Below are positions 1-64,000 of a stretch of DNA of 64,000 bases, one piece after another. The position numbers were made by a program, and so were the translations under genes. The notes beneath the pieces are model-generated. The model ran no database searches, had not been told where the DNA came from, and saw nothing but the letters and a program-made list of their open reading frames with translations. Positions within the stretch are counted from its first letter, which is position 1. Every line of letters starts with the position of its first letter. The DNA is from an uncultured archaeon (GTDB taxonomy: Archaea; Aenigmatarchaeota; Aenigmatarchaeia; PWEA01; JAGHBM01), in contig CAZXFI010000001.1 in NCBI GenBank assembly GCA_964640225.1, forward strand, positions 51,507 through 115,506. Direction: 5' to 3'.

Positions 1-781
1 TGAAACCGGACAAGCTGTCAATGGGCTTTGTTCTGGCTCCGAGAGTGGAAGATTAACTCCTTCCGAAAGTTGCTATGGCGTGCCTGTGTCTCCAGTAGAA
101 CTTGAAGAAAGCGAGCAGAAAGCCTATAACGAACCCTATCACAAATCCTATTATAATACCTCCCACGTCTGAAAAAACGGGGTTGGAAAAAAACGCGCTG
201 AAATCAAACTCCTGGGCCAAATTATCACCTAATAGTATTGTGTTCCTATATTTAAAAATTTTTATTTGGGCGTTTCCAGAATTATAGCATGGGGGTCGTG
301 AATATAGAGGAACAAATGAGGTTCTATTATTTCAGGCGGGTGGACAACTATTTCGCTTTTGCAGATCCTGACTGCTACGTGAACATAGAGAATTGCACTA
401 AGCGGCTGTAAAATCAGCAATTGTCGATTTTGTCACTACTTTTTAGAGTTAACTATTTAACTTTCAGAAACCAGTTATGTTTACAGTAATGAAAGCAACC
501 ATCCCAGTGACTGCAGAGGGATGACGTTAATTCTGACTTCACCCTGACGTGTTTAGGGATGGCTGGCTTTGCGGGGGGTGATGAGAATGAAGAAGGAAGA
601 AAAACTGCCGATATACGAGGTTTGCGGAAACGACTGCATCGGCATACTGGAGAACGGGAGACTTGTCACTAAGTTCAGGCTGAAGAAAATCAAAAACTTT
701 TTGGGCAAGGAATAATGCGAAAAAGTTTTGGTTTTGCTAGCCCAGAATATTTTTTTATATTCCCGCAATTATAGGTTATTT

Positions 782-3034
782 ATGGTCTGCGAATACGAAC
801 TGGACAACGGCGTTCTCAAGGTCAACTGCCTGGGCTGCATTCACGGCGCAAGCGTGGAGGACTACGACGACTGCATGGCGAGGGTGGTTGACAAGGTAAT
901 AGAAAACAAGGGAGTTGAGAGCATAGTCCTTTCCAAGGAAAGGGAGTACGAATACAACAGGGAGCAGACCCAGATGATAGTTGAGCTGGCCGGAGCCCTC
1001 AAGGAGATAGTGAGAAACAAGGCCCTTCTCAACCCGCTTGAAGAGGGGGAATGCAAAAACGTAACAGACAAAAAAGCGGCCAGCCTCAGGAGGCTTATAC
1101 TCGGGAGGATGAGAAGCGATCCCATAGGAACTTACGTGGCACTGAAAAGAATGATAAGGCACACGAGAATAAGAATAAGCTCCCTCCCGGAAAAAAAGGC
1201 CCGGTGCAACGAGATTTTTCTTGAAAAGGTTCTTATCCCCATAAGGGGCATTTTTGAGGAGCTTGAAATCATAAAGAAGGTAAGGCCCTTCCTGGGAAAA
1301 TACAGGACCGGAGACCGCTCGGTATACAGGGAAATATTCCACCCCACGATAAAGCCCAAGTTCATGAGAACCAAGTACGTTTCCGTGCCCCCGGAAAAAA
1401 GCGAGATAGTGGACAGGTACGAGCTTCCAGGAAAGATACAGGTTGAGATATACAGGAAGCCCGACACGGTGCGCTGCTTTTACCACGTCACCCCCCCGGA
1501 ACTTAGGCTTTCCGAGGACAAGTACACCATCCTGGACGCTGCCATAAGGTACATGACCCAGCACAAGCCCAAGACAACTGAATTCGCCGAGCCCGATAAG
1601 ATGAGGGAGGTCTTCTCCAACATAGGAAGGGACCTGATAGCCGACATAACAGAGCAGATGGGGCTGCGGCTGTCCTCCCAGGACGTGGAGGAGCTCACCT
1701 CAATACTCGTACGATACACCTCGGGGCTGGGCATAATAGAGGTCATACTGGCGGACCAGAAGATCCAGGACGTTTACATAAACTCCCCCGCGGGAGAGCT
1801 CCCCATTTACCTTTACCACTCCGACTTCCAGGAATGCGAGACCAACCTGATTCCCACGCAGGAAGACGCGGAATACTGGGCCACCAGGTTCAGGATTCTT
1901 TCCGGCAGGCCCCTGGACGAGGCGAATCCCGTCCTGGACACGCAGGTTTCCGTTCCCGGAGGAAGCGCGAGGATAGCCGTGATAACCAGGAGCCTGTCAC
2001 CGGAGGGCCTGGGATTTGCCATAAGGAGGCACAGGGACCAACCCTGGACTTACCCGCTTTTCATTCAGCCCAGCGTGGGATATATGAGCCCGCTTTTCGC
2101 GGGATTCATGTCTTTCGTGATTGACGGAGCCCGGACATTCCTGATAGGAGGAACCAGGTCCTCGGGCAAGACCTCCCTGCTGAACGCCTCCCTGCTGGAG
2201 ATAATGAAGAAAAACAGGATAATCACGGTTGAGGACACGCTGGAACTCAGCGTGGAGAGGATGAAACAGCTGGGCTTCAACGTGGAGAGGCTGAAATCCC
2301 GCTCGGTGATAACGCAGGTTGAAACGGAGCTGCCCACCGAGGAAGCCATAAGGACCGCCCTCAGGCTCGGAGACTCTTGCCTTATTCTGGGGGAAGTCAG
2401 GTCAACTGAGGCCAAGGCGCTTTACGAGGCCATGAGAGTCGGAGCGCTGGCCAACACGGTCGCGGGCACCATACACGGGGAAAGCGCCTACGGGGTTTTT
2501 GACAGGGTCGTGAACGACCTTGAGGTGCCGGCCACCTCGTTCAAGGCGACCGATTTGATAGTGATATGCAACATGCTCAGGTCCCCGGACGGGCTTCACA
2601 ACTTCAGGAGGGTCGTGGCCGTCACCGAGGTAAGGAAGCACTGGAAGGACGACCCCGTAAGGGAGAACGGCTTCGTGAACCTCATGGAATACTCGGCCAA
2701 GGATGACGAACTGAAACCCACATCCACCTTCCTTAACGGGGAAAGCATGGTCCTTAACGACATAGCAAGAAAAGTCAGGGAATGGTCCGGGAACTGGGCG
2801 GCTGTATGGGAGAACATAGAGCTGAGGAGCAGGGTAAAGAAGACGATAACGGACACGGCCCTCAGGACGGGAAAGCTTGAGCTCATGGAGGCACCTTTCG
2901 TGGTAAGGTCAAACGAGAAGTTCCACATAATCTCGGACGAGGTCAAGAGGGAACTGGGCTCAATAGACGCTAACGTGGTCTATGAAAAGTGGAGCGGCTG
3001 GCTAAGGGAAGTAATAAAGAAGGAAAGATTCTAG
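782..3034 (+). CDS. Type II/IV secretion-family assembly ATPase (archaeal FlaI/PilB/GspE-VirB11 superfamily); ORF track starts at 728 but ATG 782 is preferred
   Basis: Walker A GGTRSSGKTSLLNA and Walker B-like CLILGEVRSTEA in a roughly 750 aa protein. A polytopic platform gene lies immediately downstream. A TATA-like TTTTTTATATTCC sits about 20 nt upstream of ATG 782, suggesting a leaderless start. Confidence 0.8.
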   Translation: MVCEYELDNGVLKVNCLGCIHGASVEDYDDCMARVVDKVIENKGVESIVLSKEREYEYNREQTQMIVELAGALKEIVRNKALLNPLEEGECKNVTDKKAASLRRLILGRMRSDPIGTYVALKRMIRHTRIRISSLPEKKARCNEIFLEKVLIPIRGIFEELEIIKKVRPFLGKYRTGDRSVYREIFHPTIKPKFMRTKYVSVPPEKSEIVDRYELPGKIQVEIYRKPDTVRCFYHVTPPELRLSEDKYTILDAAIRYMTQHKPKTTEFAEPDKMREVFSNIGRDLIADITEQMGLRLSSQDVEELTSILVRYTSGLGIIEVILADQKIQDVYINSPAGELPIYLYHSDFQECETNLIPTQEDAEYWATRFRILSGRPLDEANPVLDTQVSVPGGSARIAVITRSLSPEGLGFAIRRHRDQPWTYPLFIQPSVGYMSPLFAGFMSFVIDGARTFLIGGTRSSGKTSLLNASLLEIMKKNRIITVEDTLELSVERMKQLGFNVERLKSRSVITQVETELPTEEAIRTALRLGDSCLILGEVRSTEAKALYEAMRVGALANTVAGTIHGESAYGVFDRVVNDLEVPATSFKATDLIVICNMLRSPDGLHNFRRVVAVTEVRKHWKDDPVRENGFVNLMEYSAKDDELKPTSTFLNGESMVLNDIARKVREWSGNWAAVWENIELRSRVKKTITDTALRTGKLELMEAPFVVRSNEKFHIISDEVKRELGSIDANVVYEKWSGWLREVIKKERF

Positions 3035-3066
3035 TTATTTATAAAAACGGCTATCATAATTAAATC

Positions 3067-5166
3067 ATGGCCAAGCCCCCGAAGAAGACAGAGGAAGACA
3101 TAAGAAGGGAGGAAATAAAGAAAATTCTCAGCGAGACAAGCCCGGAGTTCAAGCATCTTGCCGGGAGCAGAATAGAGACCCAGAGCAAGGAATACAAGGA
3201 GTTCAAGGAAGAAGAGATTGAAAAAAAGCTTTCTGTTTATGAAAAACTGTGCAACTTATCCGAGAAAATAGGTCTGGAACCGGATAAGGAAATGGCACGG
3301 AAAATGCAGGATGCCATAGATTTTGCGCACCTCAGGATTACACCGAAAGGGGCCTTTTCCTTTGCCATAGTGGCATGCGTCTCAATAATTTTCCTTACCA
3401 TAATCGGAACAATAACCGAGCTGGCCCTGACCGGAACCGCCAACGTAAACAATCTGCTAATATTCTTCGGTATTTCCATAGCCTCCCTGTTCGCGCTTAC
3501 AAAATACCCGGAATTCGTTGCCGACAACTTCAGGATAAAGGCCGCGCAGGAGATAATACTTGCCATAATTTACATGGTAATATACATGAGGACTTCGCCC
3601 CAGATGGAGGGGGCGGTAAGGTTCGCGGCCAAGAACCTCTCCGGCCCGCTGGCCTACGACCTGAGAAAGATACTTTGGGACGTGGAAACCAGAAGGTACG
3701 AGACAATTTACGACGCGATGACGGACTACCTGAAAGGGTGGGAAAAGAACAAGGAATTCATGGAGGCCATACAGCTCATAAGAACTAGCCTGGAGCAGCC
3801 CGAGGCCAAAAGGTACCAGATGCTGGACGAGGCAATAAACATAATACTTCAGGGGACCGAGGAGAAAATGAGACACTATTCGCAGTCTCTGAGGACTCCG
3901 GTGACCATAATATACGCGCTCGGGATAACGCTCCCCGTGCTCGTACTGGTTTTATTTCCCATCATCATGCTCATGCTGAGCGACACCATAAACCCGCTTT
4001 TCCTGGTAGTGGGCTATGACGTGGTGCTGCCGATATTGATATTCGTTATAAGCTACGAGATTCTCATGCGAAGGCCCATAGGATACAGTACGCCCGACAT
4101 AACGCTTCACCCCAAATATTCCCCGCTGGGAAAGCTCAAGCTGGTGCTAATGGGAAAGGAAAAGTTTATGCCGCTATGGCCCATGGGCGCCGCGGTGTCC
4201 GTACCCTTTGTTATTGCCGGGGTGCTGATAATGCTTTCGGACCCGTCTCCCGTGGGCTTCATCAACCTGGTCGGCTCCCTTGTCTTCGTGTGGGGCCTGG
4301 GAATAGGTTTTGCCGTGGTGTTCCTGATTGAAAGCAAGATGAAAATAGGCATCAGGAACCAGATAAAGAGCATACAGGACGAGTTCAGCGAGGCCCTGTT
4401 CCAGCTTGGCAACAGGCTGGCCCTGGGCAACCCCATGGAAAAGGCAATGGAGCAGACCATAGAAAAGGCTTCAAACCTGAAAATATCGGACCTTTTCAGG
4501 AAGGCCCTCCGCAACATAAAGAGAAGCAGCCTCCCGCTTGAGGCGGCGCTGTTTGACAGGAAAGTGGGGGCAATATGGGAATACCCATCCAAGCTCGTGA
4601 TAAACGTCATGAAAATACTCTTTGAGGCCACGAAAAAAGGCGTGAAGAACGCGGCACTGAGCGCCATATCAATATCCCGCTACGTCAAGCAGATACACAA
4701 CATAGAGGAAAGCCTGAAAGAGATGCTCAGCGAATCCACGGCAAGCATGAGGGTTCTGGGAATGTTCATCGCGCCCCTGATAGCCGGGGTAACTGTAACG
4801 ATGACAGCCATAATGATGATGATATTCAAGACTCTGGGAGAGCTCATGGGAACGCTTGAGATTACGGAAGGCAACACGGTCGGGGGAATGGGACTCCAGA
4901 ACCTCATGATAGGCTCCTGGGGAACAGTAGGAAACATACTGACAATAGGCGTTTTCCAGATAATCGTGGGTGTGTATATGATTGAAATCGGGTATCTGCT
5001 GGCCTACCTGGTCTCGGGAATAGACAACGGCCAGGGAGACCTTATTGGTAGGAGGGAACTGGCCGGGTACAACATTTTAATAGGACTGGCTGTATATACT
5101 CTTACAGTGCTTGTCACGTATTTCATATTCGCTCCCATGGTGGGAGTGCTCGTGGGCACAATGTAG
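3067..5166 (+). CDS. Polytopic membrane platform protein of archaeal type IV pilus/archaellum-like systems (FlaJ/TadC/GspF-like)
   Basis: 699 aa with multiple hydrophobic helices in N- and C-terminal blocks separated by a cytoplasmic domain, as in FlaJ/TadC. It is translationally coupled downstream of the secretion ATPase. Confidence 0.65.
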   Translation: MAKPPKKTEEDIRREEIKKILSETSPEFKHLAGSRIETQSKEYKEFKEEEIEKKLSVYEKLCNLSEKIGLEPDKEMARKMQDAIDFAHLRITPKGAFSFAIVACVSIIFLTIIGTITELALTGTANVNNLLIFFGISIASLFALTKYPEFVADNFRIKAAQEIILAIIYMVIYMRTSPQMEGAVRFAAKNLSGPLAYDLRKILWDVETRRYETIYDAMTDYLKGWEKNKEFMEAIQLIRTSLEQPEAKRYQMLDEAINIILQGTEEKMRHYSQSLRTPVTIIYALGITLPVLVLVLFPIIMLMLSDTINPLFLVVGYDVVLPILIFVISYEILMRRPIGYSTPDITLHPKYSPLGKLKLVLMGKEKFMPLWPMGAAVSVPFVIAGVLIMLSDPSPVGFINLVGSLVFVWGLGIGFAVVFLIESKMKIGIRNQIKSIQDEFSEALFQLGNRLALGNPMEKAMEQTIEKASNLKISDLFRKALRNIKRSSLPLEAALFDRKVGAIWEYPSKLVINVMKILFEATKKGVKNAALSAISISRYVKQIHNIEESLKEMLSESTASMRVLGMFIAPLIAGVTVTMTAIMMMIFKTLGELMGTLEITEGNTVGGMGLQNLMIGSWGTVGNILTIGVFQIIVGVYMIEIGYLLAYLVSGIDNGQGDLIGRRELAGYNILIGLAVYTLTVLVTYFIFAPMVGVLVGTM

Positions 5167-5174
5167 GTGTAAAA

Positions 5175-5288
5175 ATGAAAGGAATCTTGGGTTACGGGCT
5201 TTGGCAGACCATAGTGGCCGTCACGATAGGCCTTGCACTTGTGCTTTTCATAATAGCAATGTTCTACAACGTGTGGGGGGCGATATAA
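5175..5288 (+). CDS. Mini single-pass membrane peptide (37 aa), pilin-like N-terminus MKG-ILGYGLWQTIVAV
   Basis: ATG preceded by GGTGTAAAAATG. Sequence is MKGILGYGLWQTIVAVTIGLALVLFIIAMFYNVWGAI. Its stop overlaps the next start (TAATG). Confidence 0.45.
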   Translation: MKGILGYGLWQTIVAVTIGLALVLFIIAMFYNVWGAI

Positions 5289-5416
5289 TGGAGATGAGAA
5301 TCGTGATAACAATAGCGCTTTTCCTGGTGCTGTTCGTGGTGGCTCTCTTCATACTTGCGCCCAGCCTTTCGGCTTTTTTGGGGCATATCTCTGATATGGG
5401 TTTCACTCCTGAATAA
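5288..5416 (+). CDS. Mini single-pass membrane peptide (42 aa)
   Basis: MEMRIVITIALFLVLFVVALFILAPSLSAFLGHISDMGFTPE. Start overlaps the previous stop. Lies in frame within ORF 5111..5416. Confidence 0.4.
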   Translation: MEMRIVITIALFLVLFVVALFILAPSLSAFLGHISDMGFTPE

Positions 5417-5448
5417 TTTTATATTTAAAACAGGATATAATATTATTC

Positions 5449-5646
5449 ATGGACAAGAAGATGGCCGAAATAATATTTGTTATACTTGTTTTCCTGGTAG
5501 GCTTCATATTTTTCATAGCAATGTTCGGTGAAACTTTGGGAATAGGTACTATTTTCACAAAAATGTGGTGCTACGGGTACTGCGCCATGAAGATAACCAA
5601 TCCGTTGTGGGGCGGCGCAATTCCGGGAGGTTTTTGCGGATGCTGA
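5449..5646 (+). CDS. Small membrane peptide (65 aa) with C-terminal Cys/Gly-rich tail
   Basis: MDKKMAEIIFVILVFLVGFIFFIAMF followed by CYGYC and GGFCGC. ORF-track entry. Confidence 0.45.
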   Translation: MDKKMAEIIFVILVFLVGFIFFIAMFGETLGIGTIFTKMWCYGYCAMKITNPLWGGAIPGGFCGC

Positions 5647-5798
5647 AGGGGGTGTCGCACCTGATGTGGTTCGTGCTTGCCTTCGTGGTTATAGTGATAC
5701 TGATAGCAGTCAGCGTGCTTATACTCAATCAGGGGCAAGGCTATGCCCTGGGTGGCATAGAAGACATGATAAACAGCGTCAGTGACATGATAGGGTGA
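5640..5798 (+). CDS. Mini single-pass membrane peptide (52 aa), class III-like MLKG-VSHLMWFVLAF
   Basis: ATG overlaps the previous gene's stop (GGATGCTGA). KG followed by a roughly 25-residue hydrophobic helix. Confidence 0.45.
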   Translation: MLKGVSHLMWFVLAFVVIVILIAVSVLILNQGQGYALGGIEDMINSVSDMIG

Positions 5799-5802
5799 TT
5801 AT

Positions 5803-5970
5803 TTGAAAAAGGGATTTTCCGGCTTGCCTTCAATGGTTTACATAATAATAATACTGGTAGTGGCAGTCGCGGTGTTCTTTTTCATCTACATGAACGTGGA
5901 GGGCAACGCGGACAGCATATTTGATGCTATGAGGGACATTTTAAAGGGTATCCCTCCCGACTTGGGGTGA
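5803..5970 (+). CDS. Mini single-pass membrane peptide; probable TTG start (KKG-FSGLPSMVYIIIILVVAV), alternative ATG at 5833
   Basis: In-frame TTG AAA AAG GGA TTT begins 5 nt after the previous stop. K-K-G then a hydrophobic helix. Ends GIPPDLG. Confidence 0.35.
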   Translation: MKKGFSGLPSMVYIIIILVVAVAVFFFIYMNVEGNADSIFDAMRDILKGIPPDLG

Positions 5971-5998
5971 CTTTGTGGGATATCTAACGTGGCAGAGC

Positions 5999-6118
5999 AT
6001 GACAGGAAAAATATGGACAATCCTGCTGTTCGTCATCATCCTTATAATAATGTTCCTGATAATAACCGCCGTGGTGCCGGAAATGCAGCTGATAGCGGGA
6101 GTTTTTGAGGAGATGTGA
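5999..6118 (+). CDS. Mini single-pass membrane peptide (39 aa)
   Basis: MTGKIWTILLFVIILIIMFLIITAVVPEMQLIAGVFEEM. Stop lies 3 nt before the next gene's ATG (6122). Confidence 0.4.
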   Translation: MTGKIWTILLFVIILIIMFLIITAVVPEMQLIAGVFEEM

Positions 6119-6121
6119 AAA

Positions 6122-6904
6122 ATGGCGAAAGGCTCAATAGACAAAATACTTTCAATATTCATAGCAGCGGTCGTGATTCTTTTGATAGTTGCCGCTGCCT
6201 ACAACGTCATAAAAGGATTGGGAGCCCACATGGCCGAGTCTATATCAACCGGAAGTTCGGCTGAAGACATAGCAGACGCGGTGAACGACATCAACGAATG
6301 CATAGAGGAAAACGGCGAAGGCAGATGCACCGAGGAAATAACCCTGGATATAAGCGTGCCACAGGGGCTCGAAGACAGCGGAATGCCTTACGTAGGTGCG
6401 GACCCCCTGTGGGTAATTTACCACGACAAGTGCCTTTCAAACGATGATGATACGGGCTTGCCGGGAGAAAACGACGACTCCTGTGAAAACATAGGGGATG
6501 TGGAACCCCTGGTGAAGGAAAGTGACTGCGAGTGCCACAGTCTGTGGGACAGCGGAAAATTCGCGCCCAGGTGCGAGAACGACTTTTGCTGGGGAATGGT
6601 GGAAAACCAGGCTCCGGGAAGGTCGCAGGTAAACCCGAGAGCCCTGGAAAGGCTCCAGTCTTTCTACATAATAGACCCGTGCTACGCCAGAATCAAAGTG
6701 CGCGAGAACCCGGCCAATCCCGGGAAGATAGAGATATGCTTTGAAGAGCCTCTTGAACCTCCCGTGCCCGGCTACGCCAACTGGTGCTGCGCTGATCCAG
6801 ACAAGGTGGACTGTGCCTTGCAACCGCCCATGGGAAAAGAGTGGCCGTTTACTGCTAACGGGGTGTGGAATGGTCTGCAAACAGGCACCTGCCATAAATG
6901 CTAG
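6122..6904 (+). CDS. Secreted Cys-rich protein with archaeal class III (prepilin-like) signal peptide
   Basis: N-terminus MAKG-SIDKILSIFIAAVVILLIVAAAY (K-G-S then a hydrophobic helix). The remainder is hydrophilic with about 20 Cys. Confidence 0.55.
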   Translation: MAKGSIDKILSIFIAAVVILLIVAAAYNVIKGLGAHMAESISTGSSAEDIADAVNDINECIEENGEGRCTEEITLDISVPQGLEDSGMPYVGADPLWVIYHDKCLSNDDDTGLPGENDDSCENIGDVEPLVKESDCECHSLWDSGKFAPRCENDFCWGMVENQAPGRSQVNPRALERLQSFYIIDPCYARIKVRENPANPGKIEICFEEPLEPPVPGYANWCCADPDKVDCALQPPMGKEWPFTANGVWNGLQTGTCHKC

Positions 6905-6912
6905 TGATTTGA

Positions 6913-7353
6913 ATGCCCTCAACTGAATCCCTGATGGAGATGTTCGCGACTCTGATACTTTTCGCGCTGATAGCCATGCTACTTCTCACCGTTTTCGGCA
7001 AAACCGTGGGAGGAGGGGAAGTTCCCATGGGCCAGGCTTACCCGGTGACTCAGAAAATCGTGTTCAGGATTAACACAATGTCGGCGAGTCTGCAGAACGA
7101 GACAGCGATACTTAAGATAGACCCCTTCCAGTACAACATAACTTTTGACGTTAACAACAACTACGTGGAAAGCAAAGTCAAGTATTTCGGCGATACAAAG
7201 TACGGACTTTTCCTTTTTCCGGACATAAGCCTAATTGCCCCGGACTACATAGACTGTCCCCACGGCGAATGCCTGCCCAAGAACCTTGTCATAGAAAAGA
7301 AAGTTTATGAAGACGGTCCTGTTGAGATAACGGTCTGGGAGGAGATAATATGA
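6913..7353 (+). CDS. N-terminally membrane-anchored or pilin-like secreted protein
   Basis: N-terminal helix MFATLILFALIAMLLLTVFGKTV followed by a soluble domain containing a CPHGEC motif. Lies inside the pilin-like gene array. Confidence 0.45.
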   Translation: MPSTESLMEMFATLILFALIAMLLLTVFGKTVGGGEVPMGQAYPVTQKIVFRINTMSASLQNETAILKIDPFQYNITFDVNNNYVESKVKYFGDTKYGLFLFPDISLIAPDYIDCPHGECLPKNLVIEKKVYEDGPVEITVWEEII

Positions 7354-8132
7354 AAGGCTCCCTTTCAACAGCAGTAACTGCCGGGCTTATAATACTTTCC
7401 ATGATTTTCATTGTAATCTTGCTTTTTAGCACGGCCGAATTGACAGCGGAATCATACGCCAGCGCCACTCTTCAGATAAGCAAGTTTTCCGTGTTCCACA
7501 AGATAATGACCTCAAGGAACTGCGTGAGCACTGGGGAAACAGGCATACTCAACAAGACTCTTCTGGATGACGCAAACAACGGGGGAGAACTTGAATGCGC
7601 ATACCTGCCAGACTGCGCCCATTACGTGAGAGTGGACAACCTGAACAACGGGGAAAGCTGGGACTGGAAATTCGGCTACAAGGGCGACGGGGACTGGCAG
7701 GACTACATGGAGACTTACGTCTCTATAATGGACGGCAGCGACGTCATACCCGGGTTCGTGTCAATGAAGATAAACTGCAAGGACCCCGTGATAAACGAGG
7801 AGGAAGACAACTTCATAATATGCCTGACCGCGGCAGCGGAGAGGGCGTGGATAACGGGGGAACTGGAAAAGAAATGCAACATGGGGAGCGAGATTATGGC
7901 AGACAAACTAATAGACGTGGACTTTGACCCCGACAAGATATGCCTCAAGGACAGCGGAGGTGTGATAGAATGCAGAAACTTTTACCAGGCGGTTGCCGAC
8001 GACGTGACAAAGCAAAAAGGTAGCCAGAAAGACATGTGCACCGTGAAATATGTTAAAGTTGGTACAGAACTGATAATAGACGAGTTTGAATGCGAAAAAG
8101 GTAAATTTAACGGACTGGACGGAGTTGATTGA
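7350..8132 (+). CDS. Secreted Cys-rich protein with class III signal peptide (MKG-SLSTAVTAGLIILSMIF)
   Basis: K-G-S motif then a hydrophobic helix. A Cys-rich hydrophilic domain follows. The 4-nt start/stop overlap with the upstream gene indicates translational coupling. Confidence 0.55.
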   Translation: MKGSLSTAVTAGLIILSMIFIVILLFSTAELTAESYASATLQISKFSVFHKIMTSRNCVSTGETGILNKTLLDDANNGGELECAYLPDCAHYVRVDNLNNGESWDWKFGYKGDGDWQDYMETYVSIMDGSDVIPGFVSMKINCKDPVINEEEDNFIICLTAAAERAWITGELEKKCNMGSEIMADKLIDVDFDPDKICLKDSGGVIECRNFYQAVADDVTKQKGSQKDMCTVKYVKVGTELIIDEFECEKGKFNGLDGVD

Positions 8133-8580
8133 AATTAGGAAAGGTTTCGTGATACAGGTATTCACTCTGTTTTTCATAATAGGCCTTACGATGGGCATTT
8201 TCATAGCAGGCATCCTTATAGCTTCGGGCCACCTGAAGCTAATACTGGCCGTTGAAACCAATTTTGAAAGACCCTCCATGACGCAGATTTCCGCCAATTC
8301 TTTCATGAGAATGGAAAACAGCTACCCGGATCAGGGAAACGAGATGAGAAACATTATGTCCAACTTCAGGAACAGCGGCGACGACGCCGTTCTCAGGCAG
8401 GCCATAACAGATTCCATGGATGAGATGTTTGACGTGGTGGGGGACAGCAGCAACGTGATGGTGAAGGTGGGAGACCTTTACTTCAACAAGGGGCTTATGG
8501 GAGACCATGACACGGGCTTCGGGCTGGTTGCTTACCCTGAAGGCCAGGCGGAAAAAATACAGGTGAGGGTTTACAAATGA
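8086..8580 (+). CDS. Pilin-like secreted protein; the real start is probably TTG around 8128-8131, giving MIEIRKG-FVIQVFTLFFIIGL
   Basis: ATG 8086 overlaps the upstream gene by 47 nt. The in-frame sequence TTG ATT GAA ATT AGG AAA GGT TTC gives a canonical R-K-G-F class III motif just before the hydrophobic helix. Confidence 0.45.
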   Translation: MNAKKVNLTDWTELIEIRKGFVIQVFTLFFIIGLTMGIFIAGILIASGHLKLILAVETNFERPSMTQISANSFMRMENSYPDQGNEMRNIMSNFRNSGDDAVLRQAITDSMDEMFDVVGDSSNVMVKVGDLYFNKGLMGDHDTGFGLVAYPEGQAEKIQVRVYK

Positions 8581-10079
8581 CTGGTAGAAAAGGCATTGCC
8601 ATAGGAATAGCCCTTTTGATAGGATTTTTCTTGGCAATGGGAGGCATTCTCCTGGCAATACTCGGCTTCACGCTGGGCCTGACCCAGGCAATAACCATGG
8701 AAACTGCATACGACGCCAAAACCCTCATAGAGGACAAGCTCCATTTTGACTCGGAAAGGCACTACCTTGAGAACGGGCTCTGGGTCGCCGGGGCTTACGC
8801 CGCCTTCAAGAACGGGGAAAACGGGGGCATATACAACGACGGGTGGGACACCTGCTCCGGCTACGTTTGCTGGAGGGACCACGACGACCTGAAAATACCA
8901 CCGGAGAATCAGGTAACTGACGAGGTTTTTGAAAGAACCGACGACACCTTTCAGGATTATTTTTCAAACACGGAGTACACCGTGATGGAAGAAACTCCTT
9001 TGGGGGAGCCGGATATAACCCCGCTGGAAATGGAATACGACAGGCAGGAATTCAGTTTTTCCTACAGGATAGCCGAGCTGAACCTTTCCGGCGATTCATA
9101 CGACCAGTCGCACGAAATGAGGGAGAGACGCGTCTGGATTAACACCACAATTCCCATCAGGTACCTCAGCCTTTACGATGACGCCTCCGGCTTTGCCACG
9201 AACTCGCGCACAAGGCTCAACGACAAGGTAATAGACGCGCTGGACGACGTGACCGTGTGCAAGGGCCAGGGCCAGCTCACGCAGAGCGCCGCGCAGAACA
9301 AGATTCAGGACGCTCTTGACGGAATAGCGGGAGACGAAACAAACGGATTTGAGTGGGAACTGCAGCTGCTTCAGATAGACGACTTTGAGGAAGTACAGGG
9401 CCCGCCCAACCTGAGGTACAGGATAGTTTTCACGGTTCTCGTTACCGTGAGGGACAAGGAGGACGGAAGGAGGGTTCCGAACACCGACAGCGTGGAGAAG
9501 CTGGGAATTAGGTTTGCTTTGAAAGATGAGATAGTCTTTGATAGGGTTGTTTACCAGATATGCGACTGCGGGGTGGAGTGCACGGGCCAGTCCAAATGCC
9601 AGGGCGAGACCATACCCGCGGACACATGCGACGGTAGCGTCAGGGTGATATGGAGGGTTGAAGGGACCACCACGAGCGAGGCCCCGGGAGACTGCTCCTC
9701 CGGAGACGACTGCTACTGCGAGAAGAGGATTGAATGCGCTCCGGCACCTTGCTGCGTGGATGTTTGCTGCGCCGCGGGCGAGTCGTGCTGCGGAGGCACC
9801 ACCTGCTGTGGCAATGCCTGTTGTGGAGGGACGTGCTGTGGAGCAGGGGACTTCTGCTGTGACGACAAGTGCTGCAGCGGCGATTCCTGCTGCGGTACCA
9901 CGTGCTGCTCAAGCACCTGCTGCGACGGGAACTCGTGCTGCACGGACACGTGCATCGGCGGCTCCTGTGTGGACTGCGGAGGCTGCAGTTGCGCACCAAT
10001 GGGCCCGTGCCAGTTCGGTACATGCCCGCTTGCATGCTGCCCCGGCTGCATAGGAATATGCTGTGCCCCTGGGCCTTAA
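8577..10079 (+). CDS. Large secreted pilin-like protein (class III signal MTGRKG-IAIGIALLIGFF) with an extreme C-terminal CC-dipeptide repeat domain
   Basis: 500 aa. The C-terminal roughly 110 residues read CCVDVCCAAGESCCGGTTCCGNACCGGTCCGAGDFCCDDKCCSGDSCCGTTCCSSTCCDGNSCC. The DNA shows TGCTGC recurring about every 21 nt. Confidence 0.6.
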   Translation: MTGRKGIAIGIALLIGFFLAMGGILLAILGFTLGLTQAITMETAYDAKTLIEDKLHFDSERHYLENGLWVAGAYAAFKNGENGGIYNDGWDTCSGYVCWRDHDDLKIPPENQVTDEVFERTDDTFQDYFSNTEYTVMEETPLGEPDITPLEMEYDRQEFSFSYRIAELNLSGDSYDQSHEMRERRVWINTTIPIRYLSLYDDASGFATNSRTRLNDKVIDALDDVTVCKGQGQLTQSAAQNKIQDALDGIAGDETNGFEWELQLLQIDDFEEVQGPPNLRYRIVFTVLVTVRDKEDGRRVPNTDSVEKLGIRFALKDEIVFDRVVYQICDCGVECTGQSKCQGETIPADTCDGSVRVIWRVEGTTTSEAPGDCSSGDDCYCEKRIECAPAPCCVDVCCAAGESCCGGTTCCGNACCGGTCCGAGDFCCDDKCCSGDSCCGTTCCSSTCCDGNSCCTDTCIGGSCVDCGGCSCAPMGPCQFGTCPLACCPGCIGICCAPGP

Positions 10080-10095
10080 GAGGTGAAAAGGGAAA

Positions 10096-10683
10096 ATGAA
10101 AGGAGACATATCCCCGTGGGTCTTGATAACGATAATAATAGTCTTCATAGCCCTGGGAATCACGCTTGTCGCGCTTTACCAGGCCAGGCTCCAGGAGGGA
10201 GTAGATGAGGCCATAACGGAAACGGACATACCGGTTGCTGGTGACGATGAACTTTCAACTTGCACGGACAGCGACGGGGGCAGAAATTATTTTACCGAGG
10301 GCAGTGTTACCACGTACACGGAAACTTATGACGACGAATGTGACTCGGGGCAGGCCACGGAACACCTGTGCCTGACGGTCATGGACGAGGTAGACACGGT
10401 TACCTATGTTTGCCCCAACGGCTGCGACGGGAACGCATGCAGCGACACACCCCATGTACTAGACGAATGCGAGGACAGTGACGGGGGCAAAAACTACTTT
10501 GCCCAAGGCACGGTGACTCTGGGCCCGGAAATCTACCAGGACGAGTGCAAGCCTATAGGAGACCAGAGTGTCCTAGTGAAGGAATACTTCTGTGAAAAGG
10601 AGGAGGACAACCCGGTTGAAGTGAAGTATACCATTTACCAATGTCCTATTCTTTGTGAAGGAGGGGCTTGCTTAGAGGGTTGA
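10096..10683 (+). CDS. Secreted protein with class III signal (MKG-DISPWVLITIIIVFIAL) and two tandem Cys-containing repeats of about 60 aa with a C-[TE]-DSDGG-[RK]-NYF motif
   Basis: The repeats CTDSDGGRNYFTEG...CPNGCDGNAC and CEDSDGGKNYFAQG...CPILCEGGAC are visible in the translation. Confidence 0.55.
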   Translation: MKGDISPWVLITIIIVFIALGITLVALYQARLQEGVDEAITETDIPVAGDDELSTCTDSDGGRNYFTEGSVTTYTETYDDECDSGQATEHLCLTVMDEVDTVTYVCPNGCDGNACSDTPHVLDECEDSDGGKNYFAQGTVTLGPEIYQDECKPIGDQSVLVKEYFCEKEEDNPVEVKYTIYQCPILCEGGACLEG

Positions 10684-10687
10684 TAAA

Positions 10688-11068
10688 ATGAGTAAGGGAG
10701 TTTCATTCTGGGTCATGATAACCATAGTTGCCGTTCTTATACTGCTGGTGGTTATAGCTTCAGGACTGGTCAACCTCAACCCCCAGGGAAGGATAGATGA
10801 CACAATGGGAGAGGTTGAAATCAAAGGGGCATGCGACCATTTTCAATGCCCGCAGGGCTCTTGTTGCAAGGAAGGTGGGGGAACAGACTACCAGACCAGG
10901 CAGTGCATAAAGAACGACACGGAAAGCTTAAGAGACACCTGTACTGACGCCACCGGTGAGAGGCTTGGCTCAACCTACGTAAAGGAATATTATTGCGATG
11001 GGAATATCATAAGGGCAGACATACACTACTGCGGCACGAACAGTTGCATGAACGGAGCCTGCACCTGA
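10688..11068 (+). CDS. Small secreted Cys-rich protein with class III signal (MSKG-VSFWVMITIVAVLIL), related to the C-terminal repeat of the upstream gene
   Basis: KEYYCDGN...YCGTNSCMNGACT resembles KEYFCEKEED...YQCPILCEGGACLEG of 10096..10683. Confidence 0.5.
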   Translation: MSKGVSFWVMITIVAVLILLVVIASGLVNLNPQGRIDDTMGEVEIKGACDHFQCPQGSCCKEGGGTDYQTRQCIKNDTESLRDTCTDATGERLGSTYVKEYYCDGNIIRADIHYCGTNSCMNGACT

Positions 11069-11104
11069 TTGAGCAAGAATTTAAATGATTAAGATGAAAT
11101 CTTA

Positions 11105-12553
11105 TTGTGGTTAATGATGGCAAGCGTGATTTTCCGGATAATCGCCATAATAGCCGCTCTTATTGTTCTCAGCATAGCCATAATTTTCATGCTCGGCCTT
11201 CCGATGGAAGAATCGGCCGAGGTGCTTCGGCAGGAGCAGATTGACCAGCAGGTGGACAAATTGTGCCCCTCCTCCAGGCAGTCGCCTACCATGGTTTTTC
11301 TTCAGCTAAACGGCGACTGCGGGCGGTGTGAAAACCCCGGTCCGCCCCCCTGCAACCCGTTCTGCAACGACGCCTCAGCCTGGTACCAAGTCTGCCAAGA
11401 TGAAAGGCCCGACGGAGAGGTAACTGTGGCAGATTATTGGCAATGTGACGCTCCGGAGGGGGGTAGTTGTATGGTTACCAAGATATCATACTACCAGTGG
11501 GTATACAACGGATGCCGTTTATCAAGAATCAATCCCATACTTGGTTTCAACGATTACAGGATTTACAAGGGCACGGACCCCACGGGCGACCTGGACTTTG
11601 AAGAATGGGACAACTGCAGCGAAGGCTATGGAATGGGCTCCAGGTGGTGGGATTTATTCTGTGCCGATGACGAATGCAAATACATCTCAAGCGTGAGTCC
11701 AATCCTGGACAATAAAGGAGTTTACGGGGAGGGACAAGACTTGTATTTCTCTATAAATTTTGTCACTGCTATAAAAGACCCGTACGACAGACTGCTTAAT
11801 CCCGAATACGGCATCTGCGAGGGAACTGTCTGCAAAAGGCATGAAGAGGAGTTCCACCACTATGAACTGAAAGTAGCGGGAAGGTACTGCTGCCCTGAGG
11901 GCACGGAGTGGAACACGGACTTCCAGGCATGCTGCGGGGAGGATGACTGCGCGGACGCCGACTGCAGGGAAATCGGGGGCACCTGGCTCTACGGTGAATG
12001 CTGGTTCATGGGAAGCGGCGGGGAAAGCTGCAGCGAGGTTTGCGAGGACAAAAACGCGGTGTGCAAGAATCCGGATGACTGGGCGAGCGTGCCGAAAGAC
12101 TGCGCGCTTCACGAGGAGGTTTTCAAGGACATGGGACTTTATCCCGTGCCGTTTAACTGCACTTTTTGCCTTCAGAACATGCTGCCTCCGCCAGAATGGT
12201 ATTCCCCGTATTCAGGCTCCCTGACAAAATGCTATTACAAAAACAACGAGGCCCCGCCACCCTTTGACGATTACATGTGCGACGCGGTGGCTCCGGGAGG
12301 CAAGCCCAGAATCTGCGCCTGCGAGCCCCTTTGCCCCGGGCCGGACCTGAACGGCCGCGTTCCCGCTCCCAGTTATTTTGCCGGGACGTGCCAGGGCGGG
12401 TGCCACGGCGATTATTACTACCACACGGGCTATGGAAGGTGTTACTGGGACTACCTGGGGCACGCGGAAAACGACCCGTGGGGCGAATCATGCATATGGA
12501 GACATTCGGCGGACTGCGCCGAGGCCCAGTGCACGGCCGCGGGCTGCATCTGA
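11105..12553 (+). CDS. Large N-terminally anchored extracellular Cys-rich protein (paralog A)
   Basis: N-terminal helix IFRIIAIIAALIVLSIAIIFMLGL. About 40 Cys. Shares blocks with 12567..13976 (CCPEGTEWNTDFQACCGEDDC, GECWFMGSGGESCSEVCED, CALHEE, RICACEPLCPG). Confidence 0.55.
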   Translation: MWLMMASVIFRIIAIIAALIVLSIAIIFMLGLPMEESAEVLRQEQIDQQVDKLCPSSRQSPTMVFLQLNGDCGRCENPGPPPCNPFCNDASAWYQVCQDERPDGEVTVADYWQCDAPEGGSCMVTKISYYQWVYNGCRLSRINPILGFNDYRIYKGTDPTGDLDFEEWDNCSEGYGMGSRWWDLFCADDECKYISSVSPILDNKGVYGEGQDLYFSINFVTAIKDPYDRLLNPEYGICEGTVCKRHEEEFHHYELKVAGRYCCPEGTEWNTDFQACCGEDDCADADCREIGGTWLYGECWFMGSGGESCSEVCEDKNAVCKNPDDWASVPKDCALHEEVFKDMGLYPVPFNCTFCLQNMLPPPEWYSPYSGSLTKCYYKNNEAPPPFDDYMCDAVAPGGKPRICACEPLCPGPDLNGRVPAPSYFAGTCQGGCHGDYYYHTGYGRCYWDYLGHAENDPWGESCIWRHSADCAEAQCTAAGCI

Positions 12554-12566
12554 TGCGGTGAAAAAG

Positions 12567-13976
12567 ATGAGCAAGGAAAATTTTTTCGGTGTGTTGATAA
12601 CAATCGTGATAATGCTTTTGGTTCTCGTGATAATAACCGGAAGCCTGTCCAACGTGGACTCCCTGGGGAAGACAGACGAGGCCATGGAGCAGTCCATGGG
12701 GCTTGCCGACACCTTCAAGGTGCCCTACACCCTGTGCGGCGACGGAAGGATGTCCGGGGGCTACCAGAGGACCATTGACACCGCGGGCGAGGCTACCGTC
12801 TTTTTCAGGGAACTGAGCGGGACTTTTGACTGCTCCCTGGAAGGCACCGGCGAGGGGGAGTGCATAATATACGGGCTTTACAGGAGAGAGTGGTGCGCAG
12901 ACGGCGGGTTCCTTTGCGGGAACGGCAACGGGGAGAACATAGGCACCTACCAGTTCACCGTGGACTCAGGGGAACCGGAGCTTGCCCTTGACTTCACCCC
13001 GGAATGCGTGGACAACGTCAATGTCCAGGGCTGCTGCGTAAATCCGAAAAAGGGAGACGGAAGGGACTGGCTCTGCGACTGGTGGATTTACGAGTGGACT
13101 TATTACGGAGACAAGGGATTCCTCAACATAACCGTGGGAAACGGGGAAAGCGTGGATGTCTGGAGCAGGTTCGCCGACAAGTGGGAAGGAGGCGCGGTGG
13201 AGGACCCGCACAACTGCAGCTACGGGGGCGACATGTACCAGTTCCACAAGGAAAGCTACAAGTACAAGAATGGGGAGCTGGCCGTCAGATACGTAAAATG
13301 CTGTCCCAATGGTTACACGTGGAACGATAATTATAAAACATGCTGCTATGACGAGGCCTGCACCAACTACCTGTGCAGATACCCGGCCTTTTTCATGTTC
13401 GGGACCTGCTGGATGGTTAGCGAACCCGGGGAAAGCTGCGAGCAGGCCTGCCTGAGAACGGGAAAGACCTGCAGCCTTGAAGCGCTTGAGAACGCGATTT
13501 CTGAAGGCCTGGAAGACAACTGCGACCTGCACGCGGAGGCCGGCTACGCATGCGCAAACTGCAACGAGGCCACGGGATCGGAAAACACGCTTGCCCCGTA
13601 CTTTGACCCCCCCGGCGACTGCTACTATTACAGCGAGGCCGAGGCCGCGGCAAACCCGTTTGACTGCGGGACATCGGACCCGGGCCTGAACAGGATATGC
13701 CCCTGCAAGCTCACCGGAAAAACCGGTGAAGATTATAAATGCGACCATCTGGTCCACGAGCCCGGAACCTGCATGGACGAGGACGGGGGGCTTGTCTGGG
13801 ACGTGGCTGCCTGCGTGATAAACGACAGTTATTCGTGGAGGGACCAGTGCCATGACCCCGGCACGGGAGCCAGCGTGCCGGAGAGCAATACTTTAAGAGA
13901 GCATTTCTGCGGCTCCGGTGACGTTATAGGAACACAGCTCCATTCCTGTGCGTGCAGAGACGGGACCTGCGTCTAG
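12567..13976 (+). CDS. Large N-terminally anchored extracellular Cys-rich protein (paralog B); start taken at ATG 12567 rather than the 12378 track start
   Basis: MSKENFFGVLITIVIMLLVLVIITGSL helix. Shares blocks with paralog A (CCPNGYTWNDNYKTCCYDEAC, GTCWMVSEPGESCEQACLRTGKTC, CDLHAE, RICPCKLTG). The 12378 extension overlaps the upstream gene. Confidence 0.55.
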   Translation: MSKENFFGVLITIVIMLLVLVIITGSLSNVDSLGKTDEAMEQSMGLADTFKVPYTLCGDGRMSGGYQRTIDTAGEATVFFRELSGTFDCSLEGTGEGECIIYGLYRREWCADGGFLCGNGNGENIGTYQFTVDSGEPELALDFTPECVDNVNVQGCCVNPKKGDGRDWLCDWWIYEWTYYGDKGFLNITVGNGESVDVWSRFADKWEGGAVEDPHNCSYGGDMYQFHKESYKYKNGELAVRYVKCCPNGYTWNDNYKTCCYDEACTNYLCRYPAFFMFGTCWMVSEPGESCEQACLRTGKTCSLEALENAISEGLEDNCDLHAEAGYACANCNEATGSENTLAPYFDPPGDCYYYSEAEAAANPFDCGTSDPGLNRICPCKLTGKTGEDYKCDHLVHEPGTCMDEDGGLVWDVAACVINDSYSWRDQCHDPGTGASVPESNTLREHFCGSGDVIGTQLHSCACRDGTCV

Positions 13977-14017
13977 CCTGAAATTTATTTAAGCAAGTAC
14001 AATAATTAAGGGATAAC

Positions 14018-14389
14018 ATGAAAGGACTTTCCATTTCAACCAACGTCCTGGTGGCGCTGGCCATAGCGCTCATAGTGCTCCTGGCACTGGTTTCCATGCT
14101 CATGGGAATAGTCCCGGGAACCTCGGAGGCCCTGGGCTGCGAGGCCGACTTCCGGGTGCAGTGCAACAGGTTCATAGCCGCGGGAGGCTGCAAGGAGACT
14201 TCGGGGATGAGCATACTGGACGGATGTATCGGAGTTACGGATAACTGTCCCGGTGCTGAGGGCTACGACGAAGACTGCAGGTTCGTGAAATGCAGCACGG
14301 CAGACTGCGCCCTGGGAACGCTAATTGGAAGCGAAATAGAGGCGGCGTGCTGCGGAACCGAGACCACGACCACCACCGTGGGTCCCTGA
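14018..14389 (+). CDS. Small secreted Cys-rich protein with class III signal (MKG-LSISTNVLVALAIALIVLLAL) and C-terminal Thr run
   Basis: K-G-L motif plus a hydrophobic helix. 11 Cys. Ends TETTTTTVGP. Confidence 0.5.
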   Translation: MKGLSISTNVLVALAIALIVLLALVSMLMGIVPGTSEALGCEADFRVQCNRFIAAGGCKETSGMSILDGCIGVTDNCPGAEGYDEDCRFVKCSTADCALGTLIGSEIEAACCGTETTTTTVGP

Positions 14390-14467
14390 AAATAAACTTT
14401 AAATATTTCTGAGTTTATTTAGTATTACTGACAAGTAAACAGAGCTTACGGAGGTGTACAAAAATCA

Positions 14468-14492
14468 CTGAGAACAGGTTCTCAGGTTTTTT
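14468..14492 (+). promoter_or_regulatory. Perfect 8-bp hairpin (CTGAGAAC-AG-GTTCTCAG) followed by T6, in the alba leader between two copies of GGAGGTGTACAAAAAT
   Basis: Read directly from the sequence. The first 16-nt copy is at 14450-14465; the second at 14504-14519 carries the alba SD and ATG. Confidence 0.35.
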
Positions 14493-14517
14493 GTAACTGT
14501 AATGGAGGTGTACAAAA

Positions 14518-14808
14518 ATGGCAGAGAAAAAAGGAAAGGCAGACGAAAACATGATATTCGTGGGAAAGAAGCCTACGATGTCTTACGTTCTGGCTTGCGT
14601 GACGCAGTTCAACAGCGGCCTCAAGGAAATCCACATAAAGGCCAGGGGAAAAGCGATTTCAAAGGCCGTGGATGTCGCGGAGATAACCAAGAACAGGTTT
14701 GCAGAGGGTGCAAAAATAAAGGACATAAACATAGGCACCGACGAGATAGAGTCTGAAGAAGGGGACAAGCTGAACGTCTCCACCATAGACATAGGCCTTG
14801 TGAAATAA
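14518..14808 (+). CDS. alba: Alba (Sso10b/Sac10b family chromatin and RNA-binding protein)
   Basis: 96 aa. Motifs [38 protein letters not shown] and VSTIDIGL are typical of Alba. SD GGAGGTG lies 7 nt upstream. Confidence 0.85.
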
Positions 14809-14816
14809 AATACGTC

Positions 14817-14848
14817 AGGGGAACGAACCCCTCCTTTTGTTTTATTTT
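14817..14848 (+). terminator. Hairpin AGGGG-AACGAA-CCCCT followed by a T-rich tract (CCTTTTGTTTTATTTT) after alba
   Basis: Stem-loop plus oligo-T, the usual archaeal termination signal. The psmA promoter (TATA 14866-14874) follows. Confidence 0.4.
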
Positions 14849-14914
14849 GGGAAATGACAGAAACCTTTTTAAATGTGCGAGCCCAAAAGTGATTATTATT
14901 ACGGAGGTTATTTA

Positions 14915-15628
14915 ATGGAAATTATGCCTGATATGGGCAAGATGGGTTATGACAGGGCCATTGTCACCTTCTCGCCCGAAGGAAGATTATTTCAGGTAGA
15001 GTATGCAAGAGAAGCTGTTAAGAGAGGTTCAACTTCAGTAGCCGTAACTTTCAAGAATGGTATAGTATTGGTAGCAGCCAAGCATGTTGATAAGCTGTCC
15101 GCGGAAAATTCCATGAACGAGAAAATACAGCAGGTAGACGAGCACATAGGCGTTGTATCCTCCGGACTGCTCGGAGACGCCAGGGTGGTTATAGACAAGG
15201 CCAGAATAAAGTCACAGATACATAAGGTGACCTATGACGAGAAGATAGACACGCCTACGCTCGCCAAGTACATTTCAGACCTGAAACAGCTCCACACCCA
15301 GTACGCAGGGCTCAGGCCCATGGGAATCTCGTTTTTGATAACCGGGGTGGATGAAAACCCCGTGATATTTGAGACGGACCCCGGGGGCTCCATGTTTGAA
15401 TGGAAAGCCCAGGCAATAGGAAGGGGGGTGGAGACTGCGAGGAAGATTCTGGAAAAGGAATGGAAAGACGGCATGGACAGGGAAAAAGCTATTTCTCTTG
15501 CGCTGAAAGCCCTTAAGAAGTCCGAGAAAGGACTCACAAAGGAATACGTTGAACTGGCCGTGATAGACAAGAAAGGACTTGTAAAGTACAAGGGCAGGGA
15601 AAAAATAAGGATGTTAAAAGGATTTTAA
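14915..15628 (+). CDS. psmA: Proteasome alpha subunit
   Basis: MGYDRAIVTFSPEGRLFQVEYAREAVKRGSTSVAV is the canonical alpha-subunit N-terminus. The 14873 track start lies inside the TATA box TTTTTAAATG. SD GGAGGT lies 8 nt upstream of ATG 14915. Confidence 0.9.
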   Translation: MEIMPDMGKMGYDRAIVTFSPEGRLFQVEYAREAVKRGSTSVAVTFKNGIVLVAAKHVDKLSAENSMNEKIQQVDEHIGVVSSGLLGDARVVIDKARIKSQIHKVTYDEKIDTPTLAKYISDLKQLHTQYAGLRPMGISFLITGVDENPVIFETDPGGSMFEWKAQAIGRGVETARKILEKEWKDGMDREKAISLALKALKKSEKGLTKEYVELAVIDKKGLVKYKGREKIRMLKGF

Positions 15629-15638
15629 CCGGTAATTT

Positions 15639-16355
15639 GTGGGGAATGTTATGTCCATTTCTCTGGAAAAGGCAGTAATAGCCAGACTGAGTTCGTATGG
15701 CAAGGATTTTGAGATTCTTGTGGACCCATACAGGGCCCTGGAAGTCAAGAAAGGCAGGGACGCGGCTCTTGAAGACCTGGTGGTCATAGAGGAAGTCTTT
15801 GAAGACTCCGCAAAGGGGGAAAAAGCCTCCTCAGAGGACCTGAAAAAAGCTTTTAATACTTTAGATTTCAAGACTATTGCCTATCGCATAATAAGAAAGG
15901 GCGACGTGCAGCTCACCACGGAACAGAGAAGAAAGATGAAAGAGGAAAAGACGAAAAAAATCGTGGACATGATAGCAAGAAGGGCTATGGACCCGCAGAA
16001 AAACGTTCCGCACACGCCGCGGAGGATATTAAAAGCGATGGAAGAGGCGAAAGTGCACGTGGATGAAACGCAAAGCGCGGAATCCCAGGTGGAAAAAATC
16101 GTGGACGCCCTGAAGCCCATAATACCCATAAGCATTGAATCACTGGAAATCATGGTCAAAGTGCCTCCCCAGTACACGGGAAAGGCCTACGGAAAGATAT
16201 CGGAATTCGGCAAGCTCAGGAAGGATGAATGGAGAAACGACGGATGCTGGGTTGCCGTGGTGGAAATACCCGCGGGCCTGCAGGGGGAATTTTACAACCT
16301 CCTGAATTCCCTCACGAAAGGGGAGGGGGAGGCGAAAATCGTAAAGAAATCTTAG
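15639..16355 (+). CDS. SBDS/Sdo1 ribosome maturation protein homolog
   Basis: LEKAVIARLSSYGKDFEILVDPYRALEVKKGRD matches the SBDS N-terminal (FYSH) domain. Conserved position between psmA and rrp4 in archaeal exosome superoperons. Confidence 0.8.
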   Translation: MGNVMSISLEKAVIARLSSYGKDFEILVDPYRALEVKKGRDAALEDLVVIEEVFEDSAKGEKASSEDLKKAFNTLDFKTIAYRIIRKGDVQLTTEQRRKMKEEKTKKIVDMIARRAMDPQKNVPHTPRRILKAMEEAKVHVDETQSAESQVEKIVDALKPIIPISIESLEIMVKVPPQYTGKAYGKISEFGKLRKDEWRNDGCWVAVVEIPAGLQGEFYNLLNSLTKGEGEAKIVKKS

Positions 16356-16371
16356 ATTAAGAGGTGTATAT

Positions 16372-17124
16372 ATGACAGATAAAAAAGAAGTTTTGGATAA
16401 AAATTCGGACAAGAAAGAAGAGAGCCAGCTCATGGTTCAGGAAAAGAGCATAGTTGTTCCAGGAGAGCTTCTTGCAAAGGGAATAGATTTCCTGCCCGGG
16501 CACGGGACTTACAAGGAGAACGGGGAGATAAGAAGCAAGATACTCGGACTGGTAAAGGTAAAGGAGCATCTAATAGGCGCGGTGCCCCTGTCCGGCGTCT
16601 ACATACCAATGACAGGCGACGGCGTGATAGGAATAGTAAGCGATGTGCAGATTTCGTCTTGGATGGTTGACATAAACGCGCCTTACATAGGCTTCCTGCC
16701 CCTCTCGGAGGGCACGGAGGAGTTCGTTGACCTGACCAGGAGCGACATAACAGATTACTACGACGTGGGAGACGTTATTTACGCCAGGGTCAACAGGGTG
16801 ACGAAAAGAAAAGACGTGCAGCTCACCATGAAGGACAGGATGTGCAGGAAACTGCACGGCGGAAACATGCTCAGGATAACGCCGGCAAAGGTGCCCAGGC
16901 TCATAGGAAGGTCCGGCAGCATGATAGAGATGATAAAGAAGAAGACCGACTGCCACATAATAGTGGGCCAGAACGGACTGGTATGGATAAAGGGAGAAAA
17001 AGAAAGCCTGGCCAAGGAGGCCGTGATGACAGTGGAAAAGGAAAGCCACACGGAAGGCCTTACGGACAGGATAGAGAAAATGCTTGACGAAAAAACCGGG
17101 GCCGGTAAAGAGGTGGTTAAATGA
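16372..17124 (+). CDS. rrp4: Exosome complex RNA-binding subunit Rrp4 (S1 + KH)
   Basis: VVPGELLAKG...YIPMTGDGVIGIV has the S1 architecture, with a C-terminal KH domain. Operon position. Confidence 0.85.
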   Translation: MTDKKEVLDKNSDKKEESQLMVQEKSIVVPGELLAKGIDFLPGHGTYKENGEIRSKILGLVKVKEHLIGAVPLSGVYIPMTGDGVIGIVSDVQISSWMVDINAPYIGFLPLSEGTEEFVDLTRSDITDYYDVGDVIYARVNRVTKRKDVQLTMKDRMCRKLHGGNMLRITPAKVPRLIGRSGSMIEMIKKKTDCHIIVGQNGLVWIKGEKESLAKEAVMTVEKESHTEGLTDRIEKMLDEKTGAGKEVVK

Positions 17125-17873
17125 GCAACAAACAGATTGCAGAAAAACTGATAATAAAGGGCAAGAGGCCGGACGGCAGGAAACTGGATGAAATGAGGGA
17201 AATGGAGGCCAGGGCAGGAGTCATAGAAAGGGCGGACGGCTCGGGATACTTCAGGCTAGGCAACACCATAGCTGTTGCGGCTGTCTACGGTCCGAGGGAG
17301 CTTCACCCGAAGCACCTGACCGACCCGGTAAGGGCTTACGTGAAGTGCAGGTACAACATGGCACCCTTTTCCACCACGGAGAGAATAAGACCGGGGCCCA
17401 GTAGGAGAAGCACCGAGATAAGCAAGGTCATAAAGGAGGCCCTGGGTTCGGTAATGTTCCTGGAGGAATACCCCGGGACGGGCATAGAGGTATACATAGA
17501 AGTCCTGCAGGCCGACGCAAGCACCAGGTGCGTGGGACTTAACGCGGCTTCAATAGCTCTTGCTGACGCGGGAATACCCATGAAAGACCTCATAGCCTCG
17601 TGTGCCGCGGGAAAGGTTGAAGGGGAAATTCTCCTGGATGTGGCAGGAATAGAGGACTGCGAAGGGGAAGTGGACCTGCCCATAGCTTACGTGCCCAGGG
17701 AAAACAAGATATACCTCCTTCAGATGGACGGAATCATAAGCAAGGATGAGATAAAGAAAGCCGTGGAAATGGGCATAGAAGGATGCAAAATAATTTATGA
17801 AAAACAGAAAGAAGCCCTCAAGAAGAAATACGAGGCTTTGGAAAAGGTTTCACAGGAGGTGAACAAAAAATGA
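17121..17873 (+). CDS. rrp41: Exosome complex exonuclease Rrp41 (RNase PH domain)
   Basis: GKRPDGRKLDEMREMEARAGVIERADGSGYFRLGNTIAVAAVYGPRE is a canonical Rrp41 N-terminus. SD GAGGTGG lies upstream. Confidence 0.9.
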   Translation: MSNKQIAEKLIIKGKRPDGRKLDEMREMEARAGVIERADGSGYFRLGNTIAVAAVYGPRELHPKHLTDPVRAYVKCRYNMAPFSTTERIRPGPSRRSTEISKVIKEALGSVMFLEEYPGTGIEVYIEVLQADASTRCVGLNAASIALADAGIPMKDLIASCAAGKVEGEILLDVAGIEDCEGEVDLPIAYVPRENKIYLLQMDGIISKDEIKKAVEMGIEGCKIIYEKQKEALKKKYEALEKVSQEVNKK

Positions 17874-18646
17874 TTACGGAAATAGACAAGGAATACGTAA
17901 AGAGCGTGGTAAAGGAAGGTAAAAGGATAGATGACAGGGGCTTTGAGGACATAAGGAACCTGAAAATAGAGACAGGATACGTGCAGAACGCCGAGGGCTC
18001 CGCCATGATTACCATGGGTAACACAAAAATCCTTGTGGGCGTCAAGATGAAAGTCGGGGAACCTTTCTCCGACACGCCCGACTCCGGAGTATTGATGGTC
18101 AACTCGGAGCTCGGACCAATAGCCTCGCCCGACTTTGAGACAGGCCCGCCGAAACCCCAGTCGGTTGAGCTGGCAAGGGTTGTTGACAGGGGAGTAAGGG
18201 AATCCAAGTGCATGAATCTTGAAAAGCTCTGCATAGAGAAAGGCGAAAAGGTCTGGATGGTATGTATAGACATACACGTGCTCAACGATGACGGGAACCT
18301 GATAGACGCGTCAAGCATAGGGGCCATAGCAGCGCTGCTTGATGCCAAGGTACCGGGACTTAACGAGGACGGCACCATAAACAGGGATGAAATGAAGGAA
18401 AAACTTGAAACAAGAAACATACCGATAGCCTGCACCATCCACAAGATAGGGGAAAACCTTTTGCTTGACCCCACGCTCAAGGAGGAAAGCGCGGTGGACG
18501 CAAGGCTTACGGTAACCACGATAGACGGCATGGTCTGCGCCATGCAGAAGGGTGGCGAGCAGGGCTTCACGCCGGAAGAAATATATAAAGCTATAGATAT
18601 ATCACTAAAGAAGGGTTCCGAGATAAGAAAAAAGTACTTTAAGTGA
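17870..18646 (+). CDS. rrp42: Exosome complex subunit Rrp42 (inactive RNase PH-like)
   Basis: [41 protein letters not shown]. Operon position after rrp41. Confidence 0.85.
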
Positions 18647-18650
18647 TATT

Positions 18651-18902
18651 ATGAGAAAGAAAAAGAAGACTGGCGGGAAAAAGAAGGTGGGAACTGCCGG
18701 AAGGTTCGGTCCCAGGTACGGGAGAAAAATAAGAATGTCCGTCTCAAAAATAGAGAAGTCCGCGAGAGGGACTTACGAATGCCCTTCCTGCAAGAAAACG
18801 GGACTAAAAAGGGAAAGTTTCGGTATCTGGAAGTGCAGAAAATGCGGAAAGAAATTCGCCGGAGGAGCTTACAGGCCTCCTTCACAGGTCAAGGGTGAAT
18901 GA
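18651..18902 (+). CDS. rpl37ae: 50S ribosomal protein L37Ae
   Basis: [36 protein letters not shown]...[15 protein letters not shown] carries a C4 zinc ribbon typical of L37ae. Confidence 0.9.
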
Positions 18903-18904
18903 AC

Positions 18905-19039
18905 ATGTACAAATGCATGAATTGCGGCAAGGAACTATCGGAAGAGGATTTGAAAAAAAGGATAAGGTGCTCCTACTGCGGGTACAGAATTCTTCTGAAA
19001 AAAAGGCCGGAAATAGTAAAAAAAGTTAAGGCAAGGTGA
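18905..19039 (+). CDS. rpoP: DNA-directed RNA polymerase subunit P (Rpo12/RpoP), 44 aa zinc ribbon
   Basis: Not in the ORF track (<60 aa). MYKCMNCGKELSEEDLKKRIRCSYCGYRILLKKRPEIVKKVKAR, with CxxC...CxxC. Conserved neighbour of rpl37ae. Confidence 0.75.
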   Translation: MYKCMNCGKELSEEDLKKRIRCSYCGYRILLKKRPEIVKKVKAR

Positions 19040-19043
19040 TAAA

Positions 19044-19412
19044 ATGGCAGAGAAAGTTTCTCCGGAAGCGCAGAAGATGTTCCTTCAGCTTCAGCAGCAG
19101 CAGAAGCAGCTTCAGGGCATAGACGTGCAGAGGCAGAGCCTCTCCTACCAGAAAATGGAGATAGAAAAGGCGCTGGAGGAAGTCAAGAAAAGCGAGGACA
19201 GGGAAGAAATGTTCAAGATAGTGGGACCCATACTCATAAAGAGCTCCAAGGACAGGCTTGAAAAGGAGCTTCAGGAAACCACTGACAAGATAAACAATAA
19301 CCTGAAAATACTGGAAGACAGCGAAAAAAAGCTGGGGGAAAGGATGAACAGCAACCAGCAGAAGCTCCAGGAGATGCTCAGCGGGGGCAAGCCGGCCGCA
19401 GAAGCCGGTTAA
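19044..19412 (+). CDS. pfdB: Prefoldin beta subunit
   Basis: 122 aa coiled-coil protein (QKMFLQLQQQQKQLQGIDVQRQSL...KLGERMNSNQQKLQEML). Conserved end of the exosome superoperon. Confidence 0.8.
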   Translation: MAEKVSPEAQKMFLQLQQQQKQLQGIDVQRQSLSYQKMEIEKALEEVKKSEDREEMFKIVGPILIKSSKDRLEKELQETTDKINNNLKILEDSEKKLGERMNSNQQKLQEMLSGGKPAAEAG

Positions 19413-19446
19413 ACCTTTTTATTTATTTCTTTTTCATATTCTACTT

Positions 19447-20394
19447 ATGAAAGAAATAGCCGAGTTTTTGAAGAAAAAGGACAATTACCTGATACTAACG
19501 CACCACAACGCTGACGTTGACGCCGTGGCTTCGGCCGTTGTTCTGAGGGACTCCCTGGTCCGTATGGGCAAAAAGGCAAGAGTCGGTGTTCCGGAAAGCG
19601 TGAGCGAGGTGGCCCGCAACTTTCTCAGGGAGGAGCTGGAAACTGACCCGGAGGTAAGGGATGAAAAAATAATAGTGGTTGACACCTCGGCCCCGGAGCA
19701 GCTTGAACCCGTGAAAATAGAAAAAGCTGACGTGGTTATAGACCACCATATTCAGGGCAACATAAAATCCGGGCTTTCTTACGTGGAACCCGAGGCAAAA
19801 TCCTGCTCCGAACTGGTCTACATGCTATGCGGGGAAATGGGAACGGAAATAACCCCGGAGATGGCAACCCTTCTCACCGGGGGGATTATATACGACACGG
19901 CCCACTTCAGGAGGGCCGGCCCCGAGACGTTCGTACTTGTGGCTGAACTTCTTAAGAAGGCAGACCGGGATTACCAAAAAATACTTAGCATGCTCAGGAC
20001 CGAGACCGACATCTCGGAGAAGATAGCGATTTTCAAGTCAATGAAAAGGCTCAGGACCTACAGGGCTGGGGAGGCCCTGGTCTGCATCACCTCGGTAGGC
20101 TCCTTTGAGGCCTCCGTGGCCCGGAACCTTCTGAGGCTGGGAGCGGACGTGGCCATAGTCGGCGCCCCGAAGAAAAAGGGGCTCCGCATATCAGGCAGGA
20201 TGAACTGGGCTCTCAGGGAGAAGCTGAATCTTGCGGAAATCTTTGCCAAAACCGAAACCCTGATAGGAGGCTCTGCCGGGGGGCATGACGTGGCGGCCTC
20301 CGCGAACGGCAAGAATCCGGAGAACATGGGCAAGGCGCTGAACCTGATACTCAGGGAAATAGAAAACAGGTTCGGAAAAGCAAAAGAATTATAG
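19447..20394 (+). CDS. DHH-DHHA1 family phosphoesterase (NrnA-like nanoRNase/pAp phosphatase)
   Basis: LILTHHNADVDAVASAVV, VVIDHHIQG and GGGHDVAASA are DHH, DHH and GGGH motifs. Confidence 0.7.
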   Translation: MKEIAEFLKKKDNYLILTHHNADVDAVASAVVLRDSLVRMGKKARVGVPESVSEVARNFLREELETDPEVRDEKIIVVDTSAPEQLEPVKIEKADVVIDHHIQGNIKSGLSYVEPEAKSCSELVYMLCGEMGTEITPEMATLLTGGIIYDTAHFRRAGPETFVLVAELLKKADRDYQKILSMLRTETDISEKIAIFKSMKRLRTYRAGEALVCITSVGSFEASVARNLLRLGADVAIVGAPKKKGLRISGRMNWALREKLNLAEIFAKTETLIGGSAGGHDVAASANGKNPENMGKALNLILREIENRFGKAKEL

Positions 20395-21129
20395 GTTTTT
20401 CACCTTTCCCAGATAGGTCCCATCCAAAAGGTAAACGCCACATTCTTTGGTCTTTATAACCCCGTTCTTCATGATGGGCCCCAGCTCCGAGCCCTCCCTG
20501 TTCACAGGAAGGCCGCCCACCAGGGGATTGAACGCGGGCACCACAACAGCTTCCCTTGTTTCTCCCTTCTCCCCGTACTTTTCCGCAACCTTCTTCCTGT
20601 CCAGCCTGCACCTAAGCCAGCAGGGCTCTATTGAGCGGAATCCCAGCGAGTCGCGGAATTCCACCGCGGGGTGGGAGTGCCCCCTTACCAGAACAAAGGC
20701 CTTCAGCAGCTCTTTGCCTGGCCAGCTGTGCCCGTGGTTGAAGAAGTATTCACCGGACCTGAAGCCGGAAGAAGGATGAACGCGAACCTTTTTCGGGGCT
20801 ATTTTTTTGATGTTGCCGTCATGGTTTCCTGGGCACACGTGGACCTCCAGCTCTTCGGACAGCTCCTCCAGGAAAACGGGTACTTCCCTTTCCTCCTGCC
20901 TGCTTATCCCGTAAAAGTCGTGCTTCACGTCTCCCAGGAGCACCAGCCTGCCGCACCCGTTGCCCGAGGCAAGCTTCAGTATTCTGTCCCTTATCTTCCC
21001 TATGTTTGAAATGACCGTAAAACCTGACCTGTAGAACTCGCTCTCTATTCCCAGGTGAAGGTCCCCCACGACGAGAGTCCCGTCTGCCACAAGGGCCGGC
21101 TCGCCTGTTATGAACTTCATGAAAACCAC
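20389..21129 (-). CDS. Calcineurin-like metallophosphoesterase
   Basis: [28 protein letters not shown] and RGHSHP motifs. Confidence 0.6.
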
Positions 21130-21161
21130 TTTTTAATAAACTAAAATCAATTAATTATTGT

Positions 21162-21905
21162 ATGTTTAAATTGGTTCTTCTGAGGCACGGGGAAAGCGTC
21201 TGGAACAGGGACAACCGCTTCACCGGGTGGACTGACGTGGGGCTCAGTGAGAGAGGCGTTAATCAGTCCAGGGAAGCCGGCAGGATTCTCAGGGAAAACG
21301 GGTTCACCTTTGACATAGTTTTCACCTCGGTGCTCAAGAGGGCTATGAAAACCACGGAACTTGTCCTTGAGGAAATGGGCCTGGACGTGCCTGTTGAAAA
21401 GTCATGGCGCCTTAATGAAAAACATTACGGGGCCCTGCAGGGATTGTACAAAAAAAAGACTGCAGAGGAGGTCGGAGAAGAACAGGTCCACAAGTGGAGA
21501 AGGTGCTATGACGTCAGGCCTCCGGCGCTGGAAAAAAGAGACAACAGGCATCCCGCGAAAGACCCGCTTTACAAGGGCTTGGATGAAAAGGATTTGCCCG
21601 CAACGGAGTGCCTGAAGGACGTGGTGGAGAGGTTTCTGCCCTACTGGCACGAAAAGATAAAGCCCGCAATCAAATCCGGAAAAAAGGTTCTTGTTTCGGC
21701 GCACGGCAACAGCCTCCGGGCCCTGGTGAAGCATCTGGATAAAATACCGGACAAAAAAATCGCGGAACTGAACATACCGGTAGGGGTGCCCCTGGTGTAC
21801 GAGTTGGATGACGAACTTAAACCATTGAGACACTACTACCTGGGCGACCAGGAAAAAATAAAGAAAATGGTACAAAGCACGGAAAACGAAGCAAAGATTA
21901 AATAG
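21162..21905 (+). CDS. gpmA: 2,3-bisphosphoglycerate-dependent phosphoglycerate mutase
   Basis: [29 protein letters not shown] and [13 protein letters not shown] are dPGM catalytic His motifs. 247 aa. Confidence 0.85.
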
Positions 21906-21934
21906 GTTTTTGCACAATCTTATAGAGTGGTATT

Positions 21935-23443
21935 ATGAGCATAGGCACAGTCATATCAACGCAGGACGGGCCGAGCGTCTCCTCTTTCAGCTTCGTTATA
22001 AACGAGGACGGGCCCACGGCAAAGCAGGGCCAGTTCGTCACGCTGAAAACCCCCGAGGGCACCATGGTGGCCAGAATATGCGACATTTTCAAGTCCAACC
22101 GCTATTTCCAGAGGGCAGAAAGCGTTCGTGAGTACGAGAAATCGGGGAAAAGGATGTCCGAGATTTTCCCTGTGGAAAGGTGGGAATATCTCATAGGCAA
22201 GGCCAAGCCCCTTGCGGTTTTCTCCGGGTCGCTTTTCCAGAGGCCGTGTTTTCCTCCCTCGCCGGGGGACTCCGTGGAGCTCGCATCAAGCGACGTTTTG
22301 TCGGAATTCATAGGCTTTGACACGAAAGGAATGGACATAGGCAAGATAAACTTTCATGACGTGCGGGCCAGACTCAGCCTTACGAGGCTCCTGCAGAAGC
22401 ATCTGGCCATTCTGAGCATAAGCGGAGGGGGGAAAAGCTACCTGACTTCGGTGATAATAGAGGAACTGCTGGACAGGAAGCCCGAGGACGGACAGGTCGC
22501 CACGATTATAATAGACACCCACGGCGAGTACATAGGTTTCGCCGAGGACGGGAATTACAGAGACAGGGTTTCCGTGGTTACCGGGAAGGACTTTAAGATA
22601 GGGGTGCCCGGGCTTTCCGTATCGCTTCTCTCTCATTTCATACCGGACATGACGCATGTCCAGGAAAGAGAGTTGAGAAGGATACTCAGCGACGCAAGGC
22701 AGACCATGAAAGGCAGGGCCTACGATTTGAACGACATAATAAGGATGGTGGCGGAGGATGAGAAGGTGAAGAGCTCCACCAAGGACATACTGATAACGAT
22801 ACTTTCCCACCTGCGGGGCACGGGCTTCTTCGGTGTCGGGGACAATCCGAGCCTTGACACCCTTGCAAAGCAGGGCCACGTTACGGTCATAGACGTCTCG
22901 GACATAACGTCACTAAGGAAAAGGCAGATGCTTGTCTCCTACCTGGGCAGGAAGCTTTTTGATGCCAGGACCGAGAACAGGATTCCGCCCTTTGTTTTCA
23001 TAGTGGAGGAGGCCCACAACTTCGCCCCCGAGGGAGTCAAGCGGGAGGCCGCGCTGAGCAAGGGCATCATAGAGAAAATAGCAAGGGAAGGCAGGAAATT
23101 CCATGCCTCGCTGTGCCTTATCTCGCAGCGCCCGATTCAACTGTCCACCACGGCGCTTTCCCAGTGCAATACACACATAATCCTCCGAGTAACGAACCCT
23201 TACGACCTGGACCACATAGGAAAGAGCTCCGAGGGGCTCACGAGGGACGTGCTGGACACGATATCCTCGCTGAGGGTAGGGGAGGCCCTGATAGTCGGGG
23301 AGGCCGTGAACTGTCCGGTGTTCGTCAAGGTAAGGAAAAGGAAATCCGTGAAGAGCGAAAGGGGGATGCCGCTTGAGGAAGCGGCCGTGAAGTACCACAA
23401 GGAGCGCGCGGAGAAAAGCAGCGATGCCAGGAGTTTTATGTAA
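21935..23443 (+). CDS. herA: HerA-like (DUF87/FtsK-HerA superfamily) ATPase
   Basis: N-terminal HAS-barrel-like segment. Walker A SISGGGKSYLTSVI and Walker B VFIVEEAHNFAP. About 500 aa, as for HerA. Confidence 0.7.
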   Translation: MSIGTVISTQDGPSVSSFSFVINEDGPTAKQGQFVTLKTPEGTMVARICDIFKSNRYFQRAESVREYEKSGKRMSEIFPVERWEYLIGKAKPLAVFSGSLFQRPCFPPSPGDSVELASSDVLSEFIGFDTKGMDIGKINFHDVRARLSLTRLLQKHLAILSISGGGKSYLTSVIIEELLDRKPEDGQVATIIIDTHGEYIGFAEDGNYRDRVSVVTGKDFKIGVPGLSVSLLSHFIPDMTHVQERELRRILSDARQTMKGRAYDLNDIIRMVAEDEKVKSSTKDILITILSHLRGTGFFGVGDNPSLDTLAKQGHVTVIDVSDITSLRKRQMLVSYLGRKLFDARTENRIPPFVFIVEEAHNFAPEGVKREAALSKGIIEKIAREGRKFHASLCLISQRPIQLSTTALSQCNTHIILRVTNPYDLDHIGKSSEGLTRDVLDTISSLRVGEALIVGEAVNCPVFVKVRKRKSVKSERGMPLEEAAVKYHKERAEKSSDARSFM

Positions 23444-23576
23444 CCGGAAAGTATAAATAATAACAGTGTTATATATTATTGCTCGCCTTTGAAAGGAATT
23501 TAAATAACTTTTGCCACATAATATAATGGCCATGTGGCCGAAAAAGCCACAAAATGCCCCTGAAGAGGTGAGTTAG

Positions 23577-23801
23577 GTGTGCGAAATATACAAAGATTCG
23601 TTAAGACCTGTTTCTTCGGACGAGATGCTGTTCCGCGATGAAGACGGGGAAATTAAAGTATACAACAAAGGAGAAATTTACGGCTGGGTGGCGAGACGTA
23701 GCCCGGATGGTGTGAAAATAGGACTCAGCGAGTATGACCCAAGGGTACAGGAATACATCAAAAAGCATATAGACAGCGAAGATATAGTTGAAAGAAAATA
23801 A
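23577..23801 (+). CDS. Hypothetical small protein (GTG start), in AT-rich island
   Basis: ORF-track entry. SD-like GAGGTGAG upstream. No recognisable domain. Confidence 0.3.
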   Translation: MCEIYKDSLRPVSSDEMLFRDEDGEIKVYNKGEIYGWVARRSPDGVKIGLSEYDPRVQEYIKKHIDSEDIVERK

Positions 23802-23849
23802 ACGAAAAATAAGATGGCGCTTTAATATTTTGTTTTAGGTGGGGGTTGA

Positions 23850-24644
23850 ATGGATAACCCAAAAATAGAATTTGATAGCTTCTATGAGGACTGGCAAAAA
23901 AACTTAGGCATGAAATTCAAGAGAGATAAAAACTACTTAATGGACCTTCTTATGCCGGATAGGAAACTTGTCAAGATATACGAGTCCATAAAGGAACTTT
24001 CTCTGGGCAAATTCGCCAGTTATATCAAAGACTCCGGTAAAGACGAAATAAACGTGGAAGACCTCATAAGCCTTTACTCGCTTGAAAAGAAGCTGAACAA
24101 CGGCGACGGCTCCAAGAGTTTGAAAACTATTGAAATGAAAAACCTGATGGAAGAATATTTTGACACGCAAATAGAGCTTCTGGGATTCGGAAAAACCAAC
24201 GAAAAACTGGAACTAACGGAACCTAAAAGTATAGGAAACAAGAAGAACCTTGAAAGGGCTTACCAAAACGTAACTAATTTTACCAATGAGTTCAAAAAAT
24301 ACACAAACTATTTGAAAAACAAACTACAACCCGTTGAAAAAAATCTTCAAAGCAAAATAGAATGTTATGAAAACAAAATAAAAGAATACGACATGAACCT
24401 AGAAGAAAAGCAATCCCACCCCTTCAAGAGAATTGAGAAGAAGAGGGAAGACACAGAAATCGACAAGAAGGGAGCGGAAATTGAGAAGAAGGAATACGAA
24501 CTAATTCTCCAGAGAATTAACGGCTCCATAGAATACATGCATAACGAAAGGAAAAGGGAAATAAAAAACATAATAGCCCATTTGGAAATAGATAAAATGG
24601 ACAGAACCAGAAATAAAGAAAGCCAGCAAATAATGTACGGCTAA
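23850..24644 (+). CDS. Hypothetical Lys/Glu/Asn-rich protein in AT-rich island
   Basis: 264 aa. Codon usage is AAA/GAA/AAT-rich, unlike the neighbours. No recognisable domain. Confidence 0.4.
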   Translation: MDNPKIEFDSFYEDWQKNLGMKFKRDKNYLMDLLMPDRKLVKIYESIKELSLGKFASYIKDSGKDEINVEDLISLYSLEKKLNNGDGSKSLKTIEMKNLMEEYFDTQIELLGFGKTNEKLELTEPKSIGNKKNLERAYQNVTNFTNEFKKYTNYLKNKLQPVEKNLQSKIECYENKIKEYDMNLEEKQSHPFKRIEKKREDTEIDKKGAEIEKKEYELILQRINGSIEYMHNERKREIKNIIAHLEIDKMDRTRNKESQQIMYG

Positions 24645-26659
24645 TTATAGGGACTGCCGACCAGCCTTACGTGCGTGGGCTCGTTCTTCTCTCTCTTCCT
24701 TTCCAGCCTGTAAAGATATCCGGTAACAGCGCTCTCCAGCTTCTCGTCGTGGGTTATCAAAAACACCTGGTCCACGAACTCGCCGACCCTGGTCCTGAGG
24801 ACCTCGGCCAAATACTCCACAGCCTGCGAATCCAGGTTGTGCGTGGGCTCGTCCAGCACCAGCCACTTCAGGTTGGGAGCCAGCACCAGAGCGAACGCAA
24901 TCCTCAGGGCAAGGCACGCCGTGGTCCTCTCGCCCCCCGAGGCAATTCCCTCAACCGTGACCCAGCTTCCCCGGGATTCCTTGAGCTCCAGGCTGTAATC
25001 GCCCTCATTCACGGAAAGCCTCAGGTTGGTCAAATCCTCGTAAGGGTACAGGTACTCCCATATCCTGTCCATGGTGAAATTCACGGCATCCACGAATTCT
25101 CTTCTCAGGGTTACCTGGGTTTCCTTCAGGGCCTTTTCAAATTTTTTCAGTTCCTCCGAAAGGGCCTGCATCTTTTTTACCTGCTTCCTGTAACTCTCAA
25201 AAAGCTTTTTCTTTTCCTCCACGCCTTTAAGCTGCTCCTCTCTTTCCTTCAGCAGCCTCCGGTTGTTTTCCAGGTTTGCCCCCAGTTCGCTGCATCTCCC
25301 GTAAAGCTCCTGCAGTCTTTTCTGCAGCTTCTCCGCCTTCTCCTTGCCCGCGGCTTTCTTTTTTTCCTCCAATTCCTTCTCCAGCCCATGAAGCTTTTTC
25401 TTGTACTCAACCAGTTTCTTTTTCTTTTCCTCCTGCTCCTTTATTTTTTTCTCCATGCTACCCAGTTCGTATAATTCCTCTTTTGCCCGGTCTATTTTTT
25501 TCTTCAAGGTCCGGTTTTTCTCTTCCAGCTCCTCCAGCTCCTTCCTTGTCTTTTTCATCTCCCCTTCTTTTTTCCTGATTTCCTCCTTGCTCTTCTTTAT
25601 TATTTTTTCCTTGTGCGACTTTGTGAGCTTTTTTTCGCAGACAGGGCATTTCCCTTCCGCGGGCTTGAGGCTTTCTATCCTTTCCACCAGCTCCTTTATG
25701 GAAACCCTGCACCCGCTTTCCTTTTCCAGGGCTTCCCTGATTTTTTTCCGGTTCTCCTCCAGTGCCTTCTCTTCTTTCTCCAGCTCATCCTCAGCCTTTT
25801 TAATTTTTTTCGCGATTTCCTTGCCTGTTTCCAGGTTCCTGAAAGTTTCCAGGTCCTCGGAAAGATTCTTCACGGCTCCCGTAAGCACGTCCAGCTCCTT
25901 TTCCTTTTCCTTAAATAGACTTGCCTTTTCCTTTTCCTTTTCATAATCCTTCTCCAGCTTTTCCTTTTCCTTCCCTGCCTTGCTTCTTTCCTCCTCCAGC
26001 TTTTCCTGCTCTTTCTCCAGTCCCCTTATCTCTTTTTCCAGCTCCCCTATCTTTCCGAAATCCTCCTTGTCCTCCATCTCTCCGATAAGCTTTGTCTTGT
26101 CCCTTACGTTGTCCCTTATCCTGTTGGCCAGCGTGGTGGCGGAAGACCTGGCGCTTTCAAACTTATCTATCCTCAGGAGCGCGTCAATCTTCCTCATCCT
26201 CTGGCCCCTGGGTATGGTGAGAAAAGAATCCAGCCCGTTCTGCTCCGAGTAGATGGCGCGGGAGAAAAGGTCGTAGTTTATTTTGAGGGCCTTCTCCACC
26301 AGCTCGGTGACCCTTGAAGAGCCCGTGTCCAGCAGGATCCCGCCCTTCCTTATCTCCGCCTTCGTGGTGCCCTTGCCCCGCTCCACGACTCTCTTCACCG
26401 TATACTTTTCCCCGGCCTCAAACGAGACCTCCACCTCGGCTTTCTCCCTGACCTGCGGCCTGTTCATTATAACGTTGTCCAGCGTAAGCTTCCTTGCCTG
26501 GAGCGCGGGAAAGGTCCCGAAAAGCGCGAAGCTTATTGAGTCAAGCAGGCTGCTCTTCCCGGCCCCCATCACTCCTATAAGGGCGTTGGTGCCCTTTGAA
26601 AAGGAGAACTCCGAATCCCAGTGGCTCCTCCAGTTTTTCAGCTTTACATCACTAATCAT
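24641..26659 (-). CDS. rad50: DNA double-strand break repair Rad50 ATPase; start taken at internal Met (MISDVKL) to avoid overlap with mre11
   Basis: Walker A GVMGAGKSS. Long coiled coil with a CPVCEKKL zinc hook. C-terminal signature and D-loop LVLDEPTHNLD. Confidence 0.85.
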   Translation of the reverse strand: MISDVKLKNWRSHWDSEFSFSKGTNALIGVMGAGKSSLLDSISFALFGTFPALQARKLTLDNVIMNRPQVREKAEVEVSFEAGEKYTVKRVVERGKGTTKAEIRKGGILLDTGSSRVTELVEKALKINYDLFSRAIYSEQNGLDSFLTIPRGQRMRKIDALLRIDKFESARSSATTLANRIRDNVRDKTKLIGEMEDKEDFGKIGELEKEIRGLEKEQEKLEEERSKAGKEKEKLEKDYEKEKEKASLFKEKEKELDVLTGAVKNLSEDLETFRNLETGKEIAKKIKKAEDELEKEEKALEENRKKIREALEKESGCRVSIKELVERIESLKPAEGKCPVCEKKLTKSHKEKIIKKSKEEIRKKEGEMKKTRKELEELEEKNRTLKKKIDRAKEELYELGSMEKKIKEQEEKKKKLVEYKKKLHGLEKELEEKKKAAGKEKAEKLQKRLQELYGRCSELGANLENNRRLLKEREEQLKGVEEKKKLFESYRKQVKKMQALSEELKKFEKALKETQVTLRREFVDAVNFTMDRIWEYLYPYEDLTNLRLSVNEGDYSLELKESRGSWVTVEGIASGGERTTACLALRIAFALVLAPNLKWLVLDEPTHNLDSQAVEYLAEVLRTRVGEFVDQVFLITHDEKLESAVTGYLYRLERKREKNEPTHVRLVGSPYN

Positions 26660-27920
26660 GCCTGCCACCTGACCACGCAAGGAGGTTCTTCCTCCCGGGC
26701 TTTTCCTCGCTTTCTTTCTCAAAAAACTCCTTTACATTCTCTTCCTCGCCGGACTCTTCCGCGCCCTCCGTCTCCCTCTCGGACGGCTCTCCCGCGGCTT
26801 CCCGGGATTCACCTGAAAGAAGGTGCACCATGGCCGAATCCACGCTGCCCTCCACCAGGAGGTCAAAAATTTCCTCGTATTTGGCCGAAATCCCCAGCTC
26901 CTTCATGTTCTCCCTCAGAATGCGGAAGCCCATCTCCTCAACGCTTATCCTGCTTTCCCTTATGTCCTTCAGCAGCTTCATCTTGCTCTCCATGGCCTCG
27001 TCCGAAACCCTTGATGAGACAGACAATATCATTCTTTTCCCGTGCTTTTCCTTTACGGGAGAGAAATCCAGCTCCTTCCCCTTTTCCAGCCTTCCGGTTA
27101 CCCTTATCCTGACAAGGGGCTTCTTTTTCTCCTTTATTCCCTGCAGGTAAGTGTCAATCTCCTCCATTACGTCACCCCCAAGCTTGAACTCCCTGTAGAA
27201 AACCTTCCTGGGGGACTCCAGCTCCACGAACTCAATGCCTTTTTTCGTGTCCACTATGTAGAATCCCTTGGGGAATTTTGCCTCGGTCTTGTTCACCTGG
27301 GTGGTTACGGTGGAACCCGGTATTATGAATGGCTTTCCCATGACCTCGGTCTTCTCGGGCCAGTGTATGTGCCCCGACACGTAAAGATCAAACCCCTCCG
27401 GCAGGTCCTCCAGCTTCAGGGAAGGAGGTTCCACCGGGTTGTAGATGTAGGGCTGTATGGACTGGTGAAGCATGAATATGTTGTAGCCCTCCGCGGGCTT
27501 CGGGTTCCACTGGAGAAGCACCTCCTTCGCGTAGGCCTCGGGCACCCCGCTCATTCCGTGGACCGTGATTTTCTCGCCCTTTATCTCGTAGCTCTCGGAC
27601 TCGCAGTGCAGGTGCTTCAGGAATCCCGCGTGCTCCAGCCCCTCCACGCAGTTTATGAGCCCCTTGCCTCTTCTTTCGTGCGTTCCGTGTATTGCCGCCA
27701 CGGGAATTTTCAGCTTTGAAAAAATAGCTAGGGCCCCTGCCCAGTCCTCGGGCCTCGGTATTTTCTGGTCAAATATGTCCCCGGGCAGGATTATCAGGTC
27801 GCAGTCCCTGGCCTTCCCGAAGGCCTCCTCAGCGGCCTCCCAGCAGTCCCCAGACCTTTCTGTGTCCCTTCCGAAACCGAAGTGAAGGTCAGAAATAACA
27901 GCTATTCTTGCCAACAACAC
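26652..27920 (-). CDS. mre11: DNA double-strand break repair nuclease Mre11
   Basis: IAVISDLHFG, ILPGDIFD, GTHER and GHIHW phosphoesterase motifs. Acidic C-terminal tail. Immediately upstream of rad50. Confidence 0.85.
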   Translation of the reverse strand: MLLARIAVISDLHFGFGRDTERSGDCWEAAEEAFGKARDCDLIILPGDIFDQKIPRPEDWAGALAIFSKLKIPVAAIHGTHERRGKGLINCVEGLEHAGFLKHLHCESESYEIKGEKITVHGMSGVPEAYAKEVLLQWNPKPAEGYNIFMLHQSIQPYIYNPVEPPSLKLEDLPEGFDLYVSGHIHWPEKTEVMGKPFIIPGSTVTTQVNKTEAKFPKGFYIVDTKKGIEFVELESPRKVFYREFKLGGDVMEEIDTYLQGIKEKKKPLVRIRVTGRLEKGKELDFSPVKEKHGKRMILSVSSRVSDEAMESKMKLLKDIRESRISVEEMGFRILRENMKELGISAKYEEIFDLLVEGSVDSAMVHLLSGESREAAGEPSERETEGAEESGEEENVKEFFEKESEEKPGRKNLLAWSGGRHD

Positions 27921-28260
27921 ACCCCCGATAAGACAAAATAGGGGGCTGAAGAAATAAAAAGTTTAGAGAAACCTGTCCAGCCTTACTCCCTTGGATAAAA
28001 ATTCAGAAAGAGGCACCTGCCTCATATTGGCCGCGGTTTCCATGCTCCTGTCATCTTTCCACTTGCTGATTTCCATCATCACACCCCCAAAAAACACTAA
28101 CAAGTCTTTCTCTTTCATACTTAAAAAGATTAATATACAAAAGAATACAATACCCTTTCGGTAGTGAACTCCGCAATTTATTAATTAAAAAACCGAATTG
28201 TTATTAGGCGAGAAAAATGAGCGAAATTAAAATTTCGTATTTTTTAACGGTGGTTAAAAA

Positions 28261-29688
28261 ATGAGCGAAGAGCTTGGAATGACTTTCAAGAAAAAGAACT
28301 TCAATGAGTGGTATCTGGAGGCCATAAAAAAGGCCGGTATGGCCGATTACTCCCCGGTATCCGGGTGCATGGTGATAAGGCCTTACACCTACAGGATATG
28401 GGAGAGAATCCAGGCCCTCCTAAACGAAAGGTTTGACAGGCTGGGCGTAAAGAACGCCTACTTCCCCGTTTTCATACCCGAGCGGCTCCTAAAGAAGGAG
28501 GAGGAGCATGTGGAAGGCTTCACCCCCGAGGTCGCCTGGGTGACGGAGACAGGCTCTTCCAAGCTGGAGGAAAGGCTGGCTGTAAGGCCCACATCCGAGA
28601 CAATCATGTACGATTCCTACTCCAGGTGGATACGCTCCTGGAGAGACCTGCCCCTGAAAATCAACCAGTGGGTCAACGTAGTCCGCTGGGAGTTCAAGCA
28701 CCCGATACTTTTCCTCAGGAGCCGAGAATTCCTGTGGCAAGAGGGGCACACGGCTTACGCTGACAAGGAGGACGCGGAAAAGGAGGTTCTGGAAATCCTG
28801 GAGGTTTACAGGGAGGTTGTTGAAGACTACATGGCCATACCCTCGGTGAAGGGGAGGAAGTCGGAAAAGGAGAAATTCGCTGGCGGAGAGTACACCGTGA
28901 CGCTGGAGCACCTGCTTCCCAACGGCAAAGCCATACAGGGGCCCGATTCCCACCACCTGGGGCAGAATTTCTCAAAGGTTTTTGATGTCAAGTTCCTGGA
29001 CAGGAACGAGAAGGAAGAATACGTGTGGCAGAACTCGTGGGGATTCTCCACCCGCCAGCTGGGAATAATGTTCGCGGTGCACGGCGACGACAAGGGGCTT
29101 GTAATACCTCCCAAGGTAGCCCCGGTGCAGGTGGTTATAATCCCCATTTACAGGGAAGACACCAAAAAGGAAGTCCTGAAACAGGCCGGCAAAATCCGGG
29201 ACTCCCTTGCAAAAAAATTTTTAACAGAGTTGGACGACAGGGACTGGTACACCCCGGGTTTCAAGTTCAACGAATGGGAACTGAAAGGGGTGCCCCTGAG
29301 GATAGAGATAGGGCCGAAGGACATGAAAAAGGGGCAGGCGATTCTTGTAAGAAGAGATACCGGGGAAAAGAAGGCCGTCGGTACCAAGGATTTGGCAAAG
29401 GAAACGAAGAAAACGCTTGACTCGGTGCAGAAAAGCCTGTTTGAAAAGGCCCGGAAATTCATGGAAGAACACACAAAAGAAGTTGAGAATTATGACGGGC
29501 TGAAGAAGAACCTGGAAGGAAACTGGATAATCGCCCCGTGGTGCGGTTCCGTCTCATGTGAGGAAAAGGTGAAGGACGAAACAGGGGCCAAAATCACCAA
29601 CATACCCTTCGGTCTCAAGGCAAAGGGAAAATGCGTTGTATGCGGGAAAAAGGCCGGGCACGCGGCCTGCTTCGGAAAGAGCTACTAG
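28261..29688 (+). CDS. proS: Prolyl-tRNA synthetase (archaeal/eukaryotic type)
   Basis: 475 aa class II aaRS. FPVFIPE, RPTSET, FLRSREFLWQEGHTA and a C-terminal Zn-binding segment CGSVSCEE...CVVCGK. Confidence 0.9.
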   Translation: MSEELGMTFKKKNFNEWYLEAIKKAGMADYSPVSGCMVIRPYTYRIWERIQALLNERFDRLGVKNAYFPVFIPERLLKKEEEHVEGFTPEVAWVTETGSSKLEERLAVRPTSETIMYDSYSRWIRSWRDLPLKINQWVNVVRWEFKHPILFLRSREFLWQEGHTAYADKEDAEKEVLEILEVYREVVEDYMAIPSVKGRKSEKEKFAGGEYTVTLEHLLPNGKAIQGPDSHHLGQNFSKVFDVKFLDRNEKEEYVWQNSWGFSTRQLGIMFAVHGDDKGLVIPPKVAPVQVVIIPIYREDTKKEVLKQAGKIRDSLAKKFLTELDDRDWYTPGFKFNEWELKGVPLRIEIGPKDMKKGQAILVRRDTGEKKAVGTKDLAKETKKTLDSVQKSLFEKARKFMEEHTKEVENYDGLKKNLEGNWIIAPWCGSVSCEEKVKDETGAKITNIPFGLKAKGKCVVCGKKAGHAACFGKSY

Positions 29689-31064
29689 TCAAATGGATTT
29701 TCCCCTGTTATGCACATGGTGCAAAGATGTTTTTTCGGCAAACCCACCGCCCTGACCACGTTCTCAACTGTGTTGTAATATACCTTGTTTATGGAGGGCA
29801 GATTCCCGGCCACTTCTTCGCCTATTTCAAACACATCCCTGTATTCCATGCCGCCTGCGGCCAGCTTCTTGTTGAATTCATCCGAATGGCAGGAATAGAA
29901 TATCGGGGCATAGCTTACCAGAAGCTCAACCTCCTTGGCTCCCGCGTTCAGAAGCGTCCTTGACACGGCCTCGCTTATGGTGCCCCTTACAACGCTGTCG
30001 TCCCCGAACATGACTTTTTTTCCTCTAACCACTTCTTTTATGGGGTTGTGCTTCAACGTGGCGGCCTGAACCCTTTCACTGGGGTCCGGTATTATGTACG
30101 TGCGACCTATGTACTGGTTCTTTATCAGCCCCTCGTCAAGAGGCATTCCAGTTGCCTCGTGCACTCCCAGTGCCACAGACCTGCCTGAATCCGGTATGCC
30201 TATAATAACCTTGTCTTTATTCTTCCTTATGCCGTGCAAATCCACCAGCAAATGCCCGAGTTTTTTTCTGACCGTGTGGGAGGTCTTTCCCTCAATAACC
30301 GCGTCTGGCCTTGCGGTGTAAACCCACTCAAAAACGCAGTGCCTCCTCTCCGAAGGCAAGGCCTGTTTCTTGTAAAAATCCTGGTCAAAGCCGATGATTT
30401 CTCCCGGAACAACATCCCTCCTTTCTATAAACTCTTCCCCGAAATTCTCAAACATGTCAATTGATCCGGACTCCGAGGCAACGTAAAGGGAATCCTTTGT
30501 CCTTCCAATGTACATGGGCCTCACTCCTCTCTTGTCCCTTCCCCCGATAAGCTGGCTCCTCTGTTCCTTCTTGTCCCTTACCCCCATGACAAAGGAAAAA
30601 TACGCCCTGTCAAGCTCTTTCATTGTATCGGCAAGAGAATCCTTTATGTCGCCGTATTGTTCGGTTTTTTCCAGAAAAAGCCTTCCGAAAATTTCCTCAT
30701 CGGTGGAAGCCCTGAACCCGTGATCTTTGTTTACTTCCCCGCGGTTCAGAACAAAACCGTTTATTGATACGGAAATTTCGTAATTTTCATTCTCAGAGAT
30801 TGTGGGGGGTATGTCCTTTCTTTCAACTTTTTCGCTCCCCAGGTGGCCCACGGCCACATAGTCGGTTGGGTGAATGAAAGACTTGAAGAGTTCTTCATGG
30901 AATACCTTTGATATAAGCCTCTTTCCCTTGTAAGTCCTTAGCGAATGGTTTCCCATGGCGGAAATTCCCACGTTTTCCTGCCCACGGTGCTGGGTCTGGA
31001 AAAGAGCCTGGTGGGCATAAATGCTGGCATTATCCTTGGAGTAGATACCCACGATTCCGGACAT
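29685..31064 (-). CDS. purF: Amidophosphoribosyltransferase-like (PurF family); Ser encoded where the catalytic Cys1 is expected
   Basis: MSGIVGIYS N-terminus (Ntn glutaminase fold). PRTase motif VIIGIPDSGRSVALG. 459 aa. Confidence 0.75.
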   Translation of the reverse strand: MSGIVGIYSKDNASIYAHQALFQTQHRGQENVGISAMGNHSLRTYKGKRLISKVFHEELFKSFIHPTDYVAVGHLGSEKVERKDIPPTISENENYEISVSINGFVLNRGEVNKDHGFRASTDEEIFGRLFLEKTEQYGDIKDSLADTMKELDRAYFSFVMGVRDKKEQRSQLIGGRDKRGVRPMYIGRTKDSLYVASESGSIDMFENFGEEFIERRDVVPGEIIGFDQDFYKKQALPSERRHCVFEWVYTARPDAVIEGKTSHTVRKKLGHLLVDLHGIRKNKDKVIIGIPDSGRSVALGVHEATGMPLDEGLIKNQYIGRTYIIPDPSERVQAATLKHNPIKEVVRGKKVMFGDDSVVRGTISEAVSRTLLNAGAKEVELLVSYAPIFYSCHSDEFNKKLAAGGMEYRDVFEIGEEVAGNLPSINKVYYNTVENVVRAVGLPKKHLCTMCITGENPFD

Positions 31065-31121
31065 ATAAGATAGGAGGCCCTGAAAACATTTAAACCTTTA
31101 CTCCACAAAACTTATTTCATG

Positions 31122-31324
31122 GGCCCGTGGCGTAACCGGATAACGCGCTCGGCTTCGGACAAGCTTTTTAGAAAAAAGCTTGAGCAAAAACACGGAAACA
31201 GGGGAAACCGAGAGACTGGGGGTTCGAAAACAAAAACCTTTTGGAAAAAGGTTCTTGTATCTCCAAAACCTGGAAACGCAAAGCGTTTCCCAGTGGGGAA
31301 CGAAATTCCCTCCGGGCTCACCAA
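31122..31324 (+). tRNA. tRNA-Arg(TCG) with two introns (anticodon loop 31161-31208 and T-loop about 31230-31307); CCA encoded
   Basis: Hand-folded. Acceptor GGGCCCG/CGGGCTC, D-stem GCGT/ACGC, anticodon stem CTCGG/CCGAG with loop CTTCGGA, T-stem GGGGG/CCCTC with loop TTCGAA-T. Confidence 0.6.
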
Positions 31325-31485
31325 CAAATCCTTTTTTAGAAAAAGGCTTTGTAATTTGGAACAAGGTTCCAAGATTCCCAAAAACCTGGAAAAGCCCTGC
31401 TTTTCCCAAATAAAACGTTTAAAAGCATTTGAAAACACAAAATAAAGGTAAGTTGAAGCACATGAAATGTGCTTATTTTCAATTT

Positions 31486-31653
31486 GCTCCCATAGTCTAG
31501 TGGCCAAAACTCAAGGAGTTTTGTACTCCAGCAATAATGCTGAAGTGGCCAAGGATGCTGGCCTCTCGTAAGCTTTTTGGGAAAAAGCTTAAGCAAAAAC
31601 CAAAAGCTTTAAGAAAGCCAGAGACCGGGGTTCAAATCCCCGTGGGAGCACCA
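31486..31653 (+). tRNA. tRNA-Glu(CTC) with two introns (D-loop about 31508-31552 flanked by duplicated AGTGGCCAA; anticodon loop 31570-31616); CCA encoded
   Basis: Hand-folded. Acceptor GCTCCCA/TGGGAGC, anticodon stem CTGGC/GCCAG with loop CTCTCGT, T-arm CGGGG-TTCAAAT-CCCCG. Confidence 0.65.
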
Positions 31654-31677
31654 CCTTTAAAACTAAATTATGGATTT

Positions 31678-33468
31678 CTAATCTCCGGCCCACTTCCAAC
31701 TCTTAGAGCCCTGGGAGCCAAGCCCGAACAAATTCAATGCCTTGTTAAAGAAATCAACTATTGTGTTGTAGAACTCGTCCAATGGATTATAGCTTTTTTC
31801 AGAATATCCCACTCCGCCTCCTCCACCGCCCCCGCCACTGCCTCCGGATGTGGTTGTAGTGGTTGATTCGGATAGGGACGTAGTGGTGAACGTGGAGGTA
31901 GAAGTTGTGGAAGAAACGATCGTAGTTTCAACAGTAGTTGTCTCTGCGGTAGAAGAGGAAGACGTAAAGACAGTAGACGTGGAAGAGGTAGTTGTGCATA
32001 TTGTGGTGGTGGAACCTCCAGACAATGGCGCGAGCGAGGGTCCAAGATCGCCCGGAGCGCCGGTTTTTCTTTCACTGTACCACTGGTTCCATGTCCTGTA
32101 TCCGGTGTTTACCCCGTCTGTATCAAAAACCTGCACGGTGCCTCTACGATTTAAACCGCCTATGGATTTAACCCCCATTCCAACTATTTCATTTAATCCG
32201 TCATTGTCAATGTCCTGGACTATCATCTGGTTCAAATAAACATTCAAATCCTGTTTTATATCAAAATCATGGGCGCCCGGATTCCACTGGTAAATGACCA
32301 ACCAGCCCCGGTTTAATCCGCTGGTAAATCCTATAAGCTCCATTTCATTGCCATTTCCGTTTTGCCACACGTTCCCAATGGCAAGAGGGTGGCTGTAACC
32401 AACTCCGCTTGCAGCCCAAACAGGGGAGTAATCCTCCATTTTCCAGTCTCCCAAATCAAAAATATCAGCGCCACTGTTTTTGTTGTTGTCGCCGCTAATC
32501 AGTTCAAGATTGCCGTCTCCGTCAATGTCGTAGACATTGTTATTGTCATGGGCGCCGAAATTTGGTATATTCTCCTGCCACTTTCCAGTCATCGGAGACA
32601 TTGTTGAGCCGTCGACAACGCCTATACCGTCACCGGCCTGGTCTGTTATTACCACATCTAAAACTCCGTCACCGTCAACATCCACTATTGTTGAACAGTG
32701 ACTGCTGCAATATATGGATTTCCATGCATGCATTATGTTCAAACTACTGTCCAGTTGCATCAAACCGTTGCAACTATCACCGCCACTGCCTCCCCTGTCT
32801 GTGTCAAATATTTCAACAGTCCCGTCACCATCCAAATCCCAGCCTGTAAATCCCCCGTGGCAAGTGTGGCAGGCGACCGGCTCCGATTCTATTATTGCAC
32901 CGTCCGTGCCCCTGAATTTCATTACCGGAGAAACGGCACCGTTGCCTGACACGTAAATGTAAACTGTTCCGGCCTCCTTTAAAAGCAGGGGGTGCTTGTC
33001 TTTTCTCCCGTGGGTGGTTGGATTGTTGTGATTGGGGTCATTCCAGTAATCCCATTTCATAGTGCCTGATTCGGCCTCAAACACCGCGACCTGGTTCATA
33101 CCGCATGCGACCAGCTCAAGCTTCCCGTCCTGGTCCACATCGCCAAGTTCCACGACGGTATGACGGCCCAAACCGTTGCTTGTATAAACCCATTCCAAAG
33201 CCCCTGTCTGCCCATCCAAGCATATCACGAAACCTGGATGCGGCTCGCCGCTTCCTGCATCTGTTCCACCGGCCTGGAATATTTCGTGGTATCCATCGCC
33301 GTCCACATCCGCAGTAACAGGCAACGTGCTGCTGCTGTACGAAGAGGACAATCCTGTATGCACAGACGTGTCTGTATACCACTTTAGAGAAATGTCTGCA
33401 TTTACAGGAACTGCCATGAAAACAATCATAACAACAGGAAGTAGCTTGAGATATCTCGTTTGCCGCAC
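31678..33468 (-). CDS. Secreted FG-GAP/beta-propeller repeat protein with C-terminal Ser/Thr-rich stalk
   Basis: N-terminal signal peptide LLPVVMIVFMAVPVNA. At least six D-x-D-G-D-G FG-GAP-type calcium-binding motifs. Near the C-terminus a roughly 60-residue S/T run, then GGSGGGGGGGG. Confidence 0.7.
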   Translation of the reverse strand: MRQTRYLKLLPVVMIVFMAVPVNADISLKWYTDTSVHTGLSSSYSSSTLPVTADVDGDGYHEIFQAGGTDAGSGEPHPGFVICLDGQTGALEWVYTSNGLGRHTVVELGDVDQDGKLELVACGMNQVAVFEAESGTMKWDYWNDPNHNNPTTHGRKDKHPLLLKEAGTVYIYVSGNGAVSPVMKFRGTDGAIIESEPVACHTCHGGFTGWDLDGDGTVEIFDTDRGGSGGDSCNGLMQLDSSLNIMHAWKSIYCSSHCSTIVDVDGDGVLDVVITDQAGDGIGVVDGSTMSPMTGKWQENIPNFGAHDNNNVYDIDGDGNLELISGDNNKNSGADIFDLGDWKMEDYSPVWAASGVGYSHPLAIGNVWQNGNGNEMELIGFTSGLNRGWLVIYQWNPGAHDFDIKQDLNVYLNQMIVQDIDNDGLNEIVGMGVKSIGGLNRRGTVQVFDTDGVNTGYRTWNQWYSERKTGAPGDLGPSLAPLSGGSTTTICTTTSSTSTVFTSSSSTAETTTVETTIVSSTTSTSTFTTTSLSESTTTTTSGGSGGGGGGGGVGYSEKSYNPLDEFYNTIVDFFNKALNLFGLGSQGSKSWKWAGD

Positions 33469-33746
33469 CTCATTTAGTTATGAAATTCGGGTTATTAAAA
33501 AATTTCAAAGCCCGAATTCATACGTAACCGGTAATGTACTCGGGAGAATCCGGCTTTTTCATCGGCTTGAACGGGTACTTCTTTAACAGTTCCATTTTCC
33601 GGTCAAATTCTTCCAGATTTCTCATGATGCGGTAAAAGCAGGACATTTCTTGCACCTGTTCAATATTAAGACCTGAAAAGATTTAAAACAGCGGATCCGG
33701 ACAAGAACTGAATAAAAACCTCTGAAAAAACCTGTTTCAGAGCAGT

Positions 33747-33950
33747 TTAGTTTTTGAAACAGTTTGTGAAAAAACCCGGCCTTAACTCCCCGTCCATGCC
33801 TCTTAAGGTATCCCTGCATACGGTGCAAAGCCAGGTGCCGTCCGACCTCTGGAGAAACGGGCTGAAGTTCTCGCACCTTTCGCAGAATCCGCTTATTTTC
33901 TTCATTCCAACCCCCACTGAGTTTATAGAAGTAGGAACACGGTTCTTCAT
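33747..33950 (-). CDS. Small putative zinc-ribbon protein
   Basis: CERC...CTVC pairs in 67 aa. No other support. Confidence 0.25.
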   Translation of the reverse strand: MKNRVPTSINSVGVGMKKISGFCERCENFSPFLQRSDGTWLCTVCRDTLRGMDGELRPGFFTNCFKN

Positions 33951-34011
33951 CCTTCCATTGATATATGGGAACGGATGCTTAAATTATTTTGCCTTTTTCA
34001 GGTCCTAAAGT

Positions 34012-35268
34012 CTATTCATACCTCAAAGCCTCCGTGGGTTGCATTCGCGAGGCCATTCTTGCCGGAATCAGGCCTGATACCACCCCCATGGCCGTGGAGA
34101 AACCCAGGGCAAATGCTATTAGTTCCGGCCTGATTGTGGCTATAGAGCTGACTCTGCCCATGGCCAGGCTGAACCCCATTTCCGACATGATTCCTATAAG
34201 GATGAAAGAAAGGAAAATACCCACAAGCCCTCCCGCGAACCCTATTATCGCGGATTCTGTCAGGAAGAGTTTCATTATTTCAAAATTCGTGGTCCCGAGG
34301 GCCTTCAGAATTCCTATCTGCTTTGTCCTCTCCATGACCGACATGAACATCGTGTTGGCTATTCCTATTGCGCCAACCAGAAGTGATACCGCGGCGATGC
34401 CCGCAAGAAACATGCTGAGAGTTGAGGAAACCTCCGAGATCGTCTCTATCATTGACTGGGAAGAGCTGACCGTGAAATCCTTTGTTTTTTCCGTGACGTG
34501 CCTTGAAAGCATAAGTTTTTGTTCAATCTCCTCTATCACCTCCTCAACCAGCTCCTCGTTCGAGACCTTGACCTCCACTGACGTGTAATGGTTCGCGTCT
34601 ATGTCCTCAAAAATATTTACTGCAGAATCGTACGGCACGAACACGGACCTGTCGTTTCCCCCGCCAAAGCCCCCTGACTCTTCCAGTATGCCTATTATCT
34701 TGAAAGAAACTCCCTCTATGCTTATCTGGGAATTGAGCGAAAGCGGCTCCTTGAACATTTCCCCGGCCACTCCGCTTCCGAGAATGACCACGTTCCCGTC
34801 GTTCTGCGTGAAATACCTTCCGGACGCCAGCTCGGATGTTGTTATTTCCTTCCAGGCTATGGGGTCCACCCCCTCCACCGTCAGGGAAACGCTCTCCGAC
34901 AAATATGAAATTTCAGCCCTGTCCGACGCCACTCCGTTGACGTACTGCACTCCCGGAACAGATTTTATTATCTGTATGTCCCTGTTGGTTATGTTTTCCT
35001 GGGAACTGGAATCTTCACCGGGTCCCCCTCCAGGCCCTCCGCCGAAGCCCCTCATGGAGGCCCTGCTGAACCCGGGACTGACCCTGATTATGTCCGCCCC
35101 CAGGTTCCCAAGCTGGCTTTCAACGCTCTGCTGCATGCCCTCTCCCAGTGACAGTATAGCAACCACCGCGGCCACGCCTATCACTATTCCCAGTATCGTC
35201 AGCCAGCTTCTCAGTTTCCTCTGCATGAAGCTTTTCGCGGAAAGCCTCAGGATATAACCAAACCTCAT
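34012..35268 (-). CDS. ABC transporter permease, MacB/FtsX family
   Basis: N-terminal TM, a large extracytoplasmic domain, then a C-terminal 3-TM FtsX-like bundle. Operon with an ABC ATPase. Confidence 0.8.
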   Translation of the reverse strand: MRFGYILRLSAKSFMQRKLRSWLTILGIVIGVAAVVAILSLGEGMQQSVESQLGNLGADIIRVSPGFSRASMRGFGGGPGGGPGEDSSSQENITNRDIQIIKSVPGVQYVNGVASDRAEISYLSESVSLTVEGVDPIAWKEITTSELASGRYFTQNDGNVVILGSGVAGEMFKEPLSLNSQISIEGVSFKIIGILEESGGFGGGNDRSVFVPYDSAVNIFEDIDANHYTSVEVKVSNEELVEEVIEEIEQKLMLSRHVTEKTKDFTVSSSQSMIETISEVSSTLSMFLAGIAAVSLLVGAIGIANTMFMSVMERTKQIGILKALGTTNFEIMKLFLTESAIIGFAGGLVGIFLSFILIGIMSEMGFSLAMGRVSSIATIRPELIAFALGFSTAMGVVSGLIPARMASRMQPTEALRYE

Positions 35269-35274
35269 GTTTCA

Positions 35275-36243
35275 TCACTTGGGCTTCTTCTTTTTGTGCC
35301 AAATCCTGAACAATACCGCTATCGCGATTATTCCTGCAACGCCGGTTCCTATGTACAGGAATCCGTTTCCTCCCGTCCCGGAACTTTCTCCCGACATTCT
35401 GGTAACGGCCCCGGTTACCCCCGTCCCGGCCAGCTCCACCCTGACTTCTTTCTGGGTTGTTCTTCTTATGCCAAGTTCGTCCGTGTAGGACAGCTCCACC
35501 AGAACGTTTCTGGGTCCGGTTTCCCTGATAGTTTCCCTGGTAACGTTTTCCTGAACGAAGTCTCTTTGCCTGAAGGGAATGTCTGTCACGTTTAGCGCGC
35601 CTGAATTTACCTGGAAGCTTGCCAGAGTATAATCCCCCGCGTCCAGGTTACCGATGACGTTGGCGGAAGCCCCGGTTATTCTGTAGCTTTCCTGTTCCGG
35701 AATTCTTATAATAAGGGAATAAGCCGTGTTTTTTCCCGTGTTGACTATGGCAAAAGTAACGGAATCTTCCGAGGAATCCTGCATAACCACCTCAAATTCC
35801 GTCTTGGGGTCCGAAATCTCTATATCAAATTTTTTTGAATAGGTGACCCCGCCGGAGCCGTACCTGTAGCTTACGCCGATTTTATTCTCCCCGTCTATTG
35901 CATCCTTGTCAACCCTTGCCTTGTACTTTATCAGAAAAGCCCTCTCGCCATTTTGCAGGCTTTCCACGGTTCCCAGTTCCCTTGCTGCGCTGACTCCGGA
36001 ATCCAGGGAAAACGGGTATTCCGGCGCCAGCTCCAAAACCACGTTTTCCGCTTTCTTGTTTCCCTGATTCTCCACCTTGAAAAGCAAATCAACGTACCCT
36101 CCCGGCTCGGCCGGGTAGGGATCCTGGTTTACCAGCGAAATGTCCAGAGAAACCCCCTCAACTACGCTGTACGTTGAGTTCGTGGCCGCGCCTGCCAGCG
36201 GACTCAGGAAAACCAGAAAAAACAGTGCCAAAAATCTCTTCAA
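35275..36243 (-). CDS. Exported protein with C-terminal membrane anchor, encoded within the MacB-type ABC operon
   Basis: Signal peptide FLALFFLVFLSPLAGAA, a beta-rich body, then C-terminal TM GVAGIIAIAVLF + KKKKPK. Confidence 0.5.
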   Translation of the reverse strand: MKRFLALFFLVFLSPLAGAATNSTYSVVEGVSLDISLVNQDPYPAEPGGYVDLLFKVENQGNKKAENVVLELAPEYPFSLDSGVSAARELGTVESLQNGERAFLIKYKARVDKDAIDGENKIGVSYRYGSGGVTYSKKFDIEISDPKTEFEVVMQDSSEDSVTFAIVNTGKNTAYSLIIRIPEQESYRITGASANVIGNLDAGDYTLASFQVNSGALNVTDIPFRQRDFVQENVTRETIRETGPRNVLVELSYTDELGIRRTTQKEVRVELAGTGVTGAVTRMSGESSGTGGNGFLYIGTGVAGIIAIAVLFRIWHKKKKPK

Positions 36244-36932
36244 TTCATTTCACCTCCTTTTATTATCCGCCCGTCTCTCAGATTAACAATTCTCCGGGCG
36301 TACTTTGCCACATCTTCCTCATGAGTGACCATTACAATCGTTTCGCCTTCTTTGTGAAGTTTTTCAAAAAAATCCATGATTTCTCCGGCCGTCTTCGTGT
36401 CCACGTTCCCTGTGGGCTCGTCCGCCAGGATTATTGACGGGTTCGTGGAAAGAGCTCTGGCTATCGCTACCCTCTGTATCTCGCCGCCGGACAGCTGGGA
36501 AGGCAGGTGCTCGTGCCTGTTTTCCAGGCCCACCATTTTCAGCAACCCTGACACCCTGTTCCTTACCTCTTTCTCGCTGTAGTTGTGTATTCTCATGGGC
36601 AAGGACACGTTCTCCGTGACCGTAAGGGAGGGGTACAGGTTGAAAAACTGGAATATGAATCCAATCTTACTTCCTCTTATTCTCGCCAATCCGCTCTCTC
36701 TCAGCTCTGAAATGTCATGCCCCTCCAGAAACACGGTGCCGCTGGTGGGAACGTTCAGGCATCCTATCATGTCCATGAGTGTGGATTTCCCGGACCCGCT
36801 GGGGCCCATTATGGAAACGAATTCCCCTCTCCTAACTTTCATGCTCACTCCTCTGAGTGCATGGACTTCCACTTCTCCCATACGGTAAATCTTGCTCACG
36901 TTTTTTAATTCTATTATCGTTCTGGATTTCAT
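36240..36932 (-). CDS. ABC transporter ATP-binding protein (MacB/LolD-like)
   Basis: Walker [11 protein letters not shown], signature [15 protein letters not shown], Walker [12 protein letters not shown]. Confidence 0.9.
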
Positions 36933-37052
36933 TTCTTCATCTCCTGTGTAAGATTTTGCTTTTATATACCTGAAAAGGTAGATTAAGTTATAGTGAAACG
37001 GATTGAAACGGTATATAAGACCCTGAAGAAATCAAGTGAAACGTGATGCTTT

Positions 37053-37577
37053 ATGAAAAAGAGGTACGTAACAGTAATGATTCTGTGTTTTGTTTTCGGG
37101 GGATATTTCCTGTTCTCTTCCCTGTACCAGATGCGCATCTTTTCTCTGGGGGAGGGAAGCGGCATTTTTCCTGAACCTCCCAATTTTTCCGATGACTTGA
37201 ACGACAGCTTTAACAGAAGTAGAATAAGCAGGGGTTTCCAGCAAAACCCGTTTACGGCTTCAATACCGTTCCAGTTTGCGGGAGGCCTGGTGCTGATTAT
37301 GGCCGGAATAACCGTATGGTATCTTACAAATGAAAAAGAACTGAAAAACGTAAAGGAAGGTGTGACCAATTCGCTCCTGCTTCCCGAGGAAAAGGTCATA
37401 CTGGAGGAACTGAAGAAACACGCAGGCCAGCTCACACAGAAGAAGCTGGCGAGGGAAACCGGTCTGACCAGGGTGAAGATACACAGGGTCTTGAACAAGC
37501 TTGAGGAAAAGGGGCTGGTAAAAAGACACCCCTACGGCTCTACCAAGATGGTGGTTATAAAAAAGGATAGAATGTGA
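37053..37577 (+). CDS. Membrane-anchored winged-helix transcriptional regulator
   Basis: Two predicted TM segments, then LTQKKLARETGLTRVKIHRVLNKLEEKGLVKR (HTH/wHTH). Divergent from the ABC operon. Confidence 0.55.
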   Translation: MKKRYVTVMILCFVFGGYFLFSSLYQMRIFSLGEGSGIFPEPPNFSDDLNDSFNRSRISRGFQQNPFTASIPFQFAGGLVLIMAGITVWYLTNEKELKNVKEGVTNSLLLPEEKVILEELKKHAGQLTQKKLARETGLTRVKIHRVLNKLEEKGLVKRHPYGSTKMVVIKKDRM

Positions 37578-38659
37578 TAATTTCCTGTTCTCTGAAAATC
37601 AGTCCATAAATTCCTTGCCCAGTATGTTTTCCCTGTAATCCCTGATTGCAAAGGGTTCCACTGAAATGCTTTCCTGCATGTAGTATATGTTCACCAGGGC
37701 ATTGCTTTTTAATTTCTTTTCTTCGGGCGGTATGCTCATGGACCGGATTTTTTCCAAATCTCTGTTGAGTATCTCTTCCGGATATAATTCCATTGTATTC
37801 CCTTTAGTAGTTGGGAAGAAAAAGATTTAAACCCGTTCTGTATCAAAAGGGGTTATTTCTGGCTCCGTTAAAACTCGCTCCCGGAGCCTTATGGAGCCAC
37901 TTGAATCCAGTCTGTCTGAAATATATCTTGCCGGAGAGATATCTTTATATCCCGAATTCTGCGATAGAGAATCGTCAAACTGGAACGGAGGTGGGGTGGG
38001 ATGGCAATCAAGAAAAAGAAGAAGGTAAACAAAGAGATGGAAGAATAGACGGCAGATACTTTAGGCTTATTTTTTTCTTTTTTTTTATTTTAACATTTCA
38101 TTTCCTTTACACGGCTTCTGATCCTGTCCATTCCAACGTAAACCCTGTCGGGAGCGTCGCAAAGCACCGGCTCTTCTCCGGACTCCCCGCCGTAATGGCA
38201 AGGCGCGTACCTGTTTATCTCCCTTAAAAGTCCCTTCATCTCCGGATTCATTTCCCCGAACAAAGTGAGCGCAGGGCCGGTTTTCCTGCCCATGAAAAAT
38301 ATTGGGTGAGGGAAAATTTAAATTTTTGGATTTAGCCGATGTAGCTGACGTCCCTGCGGGGAACCTTTTTCTTCTGTTTCTCCACGGCTTTCTGGAGCTT
38401 TTCTATGAGGGATTCCACCTGGGGCAGCCGCATGTGTATCTTGGTGAGCTTCTCCTTTCCCTTAGGGGTGGAGCCCAGAAGCTCTATGTAGAACATGTCC
38501 CTTTTCCATTTTATTGAAAATCCCTTTACAAGAACCATGGGTTATTATTCGGGGAAGAATTATTTAAATGCCTCCCGCAAAACCTGTTCGGGAAAGAAAG
38601 TTAGGGAAAAACCGAACAAAATAAGCAGTTTTTTATTTGTCCCTGTCCTAAAAATTAGC

Positions 38660-40768
38660 ATGATAAGCGTTGCAAAAATCATAGGCGTTTTGTCCGTGGC
38701 TTTGGTGATTTTACTGGGTTTTGTTTATTTTTCCCCGGAATCCGTAACCTACGAGGAAGAGGAGGAATACAAGACTTTCTCTTCATGCGAGCAGATGGAA
38801 TCTTTCATCAACGAGACCTCAGACTATTATAATTTTTACGGCCTGGATACGGGAATTATGAGAACGGCAGAAGCCCTGGAGTCCGCGCCGCAGGCTATGG
38901 GTGAGATGGCAGGCAAGGGAGCCGACGAATCCTACGGCACGCCGGAGTACTCCGAGACCAACGTGCAGGTTGAGGGGGTTGACGAGGCCGACATAGTAAA
39001 AACCGACGGCAACTACATCTATGTTCTGTCCCAGAATAAAGTTTCAATAATAGACGCTTATCCCGCAGAAGACGCGGAAATAGTGTCAACCATAGAGTTT
39101 GAAAGCGCCCCGCAGGAGCTTTTCATAAACGGGGACAGGCTCATAGTTTTCGGCCAGTCTTCCCGTTATTACGATTACTACCCGGAGCCTGTGAAAGGCT
39201 TGGCCGTGGACATGGAAATTGGGGAAGAACCCGTGACCAGAGGCTACAGGCACGTGCCCCATGCCTTCATGATGGTCTACGACGTGGAGGCCAGGGAAGA
39301 CCCGGAGCTGGAGAAGAACGTCACGCTGGAAGGATACTACTACGACTCAAGGATGATAGGAGACTACGTCTACATGATAGCAAGCAAGGACGCGAACAGG
39401 AACGACCCGGCGATACCCGTGATATACGAGGACGGGGAATCTAGGTCAGCGTGCAGCTGCGGGGACGTGGGATATTTTGGGATAAAAGACAGCTCCTACA
39501 GGTTCACCACTATTCTCTCCCTTAACACACAGAGCGGGGAAATAAGCAGCGACGTTTACCTGATGGGATACGCCCAGAACCTTTACGTTTCGCGGGACAA
39601 CATTTACATAACCTCCATGAAGAGAATGAGCTACACTAAGTACAGGGAAATGATGATAGAGCAGGTCATAAAATCCTTCGTGCCCCTGGACGTGGCCCTG
39701 AAACTGGACGAGGTCATGAACTCCGACATGAAGGATTACGAGAAGTGGCAGGAAGTGGAGGAAATCATGCAGGATTATTTCAACAGGCTTACCCCCGAAG
39801 AAAAGGAAATGCTGATGACCGAGGGGGAGGAAAAGATGGAGGAGTTTGAAAGGAAGATGGCAAAGGAAATGGAAAAAACAGTCATACACAAAATCGGAAT
39901 AAAGGAATCAGAAATATCGTACAGGGGCAAGGGCGAGGTTCCCGGCTACGCGCTCAACCAGTTTTCCATGGACGAGCACGACGGCTACTTCAGGATAGCC
40001 ACCACCACCGGAAGCTGGAGGTCCGAGAATTACAACCACCTTTACGTCCTGGATTCTGACCTGGAGATATCCGGGAAGCTGGAGGATTTGGCCGAAGGGG
40101 AAAGGATAAAGTCCGCCAGGTTCATAGGCGACCGCTGCTACCTGGTGACTTTCGTGCAGATAGACCCGCTGTTCGTGATAGACCTCTCGGACCCTGAGGA
40201 CCCGGAAGTCCTGGGCGAGCTCAAGGTAAGCGGCTACTCAAGCTACCTTCACCCCTACGACGAGGACCACCTGATAGGCATAGGAAAAGAGACCGAGGAA
40301 GGCAAGTGGGGCCCCATAGAGACCGGGGTCAAGCTCGCGCTTTTTGACGTAAGCGATGTCTCCGAGCCCGAGGAGGTTTCCAAGTACGTGATAGGAGGAG
40401 GCTGGGCCTACACTCCCGTTATGGACGACCACAAGGCCTTCCTGTTTGACAGGGACAGGAACCTGCTCGTAATACCGGCGCAGATAAGCGGAAGAACCCT
40501 GGGATTTTACACGACCTGGCAGGGGGCGTACGTGTTTGACCTAACGCTTGAGGAAGGCTTTGAGCTCAGGGGAACCGTGAGCCACGAGGAAACCAAAGAG
40601 GAAAGCGAGGAAGAGGAGGATTACTATTACAAGTACAGGACCGGATGGGAAAACTACGTGAAAAGGAGCTTTTACATAGACGACGTGCTCTACACCGTGT
40701 CGCAGAGGCTTGTGAAGATGAACGAGCTGGATGACCTGGAGGAAGTTGGGGAAGTCAGCCTAGCATAA
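38660..40768 (+). CDS. Secreted beta-propeller domain protein (PF09826-like) with N-terminal anchor/signal; start at internal ATG 38660
   Basis: MISVAKIIGVLSVALVILLGFVYF. YSETNVQVEGVDEADIVKTDGNYIYV is characteristic of this beta-propeller family. Acidic C-terminal region. Confidence 0.6.
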   Translation: MISVAKIIGVLSVALVILLGFVYFSPESVTYEEEEEYKTFSSCEQMESFINETSDYYNFYGLDTGIMRTAEALESAPQAMGEMAGKGADESYGTPEYSETNVQVEGVDEADIVKTDGNYIYVLSQNKVSIIDAYPAEDAEIVSTIEFESAPQELFINGDRLIVFGQSSRYYDYYPEPVKGLAVDMEIGEEPVTRGYRHVPHAFMMVYDVEAREDPELEKNVTLEGYYYDSRMIGDYVYMIASKDANRNDPAIPVIYEDGESRSACSCGDVGYFGIKDSSYRFTTILSLNTQSGEISSDVYLMGYAQNLYVSRDNIYITSMKRMSYTKYREMMIEQVIKSFVPLDVALKLDEVMNSDMKDYEKWQEVEEIMQDYFNRLTPEEKEMLMTEGEEKMEEFERKMAKEMEKTVIHKIGIKESEISYRGKGEVPGYALNQFSMDEHDGYFRIATTTGSWRSENYNHLYVLDSDLEISGKLEDLAEGERIKSARFIGDRCYLVTFVQIDPLFVIDLSDPEDPEVLGELKVSGYSSYLHPYDEDHLIGIGKETEEGKWGPIETGVKLALFDVSDVSEPEEVSKYVIGGGWAYTPVMDDHKAFLFDRDRNLLVIPAQISGRTLGFYTTWQGAYVFDLTLEEGFELRGTVSHEETKEESEEEEDYYYKYRTGWENYVKRSFYIDDVLYTVSQRLVKMNELDDLEEVGEVSLA

Positions 40769-40943
40769 ATATTTGTAAAACTCGTACTTCCAGTACCCCA
40801 CTTTTTTCAGCACGTCATTAATGGAGGCGCCTTTCTTTATCACGTAGAAGTTTTCATTGTGGAACAATATGAACTCGTTTTTCATTACATCTGTTGGAAT
40901 GTAAATTATTTAAACCTCCCGGGAAAAGAAATATTGTGGGGTT

Positions 40944-41924
40944 ATGTACGAAAAAAAGCAGCCCATATCCTCCCTCAACGAGGGGGACAGGGTGGAAGAC
41001 ATATTCGTGGTCAAGATAAAAAAAGGTATGATGCCCTATAGGAACAAGGAGGGCTCCTACTTCAGGCTTCTTCTTTCAGACAAATCGGGAAAAACACTGG
41101 AATACAACTACTGGGGTTCCGAGGACACGGCGGCGGTAAAGAAAATCTACGACTCCGTAAAGCCGGACTCCGTGATACTGGTAAAGGGTGTCGTTTCAAG
41201 CTTCGGGGGAAAGCTCCAGCTCACATCAAACGAGCCCTCCGAACTAACAGTGCTTAAACCGGGTGAATACGACGAGAGGGAATTCATAAAGCCCCCGAAA
41301 AGGGACCCGAAAAAAATGTACGAAGAGCTTCTCAGGGAAATAGACTCGGTTAAAAACGCCCAAATAAAAAAGCTCCTGGAAAAGATTTTCAAGAACAAGG
41401 ATACAGGTAAAAAGTTCATGAACTACCCCGGGGGGATAGAGATACACCACAATTGGACAGGCGGACTGCTCCAGCACACCCTTGAAGTTCTGGAATACTG
41501 CAAGCTCAGCAGGGAGCAGTTCCCGGAGCTTGACATGGATTTGCTGACAGCGGGAGCGCTTCTTCACGACATAGGGAAGCTGGAGGAGCTGGCAGTAACC
41601 TCAAGGATAAAGGGCACCAACAGGGGCCAGCTGGTCGGGCACATAGTTTTGGGGGCCACCTACGTTTCAAACAGGATGGACGAGACAGGGATGGATGAAG
41701 AGCTCAGGGACAAGATTCTCCACATGATGGTAAGCCACCACGGGAAGCTGGAGTACGGCTCGGCGAAGGAGCCCATGTTCCCGGAGGCCTTGGTTCTTTA
41801 CTACGCGGACGAGATGAGCTCAAAGATAGCCGAGATAAGCGATTTCGTGAAGTCCTCCAGGGAGGATACCGAGGACGACTTCATGTACAACAGGAGAAAA
41901 AGAAGGAACATACTGCTGAAGTAG
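40944..41924 (+). CDS. OB-fold + HD-domain phosphohydrolase (YhaM-like 3'-5' exoribonuclease architecture)
   Basis: N-terminal OB-fold segment. HD motifs HHNWTGGLLQHTLEV, LLHDIGK and VSHHGKLEYGS. Confidence 0.65.
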   Translation: MYEKKQPISSLNEGDRVEDIFVVKIKKGMMPYRNKEGSYFRLLLSDKSGKTLEYNYWGSEDTAAVKKIYDSVKPDSVILVKGVVSSFGGKLQLTSNEPSELTVLKPGEYDEREFIKPPKRDPKKMYEELLREIDSVKNAQIKKLLEKIFKNKDTGKKFMNYPGGIEIHHNWTGGLLQHTLEVLEYCKLSREQFPELDMDLLTAGALLHDIGKLEELAVTSRIKGTNRGQLVGHIVLGATYVSNRMDETGMDEELRDKILHMMVSHHGKLEYGSAKEPMFPEALVLYYADEMSSKIAEISDFVKSSREDTEDDFMYNRRKRRNILLK

Positions 41925-41951
41925 TCTCGGTTTTCTCATAAACATTAACTA

Positions 41952-42548
41952 TTATTTCTTCCTGGCCTTTTTGGACTTGGGTTTTTTCTTTTTCCCAAGC
42001 CTGACCAGCTTCTTAAGCTTTTTCTTTTTCCTTTCCTTTCTTTTTTCCATTCTCATCTCCCTTACGACCCTGCTCCTCTCAAGAAGTATTATGGTCAGCC
42101 TGCTAATCTTGTAGCGGAAAAACAGGTATATTGAAAAATATAGTACAAGGAATCCTGCAAAAGAAAGCGCCATGTAGGAGTAGTTGAATTTCGTGACGAA
42201 GGTGAGAAATATGGCGCCCAGAGAATACACGGTCAGGGCTATGGCAATCGTGTTCCCCTTGTTCTCCAGGTACTCCTCCCTCAGCTCCCTGTACTCGTTT
42301 ACCTGCTCCATTTTTCCCAGTTCCCTTGAGACTTCCTCGTTCGTGTGGAGAGGCTTGCCCCTTTTTACAAAGCCCGTAATGAGTATCTCCGCCAGAAGTA
42401 CCACTACCGCGGTCTCTATGAAAGTCCAGCCGTTTGAATTCAGGAAAAGAACCACAAGGAAAACTGCGAGAACCATGTAGAAGACCAGAAAATTGAATAT
42501 CTTCCTTTCCCTTGATACAAGCTCCTCTATTCTCCCTATCCCCACCAT
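41952..42548 (-). CDS. Polytopic membrane protein with poly-basic C-terminal tail
   Basis: Four hydrophobic helices. The C-terminus is KRKERKKKKLKKLVRLGKKKKPKSKKARKK. Confidence 0.4.
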   Translation of the reverse strand: MVGIGRIEELVSRERKIFNFLVFYMVLAVFLVVLFLNSNGWTFIETAVVVLLAEILITGFVKRGKPLHTNEEVSRELGKMEQVNEYRELREEYLENKGNTIAIALTVYSLGAIFLTFVTKFNYSYMALSFAGFLVLYFSIYLFFRYKISRLTIILLERSRVVREMRMEKRKERKKKKLKKLVRLGKKKKPKSKKARKK

Positions 42549-42579
42549 GAATAAAATAGGTTTTTTGGCTTTAAAAGCA

Positions 42580-42981
42580 TTAGATTCTGTCAGCGAATAT
42601 GTATTTTTTCTTTACCACAAAGGCCGCGAGCAGGCACAGAATAAACTGGGCCACGTAAAGCATAAAATTCTGCAGGTTGAATATCTGGGACTCCAAAAAA
42701 ATGAAAAGCACGCCGTAATCCATGAGGATATGTATTATTATGAATACTATGCCGAAGGCCGGGCCCTCAAGCCACTCAAACCTCTTTATCTTTCTCATGT
42801 ATACGAAGGCGGCCGCGAAAGTCCCTGCCGCCGCGAAAACCATGTAGTTGTGCATCCACAGCTCGGTGCTTCCCATCAGGGACAGGGTGAGAACCGCCTC
42901 CAGAAATATGAAGAGCCATACCAAAACCGCCAGAAGTATGGCAAGGCCCCAGTTGCTGAGGAATTTCCTCTCTTCTATCAT
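42580..42981 (-). CDS. Small polytopic membrane protein
   Basis: 133 aa with four hydrophobic segments. ORF track. Confidence 0.4.
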   Translation of the reverse strand: MIEERKFLSNWGLAILLAVLVWLFIFLEAVLTLSLMGSTELWMHNYMVFAAAGTFAAAFVYMRKIKRFEWLEGPAFGIVFIIIHILMDYGVLFIFLESQIFNLQNFMLYVAQFILCLLAAFVVKKKYIFADRI

Positions 42982-43045
42982 ATTGATATTATAGGGAGAT
43001 AGACTTAAAAAGTTTTTAAATGTATTGTGCCATAACTATAGTTAT

Positions 43046-43285
43046 GCGGGGGTGTCCGAGTAAGTTTTTAGAAAAAGCTTAAGCAAAAACTAAAAGCTTC
43101 GGGAATGGCCAAAACTGAAGTTTTGAACCCCGCCGGCAGACCGGCAAGGTGGCCAGAGGAGCAAGGTTGAGGGCCTTGTGGCTTAGTGCCTTCGCGAGTT
43201 CAAATCGGTCGACATGCACGAAGTGTATGTCCGTGCGTAGCACGTAAGGCGGAAGCCTACCGTGGAGTTCTCGTCCCCCGCACCA
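43046..43285 (+). tRNA. tRNA-Leu(GAG), type II, with two introns (D-loop 43061-43149; T-loop 43206-43269); CCA encoded
   Basis: Hand-folded. Acceptor GCGGGGG/CCCCCGC. D-arm TCC-GAG[intron]TGGCCAGA-GGA. Anticodon stem CAAGG/CCTTG with loop TTGAGGG. Variable arm GGC-TTAGT-GCC. T-stem GCGAG/CTCGT with loop TTCAAAT. Confidence 0.55.
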
Positions 43286-43439
43286 CACTTTGAAATGACC
43301 CCTCTCTTTTCAGGTTTCCGCATTTTTCAAAGCATAAATGTTTGCGCGTAATTGACTTCCGTTGAAGGTATTATATGTTCTCTCCCCGGACTGTCCAGCA
43401 ACCGGCCGCTGATTATCCCGATTTTACCATGTCCCCGCA

Positions 43440-44960
43440 TCACGGATTGAGCTCCTCAAGCAGGCCCTCTATCTCTTCCAGCTTCCTCTCTATCTCCACT
43501 ATGGTTTCTGTTGTATTCCGGGTTTCCTGTTCCTCCGCCTCTGTTTCGTTAACGGAGCCGATCTTTATGAAATCCTGGATTTCCCTGTCGGTCTTGAACT
43601 CCATAACCTCGTTTGTCCTGCTATTGACGAATGCCTGGTAGGCTATACCGGCCGCGTCGTTCGGCACCACCGCAACCTTCCAGTAAAGCGTGTCGTCGGT
43701 CACGAAGGGCAGGGACTCCACCATCCTGAACTTGCTCCAGTCAACCACCGGGTTCTCCCTCCTCACGAAATCCGTGGACTTCACCGGACCGGTGAGAGTC
43801 TCCTTCAGGGGAAGCTCGTACCTCTCTATGGAGCCGTCCGCGGCGTCAATAAGGAAAATCTTGAAAATCCCATGGCTTTCTCCGTAGGGCTCCGTGCTTA
43901 TGAACCACTTAAGCCCTTCAGACGTGTTCATGAGGAAAGGCTGCCTGTTGCTTGAGTCTATGTCCTGTATGTCTATCTGGTCATCGTGTATGAACCACTT
44001 GTTTATCAGGCCCTTGTGGTACTCGTAGGCCCCTATGTAGTAGCGGGCAAGGTTCTCGGGGAATATCCTGTTGTTCTCCAGGACCGGGTTTTCCTGCGCC
44101 TCGTCCGGCTCAAGGAACTGCGTGTTTCCGGAGGAGTCTATTAGAAGAATGCCCTCAAACCTGGGCACTGTGTAAACCAGCCCGAACCAGTGGTGGAAAG
44201 AATAGGATATGGTTGGCACCACAGTGTAAAGCTCGCCGTCCTTCTCCAGGTAATACGGGTCGTCCAGGTCCACCCAGTACTTTTCCTTGTAGATGTTCCA
44301 CTGCAAGTTGTCAAACACCTGCATGCTTTCCCCGACCGCCATGTCCTTCCACACTATGTTGGTGTTTTTTCTCTGCATGGTGGCGTCCACGAAAATCACT
44401 CCCTTGTTCTTTAGCATGAACTCCAGTATGAACCCGTCAGGCACCAGCGGGAACATCCATGTCAGGTTGCCGTTGACGTTGGCTATGTTTTCCGTTCCCA
44501 GCCTGTACTGGCTCAGCTGCAGCGAGTCCTTGCTGTACCTGTAGGCCACTTCAAAGGGCATGAGCCTTATGTTTTCCCTTGTTTCCGGCAGGCTGTCTAT
44601 CGGCCTGTATTCAAGTTCTTCCACCAGGTGCAGTTGCGGGAGCAGGGACGAGAAAACCGGTGAAACCGCGAAAAGTACTATGAGAAGCGGCAGCAGTGAA
44701 AAGGCAAGATTGAACTCCCTGGAAGAGAATTTTCCGTTCTCAAATTTCTGCAGCCTGATTCTTTTCTTGAACACGAATTTAACCAGGACCAGGAGTACAA
44801 CAAGAATCTCTATTATTATAGGAGACCTGTAAAAGAACATGAAAAATCCGTGGAACCAGGGCCTGAAGTACCACACGAAAACAAGTATTACGAGGGCTGG
44901 AATAATTTTCTTGAGAAGATTGCGGGAAATTTTCAGCTTTTTTTTCTTTGCCTGGGCCAT
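43440..44960 (-). CDS. Hypothetical membrane-anchored protein
   Basis: 506 aa. Basic N-terminus, 4-5 TM helices, a large soluble domain and an acidic coiled C-terminus. Confidence 0.45.
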   Translation of the reverse strand: MAQAKKKKLKISRNLLKKIIPALVILVFVWYFRPWFHGFFMFFYRSPIIIEILVVLLVLVKFVFKKRIRLQKFENGKFSSREFNLAFSLLPLLIVLFAVSPVFSSLLPQLHLVEELEYRPIDSLPETRENIRLMPFEVAYRYSKDSLQLSQYRLGTENIANVNGNLTWMFPLVPDGFILEFMLKNKGVIFVDATMQRKNTNIVWKDMAVGESMQVFDNLQWNIYKEKYWVDLDDPYYLEKDGELYTVVPTISYSFHHWFGLVYTVPRFEGILLIDSSGNTQFLEPDEAQENPVLENNRIFPENLARYYIGAYEYHKGLINKWFIHDDQIDIQDIDSSNRQPFLMNTSEGLKWFISTEPYGESHGIFKIFLIDAADGSIERYELPLKETLTGPVKSTDFVRRENPVVDWSKFRMVESLPFVTDDTLYWKVAVVPNDAAGIAYQAFVNSRTNEVMEFKTDREIQDFIKIGSVNETEAEEQETRNTTETIVEIERKLEEIEGLLEELNP

Positions 44961-45263
44961 AGACTATTATTGTGCGCGCTCCATATAAATGGTTCCAAGC
45001 CAGGCAATAGTTTAAATATGTCCGGGTTGAAATATTTTTGGTGATATTATGGAGACCTACAGAGGCTTGGAAATTCTTAAGCGGCCTGAAGTGTCTGCCA
45101 GGGATGTGGAGTACGTAAAGAAAACACTTGAATCCGGGAATTTCACGCAAGAGGTCAAGGACGGCGTGCTGCACATCTATCCCAGGGAGCAAACCAGCTT
45201 GGAAAAAGCTTAAACAGTTAACGGGCCTGATATTGGCTTCAGTTTATATTCTTTCCATTATTT

Positions 45264-45464
45264 CTATTCCTTGTATTTTATCTTCACAATCAGGGCCGCT
45301 ATGAACCCCATGGCCAGGCCCAGGAAGGGTGCTATGTCCCACCTTCCGTAGAAAGCTCCCAGCGCCATCCCCAGGAAGAAAAATCCCACGAAAGCCGTTC
45401 CGAACAAGTCCTTATCCTTGAACTTCTTTGCCATACATATTTTAGAATTGGTTAAATAAAACAT
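45264..45464 (-). CDS. Small two-helix membrane protein
   Basis: 66 aa, hydrophobic. ORF track. Confidence 0.3.
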   Translation of the reverse strand: MFYLTNSKICMAKKFKDKDLFGTAFVGFFFLGMALGAFYGRWDIAPFLGLAMGFIAALIVKIKYKE

Positions 45465-45520
45465 AATTCCGGGTTTTCAGGGAGATTTTTGCAAAATCGG
45501 CCTTATTGCCCTGTGGAAAG

Positions 45521-45529
45521 ATATATAAA
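45521..45529 (+). promoter_or_regulatory. Archaeal BRE/TATA-like element (GGAAAG-ATATATAAA) upstream of the small zinc-ribbon gene
   Basis: TATA-like octamer about 90 nt upstream of ATG 45616. SD AAGGAGGT at 45601-45608. Confidence 0.3.
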
Positions 45530-45615
45530 GGTTCGGTTATTAAGAATAATATCAATACCATAGAAGAGGGAACTTTTTCTCTTGTATGTTATTTGACTAA
45601 AAGGAGGTTTAGACA

Positions 45616-45780
45616 ATGGGAGATTTTAGGAGAGGCGGCTTCAAGAAAAGCTTCGGCCCTAGGGAAATGCACAAGGCAGTTTGTTCTGACTGCGGCAAAG
45701 AGTGTGAAGTTCCGTTCAAGCCGACAGAAGGCAAGCCTGTTTACTGCAAAGATTGTTACATGAAAAAGAAGAAGTGGTAA
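45616..45780 (+). CDS. Small zinc-ribbon protein (54 aa), not in ORF track
   Basis: MGDFRRGGFKKSFGPREMHKAVCSDCGKECEVPFKPTEGKPVYCKDCYMKKKKW. Strong SD AAGGAGGT lies 8 nt upstream. CxxC-x16-CxxC. Confidence 0.5.
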   Translation: MGDFRRGGFKKSFGPREMHKAVCSDCGKECEVPFKPTEGKPVYCKDCYMKKKKW

Positions 45781-45873
45781 TTCTTTATAGGATTATTTTA
45801 CATTTTTATTTTATTATTTTTCAATAAAAAGGGATTAATGCTTAATTTATTCTAACCAGGCCAAATACTACAC

Positions 45874-47112
45874 ATGGAAGTCTTCAAAGCTTTCTCCGAA
45901 GAGGTCAACGGCCCGGAAGGGAAAAAACTCGGGGAAAATATTTCAAAACTGACGGGAAAGCCGGACCTGGTTATATTGTATTTCACAATAGAGCATTCAG
46001 GGGAAGAGGACGTGAGGGCTTACCTGGAAAAAATCCGGGAAAGCCTTCCTGAAGGAACCGTGCTGGCGGGGGTTTCCGTTGCCGCCTTCAAGACCAACGA
46101 AAACAGGCTCATACGAACCCAAGGGGGAGTGGCCATAATTCTGAAGGGAATTCAAGTTAAAGCCAACCGGCTGGAGAAGAGTATATGGAACGCGAGCGTG
46201 GATGAGGTAAAAAAAGTGTACATGGAAAATTCAGGCAGTGGCTCTTTCAACTTCATCTTCTGCTGCGGGCCGCGGCAGAGCAGGAAGGAATCCGTTGTAT
46301 GGAAGTACGCGCAAAAACAGGCAATCAAGGCCCTGAAAATACCCCTCTTAAGGGAAAAAATAATTAACATGACTCTGAAAAGGGCGTGGAAAGACAAGAT
46401 AGGTTACCCTCCCGGATATTTCGGGCTCAATTCCCTTGCGTCCGGGGGCAGAAAATTCCTTTGGAACGACTCGGTTGACGGGGGCTCCTGGACGAAAGGT
46501 TACGAGATCCTGAACACGAAAATTTTCAATTCCGAAACACTCATAAATGTTTCCCTGAGCCCTGCTTCAAATATCAAGGTTTTGGAAACCCTCCCGCTGA
46601 CAGACGAGAATATGAAAAAACTGGACGTGGTAAGGGAGTACAAAAAGGTGGATTATTACAAGAGTGTTATATACGGCCTTGACGGGAAATCAATCAGTAG
46701 CGTTAGGGAAGAGCTGCCGGTGGCTACAAGAAGGCTTGAAAGGGGCGGATTCGGTTACTACGGAATTTTTGTTTCAAAAAAAAGGAGAATACCGCTTACG
46801 TTCGGTAACATAGACGTGATTCCCCTGGAGTTCCTGGTGGAGGAGCCAGGGAAAGTGCTTATAGTAAGGGCCGAGGGCCTGGGGGACTACAAGGAAAAGC
46901 TGGAGAAAAAAGTTGAGAGCCTGGACAGAAACAAGCTGGTGCAGGTGAACATCCACAGCTCCGTTATAAATTTCTTCGGGGAAAAGATGGAAAAGGTAAT
47001 GGACTCCCTGAACGGGAAACTAAATAACTGGGTGGTTATTATAGGGGACAATTTTTATTGTTCAAAAGGCAGCCAGAACTTTTTTTATCCCGTTATTGTT
47101 ACTTACGGTTAA
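45874..47112 (+). CDS. Hypothetical protein (weak FIST-domain-like N-terminus)
   Basis: 412 aa. PDLVILYFTIEHSGEE and GVSVAAF resemble FIST_N, but this is not conclusive. Confidence 0.35.
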   Translation: MEVFKAFSEEVNGPEGKKLGENISKLTGKPDLVILYFTIEHSGEEDVRAYLEKIRESLPEGTVLAGVSVAAFKTNENRLIRTQGGVAIILKGIQVKANRLEKSIWNASVDEVKKVYMENSGSGSFNFIFCCGPRQSRKESVVWKYAQKQAIKALKIPLLREKIINMTLKRAWKDKIGYPPGYFGLNSLASGGRKFLWNDSVDGGSWTKGYEILNTKIFNSETLINVSLSPASNIKVLETLPLTDENMKKLDVVREYKKVDYYKSVIYGLDGKSISSVREELPVATRRLERGGFGYYGIFVSKKRRIPLTFGNIDVIPLEFLVEEPGKVLIVRAEGLGDYKEKLEKKVESLDRNKLVQVNIHSSVINFFGEKMEKVMDSLNGKLNNWVVIIGDNFYCSKGSQNFFYPVIVTYG

Positions 47113-47168
47113 TTTTTTTCTTCATTCGGGATTTCAAAGTCTTAAGACTTTGTCTTAAGTATTGAAAA

Positions 47169-47579
47169 TTACCCTCCTTTATCGGGATTTTCAAAATCTT
47201 CCAGCGTGCGCTCCCCGAAGAACTTCCTCTTGGCCGCCTTCATGGTGCCGCTCACCCCGAGCGTGTAGGGTATAACCCTGGTGTCGCCTATCCTTTCTAT
47301 AAGCGCAAGCGCGGCTCTCACGTACTCCACGTAGTTGTTGTCGCACCTTATGAGCCCTCTCTGGTTGGCCTCATCCCAGCTGTCGCTTACAAACCATATG
47401 TTGGCCTCCGAGGCCCCCAGCTCCCCGACCAAATTGAGCAGGGAATGCCAGAAGGCGTTTAGAATGTCGCCGAAATTGATTTTTTCCTGGCTTATTATCT
47501 CAAAGGCCAGGTACCTCTTCTTTTCCCTGAGAGTCGGGGGAAGGATTTTGGTCCGGTCAGCCACCCGCACCACCTGCAA
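47169..47579 (-). CDS. rnp2: RNase P protein subunit Pop5 (Rnp2)
   Basis: LREKKRYLAFEIIS is the Pop5 signature N-terminus. About 130 aa. Adjacent to the Rpp30 gene. Confidence 0.7.
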   Translation of the reverse strand: MQVVRVADRTKILPPTLREKKRYLAFEIISQEKINFGDILNAFWHSLLNLVGELGASEANIWFVSDSWDEANQRGLIRCDNNYVEYVRAALALIERIGDTRVIPYTLGVSGTMKAAKRKFFGERTLEDFENPDKGG

Positions 47580-48222
47580 TCATTTTAGGCACGTCGGACA
47601 CGGATTTCATTGACTCCTCAAGCCCCATGCCAAGCACCTGCCCCAAGGCCGCGAGCTCCCTCGGGTCCCTCATGTCCCATTTGCTTCTTGAAGCCGAGGT
47701 TATGACCACGGGAGCCCTGTATTTCCTGGCAAGCTCTATGTTGAGCCTCATGTGGCTCAGAACGAAGGACCTTACCTTTTTGAAAGTCTCAAGAACCTCG
47801 TGGAAGTTTATTTCTATCGCCACGTTGTTTTCCATGCAGAACCTTGCTATCACGTGGTCAACGCCCGAATCAGACCTCCTGTACTCCGGGTGCGAGAGAA
47901 GCGAAACGCGGGAATCCTCCGAGGCGGCACGGTTTATCTTGTATTCCCCGCCCGAAACTATTATAAATTTTGAATGCTTCCCGGCCTTGGTCAAGGACCT
48001 CTTCATCTCCTTGACCCCGTCGGCCTCAACCTCTATTCCCGGCACTATCTTCAGGTTCTTCACGGAACGGGCCATTTCGCTTATTTTCCTGAACCTGTCC
48101 AGGTTTGCGTATTTCTCTACAAGGCCTATTCCGGAATATCCGAGCCTCTTGGCGGTTTCCACTACCTCGTCAAACTCTTCCAGGTTGTCTAGATGTATGT
48201 TTAAATCGTAAAAGTCCATCAA
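47557..48222 (-). CDS. rnp3: RNase P protein subunit Rpp30 (Rnp3), TIM/PHP-like barrel
   Basis: MMDFYDLNIHL start and about 220 aa, typical of archaeal Rpp30. Overlaps the Pop5 start by 23 nt. Confidence 0.7.
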   Translation of the reverse strand: MMDFYDLNIHLDNLEEFDEVVETAKRLGYSGIGLVEKYANLDRFRKISEMARSVKNLKIVPGIEVEADGVKEMKRSLTKAGKHSKFIIVSGGEYKINRAASEDSRVSLLSHPEYRRSDSGVDHVIARFCMENNVAIEINFHEVLETFKKVRSFVLSHMRLNIELARKYRAPVVITSASRSKWDMRDPRELAALGQVLGMGLEESMKSVSDVPKMIAGGAGG

Positions 48223-48292
48223 ACCCCCACCAAATAAATATAACAGGAAAGCATATTAAAAGCTTAAAAAACGGCAATTATCGGGCTTTCCC

Positions 48293-48850
48293 TTATTTTT
48301 TTGAGGATTTGGATTTTTCAAAGCCTTTTCCTCTGCCGTGGAGTCCCCTGCCTTCCTTTCCCGAGGAAGTCTTGCCCCTGAATACCCTTCCGCTTCCTGC
48401 CTTGCAAATCCAGTTTATCTTGTCATCCTTCTTTATGACAGGGTGGCTAGGATCCACCATTATTACCTCGTACCACTTGTGGACTCCGTCTTCGGCCACG
48501 TAGTAGGAATTCAGGACTTCCAGGTTGGAGAATTTTCTTCCGGCCCTTTCCTCGGCTATCCACTTGAGGCTCTTGGACGGGGAAAACCTGGTCATTCCGT
48601 ACTTGCTGGGTTTCCTTCCTCCTTTCGGTCTGGGCCTCTTCCTTCCTCCTCTCTTGACCCTTACCCTGGCAAGAACATAGCCCTGCTTGGCCTTGTAGCC
48701 CAGGCTCCGGGCCCTGTCAATCCTGGTGGGCTTGTCTATCCTCTCTATCACGTTCTGCTTTCTCCAGTCAACAAGCCTCTGCTTCCACAAATCTCCGAGA
48801 TTTTCCTTGGGCCTTTTCCACAGGTCCCTTACTCTTCCGTACATTCCCAT
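48293..48850 (-). CDS. rpl15e: 50S ribosomal protein L15e
   Basis: [16 protein letters not shown]...[28 protein letters not shown]...[20 protein letters not shown] is canonical L15e. Confidence 0.9.
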
Positions 48851-49018
48851 GCTTTCACCTTTTTTTGAGGCGAAAATTGAAACTTCAGTTTCATTTTTTC
48901 ACCTCTTAACCTTCACCAATCCTCCCTCAAGCCGGGAGGTATCGGAACCATGCTGAATGGTTCTGATGGCACATCGCAGGTTTACAGAAAAACTATGGAA
49001 GACACGTATTTAAATGTT

Positions 49019-50266
49019 TCACCTTTTCAAGAGCACTCTCAAATCGTTCAGGTTGGTTCCCGTGGGGCCCGTGACTATGAGGCAGTTCCTTTTCTTCAGG
49101 AAAGTGTAGGAATCGCTGCCCTTCAGGGCCTTTTCCACCTCGTTTTTTTCAAAGCCCCTGAAATCTCTCTCGTCCGCAACCGCCCCCGCGGCGCGCGAGT
49201 TGCCGTCTATCCCGTCCGAATCCATGGAGGCCGAGGTGCACGGAATTTTGCGGCAGTAAAGAACGAACTCCTGGTTGGGCCCGCCCCGGCCCCTTCCCCT
49301 TACCTTGGTGCTCAGCTCCCCGCCCGATATCAAGCAGGTCTTTCTTTTCAGCTTGGGGAGCGCGGAAAACTTGCGGGCAAGGGCTTCGGGACTTCCCTCG
49401 TATTCCGGAAACTTTACCATGGCTTTGTAGCCCAGCTTCCTTGCTTTCTCAGCAGCCTTTTTGAGAAGCATTGTGTTGTTCAGCAGTACAAAACTGTCCG
49501 CTTTCCTTTTTTTTCTTTTCTCCTTCTCCTTGATAGCCTTCAGGATTTTCAGGCTCAGCGGAATTTTGTGTTTTTTCAATATTTTGAGCACGCGACTGGA
49601 AGATGGGTTTGAATAAACCATTGGCCCGGAGCCCACATAATCCAGGGGGTCGCCCACAACGTCTGAAACCACCAGGTTCACGGCCTTGCCCCTGATGAAA
49701 CTCAGAAGCCTGCCTGCCTTGACCCTGGAAATTTTTTTCCTTACGGTATTTATTTCCTTCACGGTCATTCCCGCCTCAATCATTCTCTTGTTCAGGACCC
49801 TGTATTCCCTCAGGCCCGTCCTGGGGCAGCAGAGGAGCGATGAAGTCCCGCCGGAAGTCAGGTAAATTATAAGGTCGTTCGCACCGGCCTTTTCAAGCAT
49901 GCCGACCATTTTCCTGGTTGCCGCGAGGTTCTGCGCGGACGGAAGTGGATGCGTCCCCTTAACAACCCGTATCCTGCCAAGGTTCCTGTGCTTTTCCGTG
50001 TGGATCACGAGCCCGCCCGCTATTCTGTCCCCCAGAAGGGATTTTAGAAAGGAGGCCATCCCGTAGGAGGCCTTGCCCGACCCGAAAACGTAAATTTTTT
50101 CGTATTTGTCCAGCCTGTATTTCCTTTTCTTTACCTTCAACGCGTTTCCTTTAAGCTTTATGTTTTCCCTCATGGCTTTCTCTATGGATGTCTCTTTCAA
50201 AGCGTGCTTTAATATGGACAAAGCGTCTCTCCTGGTTTTAGAAAAAGTCTTATGCATATTACACAC
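49019..50266 (-). CDS. Glycerate 2-kinase (MOFRL family)
   Basis: 415 aa. N-terminal DUF4147-like region with IYVFGSGKAS. C-terminal MOFRL-like region GGELSTKVRGRGRGGPNQEF. Confidence 0.65.
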   Translation of the reverse strand: MCNMHKTFSKTRRDALSILKHALKETSIEKAMRENIKLKGNALKVKKRKYRLDKYEKIYVFGSGKASYGMASFLKSLLGDRIAGGLVIHTEKHRNLGRIRVVKGTHPLPSAQNLAATRKMVGMLEKAGANDLIIYLTSGGTSSLLCCPRTGLREYRVLNKRMIEAGMTVKEINTVRKKISRVKAGRLLSFIRGKAVNLVVSDVVGDPLDYVGSGPMVYSNPSSSRVLKILKKHKIPLSLKILKAIKEKEKRKKRKADSFVLLNNTMLLKKAAEKARKLGYKAMVKFPEYEGSPEALARKFSALPKLKRKTCLISGGELSTKVRGRGRGGPNQEFVLYCRKIPCTSASMDSDGIDGNSRAAGAVADERDFRGFEKNEVEKALKGSDSYTFLKKRNCLIVTGPTGTNLNDLRVLLKR

Positions 50267-51485
50267 GGGTGTATTTTTCTAAAAATTCCTGCCTGTGGCT
50301 CTTGAAGGTCGAGTATATGCTCTCAACCTCGTCCTCGGATTCCCTGTGGCTCATGTCTTTTATTTTTTTCACGTGGTTGTAGTACCTGCCGTACCATAGG
50401 CTCAGCAGGGCCTCCAGAACTTTCTGGCTTTTTTTCTTTTTGTAATAGAATGCGGCGGCGTAAACGAATTTTATCCAGTCCTCCTTTTCAACCCCCTTTC
50501 CGTTGGCAATTATTCTGGAAACTTTTTGCGCCAGGCTTTCGTCGTAGTCCCTGGCTATCCTACCAATCATGGTCCTGTTTTTTCTTGTCCTGCCCTTGAA
50601 GGAGCCCTTTATTTTTTCCACGTCAATCTTGAGAGGTATCTGCTCCTTGTCTTTCGTACCTCCGGGTATTTCCCTGTAGTCCGGCTTCCTCCCGCCGGTC
50701 CATATACACTCGTGCTGCTCAAGCATCCTGAACATCTGCCCCACAACCTGGCAGAACATGGGATCTATGTGCTTTTTTGGTATCACATACTTCCTGGTGC
50801 TGCTGTGTATCTTACTTCCCAATATGGCCTCCCCTATCTTGTAGTTCTTCACCAGGGCAGTGGTGGTTATGAAAATGTCTATCCCGAAATCGTGCGGCAC
50901 CTCCTCGGCCAGCAGGTCCTCAAGGAGCGGCCTTGATATTGAGAAGTCCCCGCCTATGGGCTGGCGCCTGTAGCCCCCGTATATAGCCTTGGTGAAAGGG
51001 TAAGCCAGCACATTGGTTATCATCCCGTCGTACTTGTGCCTGTGGTAAAACGGGGCAACCAGGCCGGCCCTTCCGTAAAGCGTTGGCTTTGCCAGAAGCT
51101 CTATCCAGCTGGGGGTTATGAAAACCAGGTCCGAGTCCACGATTGTAGTGGAGTAAGCCCCCACCTGCCTGCCTATTTCAAGCGTGGATTTCACCCCGGC
51201 CCCCTTTCCGTAGGGCTTTTCATCTTTTACCGAAACCAGGTCCACGCTTTTGGGAAGAGGAAGCATCTCGGCCAGGGCAAGGGTATTGTCTCTGGAGTGC
51301 CCGTCGGCTATCACTATAAGGCTTTTTTCGGAAAAATGCCTTGAAAGCCCCTCGGCCACGTTAGAAAGAACGTGAAGTATTGTTGACTCGGAATTCTTGG
51401 TGGGAATCCCCACAACAAGAGGATAATGACCCATTTTTTTGGCCTCATGCCTGCTTATGTTCCTCATGCTCGTTAATCCTCGCAT
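50259..51485 (-). CDS. GT-A fold glycosyltransferase (family 2-like; possibly glycosyl-3-phosphoglycerate synthase-like)
   Basis: LVVGIPTKNSESTI, IVIADGHSRDNT and a DSD (DxD) motif. 408 aa. Confidence 0.45.
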   Translation of the reverse strand: MRGLTSMRNISRHEAKKMGHYPLVVGIPTKNSESTILHVLSNVAEGLSRHFSEKSLIVIADGHSRDNTLALAEMLPLPKSVDLVSVKDEKPYGKGAGVKSTLEIGRQVGAYSTTIVDSDLVFITPSWIELLAKPTLYGRAGLVAPFYHRHKYDGMITNVLAYPFTKAIYGGYRRQPIGGDFSISRPLLEDLLAEEVPHDFGIDIFITTTALVKNYKIGEAILGSKIHSSTRKYVIPKKHIDPMFCQVVGQMFRMLEQHECIWTGGRKPDYREIPGGTKDKEQIPLKIDVEKIKGSFKGRTRKNRTMIGRIARDYDESLAQKVSRIIANGKGVEKEDWIKFVYAAAFYYKKKKSQKVLEALLSLWYGRYYNHVKKIKDMSHRESEDEVESIYSTFKSHRQEFLEKYTRV

Positions 51486-51604
51486 TCATCTTTTAATTAA
51501 AATTGTTTTGGATATTAATAAATTTTATATTTGAAACCGAGTTTAAAGTTTATATATAAGAATTATTTAAATTGTAACACGCTATTATAAAAGGAGGTTT
51601 TCAA

Positions 51605-51910
51605 ATGCATGCAGCAATAAAACTCGTATTTGGACTGATTTTAATTCTGCTGGGACTCTGGTTGCTTGTGCCCGTAGGCGCTCCCGTGCTTACCGCGGTG
51701 AAGCCTGCCAGCTGGGCGATGTTTGACTGGTGGTCGGAGTTCAAGACCGTGTTGAAGGGAATCATACCGCCGGTTGTAATAATACTGGGCCTGCTGATAG
51801 TATGGATTGAAAGCGAGGAGCTCAAGTCTCCGGTAGTGCCGGAACCCGAGGCAAAACCCGAGCCAGCCAAAAAGAAGAAGGCAGCCGGAAAGGCCCGGAA
51901 AAAGAAGTAA
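51605..51910 (+). CDS. Small membrane protein with Lys-rich C-terminus
   Basis: Three hydrophobic segments. TATA TTTATATATAAG at 51549 and SD AAGGAGGT at 51591. C-terminal AKKKKAAGKARKKK. Confidence 0.45.
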   Translation: MHAAIKLVFGLILILLGLWLLVPVGAPVLTAVKPASWAMFDWWSEFKTVLKGIIPPVVIILGLLIVWIESEELKSPVVPEPEAKPEPAKKKKAAGKARKKK

Positions 51911-51952
51911 ACCCTTTAAATTATTTATTGTTTCTTCGTTATTTTACTCTAT

Positions 51953-53146
51953 ATGGTTTCTACAGCCCAGCTCTGCATATACTGCAAGGGAGGAAAGAAC
52001 CTGTGCGGGCTCGGGAAGTGCCCCCTTCTTGACAAAGTCAGGATGGAGCAGAAAATAACCGGGATAAAGGACGGGTTCTTCGGGCCGTCCCCGTCCATCT
52101 TTGTGGGCAGGTTCGGATATCCTGATGTTTTTGTGGGGCCCCTCGGGAATATCGCACCCTCTAACATGCCCGAGAATCCCGGCACTTGGTTCGGCCGAAG
52201 TTACGGGGAGATAGTAGAAAAGAGGTCCCTGATTCTCCGTTCCAAGCACAGGCAAAACATCTTCTCCAAGTCCGGCCTCGTGGAGGACAACAAGCTTCTT
52301 GCTATGGCCAAAAAACCGGCCGACGTGGAAATGGAGTTCAGGGGGAAGCCGGTGTACCGCATGAGCTTTTCCAGCGTCGTGCAACCCATGGGGCCCTCTG
52401 TTTCCGTGAACAAAGTCAGGATAGCTGAAAACGTGAAAGTCCCCAGGATAGTGGACAAGGTTGTCAACGACGAGCTCAGGGCGGCGGAGGCCTCCTTTAT
52501 AATGTACAAAAAAAACGTGGACATTTACAAGCTTACCAACATACTTTCTTCGGGCGCCCTGGGCCTGGAGAAAAAGATGGTTCCAACCAGATGGAGCATA
52601 ACCGCCATGGATGACATCATAGGCAAGAGCCTGATGAAACAGGTCAGGAACTTCCCCCAGGTGAACGAGTTCCGGGTTTACGAATCCAGTTTTCTCAACA
52701 ATAAATTCGTGGTATTGATGATGCCGGGAAGCTGGGAGTTTGAGAACTTTGAGGCATGGAAGCCGGGCTCGTTCTGGAGCTTCAATCTCAAGAAGACGGA
52801 AATCGTTGAGGAGTACGAGCCGTTCCGCGGCAGGACCAGGTACGCGGACAAACAGGCAGGAGGGTATTATGCCGCAAGGCTGGGAGTTCTTGAGGAGCTA
52901 CTCAGGATGGGCAGGCAGGCCCGCGTGGTGAGTTTCAGGGAGGTTTACGAGGGATACGTTGTTCCGGTGGGCGTGTGGCAGGTCCGCGAGAACGTAAGGA
53001 ACGCCATGAAGTCCGGGTGCGAAAAGTTCGCGACCCTTGAGGAGGCGCTGGACTACATAAGGCCCAGACTGAAGATAAAACTCGGGGAATACAGGAAAAA
53101 AAGCGTTATGCTTAGGCAGAAAAGGCTCTCCGATTTCGCAACATAA
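51953..53146 (+). CDS. Hypothetical protein with N-terminal Cys cluster (possibly archaeal Nre-family DNA repair protein)
   Basis: CIYCKGGKNLCGLGKCP N-terminus. About 400 aa, archaeal-type. The family assignment is recalled from memory, not verified. Confidence 0.3.
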   Translation: MVSTAQLCIYCKGGKNLCGLGKCPLLDKVRMEQKITGIKDGFFGPSPSIFVGRFGYPDVFVGPLGNIAPSNMPENPGTWFGRSYGEIVEKRSLILRSKHRQNIFSKSGLVEDNKLLAMAKKPADVEMEFRGKPVYRMSFSSVVQPMGPSVSVNKVRIAENVKVPRIVDKVVNDELRAAEASFIMYKKNVDIYKLTNILSSGALGLEKKMVPTRWSITAMDDIIGKSLMKQVRNFPQVNEFRVYESSFLNNKFVVLMMPGSWEFENFEAWKPGSFWSFNLKKTEIVEEYEPFRGRTRYADKQAGGYYAARLGVLEELLRMGRQARVVSFREVYEGYVVPVGVWQVRENVRNAMKSGCEKFATLEEALDYIRPRLKIKLGEYRKKSVMLRQKRLSDFAT

Positions 53147-53174
53147 TTTATTTTTAACAGGTCCATTATTCTAC

Positions 53175-54332
53175 ATGCACCACTTCAACCGCGCTCATTT
53201 CTTCAGGAAAAAGGAAATCAACAGCATCTATGTTTCAATATTTTTAATGACGCTAGCCGAGTCCCTTATCTCCATATTCGTGCCCATATATCTCTACTCG
53301 CTGGGCTACTCCATACCGGCTGTAATTTTCTATTATTTTCTTATAAGCTTCTTTTTCGTCCTGCTGTCCACCCTGGGCGCAAGAGTGCTTTCAAGGGTGG
53401 GTATAAAGTACGCCATGCTTCTCTCAACTCCCCTTACAATCTTTTATTACATGGGGCTCAACTTCATCCAGTCCTCGGCCCTGGTCTTCCTGTTATTGCC
53501 CTCGCTCCTGGCTTCGGGTCTGATTCTGTTCAATTACGGGTTCCATATGAACTACATAGAGCACTCGGATATGAAAAAGGAAGGCCGACAGTACTCCTTC
53601 ATAGGAATTCTTGTAACAGTTGCAACGGCTCTAGGCCCCCTGGTGGCGGGCTACGTGATACTGGTCCTGGGCTACAGCATTCTATTCGCTCTGGGCTCTC
53701 TTATTCTCGTGTCCGGAACATTGCCCCTGTTTTTCATAAAGGAAAGGCACGAGGAGGTCCCGATTGACTTCGGGCTTGTGAAAAAATACCTTTTTGACAG
53801 GAAGCACGCCAGAAACGTGGCGAGCTTCATGGGCTACGCGGTGGAGTCAATTATAGGAAGAACCATCTGGCCCGTGTTCCTGATTATTCTCCTGCTCAAA
53901 ACCGAAACCGTGGGGCTGCTGGTTACGGCCACGCTCTTGGTTTCCATAATGACTTTCTATCTGATAGGAAATTTTACGGACAGGATAAAGGACAAAATGA
54001 AACTTGTAAGAACAGGCACCCTGCTCTACTTTTTCGGCTGGCTGGGCAGGCTGTTCGTGAACAGCCCCCTCAGCTTCATGATGGTGGACTCCTACAAGAA
54101 TGTCACGGAAAAAGTCCTGCGCGTGCCTTTCTGGGTGAACTCCTACGACATAGCCAGGAAGGAGCAGTACTTTGTTTTCATAGTCATGAGGGAGATATCC
54201 TTCAACCTTGTGAGAATAATAGTGCTGCCCCTGCTTGCCCTGGTTTTCTGGGCGGGATTTTACCCGTTTGAGATTTCCTTCATCACAGCGGCCCTGTTTA
54301 CCCTGCTATACCCTCTGCTGAAAAAGGCCTAG
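53175..54332 (+). CDS. MFS-type transporter
   Basis: 385 aa with about 12 hydrophobic helices in two 6-TM halves. Confidence 0.65.
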   Translation: MHHFNRAHFFRKKEINSIYVSIFLMTLAESLISIFVPIYLYSLGYSIPAVIFYYFLISFFFVLLSTLGARVLSRVGIKYAMLLSTPLTIFYYMGLNFIQSSALVFLLLPSLLASGLILFNYGFHMNYIEHSDMKKEGRQYSFIGILVTVATALGPLVAGYVILVLGYSILFALGSLILVSGTLPLFFIKERHEEVPIDFGLVKKYLFDRKHARNVASFMGYAVESIIGRTIWPVFLIILLLKTETVGLLVTATLLVSIMTFYLIGNFTDRIKDKMKLVRTGTLLYFFGWLGRLFVNSPLSFMMVDSYKNVTEKVLRVPFWVNSYDIARKEQYFVFIVMREISFNLVRIIVLPLLALVFWAGFYPFEISFITAALFTLLYPLLKKA

Positions 54333-55498
54333 GTTAGAATCTTTATAACATCCCCGTCCTTCAGCTCGTGGTCGGCCCCGATTTTTCTCTTGGTCCTGGC
54401 GTCTATGGCCCCTATGAACTTATCCCCGATATCCGAGTGTATGCGGTAAGCCAGCTCCCTGGCCGTGATTCCCTTCGGCACCAGGTGGGCATCGGGGAGC
54501 ACGTTACCCTTACGGTCCGACCAGTGCGTCTCGTCCTCAACCGGATAGACAACCATATAACCCATTAAGCCGAACACTGCCTTATTGAGACAATACTGCA
54601 CTCCCGTGGAGCCGTATTTTTCCAGCAGTTTTTTTATTTTTTCCAGTGCATGTTCCTGGCTTTTATTCAGGTCCTTCAGCAGGTCAAAAGACCCGGCCCC
54701 GGGCACGTACTTTATGAGGCCGGATTCCGCGGCCTTGCGAAGAGCCAGCTCCGCGTCAGCGCAGCAGGGCACCATGTTTTCACTCTTCAGGCGCCCGTAG
54801 TTTTCCGTGCTGCCCGGCAGGTCCATCTTGTTTGCGGCAGTTATTATGGGCTTTGACTCCTGGCGGAGGCACTTTGCAAACCTGTAAACGTCTTCTTCAG
54901 ACCATTCTGTGGGCCTTGTGGGGTCCACGTCCGCCTTTCTAACGGCCTCGTGCACTTGGTCTTTGTTTATACCCAGCCCGGAGAACCTGCCCAGTATCTG
55001 CTTCTCAAAGTCGCTTCTCTCTATCTCTGATTGCTTCGCCATCTGGTGCCACTCGCGTTTAAAGATGTTAGCATACCAGTAGTCCAGCTCCTCCTCAAAG
55101 AAAACCATGTCTTCCTTGGGGTCATGACCCCCAGAAGGGTTTCCCTCGGAATCGGTGGTCCCGGACATGTCCAGCACGTGAATCATTACCGGGGCGGGCC
55201 TGAGGTCGTCAAGGAACTGGTTTCCCAGGCCCCGGCCTTCGTGAGCTCCGGGAACTAGTCCGGCCACGTCCAGCAGTTTTACGGGTATCAGGCGCTTTCC
55301 CTCGTGGCACCTTGAATTTTTTGGAGAACAGGACTTTTCCAGCTCGGTGCAGGGGCATGAAGCAGAGACGTAAGCCACGCCCTCGTTCGGTTTTATGGTT
55401 GTGAAAATCCGGTTGGATATCTCCACATCCAACAGCGTGGCGGCCTTGAAGAAGGTGGATTTACCCACATTTGTCTTGCCCACGAGAGCTATCAGCAT
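54329..55498 (-). CDS. Obg-family GTPase (YchF/Ygr210-like) with C-terminal TGS domain
   Basis: G1 [12 protein letters not shown]3 [10 protein letters not shown]4 NKMD. C-terminal TGS-like GDVIKILT. Confidence 0.8.
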
Positions 55499-55566
55499 AA
55501 AACCCTGTAAAGAGATGGGGTCAGATTCTTAAATATCTTTTTAAGTTTTGTTCTCTTACTCTAATT

Positions 55567-57288
55567 ATGACAAGAATCGCTGTTATAGACCTGGACAAGT
55601 GCAACCCGAAAAAATGCAACCTGGAATGCATGAGGTTCTGCCCCAGGAACAGGGCGGGAGACAAGTGCGTCCAGGAAGGCGAGAGCGGGAAGCCGGTTAT
55701 AGACGAGAGCATTTGCATAGGGTGCGGCATCTGCGTCAAAAAATGCCCTTTCCATGCACTGCAGATAGTCAACACCCCGGAGGCCCTGAAGGAGGGACCC
55801 GTGCACAGGTTCGGCAAAAACGGATTTGTGCTCTACAGGCTGCCGGTGCCCGTTCCGGGAAAGGTTATAGGTCTGCTTGGCTCAAACGGGACAGGCAAAT
55901 CCACAGCCATGAAAATCCTGTCCGGGAAGCTCAGCCCCAACATGGGAGCAGACGGGGATGTGTCAAAGCTTTTCAGGGGGAGCGAGCTCCAGGACTACTT
56001 CAAAAAACTTTCCTCGGGAACAAAGACCGTTTACAAGCCCCAGCAGGTGGATGAAATTGTTGAAGTGTACGAAGGCAGCGTGAAAAAAATAACCAGGGGC
56101 AAAACCATGGAGCTCCTGGAAAGGCTCAACCTGGGCTACATCACCGAAAGGGATGTTGACGAACTTTCAGGCGGCGAGCTGCAGCGCCTGGCCATAGCGA
56201 TAGCGCTTTCAATGGAGGGGGACTTCTACTTCATAGACGAGCCTTCCTCTTACCTGGACGTGAGGGAAAGGCTTGAAGTCGGGAAGCTTATAAGGGAAAA
56301 AAGCCGGGAGAAAACAATCATTGTTGTGGAGCACGACCTGGCCACGCTGGATTTCATGGCGGACCAGATACACATATTCTACGGAGTGCCGGGGGCTTAC
56401 GGGGTTGTGAGCAAGCCTTACGGAGTCAGGGTGGGGATAAACGCCTTCCTTGACGGGTACATAAAGGAGGACAACGTCAGGATAAGGCCGGATCCTGTAA
56501 GGTTTGACGTCATGTCGCCGGCCAAGGGGGAGAAGAAGCCCATGCTTACAAGGTTCACCGACGTAAAAAAGGCCTTGGAAAAATTCAGCCTGGAAGTGGA
56601 AGCCGGAGAAATCTTCATTGAGGATGTTTTGGGGGTATTCGGGGCGAACGCCCTGGGTAAGACGACTTTTGCCAAGATACTTGCCGGGGAGATGGAACCG
56701 GACTCGGGAACCATAAATCCCCGGGTAAGAATAAGCTACAAGCCCCAGTACATACACCCCACCTACGAGGGAACCCTCGGAGAGGCCTTGGGCAAAAACA
56801 GGAACTTTTCAAAATACAAGAATTACCTCGTGGCCCCGCTGGGGCTGGAAAGGCTCATGACTTCTTCCGTAAAGACTCTCAGCGGGGGGGAAGCCCAGAG
56901 GCTTGCGATAGCGCTTTCCCTTCTCCATGATGCCGATATGTACCTTTTTGACGAGCCATCCGCCTACCTTGACGTGGAGCAGAGGCTTGCGGCGGCGAGG
57001 GTAATACAGAACGTGATACAGATGAGAGAGGCCACCTGCATGGTGATAGACCACGACCTGCTTTTCCTGGACCTTATATCAAAAAGGGGCATGGTTTTCC
57101 TGGGCGAATCCGGTATCAAAGGTAAGGCGCTTGAAACTTCAGGGCTGGAGAAATCCTTTAACGTTTTCCTGAAAGACCTTGACGTGACTTTCAGGAGGGA
57201 CCCGGAAAACGGCAGGCCGAGAGCAAACAAGCCTGGTTCCGTGAAAGACAGAGAACAGAAAGAAAAGGGAAATTACTACTACAGCTAG
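55567..57288 (+). CDS. abcE1: ABCE1 (RNase L inhibitor/Rli1) ribosome recycling factor
   Basis: N-terminal RIAVIDLDKCNPKKC plus a second CxxCxxC ferredoxin cluster. Two ABC cassettes (GSNGTGKST and GANALGKTT) with LSGGE signatures. Confidence 0.9.
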   Translation: MTRIAVIDLDKCNPKKCNLECMRFCPRNRAGDKCVQEGESGKPVIDESICIGCGICVKKCPFHALQIVNTPEALKEGPVHRFGKNGFVLYRLPVPVPGKVIGLLGSNGTGKSTAMKILSGKLSPNMGADGDVSKLFRGSELQDYFKKLSSGTKTVYKPQQVDEIVEVYEGSVKKITRGKTMELLERLNLGYITERDVDELSGGELQRLAIAIALSMEGDFYFIDEPSSYLDVRERLEVGKLIREKSREKTIIVVEHDLATLDFMADQIHIFYGVPGAYGVVSKPYGVRVGINAFLDGYIKEDNVRIRPDPVRFDVMSPAKGEKKPMLTRFTDVKKALEKFSLEVEAGEIFIEDVLGVFGANALGKTTFAKILAGEMEPDSGTINPRVRISYKPQYIHPTYEGTLGEALGKNRNFSKYKNYLVAPLGLERLMTSSVKTLSGGEAQRLAIALSLLHDADMYLFDEPSAYLDVEQRLAAARVIQNVIQMREATCMVIDHDLLFLDLISKRGMVFLGESGIKGKALETSGLEKSFNVFLKDLDVTFRRDPENGRPRANKPGSVKDREQKEKGNYYYS

Positions 57289-57662
57289 TATCTTCTGGGC
57301 TGTGGACCCGGCTGGGGTCGGTAGCCTTCAAGCCTGTCCAGCCTCCTTTCTATGTTATCAAGCCTGTAGAGTATCTGGTTAATCACGTTGTTGTTTTCTG
57401 GGATTCTGGGCTCGGCCATGTGGGGAGGCTCTTCTGCGGGGGGCGGCATCCGGGCAGGCCTTTCCGGCACCGGCGACCTGGGCTCCGGCGCGTAGCTTCT
57501 GGTTGGAGGACTCTGCATTCCCGGATTGGGAAGCCTCCTTATGTCCCGTGGCTCCGGTATCCTGTAGTCTTCCCGCGGCGCGTAATCCCTTTCAATCCGC
57601 GGGCTGTCCAAATCCGAGTCGTCTTTCTTACGGAGAATCATTTTTTTCAGCGTATCAAGCAA
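57285..57662 (-). CDS. Hypothetical Pro-rich, probably disordered, protein
   Basis: PEPRSPVPERPARMPPPAEEPP, with a short C-terminal coiled segment. Confidence 0.35.
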   Translation of the reverse strand: MLDTLKKMILRKKDDSDLDSPRIERDYAPREDYRIPEPRDIRRLPNPGMQSPPTRSYAPEPRSPVPERPARMPPPAEEPPHMAEPRIPENNNVINQILYRLDNIERRLDRLEGYRPQPGPQPRRY

Positions 57663-57740
57663 ATTCTCACCTATTTTTTTGATTTTGATTTACTATAAAA
57701 TATTAAAATAGCGCTATTTAAATAATTAAATGGTGTAAAA

Positions 57741-59003
57741 ATGGGCGCTATAGGTGGAACCAACAGGAAGCTTAAGATAAAAGGAGTTGCTGGTTTCCCC
57801 ACGGATGTGTACTTCAAAATAATCTCGCTTCTCAAGGACAAGTACAATTACGAGGTCAAAAAGTACAGGGACTGGCTGGAGATAAACCCCACCAGCCCGT
57901 ACCAGCAGGACATACTCCAGAAAAAACAGGCCCTGGAGCAGAGCGTGGGAAGGATTCTTAGCAACATAAGCGATATGAGAAGGGACATAGAGCTTATAAA
58001 CCACGACCTGAGAAAATTTGAGCAGGTGCTCAACCACTTCAGGGAAAACAAGTTTGATTCTCTCAAGTCGGATTTTGTGGACCTGGTGGACAGCCAGACT
58101 CCTTCGGGAATGCACAAGCTTGTTTCAAGCGGCAAGTTCCCTACCCTGGTGATAGACTTCTTCAAGATAGAAAAGAAGGAGGACATAGACAAGCTGAAGG
58201 TTTCAAACAGTGAAAAGGGTCTGCTGAAGACCAAGTGGATGCTTTACCAGGAATGGCTCAAGATGTACTCCAGGGGAGTTGAGGAAAGGGTAAGGATGCT
58301 CAGGGCGGAGCTTAACAACAGGCAGGCCGCCGTAGAAAACTACAAAAAATCCGTGGAGCCCTACCTGAAGGCCATACACAAGATAAAGATAGCGCAGGGA
58401 GGTCCGGAGGACTACACGGGCCTGGACGACCCAATGATGGTGGAGGGGTACAACACGAGCGTGTCCGGGGTGGAGCTTTTCTGCTGGAAGGAAATATCCG
58501 CGGAGACCGAGTACGAGTACAACAAGGAGAAGTACGCATTCTACTCATACATAGACATCAAAATACAGAAAAAAACCAGGATACTCAAGTCAGGGGAAAA
58601 GGAGGCGCTTGAGGTAAAACTTGAAGCCCATGTTAAAACCAGGAAAGACATAGACGAGCTCAAGAGGCTGCTCAAGGAAAAGGAAGAGATTATGTGGAGG
58701 GAAATAGAGCAGTTCAAGGGAGAAGTGGAGGAAGAGAAGAAGCCGGAACCCAAAGGAATCGAGAAAATAAGGGAATCCGTGAAAAAGTTCATGGGCGTGG
58801 CGGAGGAGAAGAAAGAGAAAAGCAGGACCTTTGAAGCGCTGGAGAAATCAGTCAGAAAAGTTATAGGGGCCCCGATTGAGGGGGAATTTCATATACCAAA
58901 AGGCATGGGCGGCAAGCTGGAAAAAATAGCCTACAGGGATTTTATAAATTTTTACGATGACATAAAAGACCTTTTCGGCGGCGTGAAGCTGAAGAGGCAC
59001 TAA
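57741..59003 (+). CDS. Hypothetical coiled-coil protein
   Basis: 420 aa, K/E-rich heptad-like regions. No recognisable catalytic motif. Confidence 0.4.
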   Translation: MGAIGGTNRKLKIKGVAGFPTDVYFKIISLLKDKYNYEVKKYRDWLEINPTSPYQQDILQKKQALEQSVGRILSNISDMRRDIELINHDLRKFEQVLNHFRENKFDSLKSDFVDLVDSQTPSGMHKLVSSGKFPTLVIDFFKIEKKEDIDKLKVSNSEKGLLKTKWMLYQEWLKMYSRGVEERVRMLRAELNNRQAAVENYKKSVEPYLKAIHKIKIAQGGPEDYTGLDDPMMVEGYNTSVSGVELFCWKEISAETEYEYNKEKYAFYSYIDIKIQKKTRILKSGEKEALEVKLEAHVKTRKDIDELKRLLKEKEEIMWREIEQFKGEVEEEKKPEPKGIEKIRESVKKFMGVAEEKKEKSRTFEALEKSVRKVIGAPIEGEFHIPKGMGGKLEKIAYRDFINFYDDIKDLFGGVKLKRH

Positions 59004-59015
59004 AACGGTTAGATT

Positions 59016-60554
59016 ATGATAAAGAAAGTTATAAAAAAAATTTTCAGTTCTGAGGAAAACAACAGGTTTCTAGAGCCGAAGAAATACAAGGTGGGAATCA
59101 CCACGGGCATACCCTCCTTTGACAAGGCCACGGTGGTGCAGCAGACCCAGATGGTTGTCTCAAAGGGCACCAAGGTGATACAGGTGGACCTTGAGTACCC
59201 CCAAAGCCCCACGCCCCACGACGTGGACGAGATAAAGAGAATCATAAAGGCCCAGAACGTGGATTTCACCATGCACGCCGCCACGAACATGACCCTGCCC
59301 ACCACCTCCGCGGAGCAGACGGACTACCAGATGGTTGAAAGGGACATGAAGGAATACATAAAGCTCTCCAAGAAAATAGGGTTCAAGGCAATAAACATAC
59401 ACTCCTCTTACCTACCCAGCCCGTTTCTGATGAGGGAGTACAGGAGGCTTTCCTGGAACATGGTGGACGACGAGGGGAAGCCGGTCAAGGAAAAGTTCCT
59501 CAAGTCCAAGAAAGCCATAGAGTGGTATGCAAAGGAAAGGATGAAAAGGGAGGACTACACCACCAGGCTGTCCCTCATGAGGGATTATATTTCAAAAAAA
59601 GAAAAGCTTTCCGGGGAAGAGCTTGAGGCAAGGATAAAATCCATATCCCCCGAGGAGAAAGAAAAGAAGGTCATGGAGGCCTTAAAGGACTATTTCAGAA
59701 GCAACCCTCCCGAGGAACTGATGGAACATCAGGCATACATAATAATGGGGTGGTACATGTACGAGAGAGGGGACAAGCTCTGGAAAAACATAGTGGGCAA
59801 GGAAAGCCCGGAGAAGCTGATTGATAAGGGGGAGGAGAAAAAGCTCGTGGACGCAGTGGCCGGCAAGTACCTTGAGGGCCATATAAAAAACATGCTGAAG
59901 GATCTCAAGGGCGCCAACGTAATGCTGTTGATAGAGACCCCGGACTGCAGGCAGAAGGAATTCAGGGGCTACCACAGGCTGGAAAGGCCCAGGGACCTGT
60001 TCCAGGTCATAAGGATCGTGGACCACCCGCTAGTAAGGATGACAGTTGACTTTGAGCACGTGGCAACGCACGGGATGGATGTGATGGAGGAAATAAAAAA
60101 CAGCCCGAGGGACATGGGCGAATACACCAAGATGCTTCACGTGGGCTCCTATCCCTCGCCGGCGCACCTGCACCATCCCGTGGAAAGGGACGATGTCTAC
60201 CTTTACAAGCTTATCTGGTATCTCAGGGAAAGGGGCTTCAGGGACGGCTACATAATCTATGAATGGGGAGGCGGCAGAAAAGAGGAGGAAAGGTGGCTTG
60301 ACAGCGTGAACGCCCTGAAGTGGATGTCAATGTGGCTTGAAAGGAACGTGGCTCCCGAAGACCTGCCGCCGGAATTTTTCGGCATAACGCCCGGGGAAAT
60401 AGAAAGGGAGAGAAGGATAATAGAAAAAAACACATTCAAACCGCTTGAAGGAACCCTTGAGTCTCCCGAGCTTTCACACGGCTGGCTGAGAGGGGAAGTT
60501 ATGAACAAGAAAAAGAAGCCGAGGGAAGTCTGGGACCAGGAAGAATATCGCTAA
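59016..60554 (+). CDS. Hypothetical protein (possibly TIM-barrel-like)
   Basis: 512 aa. No confident motif. Confidence 0.35.
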   Translation: MIKKVIKKIFSSEENNRFLEPKKYKVGITTGIPSFDKATVVQQTQMVVSKGTKVIQVDLEYPQSPTPHDVDEIKRIIKAQNVDFTMHAATNMTLPTTSAEQTDYQMVERDMKEYIKLSKKIGFKAINIHSSYLPSPFLMREYRRLSWNMVDDEGKPVKEKFLKSKKAIEWYAKERMKREDYTTRLSLMRDYISKKEKLSGEELEARIKSISPEEKEKKVMEALKDYFRSNPPEELMEHQAYIIMGWYMYERGDKLWKNIVGKESPEKLIDKGEEKKLVDAVAGKYLEGHIKNMLKDLKGANVMLLIETPDCRQKEFRGYHRLERPRDLFQVIRIVDHPLVRMTVDFEHVATHGMDVMEEIKNSPRDMGEYTKMLHVGSYPSPAHLHHPVERDDVYLYKLIWYLRERGFRDGYIIYEWGGGRKEEERWLDSVNALKWMSMWLERNVAPEDLPPEFFGITPGEIERERRIIEKNTFKPLEGTLESPELSHGWLRGEVMNKKKKPREVWDQEEYR

Positions 60555-60597
60555 CGTTTATATAGAAGCCTTTGTAATTATTATATAGTGATTACTT

Positions 60598-61920
60598 ATG
60601 GTTAAAAAATCCAAAACCAAGGCCCGTGCAAGGAAAAAAACCGGAAAGAAGATAAGGGAATTCGCCAAGCAGAGAAGGGCCAGGGTGGTGAAGGAGTTCT
60701 CCAAAAAAATTCTTGACAAGTTCGGCCCGGCAATCAAGGCGATAATCGTCTGGGGCTCCACCGCAAGGGACCAGTTCAAGTGCGAAAGCGACATAGACGT
60801 GGTCGTGCTCGTGGACGACACCAAGAGGGGCTTTTCCAAGGAAATTAGGGAAAAGATAGACGAGTTCGTGAGGGACACGGCCTGCAAGATTGACGACAAG
60901 CTTTCTCCCCAGCCGGTGTGGACCATAACGGAGTTCATGAGGATGGCAAAGAATTACGCCCCACTTGCTTACGCGCTTCTCAAGGACGGTATACCTGTTT
61001 ACGACACGGGATTCTTCATGACCAACAAGAAGCTCCTGGAGATGGGCGAAATGCCCGCAACCCCGGAAGCTTCCGAAAGGAGAATGGGCTCGGTTCCGAA
61101 AAGGCTGGTAAGGGCAAACCACGCCAAGCTGTGGATAATAGCCGAGGACCTGTACTACGCAATGATAGGAGCCGAGGAGGCAGTGATGATGTACCTGGGC
61201 AGGGGGCCGCCCGACCCGATAAACGCGGCCGAAGCCTGCAGGGAGTACCTGGTAAAAACAGGCATGCTTGAGGAAAAATACGCGGCCTTCCTTGACAAGG
61301 TTGTCAGGTTCAGGAAGGACGTGGAACACAGGAAAATAAACGAGATAAAGGGGGAGGAACTGGACAAGTACCTGAAGGAAGGGGAGGAATTCGTTGAGAG
61401 GTTCAAGAAGCTTCTATTTGAGCTCACCATAAGAAGAAAAAGGAGCGAGATACAGAAAAGCTACGAAATGATGGTCAAGGCCTCCGTCGCCGCCCTGAAG
61501 GCGCTGGACAAGCTCCCGGAAGACCCCAAGGAGCTTCCAAAGGCTTTCAAGAAATACCTTATAGACGACGGGAAGGTAAGCCCTGTCTACGAGGAGGTTT
61601 TCGGCAAAGTCCTTGAGATGAAGAAAAAGATGAACGACAAGAAAGTGGAGGACGTTCCCGAGAGGGAGATACACATAACCAAGGAGTACGTCAGGAGGTT
61701 CATAGGAAGCGTCAGGGAAATCTTCAAGGAGATAGAACTGGAAAGGGACGTGCCGGAAATACCGGTTGAAGAAAAGTCAGAGAAAGGGGCGAAAAAAAAG
61801 AAGCAGGAAAAGAGCAAGCCCGTAAGGCCGGGAACCGCCGAGGAATCCATGGGAGAACAGATAGAAACAATCAGGAAACACGAGGAGCCCGAGGAAAAGA
61901 TCCTGAAGAAATCAAACTAA
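60598..61920 (+). CDS. Nucleotidyltransferase-domain protein (Pol-beta superfamily) with long K/E-rich C-terminal extension
   Basis: GSTARDQFKCESDIDVVVLVDD matches the GS-x9-DxD minimal NTase motif. Confidence 0.55.
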   Translation: MVKKSKTKARARKKTGKKIREFAKQRRARVVKEFSKKILDKFGPAIKAIIVWGSTARDQFKCESDIDVVVLVDDTKRGFSKEIREKIDEFVRDTACKIDDKLSPQPVWTITEFMRMAKNYAPLAYALLKDGIPVYDTGFFMTNKKLLEMGEMPATPEASERRMGSVPKRLVRANHAKLWIIAEDLYYAMIGAEEAVMMYLGRGPPDPINAAEACREYLVKTGMLEEKYAAFLDKVVRFRKDVEHRKINEIKGEELDKYLKEGEEFVERFKKLLFELTIRRKRSEIQKSYEMMVKASVAALKALDKLPEDPKELPKAFKKYLIDDGKVSPVYEEVFGKVLEMKKKMNDKKVEDVPEREIHITKEYVRRFIGSVREIFKEIELERDVPEIPVEEKSEKGAKKKKQEKSKPVRPGTAEESMGEQIETIRKHEEPEEKILKKSN

Positions 61921-62547
61921 AGAAACGTTCACTTCTCCGTCATTCATTTCAAGGAGCACGGTTTTCATCGCGGCATTTATCACAGTGGTCTCGCCCAACC
62001 TTGCTATTCCCGCGGCCTCGTGTATGTGCCCGCACAGGAACACGGGAGGCCTGAATTCTTCTATTATTTTCATGAGCTCCTTTTTTCCCGCATTGACTCC
62101 CGTGTCGGTCATGTCCGCCACCCCTCTCGGAGGGTAGTGGCTTATCACTATTGTTTTCTCCGGAGACTTCTCCAGAAGGGACCTGAACATTTTCAGAGCG
62201 TAATCCGCTCCGGTGAAGGGGTAAAGGTAGTCGCCCAGGCCCACAACATAGTACTTCCCGAATTTTACCCTCCTGAGATGGACGAAATGCAGGTTGCCGT
62301 GTCGCTTTTCCGCATTTTCAAAAAAGGACATGTCAGGGTCAATGTTCCCGTTCACCAGAAAAAAGGGCAGCCCCAGGCCCAGCATGAACTCTAGGGGGGC
62401 CTCTGCGCTCTCACCCTCCCCTCCGAACCAGCCGTGGGGGGACAGGTCCCCGCCGTAAAGTATGGCGTCAATTTTTCTTTCCTTTACTATGCTTTTCATC
62501 TGCACCGGAACCACGCCGTGCAGGTCGCTTGAGCAGAGAAAATTCAT
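61912..62547 (-). CDS. Calcineurin-like metallophosphoesterase (YfcE/MJ0936-like)
   Basis: CSSDLHG, GGDLSPHG, VNGNID and CGHIHEAAG motifs. 211 aa. Confidence 0.7.
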   Translation of the reverse strand: MNFLCSSDLHGVVPVQMKSIVKERKIDAILYGGDLSPHGWFGGEGESAEAPLEFMLGLGLPFFLVNGNIDPDMSFFENAEKRHGNLHFVHLRRVKFGKYYVVGLGDYLYPFTGADYALKMFRSLLEKSPEKTIVISHYPPRGVADMTDTGVNAGKKELMKIIEEFRPPVFLCGHIHEAAGIARLGETTVINAAMKTVLLEMNDGEVNVSLV

Positions 62548-62604
62548 AAATAAACTAATGGCGGCAAACTTAAATCTTTTATTTCTATCCCTGGAATATT
62601 ATCT

Positions 62605-63693
62605 ATGGAAGAAACAAAAGAAGGCTCCGTCTCCATAAAGGTTCCCCGGGCCGACATGCCCGAGCATGCGGAGGTTTTTTATAACCCGGTGATGGAAAGG
62701 GACAGGAACATATCCGTGTGCGTTTGCAAACTCATCCCGGAAATCCTAGGCAAGAAAATGGGGGAAATTGAAGCCCTGGACGCCCTCTCGGCCACCGGGG
62801 TAAGAGCCCTCAGATACAAGAAGGAGGCGGGACTGGAAGCGTGGGCCAACGACTGCAACCCCAAGGCCGTGCTGCTCATGAAGGAGAATGCCGAGAGGAA
62901 CGGGGTAAAGCTGGAAATCAGTGAAAAGGATGCCAATCTGCTCCTGAGGGAGAAACACTTTGACTTCGTGGACATAGACCCCTTCGGGTCGCCTATCGGC
63001 TTCATTGACTCCGCTTCTGCAAGCCTTGGCGGGAAAGGCTTCCTGGCAATAACGGCCACAGACACCGCGCCCCTCTGCGGAAGCTATCCGAAAGTGGCGG
63101 AGAGACGGTACGGGATAAAATCCATGAAAACGGATTACTACAGCGAGCTGGGCCTGAGAATACTCATAACAGCCGTTATGAGAATTTTTGCAAGGTACGA
63201 AAGGGTTTTCATTCCGTATCTCAGCTACTCGCGGCTGCACTATTTTAGAGTTTACGGAAAGGTGGAGAAAGGCGTGAAGCGGGTCAACCGGGGGCTGAAG
63301 GATTTTTCTTACGTGAGCCACTGCTTCAAGTGCGGCTGGCGGGCAAATGTCCTGGAAAAAACATGTCCCCTGTGCGGCGAAGCCATCCGGTTCTGCAAAG
63401 TTTATCTCGGCCCTGTAAAGAACGAAGGGTTCCTGGAGAAATTGAAAAAGGGGCTAGAGAAAAACATGTTCGTGCAGGAGAGAAAGTTAGTTTCATTTGT
63501 AAAACAGGAAGAAAGCTTTCCGTTTTATTACGACCTGCACTACCTGTACAAGAAAACCGGGAAACGCCCGGACAAAATGGACAAAACCATGGAAAGGCTG
63601 AGAGAAAAGGGCTTCCGCGTCTCCAGAACCCATTTCTGCCCCACGGCCCTGAAGACGAACGCCTCCTTTGAGGAAATTAAAGAAATTATTTAG
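62605..63693 (+). CDS. trm1: tRNA (guanine26-N2)-dimethyltransferase Trm1
   Basis: FYNPVMERDRNISVCV, DALSATGVRALRY and DIDPFGSP are Trm1 hallmarks. C-terminal Zn motif CFKCGW...CPLCGE. Confidence 0.85.
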   Translation: MEETKEGSVSIKVPRADMPEHAEVFYNPVMERDRNISVCVCKLIPEILGKKMGEIEALDALSATGVRALRYKKEAGLEAWANDCNPKAVLLMKENAERNGVKLEISEKDANLLLREKHFDFVDIDPFGSPIGFIDSASASLGGKGFLAITATDTAPLCGSYPKVAERRYGIKSMKTDYYSELGLRILITAVMRIFARYERVFIPYLSYSRLHYFRVYGKVEKGVKRVNRGLKDFSYVSHCFKCGWRANVLEKTCPLCGEAIRFCKVYLGPVKNEGFLEKLKKGLEKNMFVQERKLVSFVKQEESFPFYYDLHYLYKKTGKRPDKMDKTMERLREKGFRVSRTHFCPTALKTNASFEEIKEII

Positions 63694-63922
63694 CCTTGTT
63701 GTTCTTCTCAAAGAACGGGCACTCGCCGTTCCTTGTCCAGAAGCATCTGGTTCCGAAGCACTGGCCTGTGGACTTGAAGAAGTTGCAGTCCTTTACAGTT
63801 CTACCGTCTCTGGAAACCACTGGCTTCCTTATCTTGACAAGGTCCTGCATGTCCCTAAAAGGAAACATATCCATGTCCATGGCCAAATCCGACCTGTACT
63901 TGTCCTGAATTCTGTTTTGCAT
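63686..63922 (-). CDS. Small Cys-containing hypothetical protein
   Basis: 78 aa with C-x8-C-x4-C-x7-C spacing. ORF track only. Confidence 0.25.
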   Translation of the reverse strand: MQNRIQDKYRSDLAMDMDMFPFRDMQDLVKIRKPVVSRDGRTVKDCNFFKSTGQCFGTRCFWTRNGECPFFEKNNKAK

Positions 63923-64000
63923 TTCAACCCCCCGCTTTACATATAAAAAATTTGAATTTACTCTTCTTCTCTTACCTTCTTCTCAACTTCCTCTTCTATT

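What the first reader, a model, noticed from the sequence alone, without database searches (positions are those of the whole stretch)
23445..24650. AT-rich, compositionally atypical 1.2 kb island inserted between herA and rad50
The segment carrying ORFs 23577..23801 and 23850..24644 is markedly AT-richer than its flanks, judged by eye from the sequence. It uses AAA/GAA/AAT/TTG codons, where the rest of the window uses AAG/GAG/AAC/CTG and AGG. It sits in the convergent gap between herA and rad50-mre11, a site that in other archaea holds nurA. Both ORFs lack recognisable domains. One is a 74-aa protein with a GTG start. The other is a 264-aa K/E/N-rich protein. It is a candidate for horizontally acquired cargo, for example a defence, anti-defence or addiction module.
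Basis: seen in the sequence. Interest (0 to 1): 0.5.

Follow-up and report, generated by a model that had tools for sequence, protein, structure and literature searches.

The report
Fast-evolving orphan gene pair beside HerA
The AT-rich stretch is real, but it is an old two-gene unit of unknown function with its own conserved promoter, kept at the same spot in a DNA-repair gene cluster in several related Aenigmatarchaeota, and not a recently imported island.

Summary
Window 23445-24650 has 37% GC against 50% for the window. It is the lowest of all 1.2-kb windows (z = -3.6). Both ORFs use AT-ending codons beyond what their amino acids require: orf264 GC3 is 0.475 against 0.66 expected (z = -7).

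The small+large pair sits in the same HerA -> [small][large] <- Rad50-Mre11 slot in five other lineages (L022, L003/P0007, L025, L004). These are Aenigmatarchaeota relatives whose HerA is 81-86% identical. In each genome the pair is AT-richer than its flanks, whether the locus is 37% or 50% GC. Four-fold synonymous sites between these genomes are near saturation, so the AT-richness is maintained and is not a donor relic.

The proteins evolve fast (28-58% identity). They have no homologues outside this slot among 1.8 billion representative proteins, and no Pfam, NCBIfam, PADLOC, PHROG or PDB match. orf264 is modelled as all-helical with a long helical hairpin, so it is not NurA. A 120-nt promoter/operator/leader block upstream is as conserved as coding DNA.

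The slot itself is volatile: L005 carries unrelated small genes there. The most likely function is a non-enzymatic accessory pair of the adjacent repair machinery. That function is inferred, not shown.

The parts
23459..23473 (.). Near-perfect palindrome AATAACA-G-TGTTATA, a candidate operator for a dimeric transcription factor just upstream of the promoter
   Evidence: It is TATAACAGTGTTATA in L003 and L025 and TATAACAGCGTTATA in L022. It is also kept in L005, where the downstream genes are different. The only other match in the window with up to 3 mismatches is a weaker one (2-3 mismatches) at 46657-46671.
23492..23507 (+). Archaeal-type promoter: purine-rich BRE-like AAAGGAA followed by TATA box TTTAAATA (23499-23506)
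   Evidence: Read directly from the sequence. The TATA box is invariant or near-invariant in L022, L003, L025 and L004. The promoter role is inferred from the archaeal consensus, not measured.
23526..23576 (+). Conserved leader of about 50 nt with a 5' hairpin (GGCC 23528-23531 / GGCC 23536-23539) and Shine-Dalgarno GAGGTGA (23565-23571). It can also be read as a 16-codon upstream ORF (ATG 23526, TAG 23574-23576) whose stop abuts the GTG of orf74.
   Evidence: The 120-nt block from palindrome to start codon is 67-79% identical to L022, L003 and L025, while four-fold sites are 22-39% identical. The hairpin arm changes GGCC/GGCC to GACC/GGTC in relatives. Folding z-scores are only -1 to -3. No Rfam match. 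The uORF frame is not preserved between relatives, so the conservation is at nucleotide level.
23577..23801 (+). orf74: small acidic protein, first cistron, GTG start
   Evidence: Orthologues are P0003/L022 (80 aa, 56-58% identity), L025 (157 aa, N-terminal 73 aa 37% identical, E 2e-13), P0002 (95%) and L003 (66 aa, weak). The N-terminus MC[EK]I..S[LI]RP is conserved from the first codon, which supports the GTG start. The AF2 model is unusable (pLDDT 51).
23850..24644 (+). orf264: K/E/N-rich all-helical protein, second cistron, preceded by GGTGGGGG. Its stop overlaps the Rad50 stop by 4 nt.
   Evidence: The family has six lineage-level members in public data: window/P0001, P0004, P0005, P0006, P0007, P0008. 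Conserved motifs are LL[MI]P, LISLYSLEKKLNNG, ELLGF and FTNEF. AF2 gives pLDDT 68.7 and pTM 0.67, with helices 10-34, 38-49, 91-110 and a long hairpin 131-185/192-250. There is no specific fold match.
21935..23443 (+). HerA-type ATPase: conserved upstream neighbour, same strand
   Evidence: PF01935, E 5e-27. The best NCBIfam models are the DSB-repair HerA ones, all far below their cut-offs. It is 81-86% identical in L003, L004, L005, L022 and L025.
24641..27920 (-). Rad50 (24641-26722) and Mre11 (26652-27920): convergent downstream neighbours
   Evidence: They are 60-69% identical in relatives. The tail-to-tail 4-nt overlap with the large slot gene recurs in L003, L004 and L022.
20389..21129 (-). 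SbcD-related / PdeM-like phosphoesterase, part of the conserved backbone next to HerA
   Evidence: TIGR00024 at 101 bits (cut-off 115) and PF00149. It lies next to HerA and is transcribed divergently in L003, L004, L005, L006, L007, L008 and L022.

Best explanation
The AT-rich segment is a self-contained two-gene operon, orf74 then orf264, driven by its own conserved promoter, palindromic operator and leader. It is an ancestral, vertically inherited, clade-specific part of a DNA-repair locus in one genus- or family-level clade of Aenigmatarchaeota (DPANN archaea). That locus runs phosphoesterase - HerA - [slot] - Rad50 - Mre11.

The two proteins evolve several times faster than their neighbours. 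Their AT-richness is a steady-state property with two sources. One is a K/E/N/I-rich, helix-forming amino-acid composition. The other is weak use of the GC-ending codons that the conserved genes prefer, most simply explained by relaxed codon selection. It is not a leftover of foreign origin.

Mechanism (inferred). orf264 is a non-enzymatic helical-bundle / coiled-coil protein. With the small acidic orf74 it acts as an adaptor or regulator of the neighbouring HerA and/or Mre11-Rad50 machinery in a locus that shows no NurA. Its expression is controlled separately from herA through the palindromic operator and the structured leader.

Shown: composition, synteny, rates, fold class, conserved regulatory block. 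Inferred: binding partners, regulation, function.
For: Synteny.
- Both genes are in the same slot and orientation in L022 (80 aa + 264 aa), L003 (66 + 262), L025 (157 + 241) and L004 (151 + 199, divergent).
- The HerA tree puts all carriers in one clade with 100% bootstrap. L022 and L004 branch first, with weak support.
- The backbone DHH - phosphoesterase - HerA - slot - Rad50 - Mre11 - ProRS is conserved.

Rates.
- HerA 81-86% identity, ProRS 71-76%, Mre11 67-70%, Rad50 60-69%.
- Small gene 32-58%, large gene 28-51%.

Maintained AT bias.
- GC3 of the pair against its flanks is 0.45-0.475 against 0.70-0.72 in the window. It is 0.29 against 0.63-0.77 in L022, 0.27-0.30 against 0.47 in L003, and 0.27-0.35 against 0.36-0.40 in L004.
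- Four-fold sites are 22-39% identical, against 18-33% expected at random.

Real, selected genes.
- The ORF length is far beyond chance.
- Motifs and lengths are conserved.
- The upstream block is 67-79% identical, like HerA coding DNA at 74-77%. It occurs only once in the 64-kb window and nowhere else among the loci fetched.

Restricted to this context.
- Only 4 relatives among 1.84e9 representative proteins, plus 2 more by profile search.
- Every one with known context is downstream of HerA.

Fold. All-alpha with a long helical hairpin.

No NurA. No NurA was found in the 35 window ORFs scanned against Pfam, 10 of them also against NCBIfam.
Against: - The functional link to HerA / Mre11-Rad50 rests on gene neighbourhood alone.
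- A partner that contacts an 85%-conserved HerA would not be expected to drift to 28-51% identity.
- L005, whose HerA is as close as L003's, carries unrelated genes in the slot. L006, L007 and L008 carry yet other small genes. The repair genes therefore do not strictly need this pair.
- The orf264 model is only moderately confident (pLDDT 69, from 4 sequences) and the orf74 model failed.
- NurA could be encoded elsewhere in the genome; only 64 kb were seen.
- 'Relaxed codon selection' is one of several possible causes of low GC3 and was not tested with expression data.
Confidence: 0.55

Rival explanations
1. Variable-hotspot cargo. The HerA/Rad50 spacer is a recombination-tolerant slot where small accessory genes turn over, for example a toxin-antitoxin-like or defence / anti-defence pair. 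orf74+orf264 is simply the occupant that this sub-clade inherited, with no functional tie to the repair genes.
For: - Slot content differs between lineages. L005 has 82 + 79 aa, unrelated by hhalign. L006 has 103 aa, L007 about 37 + 72 aa, and L008 132 + 176 aa on the other strand.
- Whatever sits there is AT-richer at third positions than HerA in every genome.
- The small-then-large bicistron behind a palindromic operator is the layout of type II toxin-antitoxin modules.
- The pair evolves fast.
Against: - No match to any PADLOC, Pfam, NCBIfam or PHROG model.
- No paralogues or copies in any other context in about 1.8e9 representatives or in viral contigs.
- No mobility hallmarks.
- The palindrome is kept in L005 although the cargo differs. 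It is therefore unlikely to be the operator of a cargo-encoded autoregulator.
- The pair has been stably inherited through a divergence that saturated synonymous sites.
Confidence: 0.25
2. One reading: a recently acquired foreign island, not yet ameliorated, inserted into this genome between herA and rad50.
For: Lowest GC in the window and deviant codon usage. No homologues with known function.
Against: - Orthologous pair at the same place in at least four other species-level lineages.
- The same AT offset in each of them despite near-saturated synonymous sites.
- An upstream regulatory block conserved like coding DNA.
- No repeats, tRNA or integrase.
- No donor-like homologues anywhere.
Confidence: 0.04
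3. orf264 is a highly diverged NurA nuclease occupying the usual partner position next to HerA.
For: Position next to herA in a herA-rad50-mre11 cluster. No NurA was detected among the window ORFs scanned.
Against: - The model is all-alpha, with no beta-sheet core of the RNase-H-like NurA fold.
- No Pfam NurA signal even at E <= 1.
- Among the columns invariant across the family alignments the only acidic residues are glutamates (E79, E101, E246), with no aspartate.
Confidence: 0.03
4. The ORFs are non-functional or only nascent: young genes born from AT-rich spacer DNA, with the coiled-coil prediction a by-product of K/E-rich sequence.
For: Orphan status, low-complexity K/E/N-rich C-terminal half, AT-rich like intergenic DNA, very fast divergence.
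Against: - Intact ORFs of similar length in six lineages across saturated synonymous divergence.
- Sharply conserved N-terminal motifs.
- A conserved promoter, Shine-Dalgarno sequence and leader.
Confidence: 0.08

Closest known systems
herA-mre11-rad50-nurA DNA end-resection operon of thermophilic archaea (Sulfolobus, Pyrococcus); from general knowledge
   Same: HerA (PF01935), Rad50 with zinc hook and Mre11 phosphoesterase are clustered. An extra gene lies next to herA.
   Different: No NurA was detected. The genes next to herA are a 74-aa protein and an all-helical 264-aa orphan without nuclease features. herA and rad50-mre11 are convergent rather than co-directional. An SbcD-related phosphoesterase is the conserved divergent neighbour of herA.
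HerA-associated anti-phage pairs (SIR2-HerA, DUF4297-HerA; PADLOC and NCBIfam 'anti-phage-associated helicase HerA')
   Same: A HerA-family ATPase is followed on the same strand by a partner gene of different fold. The partner evolves fast.
   Different: The partner has no SIR2, DUF4297 or other effector model hit. HerA scores higher with DSB-repair HerA models (170 and 151 bits) than with anti-phage HerA models (119 and 106 bits), all below cut-off. HerA sits in conserved housekeeping synteny.
CtIP/Sae2/Ctp1-type cofactors of eukaryotic Mre11-Rad50; from general knowledge
   Same: Non-enzymatic-looking coiled-coil protein, very fast sequence evolution with a few short conserved motifs, and an association with Mre11-Rad50 (here by gene neighbourhood only).
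   Different: No sequence or fold similarity was found. There is no functional evidence. This is an analogy, not membership.
Type II toxin-antitoxin operons
   Same: A small first gene and a larger second gene, close spacing (overlapping in L025), and a palindrome just upstream of the promoter.
   Different: No known toxin or antitoxin family or fold. One copy, one context, no mobility. The palindrome persists with different cargo in L005.

Membership tests
NurA nuclease (Pfam NurA domain) | Sequence match to the NurA profile | tested here: not met
   No Pfam family at E <= 1 for orf264 other than Exonuc_VII_L at E 0.89, and none for orf74. NCBIfam: none.
NurA nuclease (Pfam NurA domain) | RNase-H-like alpha/beta core with conserved acidic catalytic residues | tested here: not met
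Horizontally acquired genomic island | Composition and codon usage deviating from the host genome | tested here: met
   GC 0.37 against 0.50 (z = -3.6). GC3 z = -7 for orf264 and -4 for orf74 after controlling for amino acids.
Horizontally acquired genomic island | Absent from the same locus in close relatives | tested here: not met
   Orthologous pair present in L022, L003, L025 and L004. Only L005 differs.
Horizontally acquired genomic island | Mobility hallmarks: integrase or transposase, tRNA target, flanking direct or inverted repeats | tested here: not met
   No tRNA in the whole window. Only short chance-level repeats. The slot holds nothing but the two ORFs.
Horizontally acquired genomic island | Homologues in other taxa, contexts or mobile elements (a plausible donor pool) | tested here: not met
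   Only six lineage-level members, and all with known context lie downstream of HerA. None in IMG/VR viral contigs. No BFVD fold match.
Known anti-phage defence systems (PADLOC-DB 2.0) | Match of the candidate effector to a defence-protein model | tested here: not met
   orf74, orf264 and the orthologues have no hit. The one exception is a spurious LmuB coiled-coil hit for P0004 at E 0.012.
Type II toxin-antitoxin module | Bicistronic small+large operon with a palindromic operator | tested here: inconclusive
   The layout fits. However, the palindrome is retained in L005 with unrelated cargo.
Type II toxin-antitoxin module | Toxin or antitoxin belongs to a recognised family or fold; typically multi-copy and patchy | tested here: not met
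   No family hit. Helical-bundle fold only. One copy and one context.
Archaeal HerA / Mre11-Rad50 repair cluster (context, not the two ORFs) | HerA, Rad50 (zinc hook) and Mre11 (metallophosphoesterase) encoded together | tested here: met
   Conserved in L003, L004, L007, L008 and L022.
Archaeal HerA / Mre11-Rad50 repair cluster (context, not the two ORFs) | NurA encoded in the cluster | tested here: not met
   No NurA in the 35 window ORFs scanned. The rest of the genome could not be examined.
Rfam RNA families (for the conserved leader) | Covariance-model match | tested here: not met
   Nothing at gathering score in the window. Nothing meaningful at E <= 10 in 23300-24800.

The most novel reading that the evidence does not exclude
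In this NurA-less DPANN clade, orf74 and orf264 form a clade-specific, non-nuclease cofactor pair of the HerA ATPase and/or Mre11-Rad50. This would be a fast-evolving coiled-coil adaptor functionally analogous to CtIP/Sae2-type factors. It would be switched on through a conserved palindromic operator and a structured, possibly uORF-containing, leader that is not in Rfam. If so, it is a new kind of accessory subunit for archaeal DNA end resection and a new cis-regulatory element.
Probability: 0.15. Interest if true: 0.65.

Novelty: new variant of a known kind. Interest (0 to 1): 0.3.

Why it matters
As posed, a foreign island, the finding is largely explained away. That is a useful caution: strong AT and codon deviation can be a stable, inherited property of fast-evolving lineage-specific genes rather than a mark of recent transfer.

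What remains is modestly interesting. It is a variant of the archaeal herA-mre11-rad50 cluster in reduced DPANN genomes. No nurA is detectable nearby, an SbcD-related phosphoesterase is the constant neighbour of herA, and a volatile slot holds orphan helical proteins under a strongly conserved regulatory block. If those orphans do work with HerA or Mre11-Rad50, they would show how end resection is organised in archaea without NurA.

Tried and rejected
1. Word-indexed homology search with orf264 found only itself. The exhaustive HMMER search and a profile search were needed to find the five other members.
2. Pfam, NCBIfam, PADLOC, PHROGs and PDB sequence searches, single-sequence and profile, gave nothing beyond coiled-coil noise. 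Examples are 6tik at E 2.4e-4 on the helical hairpin and SOSS-B1 at E 0.3 on the C-terminal extension of the L025/L004 small proteins.
4. The AF2 model of orf74 had pLDDT 51 and was not used.
6. A viral-contig scan with the orf264 profile found nothing. The orf74 profile was too variable to scan with.
7. A metagenome scan with the pattern palindrome + TATA returned 100 stretches. None encodes HerA, orf74, orf264 or Mre11, so they are chance hits.
8. Rfam found no family for the leader or anywhere in the window.
9. RNAalifold on five leaders gave only a 7-bp hairpin with no double compensatory change counted, partly because the window's shorter loop misaligns. Single-sequence folds have z-scores of -1 to -3. 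An RNA structure is therefore not established.
10. Thermoplasmata HerA loci (L010-L021) were checked as a source of NurA neighbours. Their neighbours are unrelated genes.
11. Population variation could not be used: L001 and L002 are 100% identical to the window, and L023 and L024 are 100% identical to L022. No pN/pS was possible.
12. Literature searches (HerA/NurA/DPANN; Aenigmarchaeota/Rad50/Mre11) found nothing relevant.
13. The orf264 tree and the HerA tree are both poorly resolved inside the clade, so congruence can be neither shown nor rejected.


Full report
**1. What is at the coordinates**

The window carries HerA at 21935-23443 (+). Next come a 133-nt spacer, a 74-codon ORF with a GTG start (23577-23801, "orf74"), a 48-nt spacer, and a 264-codon ORF (23850-24644, "orf264"). 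Rad50 (24641-26722) and Mre11 (26652-27920) follow on the minus strand. orf264's stop overlaps the Rad50 stop by 4 nt. Both ORFs are preceded by GGTG-type ribosome-binding sites.

**2. The composition claim is true**

- The segment 23445-24650 has 37.1% GC against 49.8% for the window. It is the lowest 1.2-kb window of all (z = -3.6).
- orf264 has GC1/2/3 of 0.40/0.21/0.475. HerA, Rad50, Mre11 and ProRS have GC3 of 0.70-0.72.
- I kept each protein sequence and redrew codons from the window's own usage. Expected GC3 is 0.66 for orf264 (observed 0.475, z = -7) and 0.655 for orf74 (observed 0.452, z = -4).
- About half of the GC deficit comes from the K/E/N-rich protein and half from codon choice.
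- AAA and GAA are indeed preferred. AAT and TTG are not.
- Three other genes in the window (31112-31507, 31678-33468, 37811-38227) deviate as much or more. This is a class of genes, not a single anomaly.

**3. It is not a recent insertion**

Relatives found through HerA are Aenigmatarchaeota MAGs. Six of them, counting the window, form a HerA clade with 100% bootstrap support and 80-88% identity.

| Locus | Slot content between HerA and Rad50 | Identity to the window pair |
|---|---|---|
| L022 | 80 aa + 264 aa | small 56-58%, large 44-46% |
| L003 | 66 aa + 262 aa | large 35-40%, E 1e-26 or better |
| L025 | 157 aa + 241 aa | small 37%, large 38-44% |
| L004 | 151 aa + 199 aa | divergent (see below) |

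- L004 is linked by hhalign at E 9e-4 over the LL[MI]P...EK.LNNG region. BLAST also links it to the L025 proteins at E 2e-4 and 2e-3.
- In L022 the whole neighbourhood is collinear with the window: exosome genes, L37ae, prefoldin, DHH, phosphoesterase, HerA, the pair, Rad50, Mre11, ProRS.
- L022 and L004 branch first in the HerA clade, with weak support. The simplest history is therefore that the pair was already present in the clade's ancestor.
- No tRNA, integrase or meaningful flanking repeats are present.

**4. The AT-richness is inherited as a property, not as a relic**

| Genome | GC3 of the pair | GC3 of flanking genes |
|---|---|---|
| Window | 0.45-0.475 | 0.70-0.72 |
| L022 | 0.29 | 0.63-0.77 |
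| L003 | 0.27-0.30 | 0.47 |
| L004 | 0.27-0.35 | 0.36-0.40 |

- Four-fold degenerate sites in conserved codons of HerA, Rad50, Mre11 and ProRS are only 22-39% identical between these genomes. The random expectation is 18-33%.
- Synonymous sites are therefore close to saturation, and any donor signature would long since have been erased.
- The bias must be renewed in each lineage by gene-specific forces. These are the protein's composition plus weak use of the GC-ending codons favoured in conserved genes.
- The same offset holds for the unrelated genes that fill the slot in L005, L006, L007 and L008.

**5. The genes are real and selected, but evolve fast**

- A 264-codon stop-free run has probability of about 1e-9 at this composition.
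- Lengths, order and motifs are conserved: LL[MI]P, LISLYSLEKKLNNG, ELLGF and FTNEF in the large protein, and MCKI..SIRP, GEIYGW and SEYDP.VQEY in the small one.
- Identities to the window are 28-51% for the large protein and 32-58% for the small one. The neighbours stand at 60-86%.

**6. A strongly conserved regulatory block**

The 120 nt upstream of orf74 are 67-79% identical to L022, L003 and L025. That is as conserved as HerA coding DNA (74-77%) and far above the near-random synonymous sites.

The block holds these elements:
- a palindrome, AATAACA-G-TGTTATA (23459-23473);
- a conserved GCTCGCC;
- a textbook archaeal TATA box, TTTAAATA (23499-23506), behind a purine-rich stretch;
- a leader of about 50 nt with a hairpin whose arms change together, GGCC/GGCC in the window and GACC/GGTC in relatives;
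- the Shine-Dalgarno sequence GAGGTGA.

It occurs once only, in this slot, and matches no Rfam family. The palindrome survives in L005 although the downstream genes there are different. That points to a host regulator rather than a cargo-encoded one. RNA structure in the leader is suggestive only.

**7. What the proteins are not**

- No Pfam, NCBIfam, PADLOC or PHROG family, and no PDB sequence relative.
- The exhaustive search of 1.84e9 representative proteins found only three relatives besides the query. A profile search added two more. All those with known context lie downstream of HerA.
- Nothing in viral contigs.
- The AF2 model of orf264 (pLDDT 68.7, pTM 0.67) is all-helical, with a long antiparallel hairpin at 131-185/192-250.
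- This excludes a diverged NurA as far as a moderate-confidence model can. The orf74 model failed.

**8. The slot is volatile**

- L005's HerA is 85-86% identical to the window's and nests inside the clade with 65% bootstrap support.
- Between HerA and the Rad50 3' end, L005 has two unrelated AT-rich genes of 82 and 79 aa.
- The outgroups carry other small genes: L006 one of 103 aa, L007 about 37 + 72 aa, and L008 132 + 176 aa on the other strand.
- So the pair is ancestral to one clade but replaceable. This keeps a "hotspot cargo" reading alive as the main rival.

**9. Most likely mechanism**

The features that bear on function are:
- constant placement next to herA;
- the tail-to-tail overlap with rad50 in all carriers;
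- a separately regulated promoter;
- a non-enzymatic helical fold;
- no NurA among the 35 window ORFs scanned.

From these I favour a clade-specific adaptor or regulator of the HerA / Mre11-Rad50 machinery. The constant divergent neighbour of herA is an SbcD-related phosphoesterase. It is a candidate nuclease partner in place of NurA.

All of this is inferred from context. My confidence is about 0.85 that the unit is ancestral and vertically inherited rather than recently imported. It is about 0.3 for the functional tie to the repair proteins.

**10. Verdict**

The horizontal-transfer interpretation is largely refuted. What remains is an uncharacterised, narrowly distributed orphan operon with a notably conserved control region, inside a NurA-less variant of the archaeal end-resection cluster. 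Interest is modest.

Noticed in passing
window 21162-21905 (+): A histidine-phosphatase / phosphoglycerate-mutase-like gene (PF00300, E 1e-35) sits between the SbcD-related phosphoesterase and HerA in this window only. tblastn finds it in none of the relatives' loci, where phosphoesterase and HerA are direct divergent neighbours or are separated by other genes (L005, L008). Its codon usage is normal (GC3 0.645). This is a better candidate for a window-specific insertion than the flagged segment.
   Followed up: partly
window 20389-21129 (-), and next to HerA in L003, L004, L005, L006, L007, L008, L022: An SbcD-related / PdeM-like metallophosphoesterase (TIGR00024 at 101 bits against a cut-off of 115) is the conserved neighbour of HerA across Aenigmatarchaeota. 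No NurA was detected in the window. It may be the nuclease partner of HerA in this lineage.
   Followed up: partly
window 23526-23576 (+): The conserved leader can be read as a 16-codon upstream ORF (MAMWPKKPQNAPEEVS). Its ATG lies about 27 nt after the start of the TATA box, so the mRNA could be leaderless. Its TAG stop directly abuts the GTG of orf74. The ATG is kept in L022, L003 and L025, but indels shift the frame, so the conservation is at nucleotide level.
   Followed up: partly
L005 9541-10138: The relative CP070662.1 keeps the palindrome (TATAACAGCGTTATAT) after HerA. It then has a different promoter region and two unrelated AT-rich ORFs of 82 aa and 79 aa. The 79-aa product contains an LDKLEERGLI stretch that, by eye, resembles a winged-helix recognition region. 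The Rad50 3' end and an assembly gap of Ns follow.
   Followed up: partly
C-termini of the orf264 family (window 24633-24641; P0004-P0007): Five of six family members end in a penultimate aromatic residue...MYG...SYA...MFA...GYA...GYV. This recalls HbYX-type docking tails that insert into ring complexes. It is pure pattern observation.
   Followed up: no
window 31112-31507, 31678-33468, 37811-38227 (also 42493-43002, 45506-45763): Other ORFs have GC3 well below expectation (z = -7 to -11 for the first three). They include a 596-aa FG-GAP-like protein. The genome appears to have a class of low-GC3, probably fast-evolving or surface-exposed genes.
   Followed up: partly
L025 1382-1855 and L004 9631-10086: In two lineages the small slot protein is about 150 aa, not about 75 aa. 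It carries a shared C-terminal extension (36% identity over 44 aa, E 2e-4). That extension gives weak, non-significant profile hits to the OB-fold SOSS-B1 / hSSB1 (E 0.3). In L025 it overlaps the large gene by 23 nt.
   Followed up: no
window 24641-24644 and the equivalent sites in L003, L004, L022: The large slot gene and rad50 overlap tail-to-tail by 4 nt in all carriers, leaving no intergenic terminator. The A-rich sense strand of orf264 (AT skew up to +0.49) reads as T-rich in the rad50 direction. Convergent transcripts must therefore overlap or terminate inside each other's coding sequence.
   Followed up: no
window 44961-45873: This is the second-lowest-GC stretch of the window (about 0.40). 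It has no long ORF, only several small ones. One is a 54-aa CxxC...CxxC zinc-ribbon protein (45616-45780) and one a 66-aa hydrophobic protein (45264-45464, minus strand). No Rfam family matches.
   Followed up: no

What the first reader, a model, noticed from the sequence alone, without database searches (positions are those of the whole stretch)
31122..31653. Two adjacent tRNA genes (Arg-TCG, Glu-CTC) each split by two introns, including D-loop and T-loop positions
Hand-folding gives complete cloverleaves only after removing two insertions per gene. tRNA-Arg has an anticodon-loop intron of about 48 nt and a T-loop intron of about 78 nt. tRNA-Glu has a D-loop intron of about 45 nt flanked by a 9-nt duplication AGTGGCCAA, and an anticodon-loop intron of 47 nt. 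Both encode CCA. Multiple introns at non-canonical positions are a hallmark of Thermoproteales and a few other archaeal lineages. Automated finders often miss or mis-call such genes. The six-frame track fills this region with spurious ORFs.
Basis: seen in the sequence. Interest (0 to 1): 0.6.

Follow-up and report, generated by a model that had tools for sequence, protein, structure and literature searches.

The report
Multi-intron tRNA genes, DPANN archaeon
The flagged stretch really holds two archaeal tRNA genes (Arg and Glu), each broken by two short protein-spliced introns. A third tRNA (Leu) 12 kb away carries three more, and the introns are built from reusable hairpin cassettes, one of which recurs letter for letter in distant archaea.

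Summary
Confirmed. tRNA-Glu(CTC) is 31486-31653, with introns of 45 nt (D-loop 21/22) and 47 nt (37/38). ARAGORN and Rfam find nothing on the raw DNA. After in-silico splicing, ARAGORN calls both.

Three syntenic relatives carry the same gene pair with nearly identical exons, compensatory stem changes across exons, and different intron sets. One relative lacks the T-loop and D-loop introns, which fixes the boundaries. Every junction sits in a bulge-helix-bulge or relaxed motif.

The genome is a DPANN archaeon close to Aenigmarchaeota, not Thermoproteales. Disrupted tRNA genes are already documented in DPANN, so this is a new member of a known kind.

Extras:
- A third gene, tRNA-Leu(GAG) at 43046-43285, has three introns.
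- The introns fall into sequence families shared between tRNAs and between positions.
- One 29-nt hairpin core has 85 exact copies in five DPANN lineages and Methanosarcina. Some sit in tRNA introns; others start at the TAA stop codon of protein genes.

This suggests a portable hairpin element that seeds introns. That idea is inference, not shown.

The parts
31087..31096 (+). TATA-box-like promoter element (CATTTAAACC) of tRNA-Arg; TTTAAA lies 26-31 nt upstream of G1
   Evidence: Sequence. The same GATTTAAAC element sits 27-33 nt upstream of G1 in L003, L004 and L007. Promoter function is inferred.
31121..31158 (+). tRNA-Arg(TCG) exon 1 (positions 1-37)
31159..31206 (+). tRNA-Arg intron 1, 48 nt, canonical 37/38; family F1. 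Hairpin 31160-31169/31173-31182 plus tail AGCAAAAAC.
   Evidence: BHB check: H 4/4 (CUUC/GGGG, two G-U), h 5/5, bulges GG|A and AA|A. CM hit of 57.6 bits.
31207..31228 (+). tRNA-Arg exon 2 (positions 38-59)
31229..31306 (+). tRNA-Arg intron 2, 78 nt, T-loop 59/60; family F4. Positions 31239-31292 are paralogous to the Arg-Glu spacer.
   Evidence: H 4/4 Watson-Crick (TTCG/CGAA), h 5/5 (the T-stem). Absent in L007. Alignment to the spacer scores 42 against a shuffle maximum of 34, 0/1000.
31307..31323 (+). tRNA-Arg exon 3 (positions 60-76, encoded CCA at 31321-31323)
31324..31352 (+). Trailer hairpin directly after CCA (ACAAATCCTTTTTTAGAAAAAGGCTTTGT) with a T6 run at 31332-31337; probable terminator of tRNA-Arg
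   Evidence: Inverted repeat I5. Partial CM hit. An equivalent hairpin follows CCA in L004 and L007; L003 has the same start, but its contig ends inside the element. Terminator role is inferred.
31354..31408 (+). Spacer segment paralogous to the Arg T-loop intron
31417..31426 (+). TATA-box-like element (GTTTAAAAGC) upstream of tRNA-Glu
   Evidence: Sequence. Conserved in L004 and L007. Inferred.
31456..31474 (+). Hairpin in the tRNA-Glu 5' leader (AAGCACAT GAA ATGTGCTT), part of about 24 nt that the relatives lack
31486..31507 (+). tRNA-Glu(CTC) exon 1 (positions 1-21)
31508..31552 (+). tRNA-Glu intron 1, 45 nt, D-loop/D-stem junction 21/22; family F3. It ends with a copy of exon bases AGTGGCCAA.
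   Evidence: Of 10 equivalent junctions, only 31507|31552 gives H 4/4 (GGCC/GGCC), with bulges AA|A and AA|G and h' of 3 bp. Absent in L004, L007 and L010.
31553..31568 (+). tRNA-Glu exon 2 (positions 22-37)
31569..31615 (+). tRNA-Glu intron 2, 47 nt, canonical 37/38; family F1. Hairpin 31569-31578/31582-31591, tail AGCAAAAAC, then AAAAGCTT, which can pair with the 5' arm.
   Evidence: h 5/5, h' 8/8, H only 2/4, so a relaxed motif. CM hit of 55.9 bits. 28/31 identical to the Arg intron core.
31616..31653 (+). tRNA-Glu exon 3 (positions 38-76, encoded CCA)
43046..43285 (+). Third disrupted gene, tRNA-Leu(GAG). Exons 43046-43060, 43106-43112, 43157-43204, 43269-43285. Introns 43061-43105 (45 nt, D-loop 15/16, family F1), 43113-43156 (44 nt, D-loop after GGCCAA, family F3), 43205-43268 (64 nt, T-loop 59/60, family F2).
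   Evidence: CM hit at 43060-43091. Sequence. ARAGORN calls the spliced 87-nt tRNA-Leu(gag). H is 4/4 at all three junctions, h' is 10 bp for intron 1, and intron 3 is a strict hBHBh'.

Best explanation
These are functional archaeal tRNA genes whose primary transcripts carry several short protein-spliced introns.

Proposed pathway:
- Each gene is transcribed from its own TATA-type promoter.
- RNase P trims the 5' leader. Two RNase P protein subunits, Pop5 and Rpp30, are encoded in this window.
- At each exon-intron junction the RNA folds into a bulge-helix-bulge motif or a relaxed form of it. Four exon bases upstream of the 5' splice site pair with four bases near the intron's 3' end. This helix is flanked by two 3-nt bulges.
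- The tRNA splicing endonuclease (EndA) cuts after the second base of each bulge.
- An RtcB-type ligase joins the exons. CCA is already encoded.

In the T-loop and anticodon-loop introns, the tRNA's own 5-bp stem supplies the outer helix. On the intron side, a hairpin that starts 1-3 nt after the 5' splice site, or a long-range pairing of its 5' arm, supplies the other helix.

Shown here: exon structure, boundaries, conservation, compensatory changes and motif geometry. Inferred: the enzymes and the actual splicing.
For: - Spliced sequences give canonical cloverleaves with correct anticodon loops and TTCRAAT T-loops.
- The same Arg-Glu pair sits next to PurF and ProRS in three relatives. Mature sequences are 70-75/77 identical for Arg, while intron content differs completely. 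L007: Arg has only a 13-nt 37/38 intron and Glu only a 37/38 intron. L004: Glu has a T-loop intron and no D-loop intron.
- Compensatory substitutions join bases that lie in different exons.
- The central helix is 4/4 at 6 of the 7 junctions in the window and 2/4 at the seventh, so 26 of 28 positions pair. Neighbouring alternative junctions score poorly.
- All 8 introns in the relatives also have H of 3-4/4. The outer helix h is 5/5 at seven junctions and 4/5 at the L003 Arg T-loop junction.
- The genome is archaeal: exosome, proteasome, SBDS, L15e, ABCE1, Trm1, RNase P proteins, Mre11/Rad50.
- It is closest to Aenigmarchaeota-labelled genomes.
- Heavy tRNA gene disruption and broad-specificity EndA variants are already reported for DPANN lineages (PMC5829648).
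Against: - No EndA or RtcB gene lies in the 64-kb window, so the enzyme type is unknown.
- There are no RNA data.
- The Glu 37/38 intron has only 2 of 4 central-helix pairs.
- Unconstrained MFE folding reproduces the central helix for only 2 of 7 introns.
- Two introns contain T5 runs and two contain T4 runs. T5 could cause some premature termination by archaeal RNA polymerase (my own knowledge).
Confidence: 0.9

Rival explanations
1. The genes are pseudogenes: tRNA genes inactivated by insertion of small mobile palindromic elements, with the 9-nt AGTGGCCAA repeat being a target-site duplication.
For: - The D-loop insert is flanked by a perfect 9-nt direct repeat.
- The insert families recur at other sites and outside tRNAs.
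- One family sits in opposite orientations in the same tRNA-Arg T-loop in two relatives.
Against: - All three tRNA genes found in 64 kb are interrupted.
- Exons stay near-identical and co-vary across relatives.
- Every insert sits in a cleavable bulge-helix-bulge geometry. Random insertions would not do that.
- An insertion origin and present-day splicing are compatible.
Confidence: 0.04
2. The pieces are transcribed separately and joined in trans, as in Nanoarchaeum split tRNAs. The T-run hairpin at the start of the F1 introns ends the upstream piece.
For: - The F1 hairpin carries a T5 run.
- Elsewhere it starts exactly at stop codons of protein genes and right after a tRNA CCA end, as a 3'-end element would.
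Against: - The introns are only 45-78 nt.
- They contain no TATA-like box at a suitable distance. The loop of the hairpin is GGG or CCA in many copies.
- Cis pairing explains every junction.
Confidence: 0.03
3. Chance resemblance or self-splicing (group I/II) introns.
For: None beyond the failure of automated finders.
Against: - Conservation, compensatory changes and synteny.
- The introns are far too short for group I or II ribozymes.
- There is no Rfam intron hit.
Confidence: 0.01

Closest known systems
Archaeal bulge-helix-bulge tRNA introns at non-canonical positions, several per gene (Thermoproteales, Korarchaeota, Thaumarchaeota; reviewed in PMC4090602 and PMC4033280)
   Same: - Short introns in the D-, anticodon- and T-loops.
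- hBHBh', hBH or HBh' motifs at the junctions.
- Two or three introns per gene.
- Genes missed by standard finders.
   Different: The host is a DPANN archaeon near Aenigmarchaeota, mesophile-like at about 50% GC, not a crenarchaeote. Two of the three T-loop introns and two of the three D-loop introns use a palindrome of the loop itself (TTCGAA, GGCC) for the central helix.
Disrupted tRNA genes of DPANN archaea with broad-specificity splicing endonucleases (ARMAN-2 epsilon2 EndA, PMC3239211; L3-loop alpha4 EndAs in Woese-/Pacearchaeota, PMC5829648)
   Same: Same superphylum and same phenomenon. That paper explicitly notes incomplete tRNA sets and undetected disrupted genes in DPANN.
   Different: The Aenigmarchaeota-like lineage was not among the genomes analysed there. 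The EndA type of this genome is unknown. The intron families and their cassettes were not described there.
tRNA intron transposition in Thermoproteales (Fujishima et al. 2010, as cited in PMC4090602 and PMC4390854)
   Same: Near-identical intron sequences occur in different tRNAs and at different positions. Here F1 is at 37/38, 59/60 and the D-loop, and F2 is in the T-loop, the D-loop and leaders.
   Different: - One core (F1) is identical over 29 nt across several phyla and also lies outside tRNA genes, at stop codons of protein genes.
- One family occurs in both orientations at the same site.
- One intron is a paralogue of the gene's own downstream spacer.
REP or MITE-like palindromic extragenic elements of bacteria
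   Same: For the F1 hairpin only: a short conserved palindrome, placed just after genes, sometimes in tandem arrays, with stem co-variation.
   Different: No associated transposase is known here. The element is strictly oriented relative to transcription and is also found inside spliced introns. The resemblance is a lead, not a test.

Membership tests
Archaeal BHB (protein-spliced) tRNA introns | Removing the insert restores a canonical cloverleaf tRNA | tested here: met
   ARAGORN calls Arg(tcg), Glu(ctc) and Leu(gag) after splicing. An intron-less T-loop and D-loop in relative L007 confirm the boundaries.
Archaeal BHB (protein-spliced) tRNA introns | Two 3-nt bulges separated by a 4-bp helix at the splice sites (strict), or one half of it (hBH / HBh') | tested here: met
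   H is 4/4 at 6 of 7 junctions. The Glu 37/38 junction has H 2/4 but h 5/5 and h' 8/8. The Leu T-loop intron is a strict hBHBh'.
Archaeal BHB (protein-spliced) tRNA introns | Archaeal host genome | tested here: met
   Exosome, proteasome, SBDS, L15e, ABCE1, Nre, and RNase P Pop5/Rpp30. Nearest named relatives are Aenigmarchaeota.
Archaeal BHB (protein-spliced) tRNA introns | Host encodes a splicing endonuclease able to cut non-canonical or relaxed motifs | not testable with these tools
   No tRNA_int_endo hit among 40 window ORFs scanned. The rest of the genome is not available.
Archaeal BHB (protein-spliced) tRNA introns | Splicing observed at the RNA level | not testable with these tools
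   No transcript data.
Transposing / mobile tRNA intron families (Thermoproteales type) | Significant sequence similarity between introns at different positions or in different tRNAs | tested here: met
   - Leu D-loop intron vs Glu 37/38 intron: 38/41 identical.
- Window Leu T-loop intron vs L003 Arg T-loop intron: 25/30 identical.
- Both 0/1000 shuffles.
- F1 sits at 37/38 in 18 tRNAs and at 59/60 in 5.
Split / trans-spliced tRNA genes | Pieces at separate loci or with their own promoters | tested here: not met
   The pieces are contiguous, 45-78 nt apart, with no TATA-like box inside the introns.
REP/MITE-like mobile palindromes (for the F1 cassette) | Many dispersed copies, extragenic placement, conserved palindrome | tested here: inconclusive
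   - 85 exact and about 35 diverged copies in the loci fetched.
- 9 copies start at stop codons.
- Tandem arrays in Methanosarcina.
- 99.5% of stem cells pair, with changes on both sides at 4 pairs.
- No transposase, no target-site rule and no empty-site pair were found.

The most novel reading that the evidence does not exclude
The introns are assembled from a small repertoire of portable hairpin cassettes that live both inside and outside tRNA genes.

F1:
- It is a 10-bp hairpin, NRAGCUUUUU-NNN-AAAAAGCUYN, plus the tail AGCAAAAA.
- It is identical over 29 nt in Aenigmarchaeota, Woesearchaeota, Nanoarchaeota, Iainarchaeum, Micrarchaeota and Methanosarcina.
- In tRNAs it begins 1-3 nt after the 5' splice site, where it provides the intron-side helix of the splice motif.
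- In protein genes its first three bases are the TAA stop codon.
- In one locus (L074) an exact F1 copy follows what reads as a tRNA 3' end with CCA. In the window and relatives L004 and L007 a related, diverged T-run hairpin follows the tRNA-Arg CCA.

F2 is found in tRNA leaders, D-loops and T-loops, and in both orientations at one site.

The reading is that an oriented, terminator-like or REP-like element spreads within and between archaeal lineages. When it lands in a tRNA loop that contains a palindrome (GGCC, TTCGAA) or that can evolve a 4-nt match, it is at once tolerated as a spliceable intron. That would be a concrete mechanism for the gain of archaeal tRNA introns.
Probability: 0.3. 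Interest if true: 0.75.

Novelty: new member of a known kind. Interest (0 to 1): 0.5.

Why it matters
- Annotation. All three tRNA genes identified in this 64-kb stretch are invisible to ARAGORN and Rfam. Gene sets of such DPANN genomes will look tRNA-poor, and spurious ORFs get called over them.
- Evolution. One tRNA pair in four related genomes shows intron presence, absence, replacement and inversion.
- Evolution. One intron is copied from the gene's own spacer, and direct repeats that contain palindromes flank the loop introns. This gives unusually clean material for the old question of how archaeal tRNA introns arise and spread.
- If the F1 and F2 cassettes are mobile or functional RNA elements shared across phyla, they are an undescribed class. 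I found no match in Rfam 15 and no text hit for the sequence in the paper library.

Tried and rejected
- ARAGORN and Rfam on raw DNA found nothing. Rfam at E<=10 gave only noise plus a weak tmRNA-like hit over the Glu 3' part.
- A naive scan of the region for bulge-helix-bulge geometry is swamped by A/T-run pairings. It is only useful at fixed boundaries.
- Brute-force deletion plus ARAGORN, meant to classify the contexts of the 89 F1 copies, was too permissive and was dropped. ARAGORN intron mode mis-places introns.
- Unconstrained MFE folds form the acceptor stems and intron hairpins but show the 4-bp central helix for only 2 of 7 introns. This is not decisive either way.
- Synteny-based comparison stops working below about 60% PurF identity. 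The loci for P0006, P0010 and P0016 have no tRNA pair beside PurF.
- A search of JGI metagenomes for an intron-less allele of this exact Glu gene (spliced D-loop junction) found nothing.
- F1 is absent from the viral contig collection.
- No paper in the library contains the F1 sequence; the only hits are cloning primers. Cluster look-up gave no organism names.
- No EndA was found in the window.
- Similarity of the two D-loop introns (F3) is weak, 36/1000 shuffles. I treat it as suggestive only.
- The idea that the F1 hairpin is an internal promoter was rejected because its loop is not T/A-only in many copies.
Full report
**1. The observation**

Locating the exon strings gives these coordinates.

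tRNA-Arg(TCG):
- Exons 31121-31158, 31207-31228 and 31307-31323.
- Introns of 48 nt (31159-31206) and 78 nt (31229-31306).

tRNA-Glu(CTC):
- Exons 31486-31507, 31553-31568 and 31616-31653.
- Introns of 45 nt (31508-31552) and 47 nt (31569-31615).

Both genes end in an encoded CCA.

ARAGORN finds no tRNA in the whole 64 kb. Rfam finds nothing at gathering thresholds and no tRNA hit even at E<=10 on the 700-base region. ARAGORN with introns allowed recovers the Glu span but mis-calls it as Leu(caa) with one 79-nt intron, and misses Arg. After the four segments are removed, ARAGORN calls tRNA-Arg(tcg) and tRNA-Glu(ctc) with complete cloverleaves. My first Arg splice left an 8-nt T-loop. Taking exon 3 from 31307 gives the normal TTCGAAT loop, as in the intron-less relative.

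**2. Comparative evidence**

The neighbouring PurF-like protein (29685-31064, minus strand) has homologues at 78%, 66% and 61% identity. Their contigs (L003; L004-L006; L007-L009) keep the order Rad50-Mre11-ProRS-PurF and carry the same Arg-Glu pair upstream of PurF.

| Locus | tRNA-Arg introns | tRNA-Glu introns |
|---|---|---|
| L007 | 13 nt at 37/38; T-loop uninterrupted (GGGGGTTCGAATCCCTCC) | 42 nt at 37/38 only; D-loop uninterrupted |
| L004 | 45 nt at 37/38; 62 nt in T-loop | 65 nt at 37/38; 47 nt in T-loop; none in D-loop |
| L003 | 38 nt at 37/38; 46 nt in T-loop | contig ends before Glu |

- Mature Arg sequences are 70-75/77 identical between these genomes, while the introns are unalignable or absent.
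- Window Glu differs from the L004/L007 Glu by paired changes: 7:66 is A-T vs G-C, and 50:64 is G-C vs C-G. Their two halves lie in different exons.

This is the strongest evidence that the exons make one functional molecule and that the boundaries are right.

**3. Splice-motif geometry**

I used the standard archaeal rule, from established knowledge of the bulge-helix-bulge motif. Exon bases -6 to -3 pair with intron bases n-5 to n-2. The bulges are [e-2, e-1 | i1] and [i(n-1), i(n) | e+1]. I checked each fixed junction.

| Junction | Central helix H | Outer helix h | Intron-side helix h' | Bulges |
|---|---|---|---|---|
| Arg 37/38 | 4/4 (two G-U) | 5/5 | hairpin follows | GG\|A, AA\|A |
| Arg 59/60 | 4/4 Watson-Crick (TTCG/CGAA) | 5/5 (the T-stem) | hairpin follows | AA\|A, AT\|T |
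| Glu 21/22 | 4/4 (GGCC/GGCC) | weak | 3 bp | AA\|A, AA\|G |
| Glu 37/38 | 2/4 | 5/5 | 8/8 (AAGCTTTT/AAAAGCTT) | CG\|T, AA\|A |

For Glu 21/22, only one of the ten junctions allowed by the 9-nt repeat gives a helix at all. The Glu 37/38 junction is a relaxed motif.

Alternative junctions one or two bases away score poorly. All eight introns of the relatives show H of 3-4/4; h is 5/5 at seven junctions and 4/5 at the L003 Arg T-loop junction. The L004 Glu T-loop intron is a strict hBHBh' with h' 8/8. Position 59/60 of the T-loop is the structural twin of 37/38: the sixth/seventh base of a 7-nt loop on a 5-bp stem.

**4. A third gene**

A covariance model of the shared intron core (see section 6) hit a degenerate copy at 43060-43091. 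The surrounding sequence is tRNA-Leu(GAG) at 43046-43285 with three introns:
- 45 nt after G15 in the D-loop;
- 44 nt after GGCCAA in the D-loop;
- 64 nt at T-loop 59/60.

The spliced 87-nt product is called tRNA-Leu(gag) by ARAGORN. H is 4/4 at all three junctions. An acceptor-stem/CCA scan of both strands found no further candidates with a T-arm. So the window holds three recognisable tRNA genes with seven introns, and none is visible to the finders.

**5. Organism and surroundings**

The window encodes:
- the archaeal proteasome alpha / SBDS / Rrp4 / Rrp41 / Rrp42 block;
- prefoldin, L15e, ABCE1, Nre and Trm1;
- a nucleotidyltransferase;
- RNase P subunits Pop5 and Rpp30, and Mre11/Rad50/ProRS.

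ABCE1 is 77% identical to that of the 832,879-bp chromosome CP070662.1 ('archaeon bin779') and to an Aenigmarchaeota-labelled fragment. It is 52-59% identical to many proteins labelled Aenigmarchaeota. The nearest named PurF relatives are also Aenigmatarchaeota. The identical DNA occurs in assemblies of SRR7048225 and SRR7048220 and on a 220-kb NCBI contig.

This is therefore a DPANN archaeon, not a member of Thermoproteales. No splicing endonuclease gene lies in the window.

Conserved TATA-like boxes precede the genes:
- Arg at 31087-31096;
- Glu at 31417-31426;
- Leu at about 43012-43021, with TTTTTAAA 26-33 nt upstream of G1.

A hairpin with a T6 run follows the Arg CCA (31324-31352). An equivalent hairpin follows CCA in L004 and L007; L003 has the same start before its contig ends. 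Promoter and terminator roles are inferred.

**6. Intron families**

| Family | Members | Evidence |
|---|---|---|
| F1 | Arg 37/38, Glu 37/38, Leu D-loop intron 1 | Arg and Glu cores 28/31 identical; Leu D-loop intron 38/41 identical to Glu 37/38 intron over almost its full length, score 58 vs shuffle maximum 35 |
| F2 | window Leu T-loop intron, L003 Arg T-loop intron, L004 Arg T-loop intron | window Leu vs L003 Arg 25/30; L003 vs L004 at 26/33 only in reverse complement, 0/1000 shuffles |
| F3 | the two D-loop introns after GGCCAA | share start AACT[CG]AAG and end GGCCA[AG]; weak, 36/1000 |
| F4 | Arg T-loop intron 31239-31292 | paralogue of the Arg-Glu spacer 31354-31408, score 42 vs shuffle maximum 34 |

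For F2, the same element therefore lies in opposite orientations in the same loop of the same tRNA in two relatives.

Full-length F1 introns are a constant 45-47 nt. They differ mainly in their last six bases, which are the 4-nt strand matching the local exon plus two bulge bases. Their 5' arm can pair either with the adjacent 3' arm, making a local hairpin, or with a downstream AAAGCT segment, making the h' helix of the splice motif.

**7. The F1 core elsewhere**

The pattern AGCTTTTTNNNAAAAAGCTYRAGCAAAAA has 85 exact matches in 76 loci of the species-representative genome collection. They lie in genomes labelled Aenigmatarchaeota, Woesearchaeota, Nanoarchaeota, Iainarchaeum, Micrarchaeota, uncultured archaeon or Methanosarcina. 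There are none in viral contigs. By my own arithmetic about 0.001 matches are expected by chance in 596 Gb.

I counted contexts on 89 copies: these 85, two in the window and two in L004.
- At least 18 lie in tRNA introns at 37/38 and 5 at T-loop 59/60. H is 3-4/4, and the 8-bp core of the hairpin begins 2-5 nt after the 5' splice site, usually 2-3.
- One lies antisense in a tRNA-Ser intron, and one follows what reads as a tRNA 3' end with CCA.
- In nine loci the TAA stop codon of a real protein gene is the first three bases of the hairpin. These genes include thymidylate synthase, a radical-SAM protein, a CBS protein, GMP synthase (matched to the end of its C-terminal domain) and proteasome alpha.
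- In Methanosarcina the element forms 56-59-nt tandem arrays at three conserved loci, including the isolate M. spelaei MC-15.

The two outer stem pairs co-vary: 80 of 89 copies are Watson-Crick at both. A model search over the loci fetched adds about 35 diverged full-length copies with compensated stems such as AAACTTTTT/AAAAAGTTT and AAGCCTTTT/AAAAGGCTT, many of them in further tRNA introns. In that alignment 99.5% of stem cells pair, and four pairs show changes on both sides.

The inner T/A pairs and the tail never vary. A splice-motif helix would not need that. So the element probably has an identity of its own, either a 3'-end or terminator-like signal or a mobile palindrome. This is inference.

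The F2 hairpin GACGTGCACGAAGTGTACGTC occurs in metagenome contigs in two tRNA-Leu 5' leaders, one D-loop intron and one T-loop intron.

Rfam has no family for these elements. The F1 sequence is not in the searchable literature.

**8. Comparison with what is known, and verdict**

These features are well known for Thermoproteales and some other archaea (PMC4090602, PMC4033280):
- multiple introns per gene;
- non-canonical positions;
- relaxed motifs;
- similar introns at different sites.

Kaneta et al. (PMC5829648) already reported increased tRNA gene disruption in DPANN lineages. They also suspected undetected disrupted genes there. The finding is therefore real and correctly interpreted, but it is a new member of a known kind.

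What goes beyond the known picture:
- one tRNA pair across four genomes shows intron gain, loss, replacement and inversion;
- one intron is copied from the gene's own spacer;
- loop palindromes are used for the central helix;
- a cross-phylum hairpin cassette is shared between introns and gene ends.

These are observations. The mobile-element explanation is a hypothesis, which I put at about 0.3.

Noticed in passing
window 43046-43285 (+): A third disrupted tRNA gene, tRNA-Leu(GAG), with three introns (45, 44 and 64 nt; two in the D-loop, one at T-loop 59/60). It is not detected by ARAGORN or Rfam, and a spurious ORF (42493-43002) ends just upstream of it.
   Followed up: yes
loci L010-L085 (genome collection); window 31160-31191, 31569-31600, 43061-43090: The 29-nt intron core AGCTTTTTNNNAAAAAGCTYRAGCAAAAA has 85 exact copies in five DPANN lineages and Methanosarcina. 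They occur in tRNA introns (37/38, 59/60, D-loop), starting at the TAA stop codon of nine protein genes, after what reads as a tRNA CCA end, and in 56-59-nt tandem arrays in Methanosarcina. It is not in Rfam or in the searchable literature.
   Followed up: partly
L003 (reverse strand of 1-330) and L004 (reverse strand of 9300-10250): The T-loop introns of tRNA-Arg in these two relatives are homologous only in reverse complement (26/33, 0/1000 shuffles). The same element sits in opposite orientations at the same site.
   Followed up: partly
L091 489-509, L092 3602-3622, L093 510-530, L094 165-185: The hairpin of intron family F2 (GACGTGCACGAAGTGTACGTC) lies in the 5' leaders of two tRNA-Leu genes, between the TATA box and G1. 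It also lies in a D-loop intron and in a T-loop intron of other tRNAs.
   Followed up: partly
L010, L067, L069 (one MAG, Aenigmatarchaeota RS_12_33): Three versions of tRNA-Glu(CTC) share the same F1 37/38 intron but differ in the T-loop: no intron in one, and two different inserts in the others. This is either several gene copies or strain-level intron polymorphism.
   Followed up: no
L012, L019, L042, L046, L047, L056, L058, L074: F1 is often followed by a second module, GGAGGCTA...(variable)...GCGCCTTCC, a long hairpin closed by GGAGGC/GCCTTCC. It occurs inside and outside tRNA introns, and its function is unknown.
   Followed up: no
L073 1900-2150 and 5750-6400: An Aenigmarchaeota contig has long T-loop introns made of several F1-like hairpin modules in tandem (GGAACTTTTAGAAAAAGTTCC ATCAAA, ACAAGCTTTTAAAAAAGCTTG AGCAAAAAAG and so on).
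   Followed up: no
L003, L005, L006, L008, L009 (contig ends): Several independent assemblies of relatives break within or just beyond the Arg-Glu tRNA locus. This suggests repeats or population heterogeneity there. L004 and L005 also differ immediately after the Glu CCA.
   Followed up: no
window 47169-48222 (-), 62605-63693 (+), 60598-61920 (+): tRNA-processing genes lie near the disrupted tRNAs: RNase P subunits Pop5 and Rpp30, Trm1 (m2,2G26 methyltransferase), and a 440-aa nucleotidyltransferase that could be the CCA-adding enzyme even though CCA is encoded in all three genes.
   Followed up: partly
window 3067-13976 (+): A run of about ten co-directional ORFs (126-699 aa) downstream of a T2SSE-type ATPase (728-3034) has no Pfam match at E<=1e-5.
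   Followed up: no
window 31678-33468 (-): The 596-aa FG-GAP-like protein next to tRNA-Glu ends in a long Ser/Thr-rich low-complexity tail followed by a Gly run. It looks like a surface protein.
   Followed up: no

What the first reader, a model, noticed from the sequence alone, without database searches (positions are those of the whole stretch)
31161..31616. Conserved intron hairpin motif shared by introns at different positions in three tRNAs (see also 43061-43149)
The three inserts share one motif: CAAGCTTTTTAGAAAAAAGCTTGAGCAAAAAC in the tRNA-Arg anticodon loop, AAGCTTTTTGGGAAAAAGCTTAAGCAAAAACCAAAAGCTT in the tRNA-Glu anticodon loop, and AAGTTTTTAGAAAAAGCTTAAGCAAAAACTAAAAGCTT in the tRNA-Leu D-loop. 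The common element is a palindromic AAGCTTTTT-NNN-AAAAAGCTT hairpin followed by AAGCAAAAAC. The D-loop inserts of tRNA-Glu and tRNA-Leu also share TGGCCAAAACT.AAG.AGTTTTG. The same intron family sits at non-homologous positions. This matches the described phenomenon of tRNA intron transposition in Thermoproteales and suggests recent mobility of these introns in this genome.
Basis: partly seen in the sequence, partly recalled or inferred. Interest (0 to 1): 0.65.

Follow-up and report, generated by a model that had tools for sequence, protein, structure and literature searches.

The report
Shared hairpin module in tRNA introns
Three transfer-RNA genes of an uncultured ultra-small (DPANN) archaeon are each interrupted by two or three introns, and three of those introns are built around one 31-base hairpin-plus-tail sequence that also turns up in tRNA introns and at gene ends of many other DPANN archaea, so it behaves like a small spreading repeat and not a private intron family.

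Summary
tRNA-Arg(TCG), tRNA-Glu(CTC) and tRNA-Leu(GAG) carry seven inserts. All seven fit bulge-helix-bulge (BHB) splice geometry, and removing them gives perfect cloverleaf tRNAs. Three inserts (Arg 37/38, Glu 37/38, Leu 15/16) share YAAGCTTTTT-N3-AAAAAGCTTR-AGCAAAAAC, well beyond composition-preserving shuffles (z 6-10).

The host is a DPANN archaeon, not Thermoproteales. The second claimed motif (TGGCCAAAACT…) is mostly exon plus a forced GGCC/GGCC splice helix.

Syntenic relatives show a real mosaic. The same intron family sits in tRNA-Arg in one genome and tRNA-Glu in another. The Arg 37/38 intron exists in all four genomes, but only this one has the full module.

The module is widespread in DPANN metagenomes. 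It occurs in D-, anticodon- and T-loop introns of at least 11 isoacceptors, in either orientation. It also occurs in tRNA trailers and directly on stop codons. Related hairpin-plus-A-tail forms occur in Methanosarcina, Clostridia, Acetobacteraceae plasmids and giant-virus MAGs.

Best reading: a REP-like propagating palindrome that is tolerated in introns and supplies the outer helix next to the 5' splice site. What propagates it is unknown.

The parts
31121..31323 (+). tRNA-Arg(TCG) gene with two introns and encoded CCA
   Evidence: Spliced product is a 77-nt canonical cloverleaf. Orthologues lie next to ProRS in three relatives.
31159..31206 (+). Arg intron 1, 48 nt, position 37/38, carries the module
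   Evidence: Central helix H CTTC/GGGG 4/4, bulges GG|A and AA|A, anticodon stem h = 5 bp. The MFE fold shows a 10-bp local hairpin next to the 5' bulge.
31160..31191 (+). Module copy 1: CAAGCTTTTT-AGA-AAAAAGCTTG-AGCAAAAAC
   Evidence: hairpin alone -9.4 kcal/mol.
31229..31306 (+). Arg intron 2, 78 nt, T-loop 59/60, 'family B' (AACCTTTT-GG-AAAAAGGTT hairpin + CCAAAACCTGGAAA-hairpin-TTTCCC)
   Evidence: H TTCG/CGAA 4/4, h = 5. Homologous to the bin779 tRNA-Glu T-loop intron, z 13.6.
31324..31485 (+). Arg-Glu spacer / tRNA-Arg 3' trailer containing a family-B-like element and the tRNA-Glu promoter region
   Evidence: Similar to Arg intron 2, z 8.5, and to the L326 spacer, z 7.5.
31486..31653 (+). 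tRNA-Glu(CTC) gene with two introns and encoded CCA
   Evidence: Spliced product is a 76-nt cloverleaf.
31508..31552 (+). Glu intron 1, 45 nt, D-loop/D-stem 21/22
   Evidence: H GGCC/GGCC 4/4, bulges AA|A and AA|G, h' = 3. Absent from bin779 tRNA-Glu; L326 carries a different D-loop insert.
31569..31615 (+). Glu intron 2, 47 nt, position 37/38, carries the module plus a third arm
   Evidence: h = 5, h' = 8 (arm 1 pairs with the third AAAAGCTT at 31602-31609), central helix only 2/4. The MFE fold agrees. Orthologous module intron in L326, z 8.9; degenerate in bin779.
31569..31600 (+). Module copy 2: TAAGCTTTTT-GGG-AAAAAGCTTA-AGCAAAAAC
43046..43285 (+). tRNA-Leu(GAG) gene with three introns and encoded CCA
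   Evidence: Spliced product is an 87-nt class II cloverleaf.
43061..43105 (+). Leu intron 1, 45 nt, D-arm 15/16, carries the module plus a third arm
   Evidence: H TCCG/CGGG 4/4, bulges AG|T and AA|T, h' = 10.
43061..43090 (+). Module copy 3: TAAGTTTTT-AGA-AAAAGCTTA-AGCAAAAAC (one base shorter; one T.G pair)
43113..43156 (+). Leu intron 2, 44 nt, D-loop/D-stem 21/22, same position and same GGCC/GGCC helix as Glu intron 1
43205..43268 (+). Leu intron 3, 64 nt, T-loop 59/60, 'family C'
   Evidence: H TTCA/TGGA 4/4, h = 5, h' = 4. Homologous to the tRNA-Arg T-loop intron of relative L325, z 7.9.

Best explanation
The three inserts are genuine BHB introns whose body is a ~31-nt REP-like palindromic module: a 10-bp A/U-rich hairpin YAAGCUUUUU-loop-AAAAAGCUUR followed by the tail AGCAAAAAC, optionally with a third AAAAGCUU arm. 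In the pre-tRNA the hairpin starts 0-4 nt after the 5' splice site and acts as the outer helix h' beside the 5' bulge, either on its own or by pairing arm 1 with the third arm. The A-rich tail is a spacer. A short segment specific to each intron (4 nt plus 2 nt) pairs with the exon to form the central helix and the 3' bulge. A splicing endonuclease cuts both bulges and a ligase joins the exons; this step is inferred from what is known of archaeal tRNA splicing. The module is a small repeat that propagates in DPANN genomes at the DNA level, in either orientation. It persists only where it does no harm or is useful: inside introns that are spliced out, in tRNA trailers, and immediately at stop codons. 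The shared motif at non-homologous tRNA positions therefore reflects repeated acquisition or exchange of one module, and in this clade whole introns also relocate between tRNA genes. Shown here: tRNA structure, BHB geometry, sequence significance, polymorphism among relatives, wide distribution and both orientations. Inferred: actual splicing, DNA-level propagation, and the agent that propagates it.
For: 1. Seven inserts with BHB geometry whose removal gives canonical tRNAs. 2. Predicted folds place the hairpin next to the 5' bulge. 3. The three module introns are similar far beyond shuffles. 4. All three module copies in 64 kb lie in tRNA introns, and 5 of 7 T/A-run hairpins in the window lie at the tRNA loci. 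5. Module presence is decoupled from intron presence. The Arg 37/38 intron is 48 nt with the full module here, 38 nt with a variant in L325, 13 nt (ACAAGCGGAAGAA, keeping the first 6 nt) in bin779, and an unrelated 12 nt in L326. 6. The same variant core ACCAGTAAAAAGCAAAAAAC sits in the Arg intron of one genome and the Glu intron of another. 7. In other DPANN contigs, 16 single-intron tRNAs of at least 11 isoacceptors carry it in anticodon-, D- or T-arm introns. 8. Two canonical 37/38 introns carry it in reverse orientation. 9. Of 123 metagenome copies, 19 have their TAA as the stop codon of an ORF of at least 60 codons, and 3 follow tRNA 3' ends. 10. The closing base pair covaries: T-A in DPANN, C-G in Clostridia and this Arg copy, G-C in Acetobacteraceae. 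11. Non-Watson-Crick stem positions are G.T 6-7 against A.C 1.
Against: 1. No transposase or any other gene family is linked to the copies. 2. No target-site duplication or clean empty/filled site pair was found, so DNA-level mobility is inferred only from distribution and orientation. 3. Most external copies were found with exact-match patterns, so their near-identity is partly ascertainment. A control hairpin with another core (AACC/GGTT) has the same kind of tail, so similar forms in bacteria and giant viruses could be convergent use of a simple motif and not one element. 4. Inside this window the module is not seen at gene ends. 5. The Glu 37/38 central helix is only 2/4 paired. 6. A T5 run inside an intron could act as an archaeal termination signal, which is odd for a harmless passenger. 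7. The splicing endonuclease was not located.
Confidence: 0.5

Rival explanations
1. Classical whole-intron transposition. One ancestral BHB intron family copied itself between tRNA genes and positions within this lineage, at the RNA level (reverse splicing plus reverse transcription) or by recombination, as proposed for Thermoproteales. The copies outside tRNAs would be unrelated look-alikes.
For: Families B and C do relocate as whole introns between tRNA-Arg, -Glu and -Leu across related genomes. They do so at conserved loops whose sequence (TTCGAA) lets the same exon-pairing segment work in several tRNAs. The window's module copies are exclusively intronic.
Against: The module-bearing introns share only the module, and their exon-pairing 3' parts differ. 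The Arg 37/38 intron exists without the module in two relatives. Reverse-orientation copies occur in canonical introns. Many copies sit exactly on stop codons or after tRNA 3' ends in DPANN contigs.
Confidence: 0.22
2. The hairpin-plus-tail is a functional cis-element, such as a transcript 3'-end or terminator signal, an RNA-stabilising hairpin, or the binding site of a conserved protein. It would be kept by selection wherever it occurs, and its presence in introns would serve tRNA expression or processing.
For: In viral contigs, 50 of 100 oriented copies have a same-strand ORF ending within 100 nt upstream, while ORF starts nearby are rare. In DPANN the TAA of the module is often the stop codon. 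A family-B hairpin with T6 follows tRNA-Arg in all relatives. The sequence is kept near-identical across DPANN phyla. The G.T over A.C bias suggests selection on the RNA strand.
Against: In the sense strand the hairpin is followed by an A-run and not a U-run, so it is not a canonical intrinsic terminator. A terminator inside a tRNA gene would be harmful. Either orientation occurs in introns. Relatives do without it in the orthologous intron. There is no Rfam family and no linked protein.
Confidence: 0.2
3. Chance resemblance of low-complexity A/T-rich intron sequence.
For: The motif is A/T-rich, and such hairpins are common in AT-rich genomes.
Against: 0 of 500 dinucleotide-preserving shuffles reach the observed scores. 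There are three exact 18-mers where 0.26 are expected with 3 mismatches allowed. 66 of 133 tail-anchored matches elsewhere carry the matching first arm.
Confidence: 0.02

Closest known systems
Archaeal BHB tRNA introns at non-canonical and multiple positions (Thermoproteales; ARMAN; other DPANN)
   Same: Two 3-nt bulges around a 4-bp helix; up to three introns per tRNA; positions in D-, anticodon- and T-arms; relaxed forms lacking h or h'. Increased tRNA gene disruption in DPANN lineages is already reported (PMC5829648).
   Different: Here a sequence-conserved 31-nt hairpin-plus-tail module fills the intron and supplies h'. I found no description of that module; an exact-string full-text search was negative, which is limited evidence.
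[quoted passage not shown] 2010, as summarised in PMC4033280)
   Same: Similar intron sequences occur in different tRNA species and positions, and there is presence/absence polymorphism among relatives.
   Different: The host is a DPANN archaeon. The shared unit is a sub-intron module that also occurs outside introns and in both orientations. The module can be absent from the orthologous intron.
REP/BIME repetitive extragenic palindromes of bacteria (e.g. GTAG/CGTC-tagged REPs, PMC3733652)
   Same: A 20-40-nt palindrome with an asymmetric conserved tag. Many copies occur at gene 3' ends, sometimes in tandem. No gene lies inside the element.
   Different: The tag is 3' (AGCAAAAAC), not a 5' GTAG/CGTC. 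No RAYT-type transposase was found. Residence in tRNA introns and use of its TAA as a stop codon are not REP features.
Split and permuted tRNA genes of Nanoarchaeum and Caldivirga
   Same: Disrupted tRNA genes in small archaeal genomes, repaired through BHB processing.
   Different: These three genes are contiguous and collinear, with no separate halves.

Membership tests
Archaeal BHB tRNA intron | Removal of the insert restores a canonical cloverleaf tRNA | tested here: met
   ARAGORN on the spliced sequences gives Arg(tcg) 77 nt, Glu(ctc) 76 nt and Leu(gag) 87 nt.
Archaeal BHB tRNA intron | Splice sites lie in two 3-nt bulges separated by a 4-bp helix | tested here: met
   Six of seven introns have the central helix 4/4 paired at the exact geometry. 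Glu 37/38 has the right spacing but only 2/4 pairs.
Archaeal BHB tRNA intron | At least one flanking helix (h or h') | tested here: met
   h = 5 for Arg_ac, Arg_T, Glu_ac and Leu_T; h' = 8-10 for Glu_ac and Leu_D1; h' = 3 for the two 21/22 introns.
Archaeal BHB tRNA intron | Genome encodes a splicing endonuclease able to cut relaxed or non-canonical BHB motifs | not tested
   Only ten window ORFs were scanned with Pfam and none is tRNA_int_endo. The rest of the genome was not available.
Archaeal BHB tRNA intron | Intron is actually excised in vivo | not testable with these tools
   No transcript data.
Transposed tRNA intron families (Thermoproteales type) | Significant sequence similarity between introns of different tRNAs or positions | tested here: met
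   z 6.2-10.3 within the window; z 7.9-13.6 between different tRNAs of related genomes.
Transposed tRNA intron families (Thermoproteales type) | Host belongs to Thermoproteales | tested here: not met
   Best named ProRS relatives are DPANN (bin779 77%, Aenigmatarchaeota 63-71%, Woesearchaeota about 60%).
Transposed tRNA intron families (Thermoproteales type) | Whole intron, including its exon-pairing part, is the copied unit | tested here: inconclusive
   True for families B and C at the conserved T-loop. Not true for the module introns, whose 3' parts differ and whose orthologous introns can lack the module.
REP/BIME-type repeat | Short palindrome with an asymmetric conserved tag, present in many copies | tested here: met
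The tail is also one-sided in a hairpin-only scan.
REP/BIME-type repeat | Extragenic, preferentially just 3' of genes | tested here: inconclusive
   Met in other DPANN contigs and viral contigs. Not met in this window, where all copies are intronic.
REP/BIME-type repeat | Cognate RAYT (Y1) transposase in the genome | not tested
   No shared neighbouring gene family in 63 + 107 + 136 loci. Whole genomes were not searched.
MITE | Terminal inverted repeats plus target-site duplication | tested here: inconclusive
   The arms could be read as TIRs. No consistent duplication was seen in the flanks listed.
Intrinsic (hairpin + U-tract) terminator | U-run immediately 3' of the hairpin on the transcribed strand | tested here: not met
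   The sense-strand tail is RAGCAAAAAC, and on the other strand the T-run precedes the hairpin.

The most novel reading that the evidence does not exclude
A protein-less, REP-like palindromic element (hairpin + AGCAAAAAC tail) is actively spreading through DPANN genomes and is a direct source of archaeal tRNA intron content, possibly of new introns. Insertion next to a short self- or exon-complementary stretch would give an immediately spliceable relaxed BHB. That would link selfish palindromic DNA to the origin and turnover of protein-spliced introns. Related forms in Methanosarcina, Clostridia, Acetobacteraceae and giant viruses would then point to a very widely used class of element or signal that has no name yet.
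Probability: 0.25. Interest if true: 0.8.

Novelty: new variant of a known kind. Interest (0 to 1): 0.6.

Why it matters
How archaeal tRNA genes gain introns is unsettled. The only large-scale evidence for intron transposition comes from one crenarchaeal order. This locus and its relatives show the same mosaic in a DPANN clade. They also isolate a discrete, sequence-conserved building block that is shared by introns of many tRNAs, in many DPANN lineages, at all three loops and in both orientations, and that also lives outside introns. That makes a concrete question testable: are BHB introns seeded or remodelled by a propagating palindromic repeat? On the practical side, standard tRNA finders missed all three genes. 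Knowing the module could help recover 'missing' tRNAs in DPANN genomes.

Tried and rejected
2. The full module has no exact match in IMG/VR.
3. Rfam found no family at the motif in the window or in 26 other loci.
4. The weak 'RNase_P' hit at 37994-38132 scores on both strands in an A/T-rich stretch, so I dismissed it.
5. Type III toxin-antitoxin (ToxI-like) arrays, CRISPR repeats, IS200/IS605 ends, group II intron targets and promoter readings were considered for the tandem arrays and the bacterial copies. None had supporting neighbouring genes or consistent spacing.
6. The idea that the module is a terminator-plus-promoter cassette that splits the tRNA was dropped, because reversed copies occur in canonical introns.
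7. The orthologous tRNA-Leu locus in relatives could not be recovered. Synteny is not kept or the contigs end there.
8. The NCBI accession of the source contig was not returned.
9. A full-text search for the exact sequences returned only unrelated primer matches.
10. A search for literature on DPANN palindromic repeats found nothing specific.

Full report
**What is in the window.** The raw sequence shows tRNA-like ends around 31121-31323, 31486-31653 and 43046-43285. ARAGORN and Rfam at gathering threshold report no tRNA.

I scanned for inserts whose ends fit the archaeal bulge-helix-bulge (BHB) geometry: a 4-bp central helix H flanked by two 3-nt bulges, cut after the second bulge base, with outer helices h and h'. 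Seven inserts resulted:

| tRNA | Coordinates | Length | Position |
|---|---|---|---|
| Arg | 31159-31206 | 48 nt | 37/38 |
| Arg | 31229-31306 | 78 nt | 59/60 |
| Glu | 31508-31552 | 45 nt | 21/22 |
| Glu | 31569-31615 | 47 nt | 37/38 |
| Leu | 43061-43105 | 45 nt | 15/16 |
| Leu | 43113-43156 | 44 nt | 21/22 |
| Leu | 43205-43268 | 64 nt | 59/60 |

Six have H fully paired. Glu 37/38 has the right spacing, h = 5 and h' = 8, but only 2/4 pairs in H. With all seven removed, ARAGORN returns textbook tRNA-Arg(tcg), tRNA-Glu(ctc) and class II tRNA-Leu(gag), each with an encoded CCA.

**The shared motif.** Three introns (Arg 37/38, Glu 37/38, Leu 15/16) begin, within one base of the 5' splice site, with YAAGCTTTTT-N3-AAAAAGCTTR-AGCAAAAAC.
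- The 18-mer AAAAGCTTRAGCAAAAAC occurs exactly three times in 64 kb, against 0.26 expected even with three mismatches allowed.
- Pairwise local alignments beat all 500 dinucleotide-preserving shuffles, with z 6.2-10.3.
TGGCCAA is D-loop exon. The two D-loop introns sit at the same position. Their 3' copy of GTGGCCA is required because the central helix is the self-complementary GGCC/GGCC. Intron-only similarity is z 2.0.
- The Arg T-loop intron resembles the Arg-Glu spacer, z 8.5.

**Structure.** Alone, the module folds into a 10-bp hairpin with a single-stranded tail, -9.4 and -7.8 kcal/mol for the Arg and Glu copies. In Arg the local hairpin abuts the 5' bulge. In Glu and Leu a third AAAAGCUU downstream pairs with arm 1, giving an h' that runs directly into the central helix. 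The motif is therefore not the BHB core. It is the outer helix plus a spacer.

**Whose genome.** The window's prolyl-tRNA synthetase is 100% identical to a protein on a 220-kb NCBI contig and on Logan run SRR7048225. It is 77% identical to 'archaeon isolate bin779' (CP070662.1, 833 kb) and 63-71% identical to Aenigmatarchaeota MAGs, with Woesearchaeota and Nanoarchaeota below that. This is a DPANN archaeon, not Thermoproteales. Increased tRNA gene disruption in DPANN is already in the literature (PMC5829648).

**Relatives.** The order ProRS, GATase-like gene, tRNA-Arg, tRNA-Glu is conserved in bin779 (L324), CAZOZN010000001.1 (L326) and a Logan contig (L325). I delimited their introns the same way.
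- The Arg 37/38 intron is present in all four genomes. It is 48 nt with the full module here and 38 nt with a variant core (ACCAGTAAAAAGCAAAAAAC) in L325. In bin779 it is 13 nt (ACAAGCGGAAGAA, keeping the first six bases), and in L326 an unrelated 12 nt.
- The Glu 37/38 intron has the module here and in L326 (z 8.9). bin779 carries the same variant core as the L325 Arg intron (24/25 identical, z 8.1).
- The window's Arg T-loop intron matches the bin779 Glu T-loop intron over about 70 nt (z 13.6).
- The window's Leu T-loop intron matches the L325 Arg T-loop intron (z 7.9).
- The Glu D-loop intron is absent in bin779 and replaced by a different insert in L326.

Intron families are therefore distributed as a mosaic over tRNAs and genomes. 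This is the pattern called intron transposition in Thermoproteales (PMC4033280). Presence of the module is decoupled from presence of the intron.

**The module beyond this clade.** Of 133 matches to second arm plus tail, 66 also carried the first arm. These include:
- tRNA introns of Woesearchaeota, Nanoarchaeota, Iainarchaeota and bin779;
- short tandem arrays upstream of rpl44e in five Methanosarcina genomes;
- many Clostridia/Oscillospiraceae MAGs and the isolate Oscillibacter sp. 1-3;
- Komagataeibacter plasmids, which carry GAAGCTTTTTGAAAAAAGCTTCACCAAAAAC in intergenic DNA.

A metagenome scan for the DPANN form also hit its limit, with 123 copies. Context of those 123 copies (unless stated):
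- 111 are preceded by T, which closes a T-A pair.
- About a quarter lie inside tRNA genes.
- For 16 single-intron tRNAs of at least 11 isoacceptors, removing a BHB-consistent insert containing the module gives a valid tRNA. These split into 11 anticodon-loop, 3 D-arm and 2 T-arm cases, with AAGC starting 0-4 nt after the splice site.
- Two canonical 37/38 introns (tRNA-Arg in L351, tRNA-Ser in L444) carry the module in reverse orientation.
- In 19 copies the module's TAA is the stop codon of an ORF of at least 60 codons.
- Three copies follow tRNA 3' ends.

No gene family is shared by the neighbourhoods.

**A wider class, and a caveat.** A hairpin-only scan of IMG/VR (AAGCTTTTT-N1-4-AAAAAGCTT) found 107 stretches in phage, prophage and giant-virus contigs, often in tandem arrays. 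On one side there was nearly always a tail of the form N1-3-[C/G]C-A4-5. A control hairpin with another core (AACC…GGTT, as in the window's family-B intron) has the same tail. Oriented by the tail, half of the viral copies have a same-strand ORF ending within 100 nt upstream, and ORF starts are rare.

So there is a broad class of '[AA-SS-T5] loop [A5-SS-TT] + CCA-run' elements at gene 3' ends. Because my prokaryotic hits were seeded with exact strings, the striking 31-mer identity between DPANN and Clostridia is partly ascertainment within that class. Whether the class is one element family or convergent use of a simple signal is open. Within DPANN loci the AAGC core dominates, but AAAC and AACC cores also occur. 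Among imperfect hairpins, G.T pairs outnumber A.C 6-7 to 1. This is weak evidence for selection on the tail-sense RNA strand.

**Most likely mechanism.**
- Shown: these are BHB introns, and the module forms h' and a spacer.
- Shown: the module and whole introns are gained, lost and exchanged among tRNAs in this clade.
- Shown: the module is abundant in DPANN in harmless or 3'-end positions, in both orientations.
- Inferred: it propagates at the DNA level like a REP-type repeat and survives in introns because they are spliced out. Introns at conserved loops (TTCGAA T-loop, GGCC D-loop) can move as whole units, because their exon-pairing segment fits many tRNAs. Anticodon-loop introns keep their own pairing segment and acquire the module secondarily.
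- Unknown: the propagating enzyme, and whether the element also has a function such as 3'-end formation or protein binding.

**Limits.** There are no transcript data. The splicing endonuclease was not located. The rest of the source genome was not available. The tRNA-Leu orthologues were not recovered.

Noticed in passing
window 31324-31485; L324 13093-13202; L326 13003-13133: The tRNA-Arg 3' trailer / Arg-Glu spacer carries a conserved element: a CCTTTT…AAAAGG hairpin with a T-run, then CCCAAAA(C)CTGGAAA-hairpin-TTTCCC. The same element also serves as a T-loop intron, in tRNA-Arg here and in tRNA-Glu in bin779. A trailer and an intron sharing one sequence is unexplained.
   Followed up: partly
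L340, L369, L372, L389, L392, L422, L429, L435 (metagenome contigs): The module lies in reverse orientation 0-2 nt upstream of an ATG on the other strand, with GGA/GGAT-like (Shine-Dalgarno-like) bases in the hairpin loop. It is joined to a conserved ~60-nt block GGAGGCTA…CGCCTTCC. The downstream genes differ and there is no Rfam match. It looks like a portable 5' UTR or promoter cassette.
   Followed up: partly
L337, L348, L358, L374, L381, L407, L430, L432 (two copies), L436: A 52-nt composite repeat AAGCTTTTTTCAAAAAAGCTTAAGCAAAAAATTARGGTATWATTTCAAT has variable flanks on both sides. Its reverse complement starts with ATTGAAAT, reminiscent of a CRISPR repeat handle, but the spacing (346 nt in L432) does not fit an array.
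   Followed up: no
L044, L052, L063, L081, L098 (Methanosarcina), e.g. L098 reverse strand 4990-5160: Two or three tandem units of about 58 nt, each containing CCAAGCTTTTTGAGAAAAAGCTTGAGCAAAAAC, are conserved upstream of the ribosomal protein L44e gene in five Methanosarcina genomes.
   Followed up: no
L137, L149, L155, L163, L192, L247, L272, L275, L292, L297 (giant-virus MAG contigs): These contigs carry tandem arrays (31-63-nt period) of T5/A5 hairpins with AAGC or AACC cores and GACCAAAAA-type tails. Individual giant-virus MAGs hold many copies on many contigs.
   Followed up: no
L064 1-200, L051 1-140, L062 220-330 (Clostridia MAG SRR6425794_bin.48): Arrays of 37-39-nt period AAAAAAGCTTGAGCAAAAACTTTGCACGGGTGCTG(T)TTT sit inside a longer, highly structured intergenic repeat of about 200 nt. 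That repeat is present on many contig ends of two Clostridia MAGs.
   Followed up: no
L326 13478-14722: In relative CAZOZN010000001.1 a phage-integrase-family gene (PF00589) starts 50 nt after tRNA-Glu. This suggests an integrated element at this tRNA locus that is absent from the window.
   Followed up: no
window 47557-48222 (-), 48293-48850 (-): RNase P protein subunit p30 and ribosomal protein L15e are encoded here. No RNase P RNA was recognised in the window. The Rfam 'RNase_P' hit at 37994-38132 scores on both strands and looks spurious.
   Followed up: partly
window 31121-31323, 31486-31653, 43046-43285: All three tRNA genes were invisible to ARAGORN and to Rfam at gathering threshold because of their multiple introns. 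tRNA complements of such DPANN genomes are probably under-annotated.
   Followed up: yes
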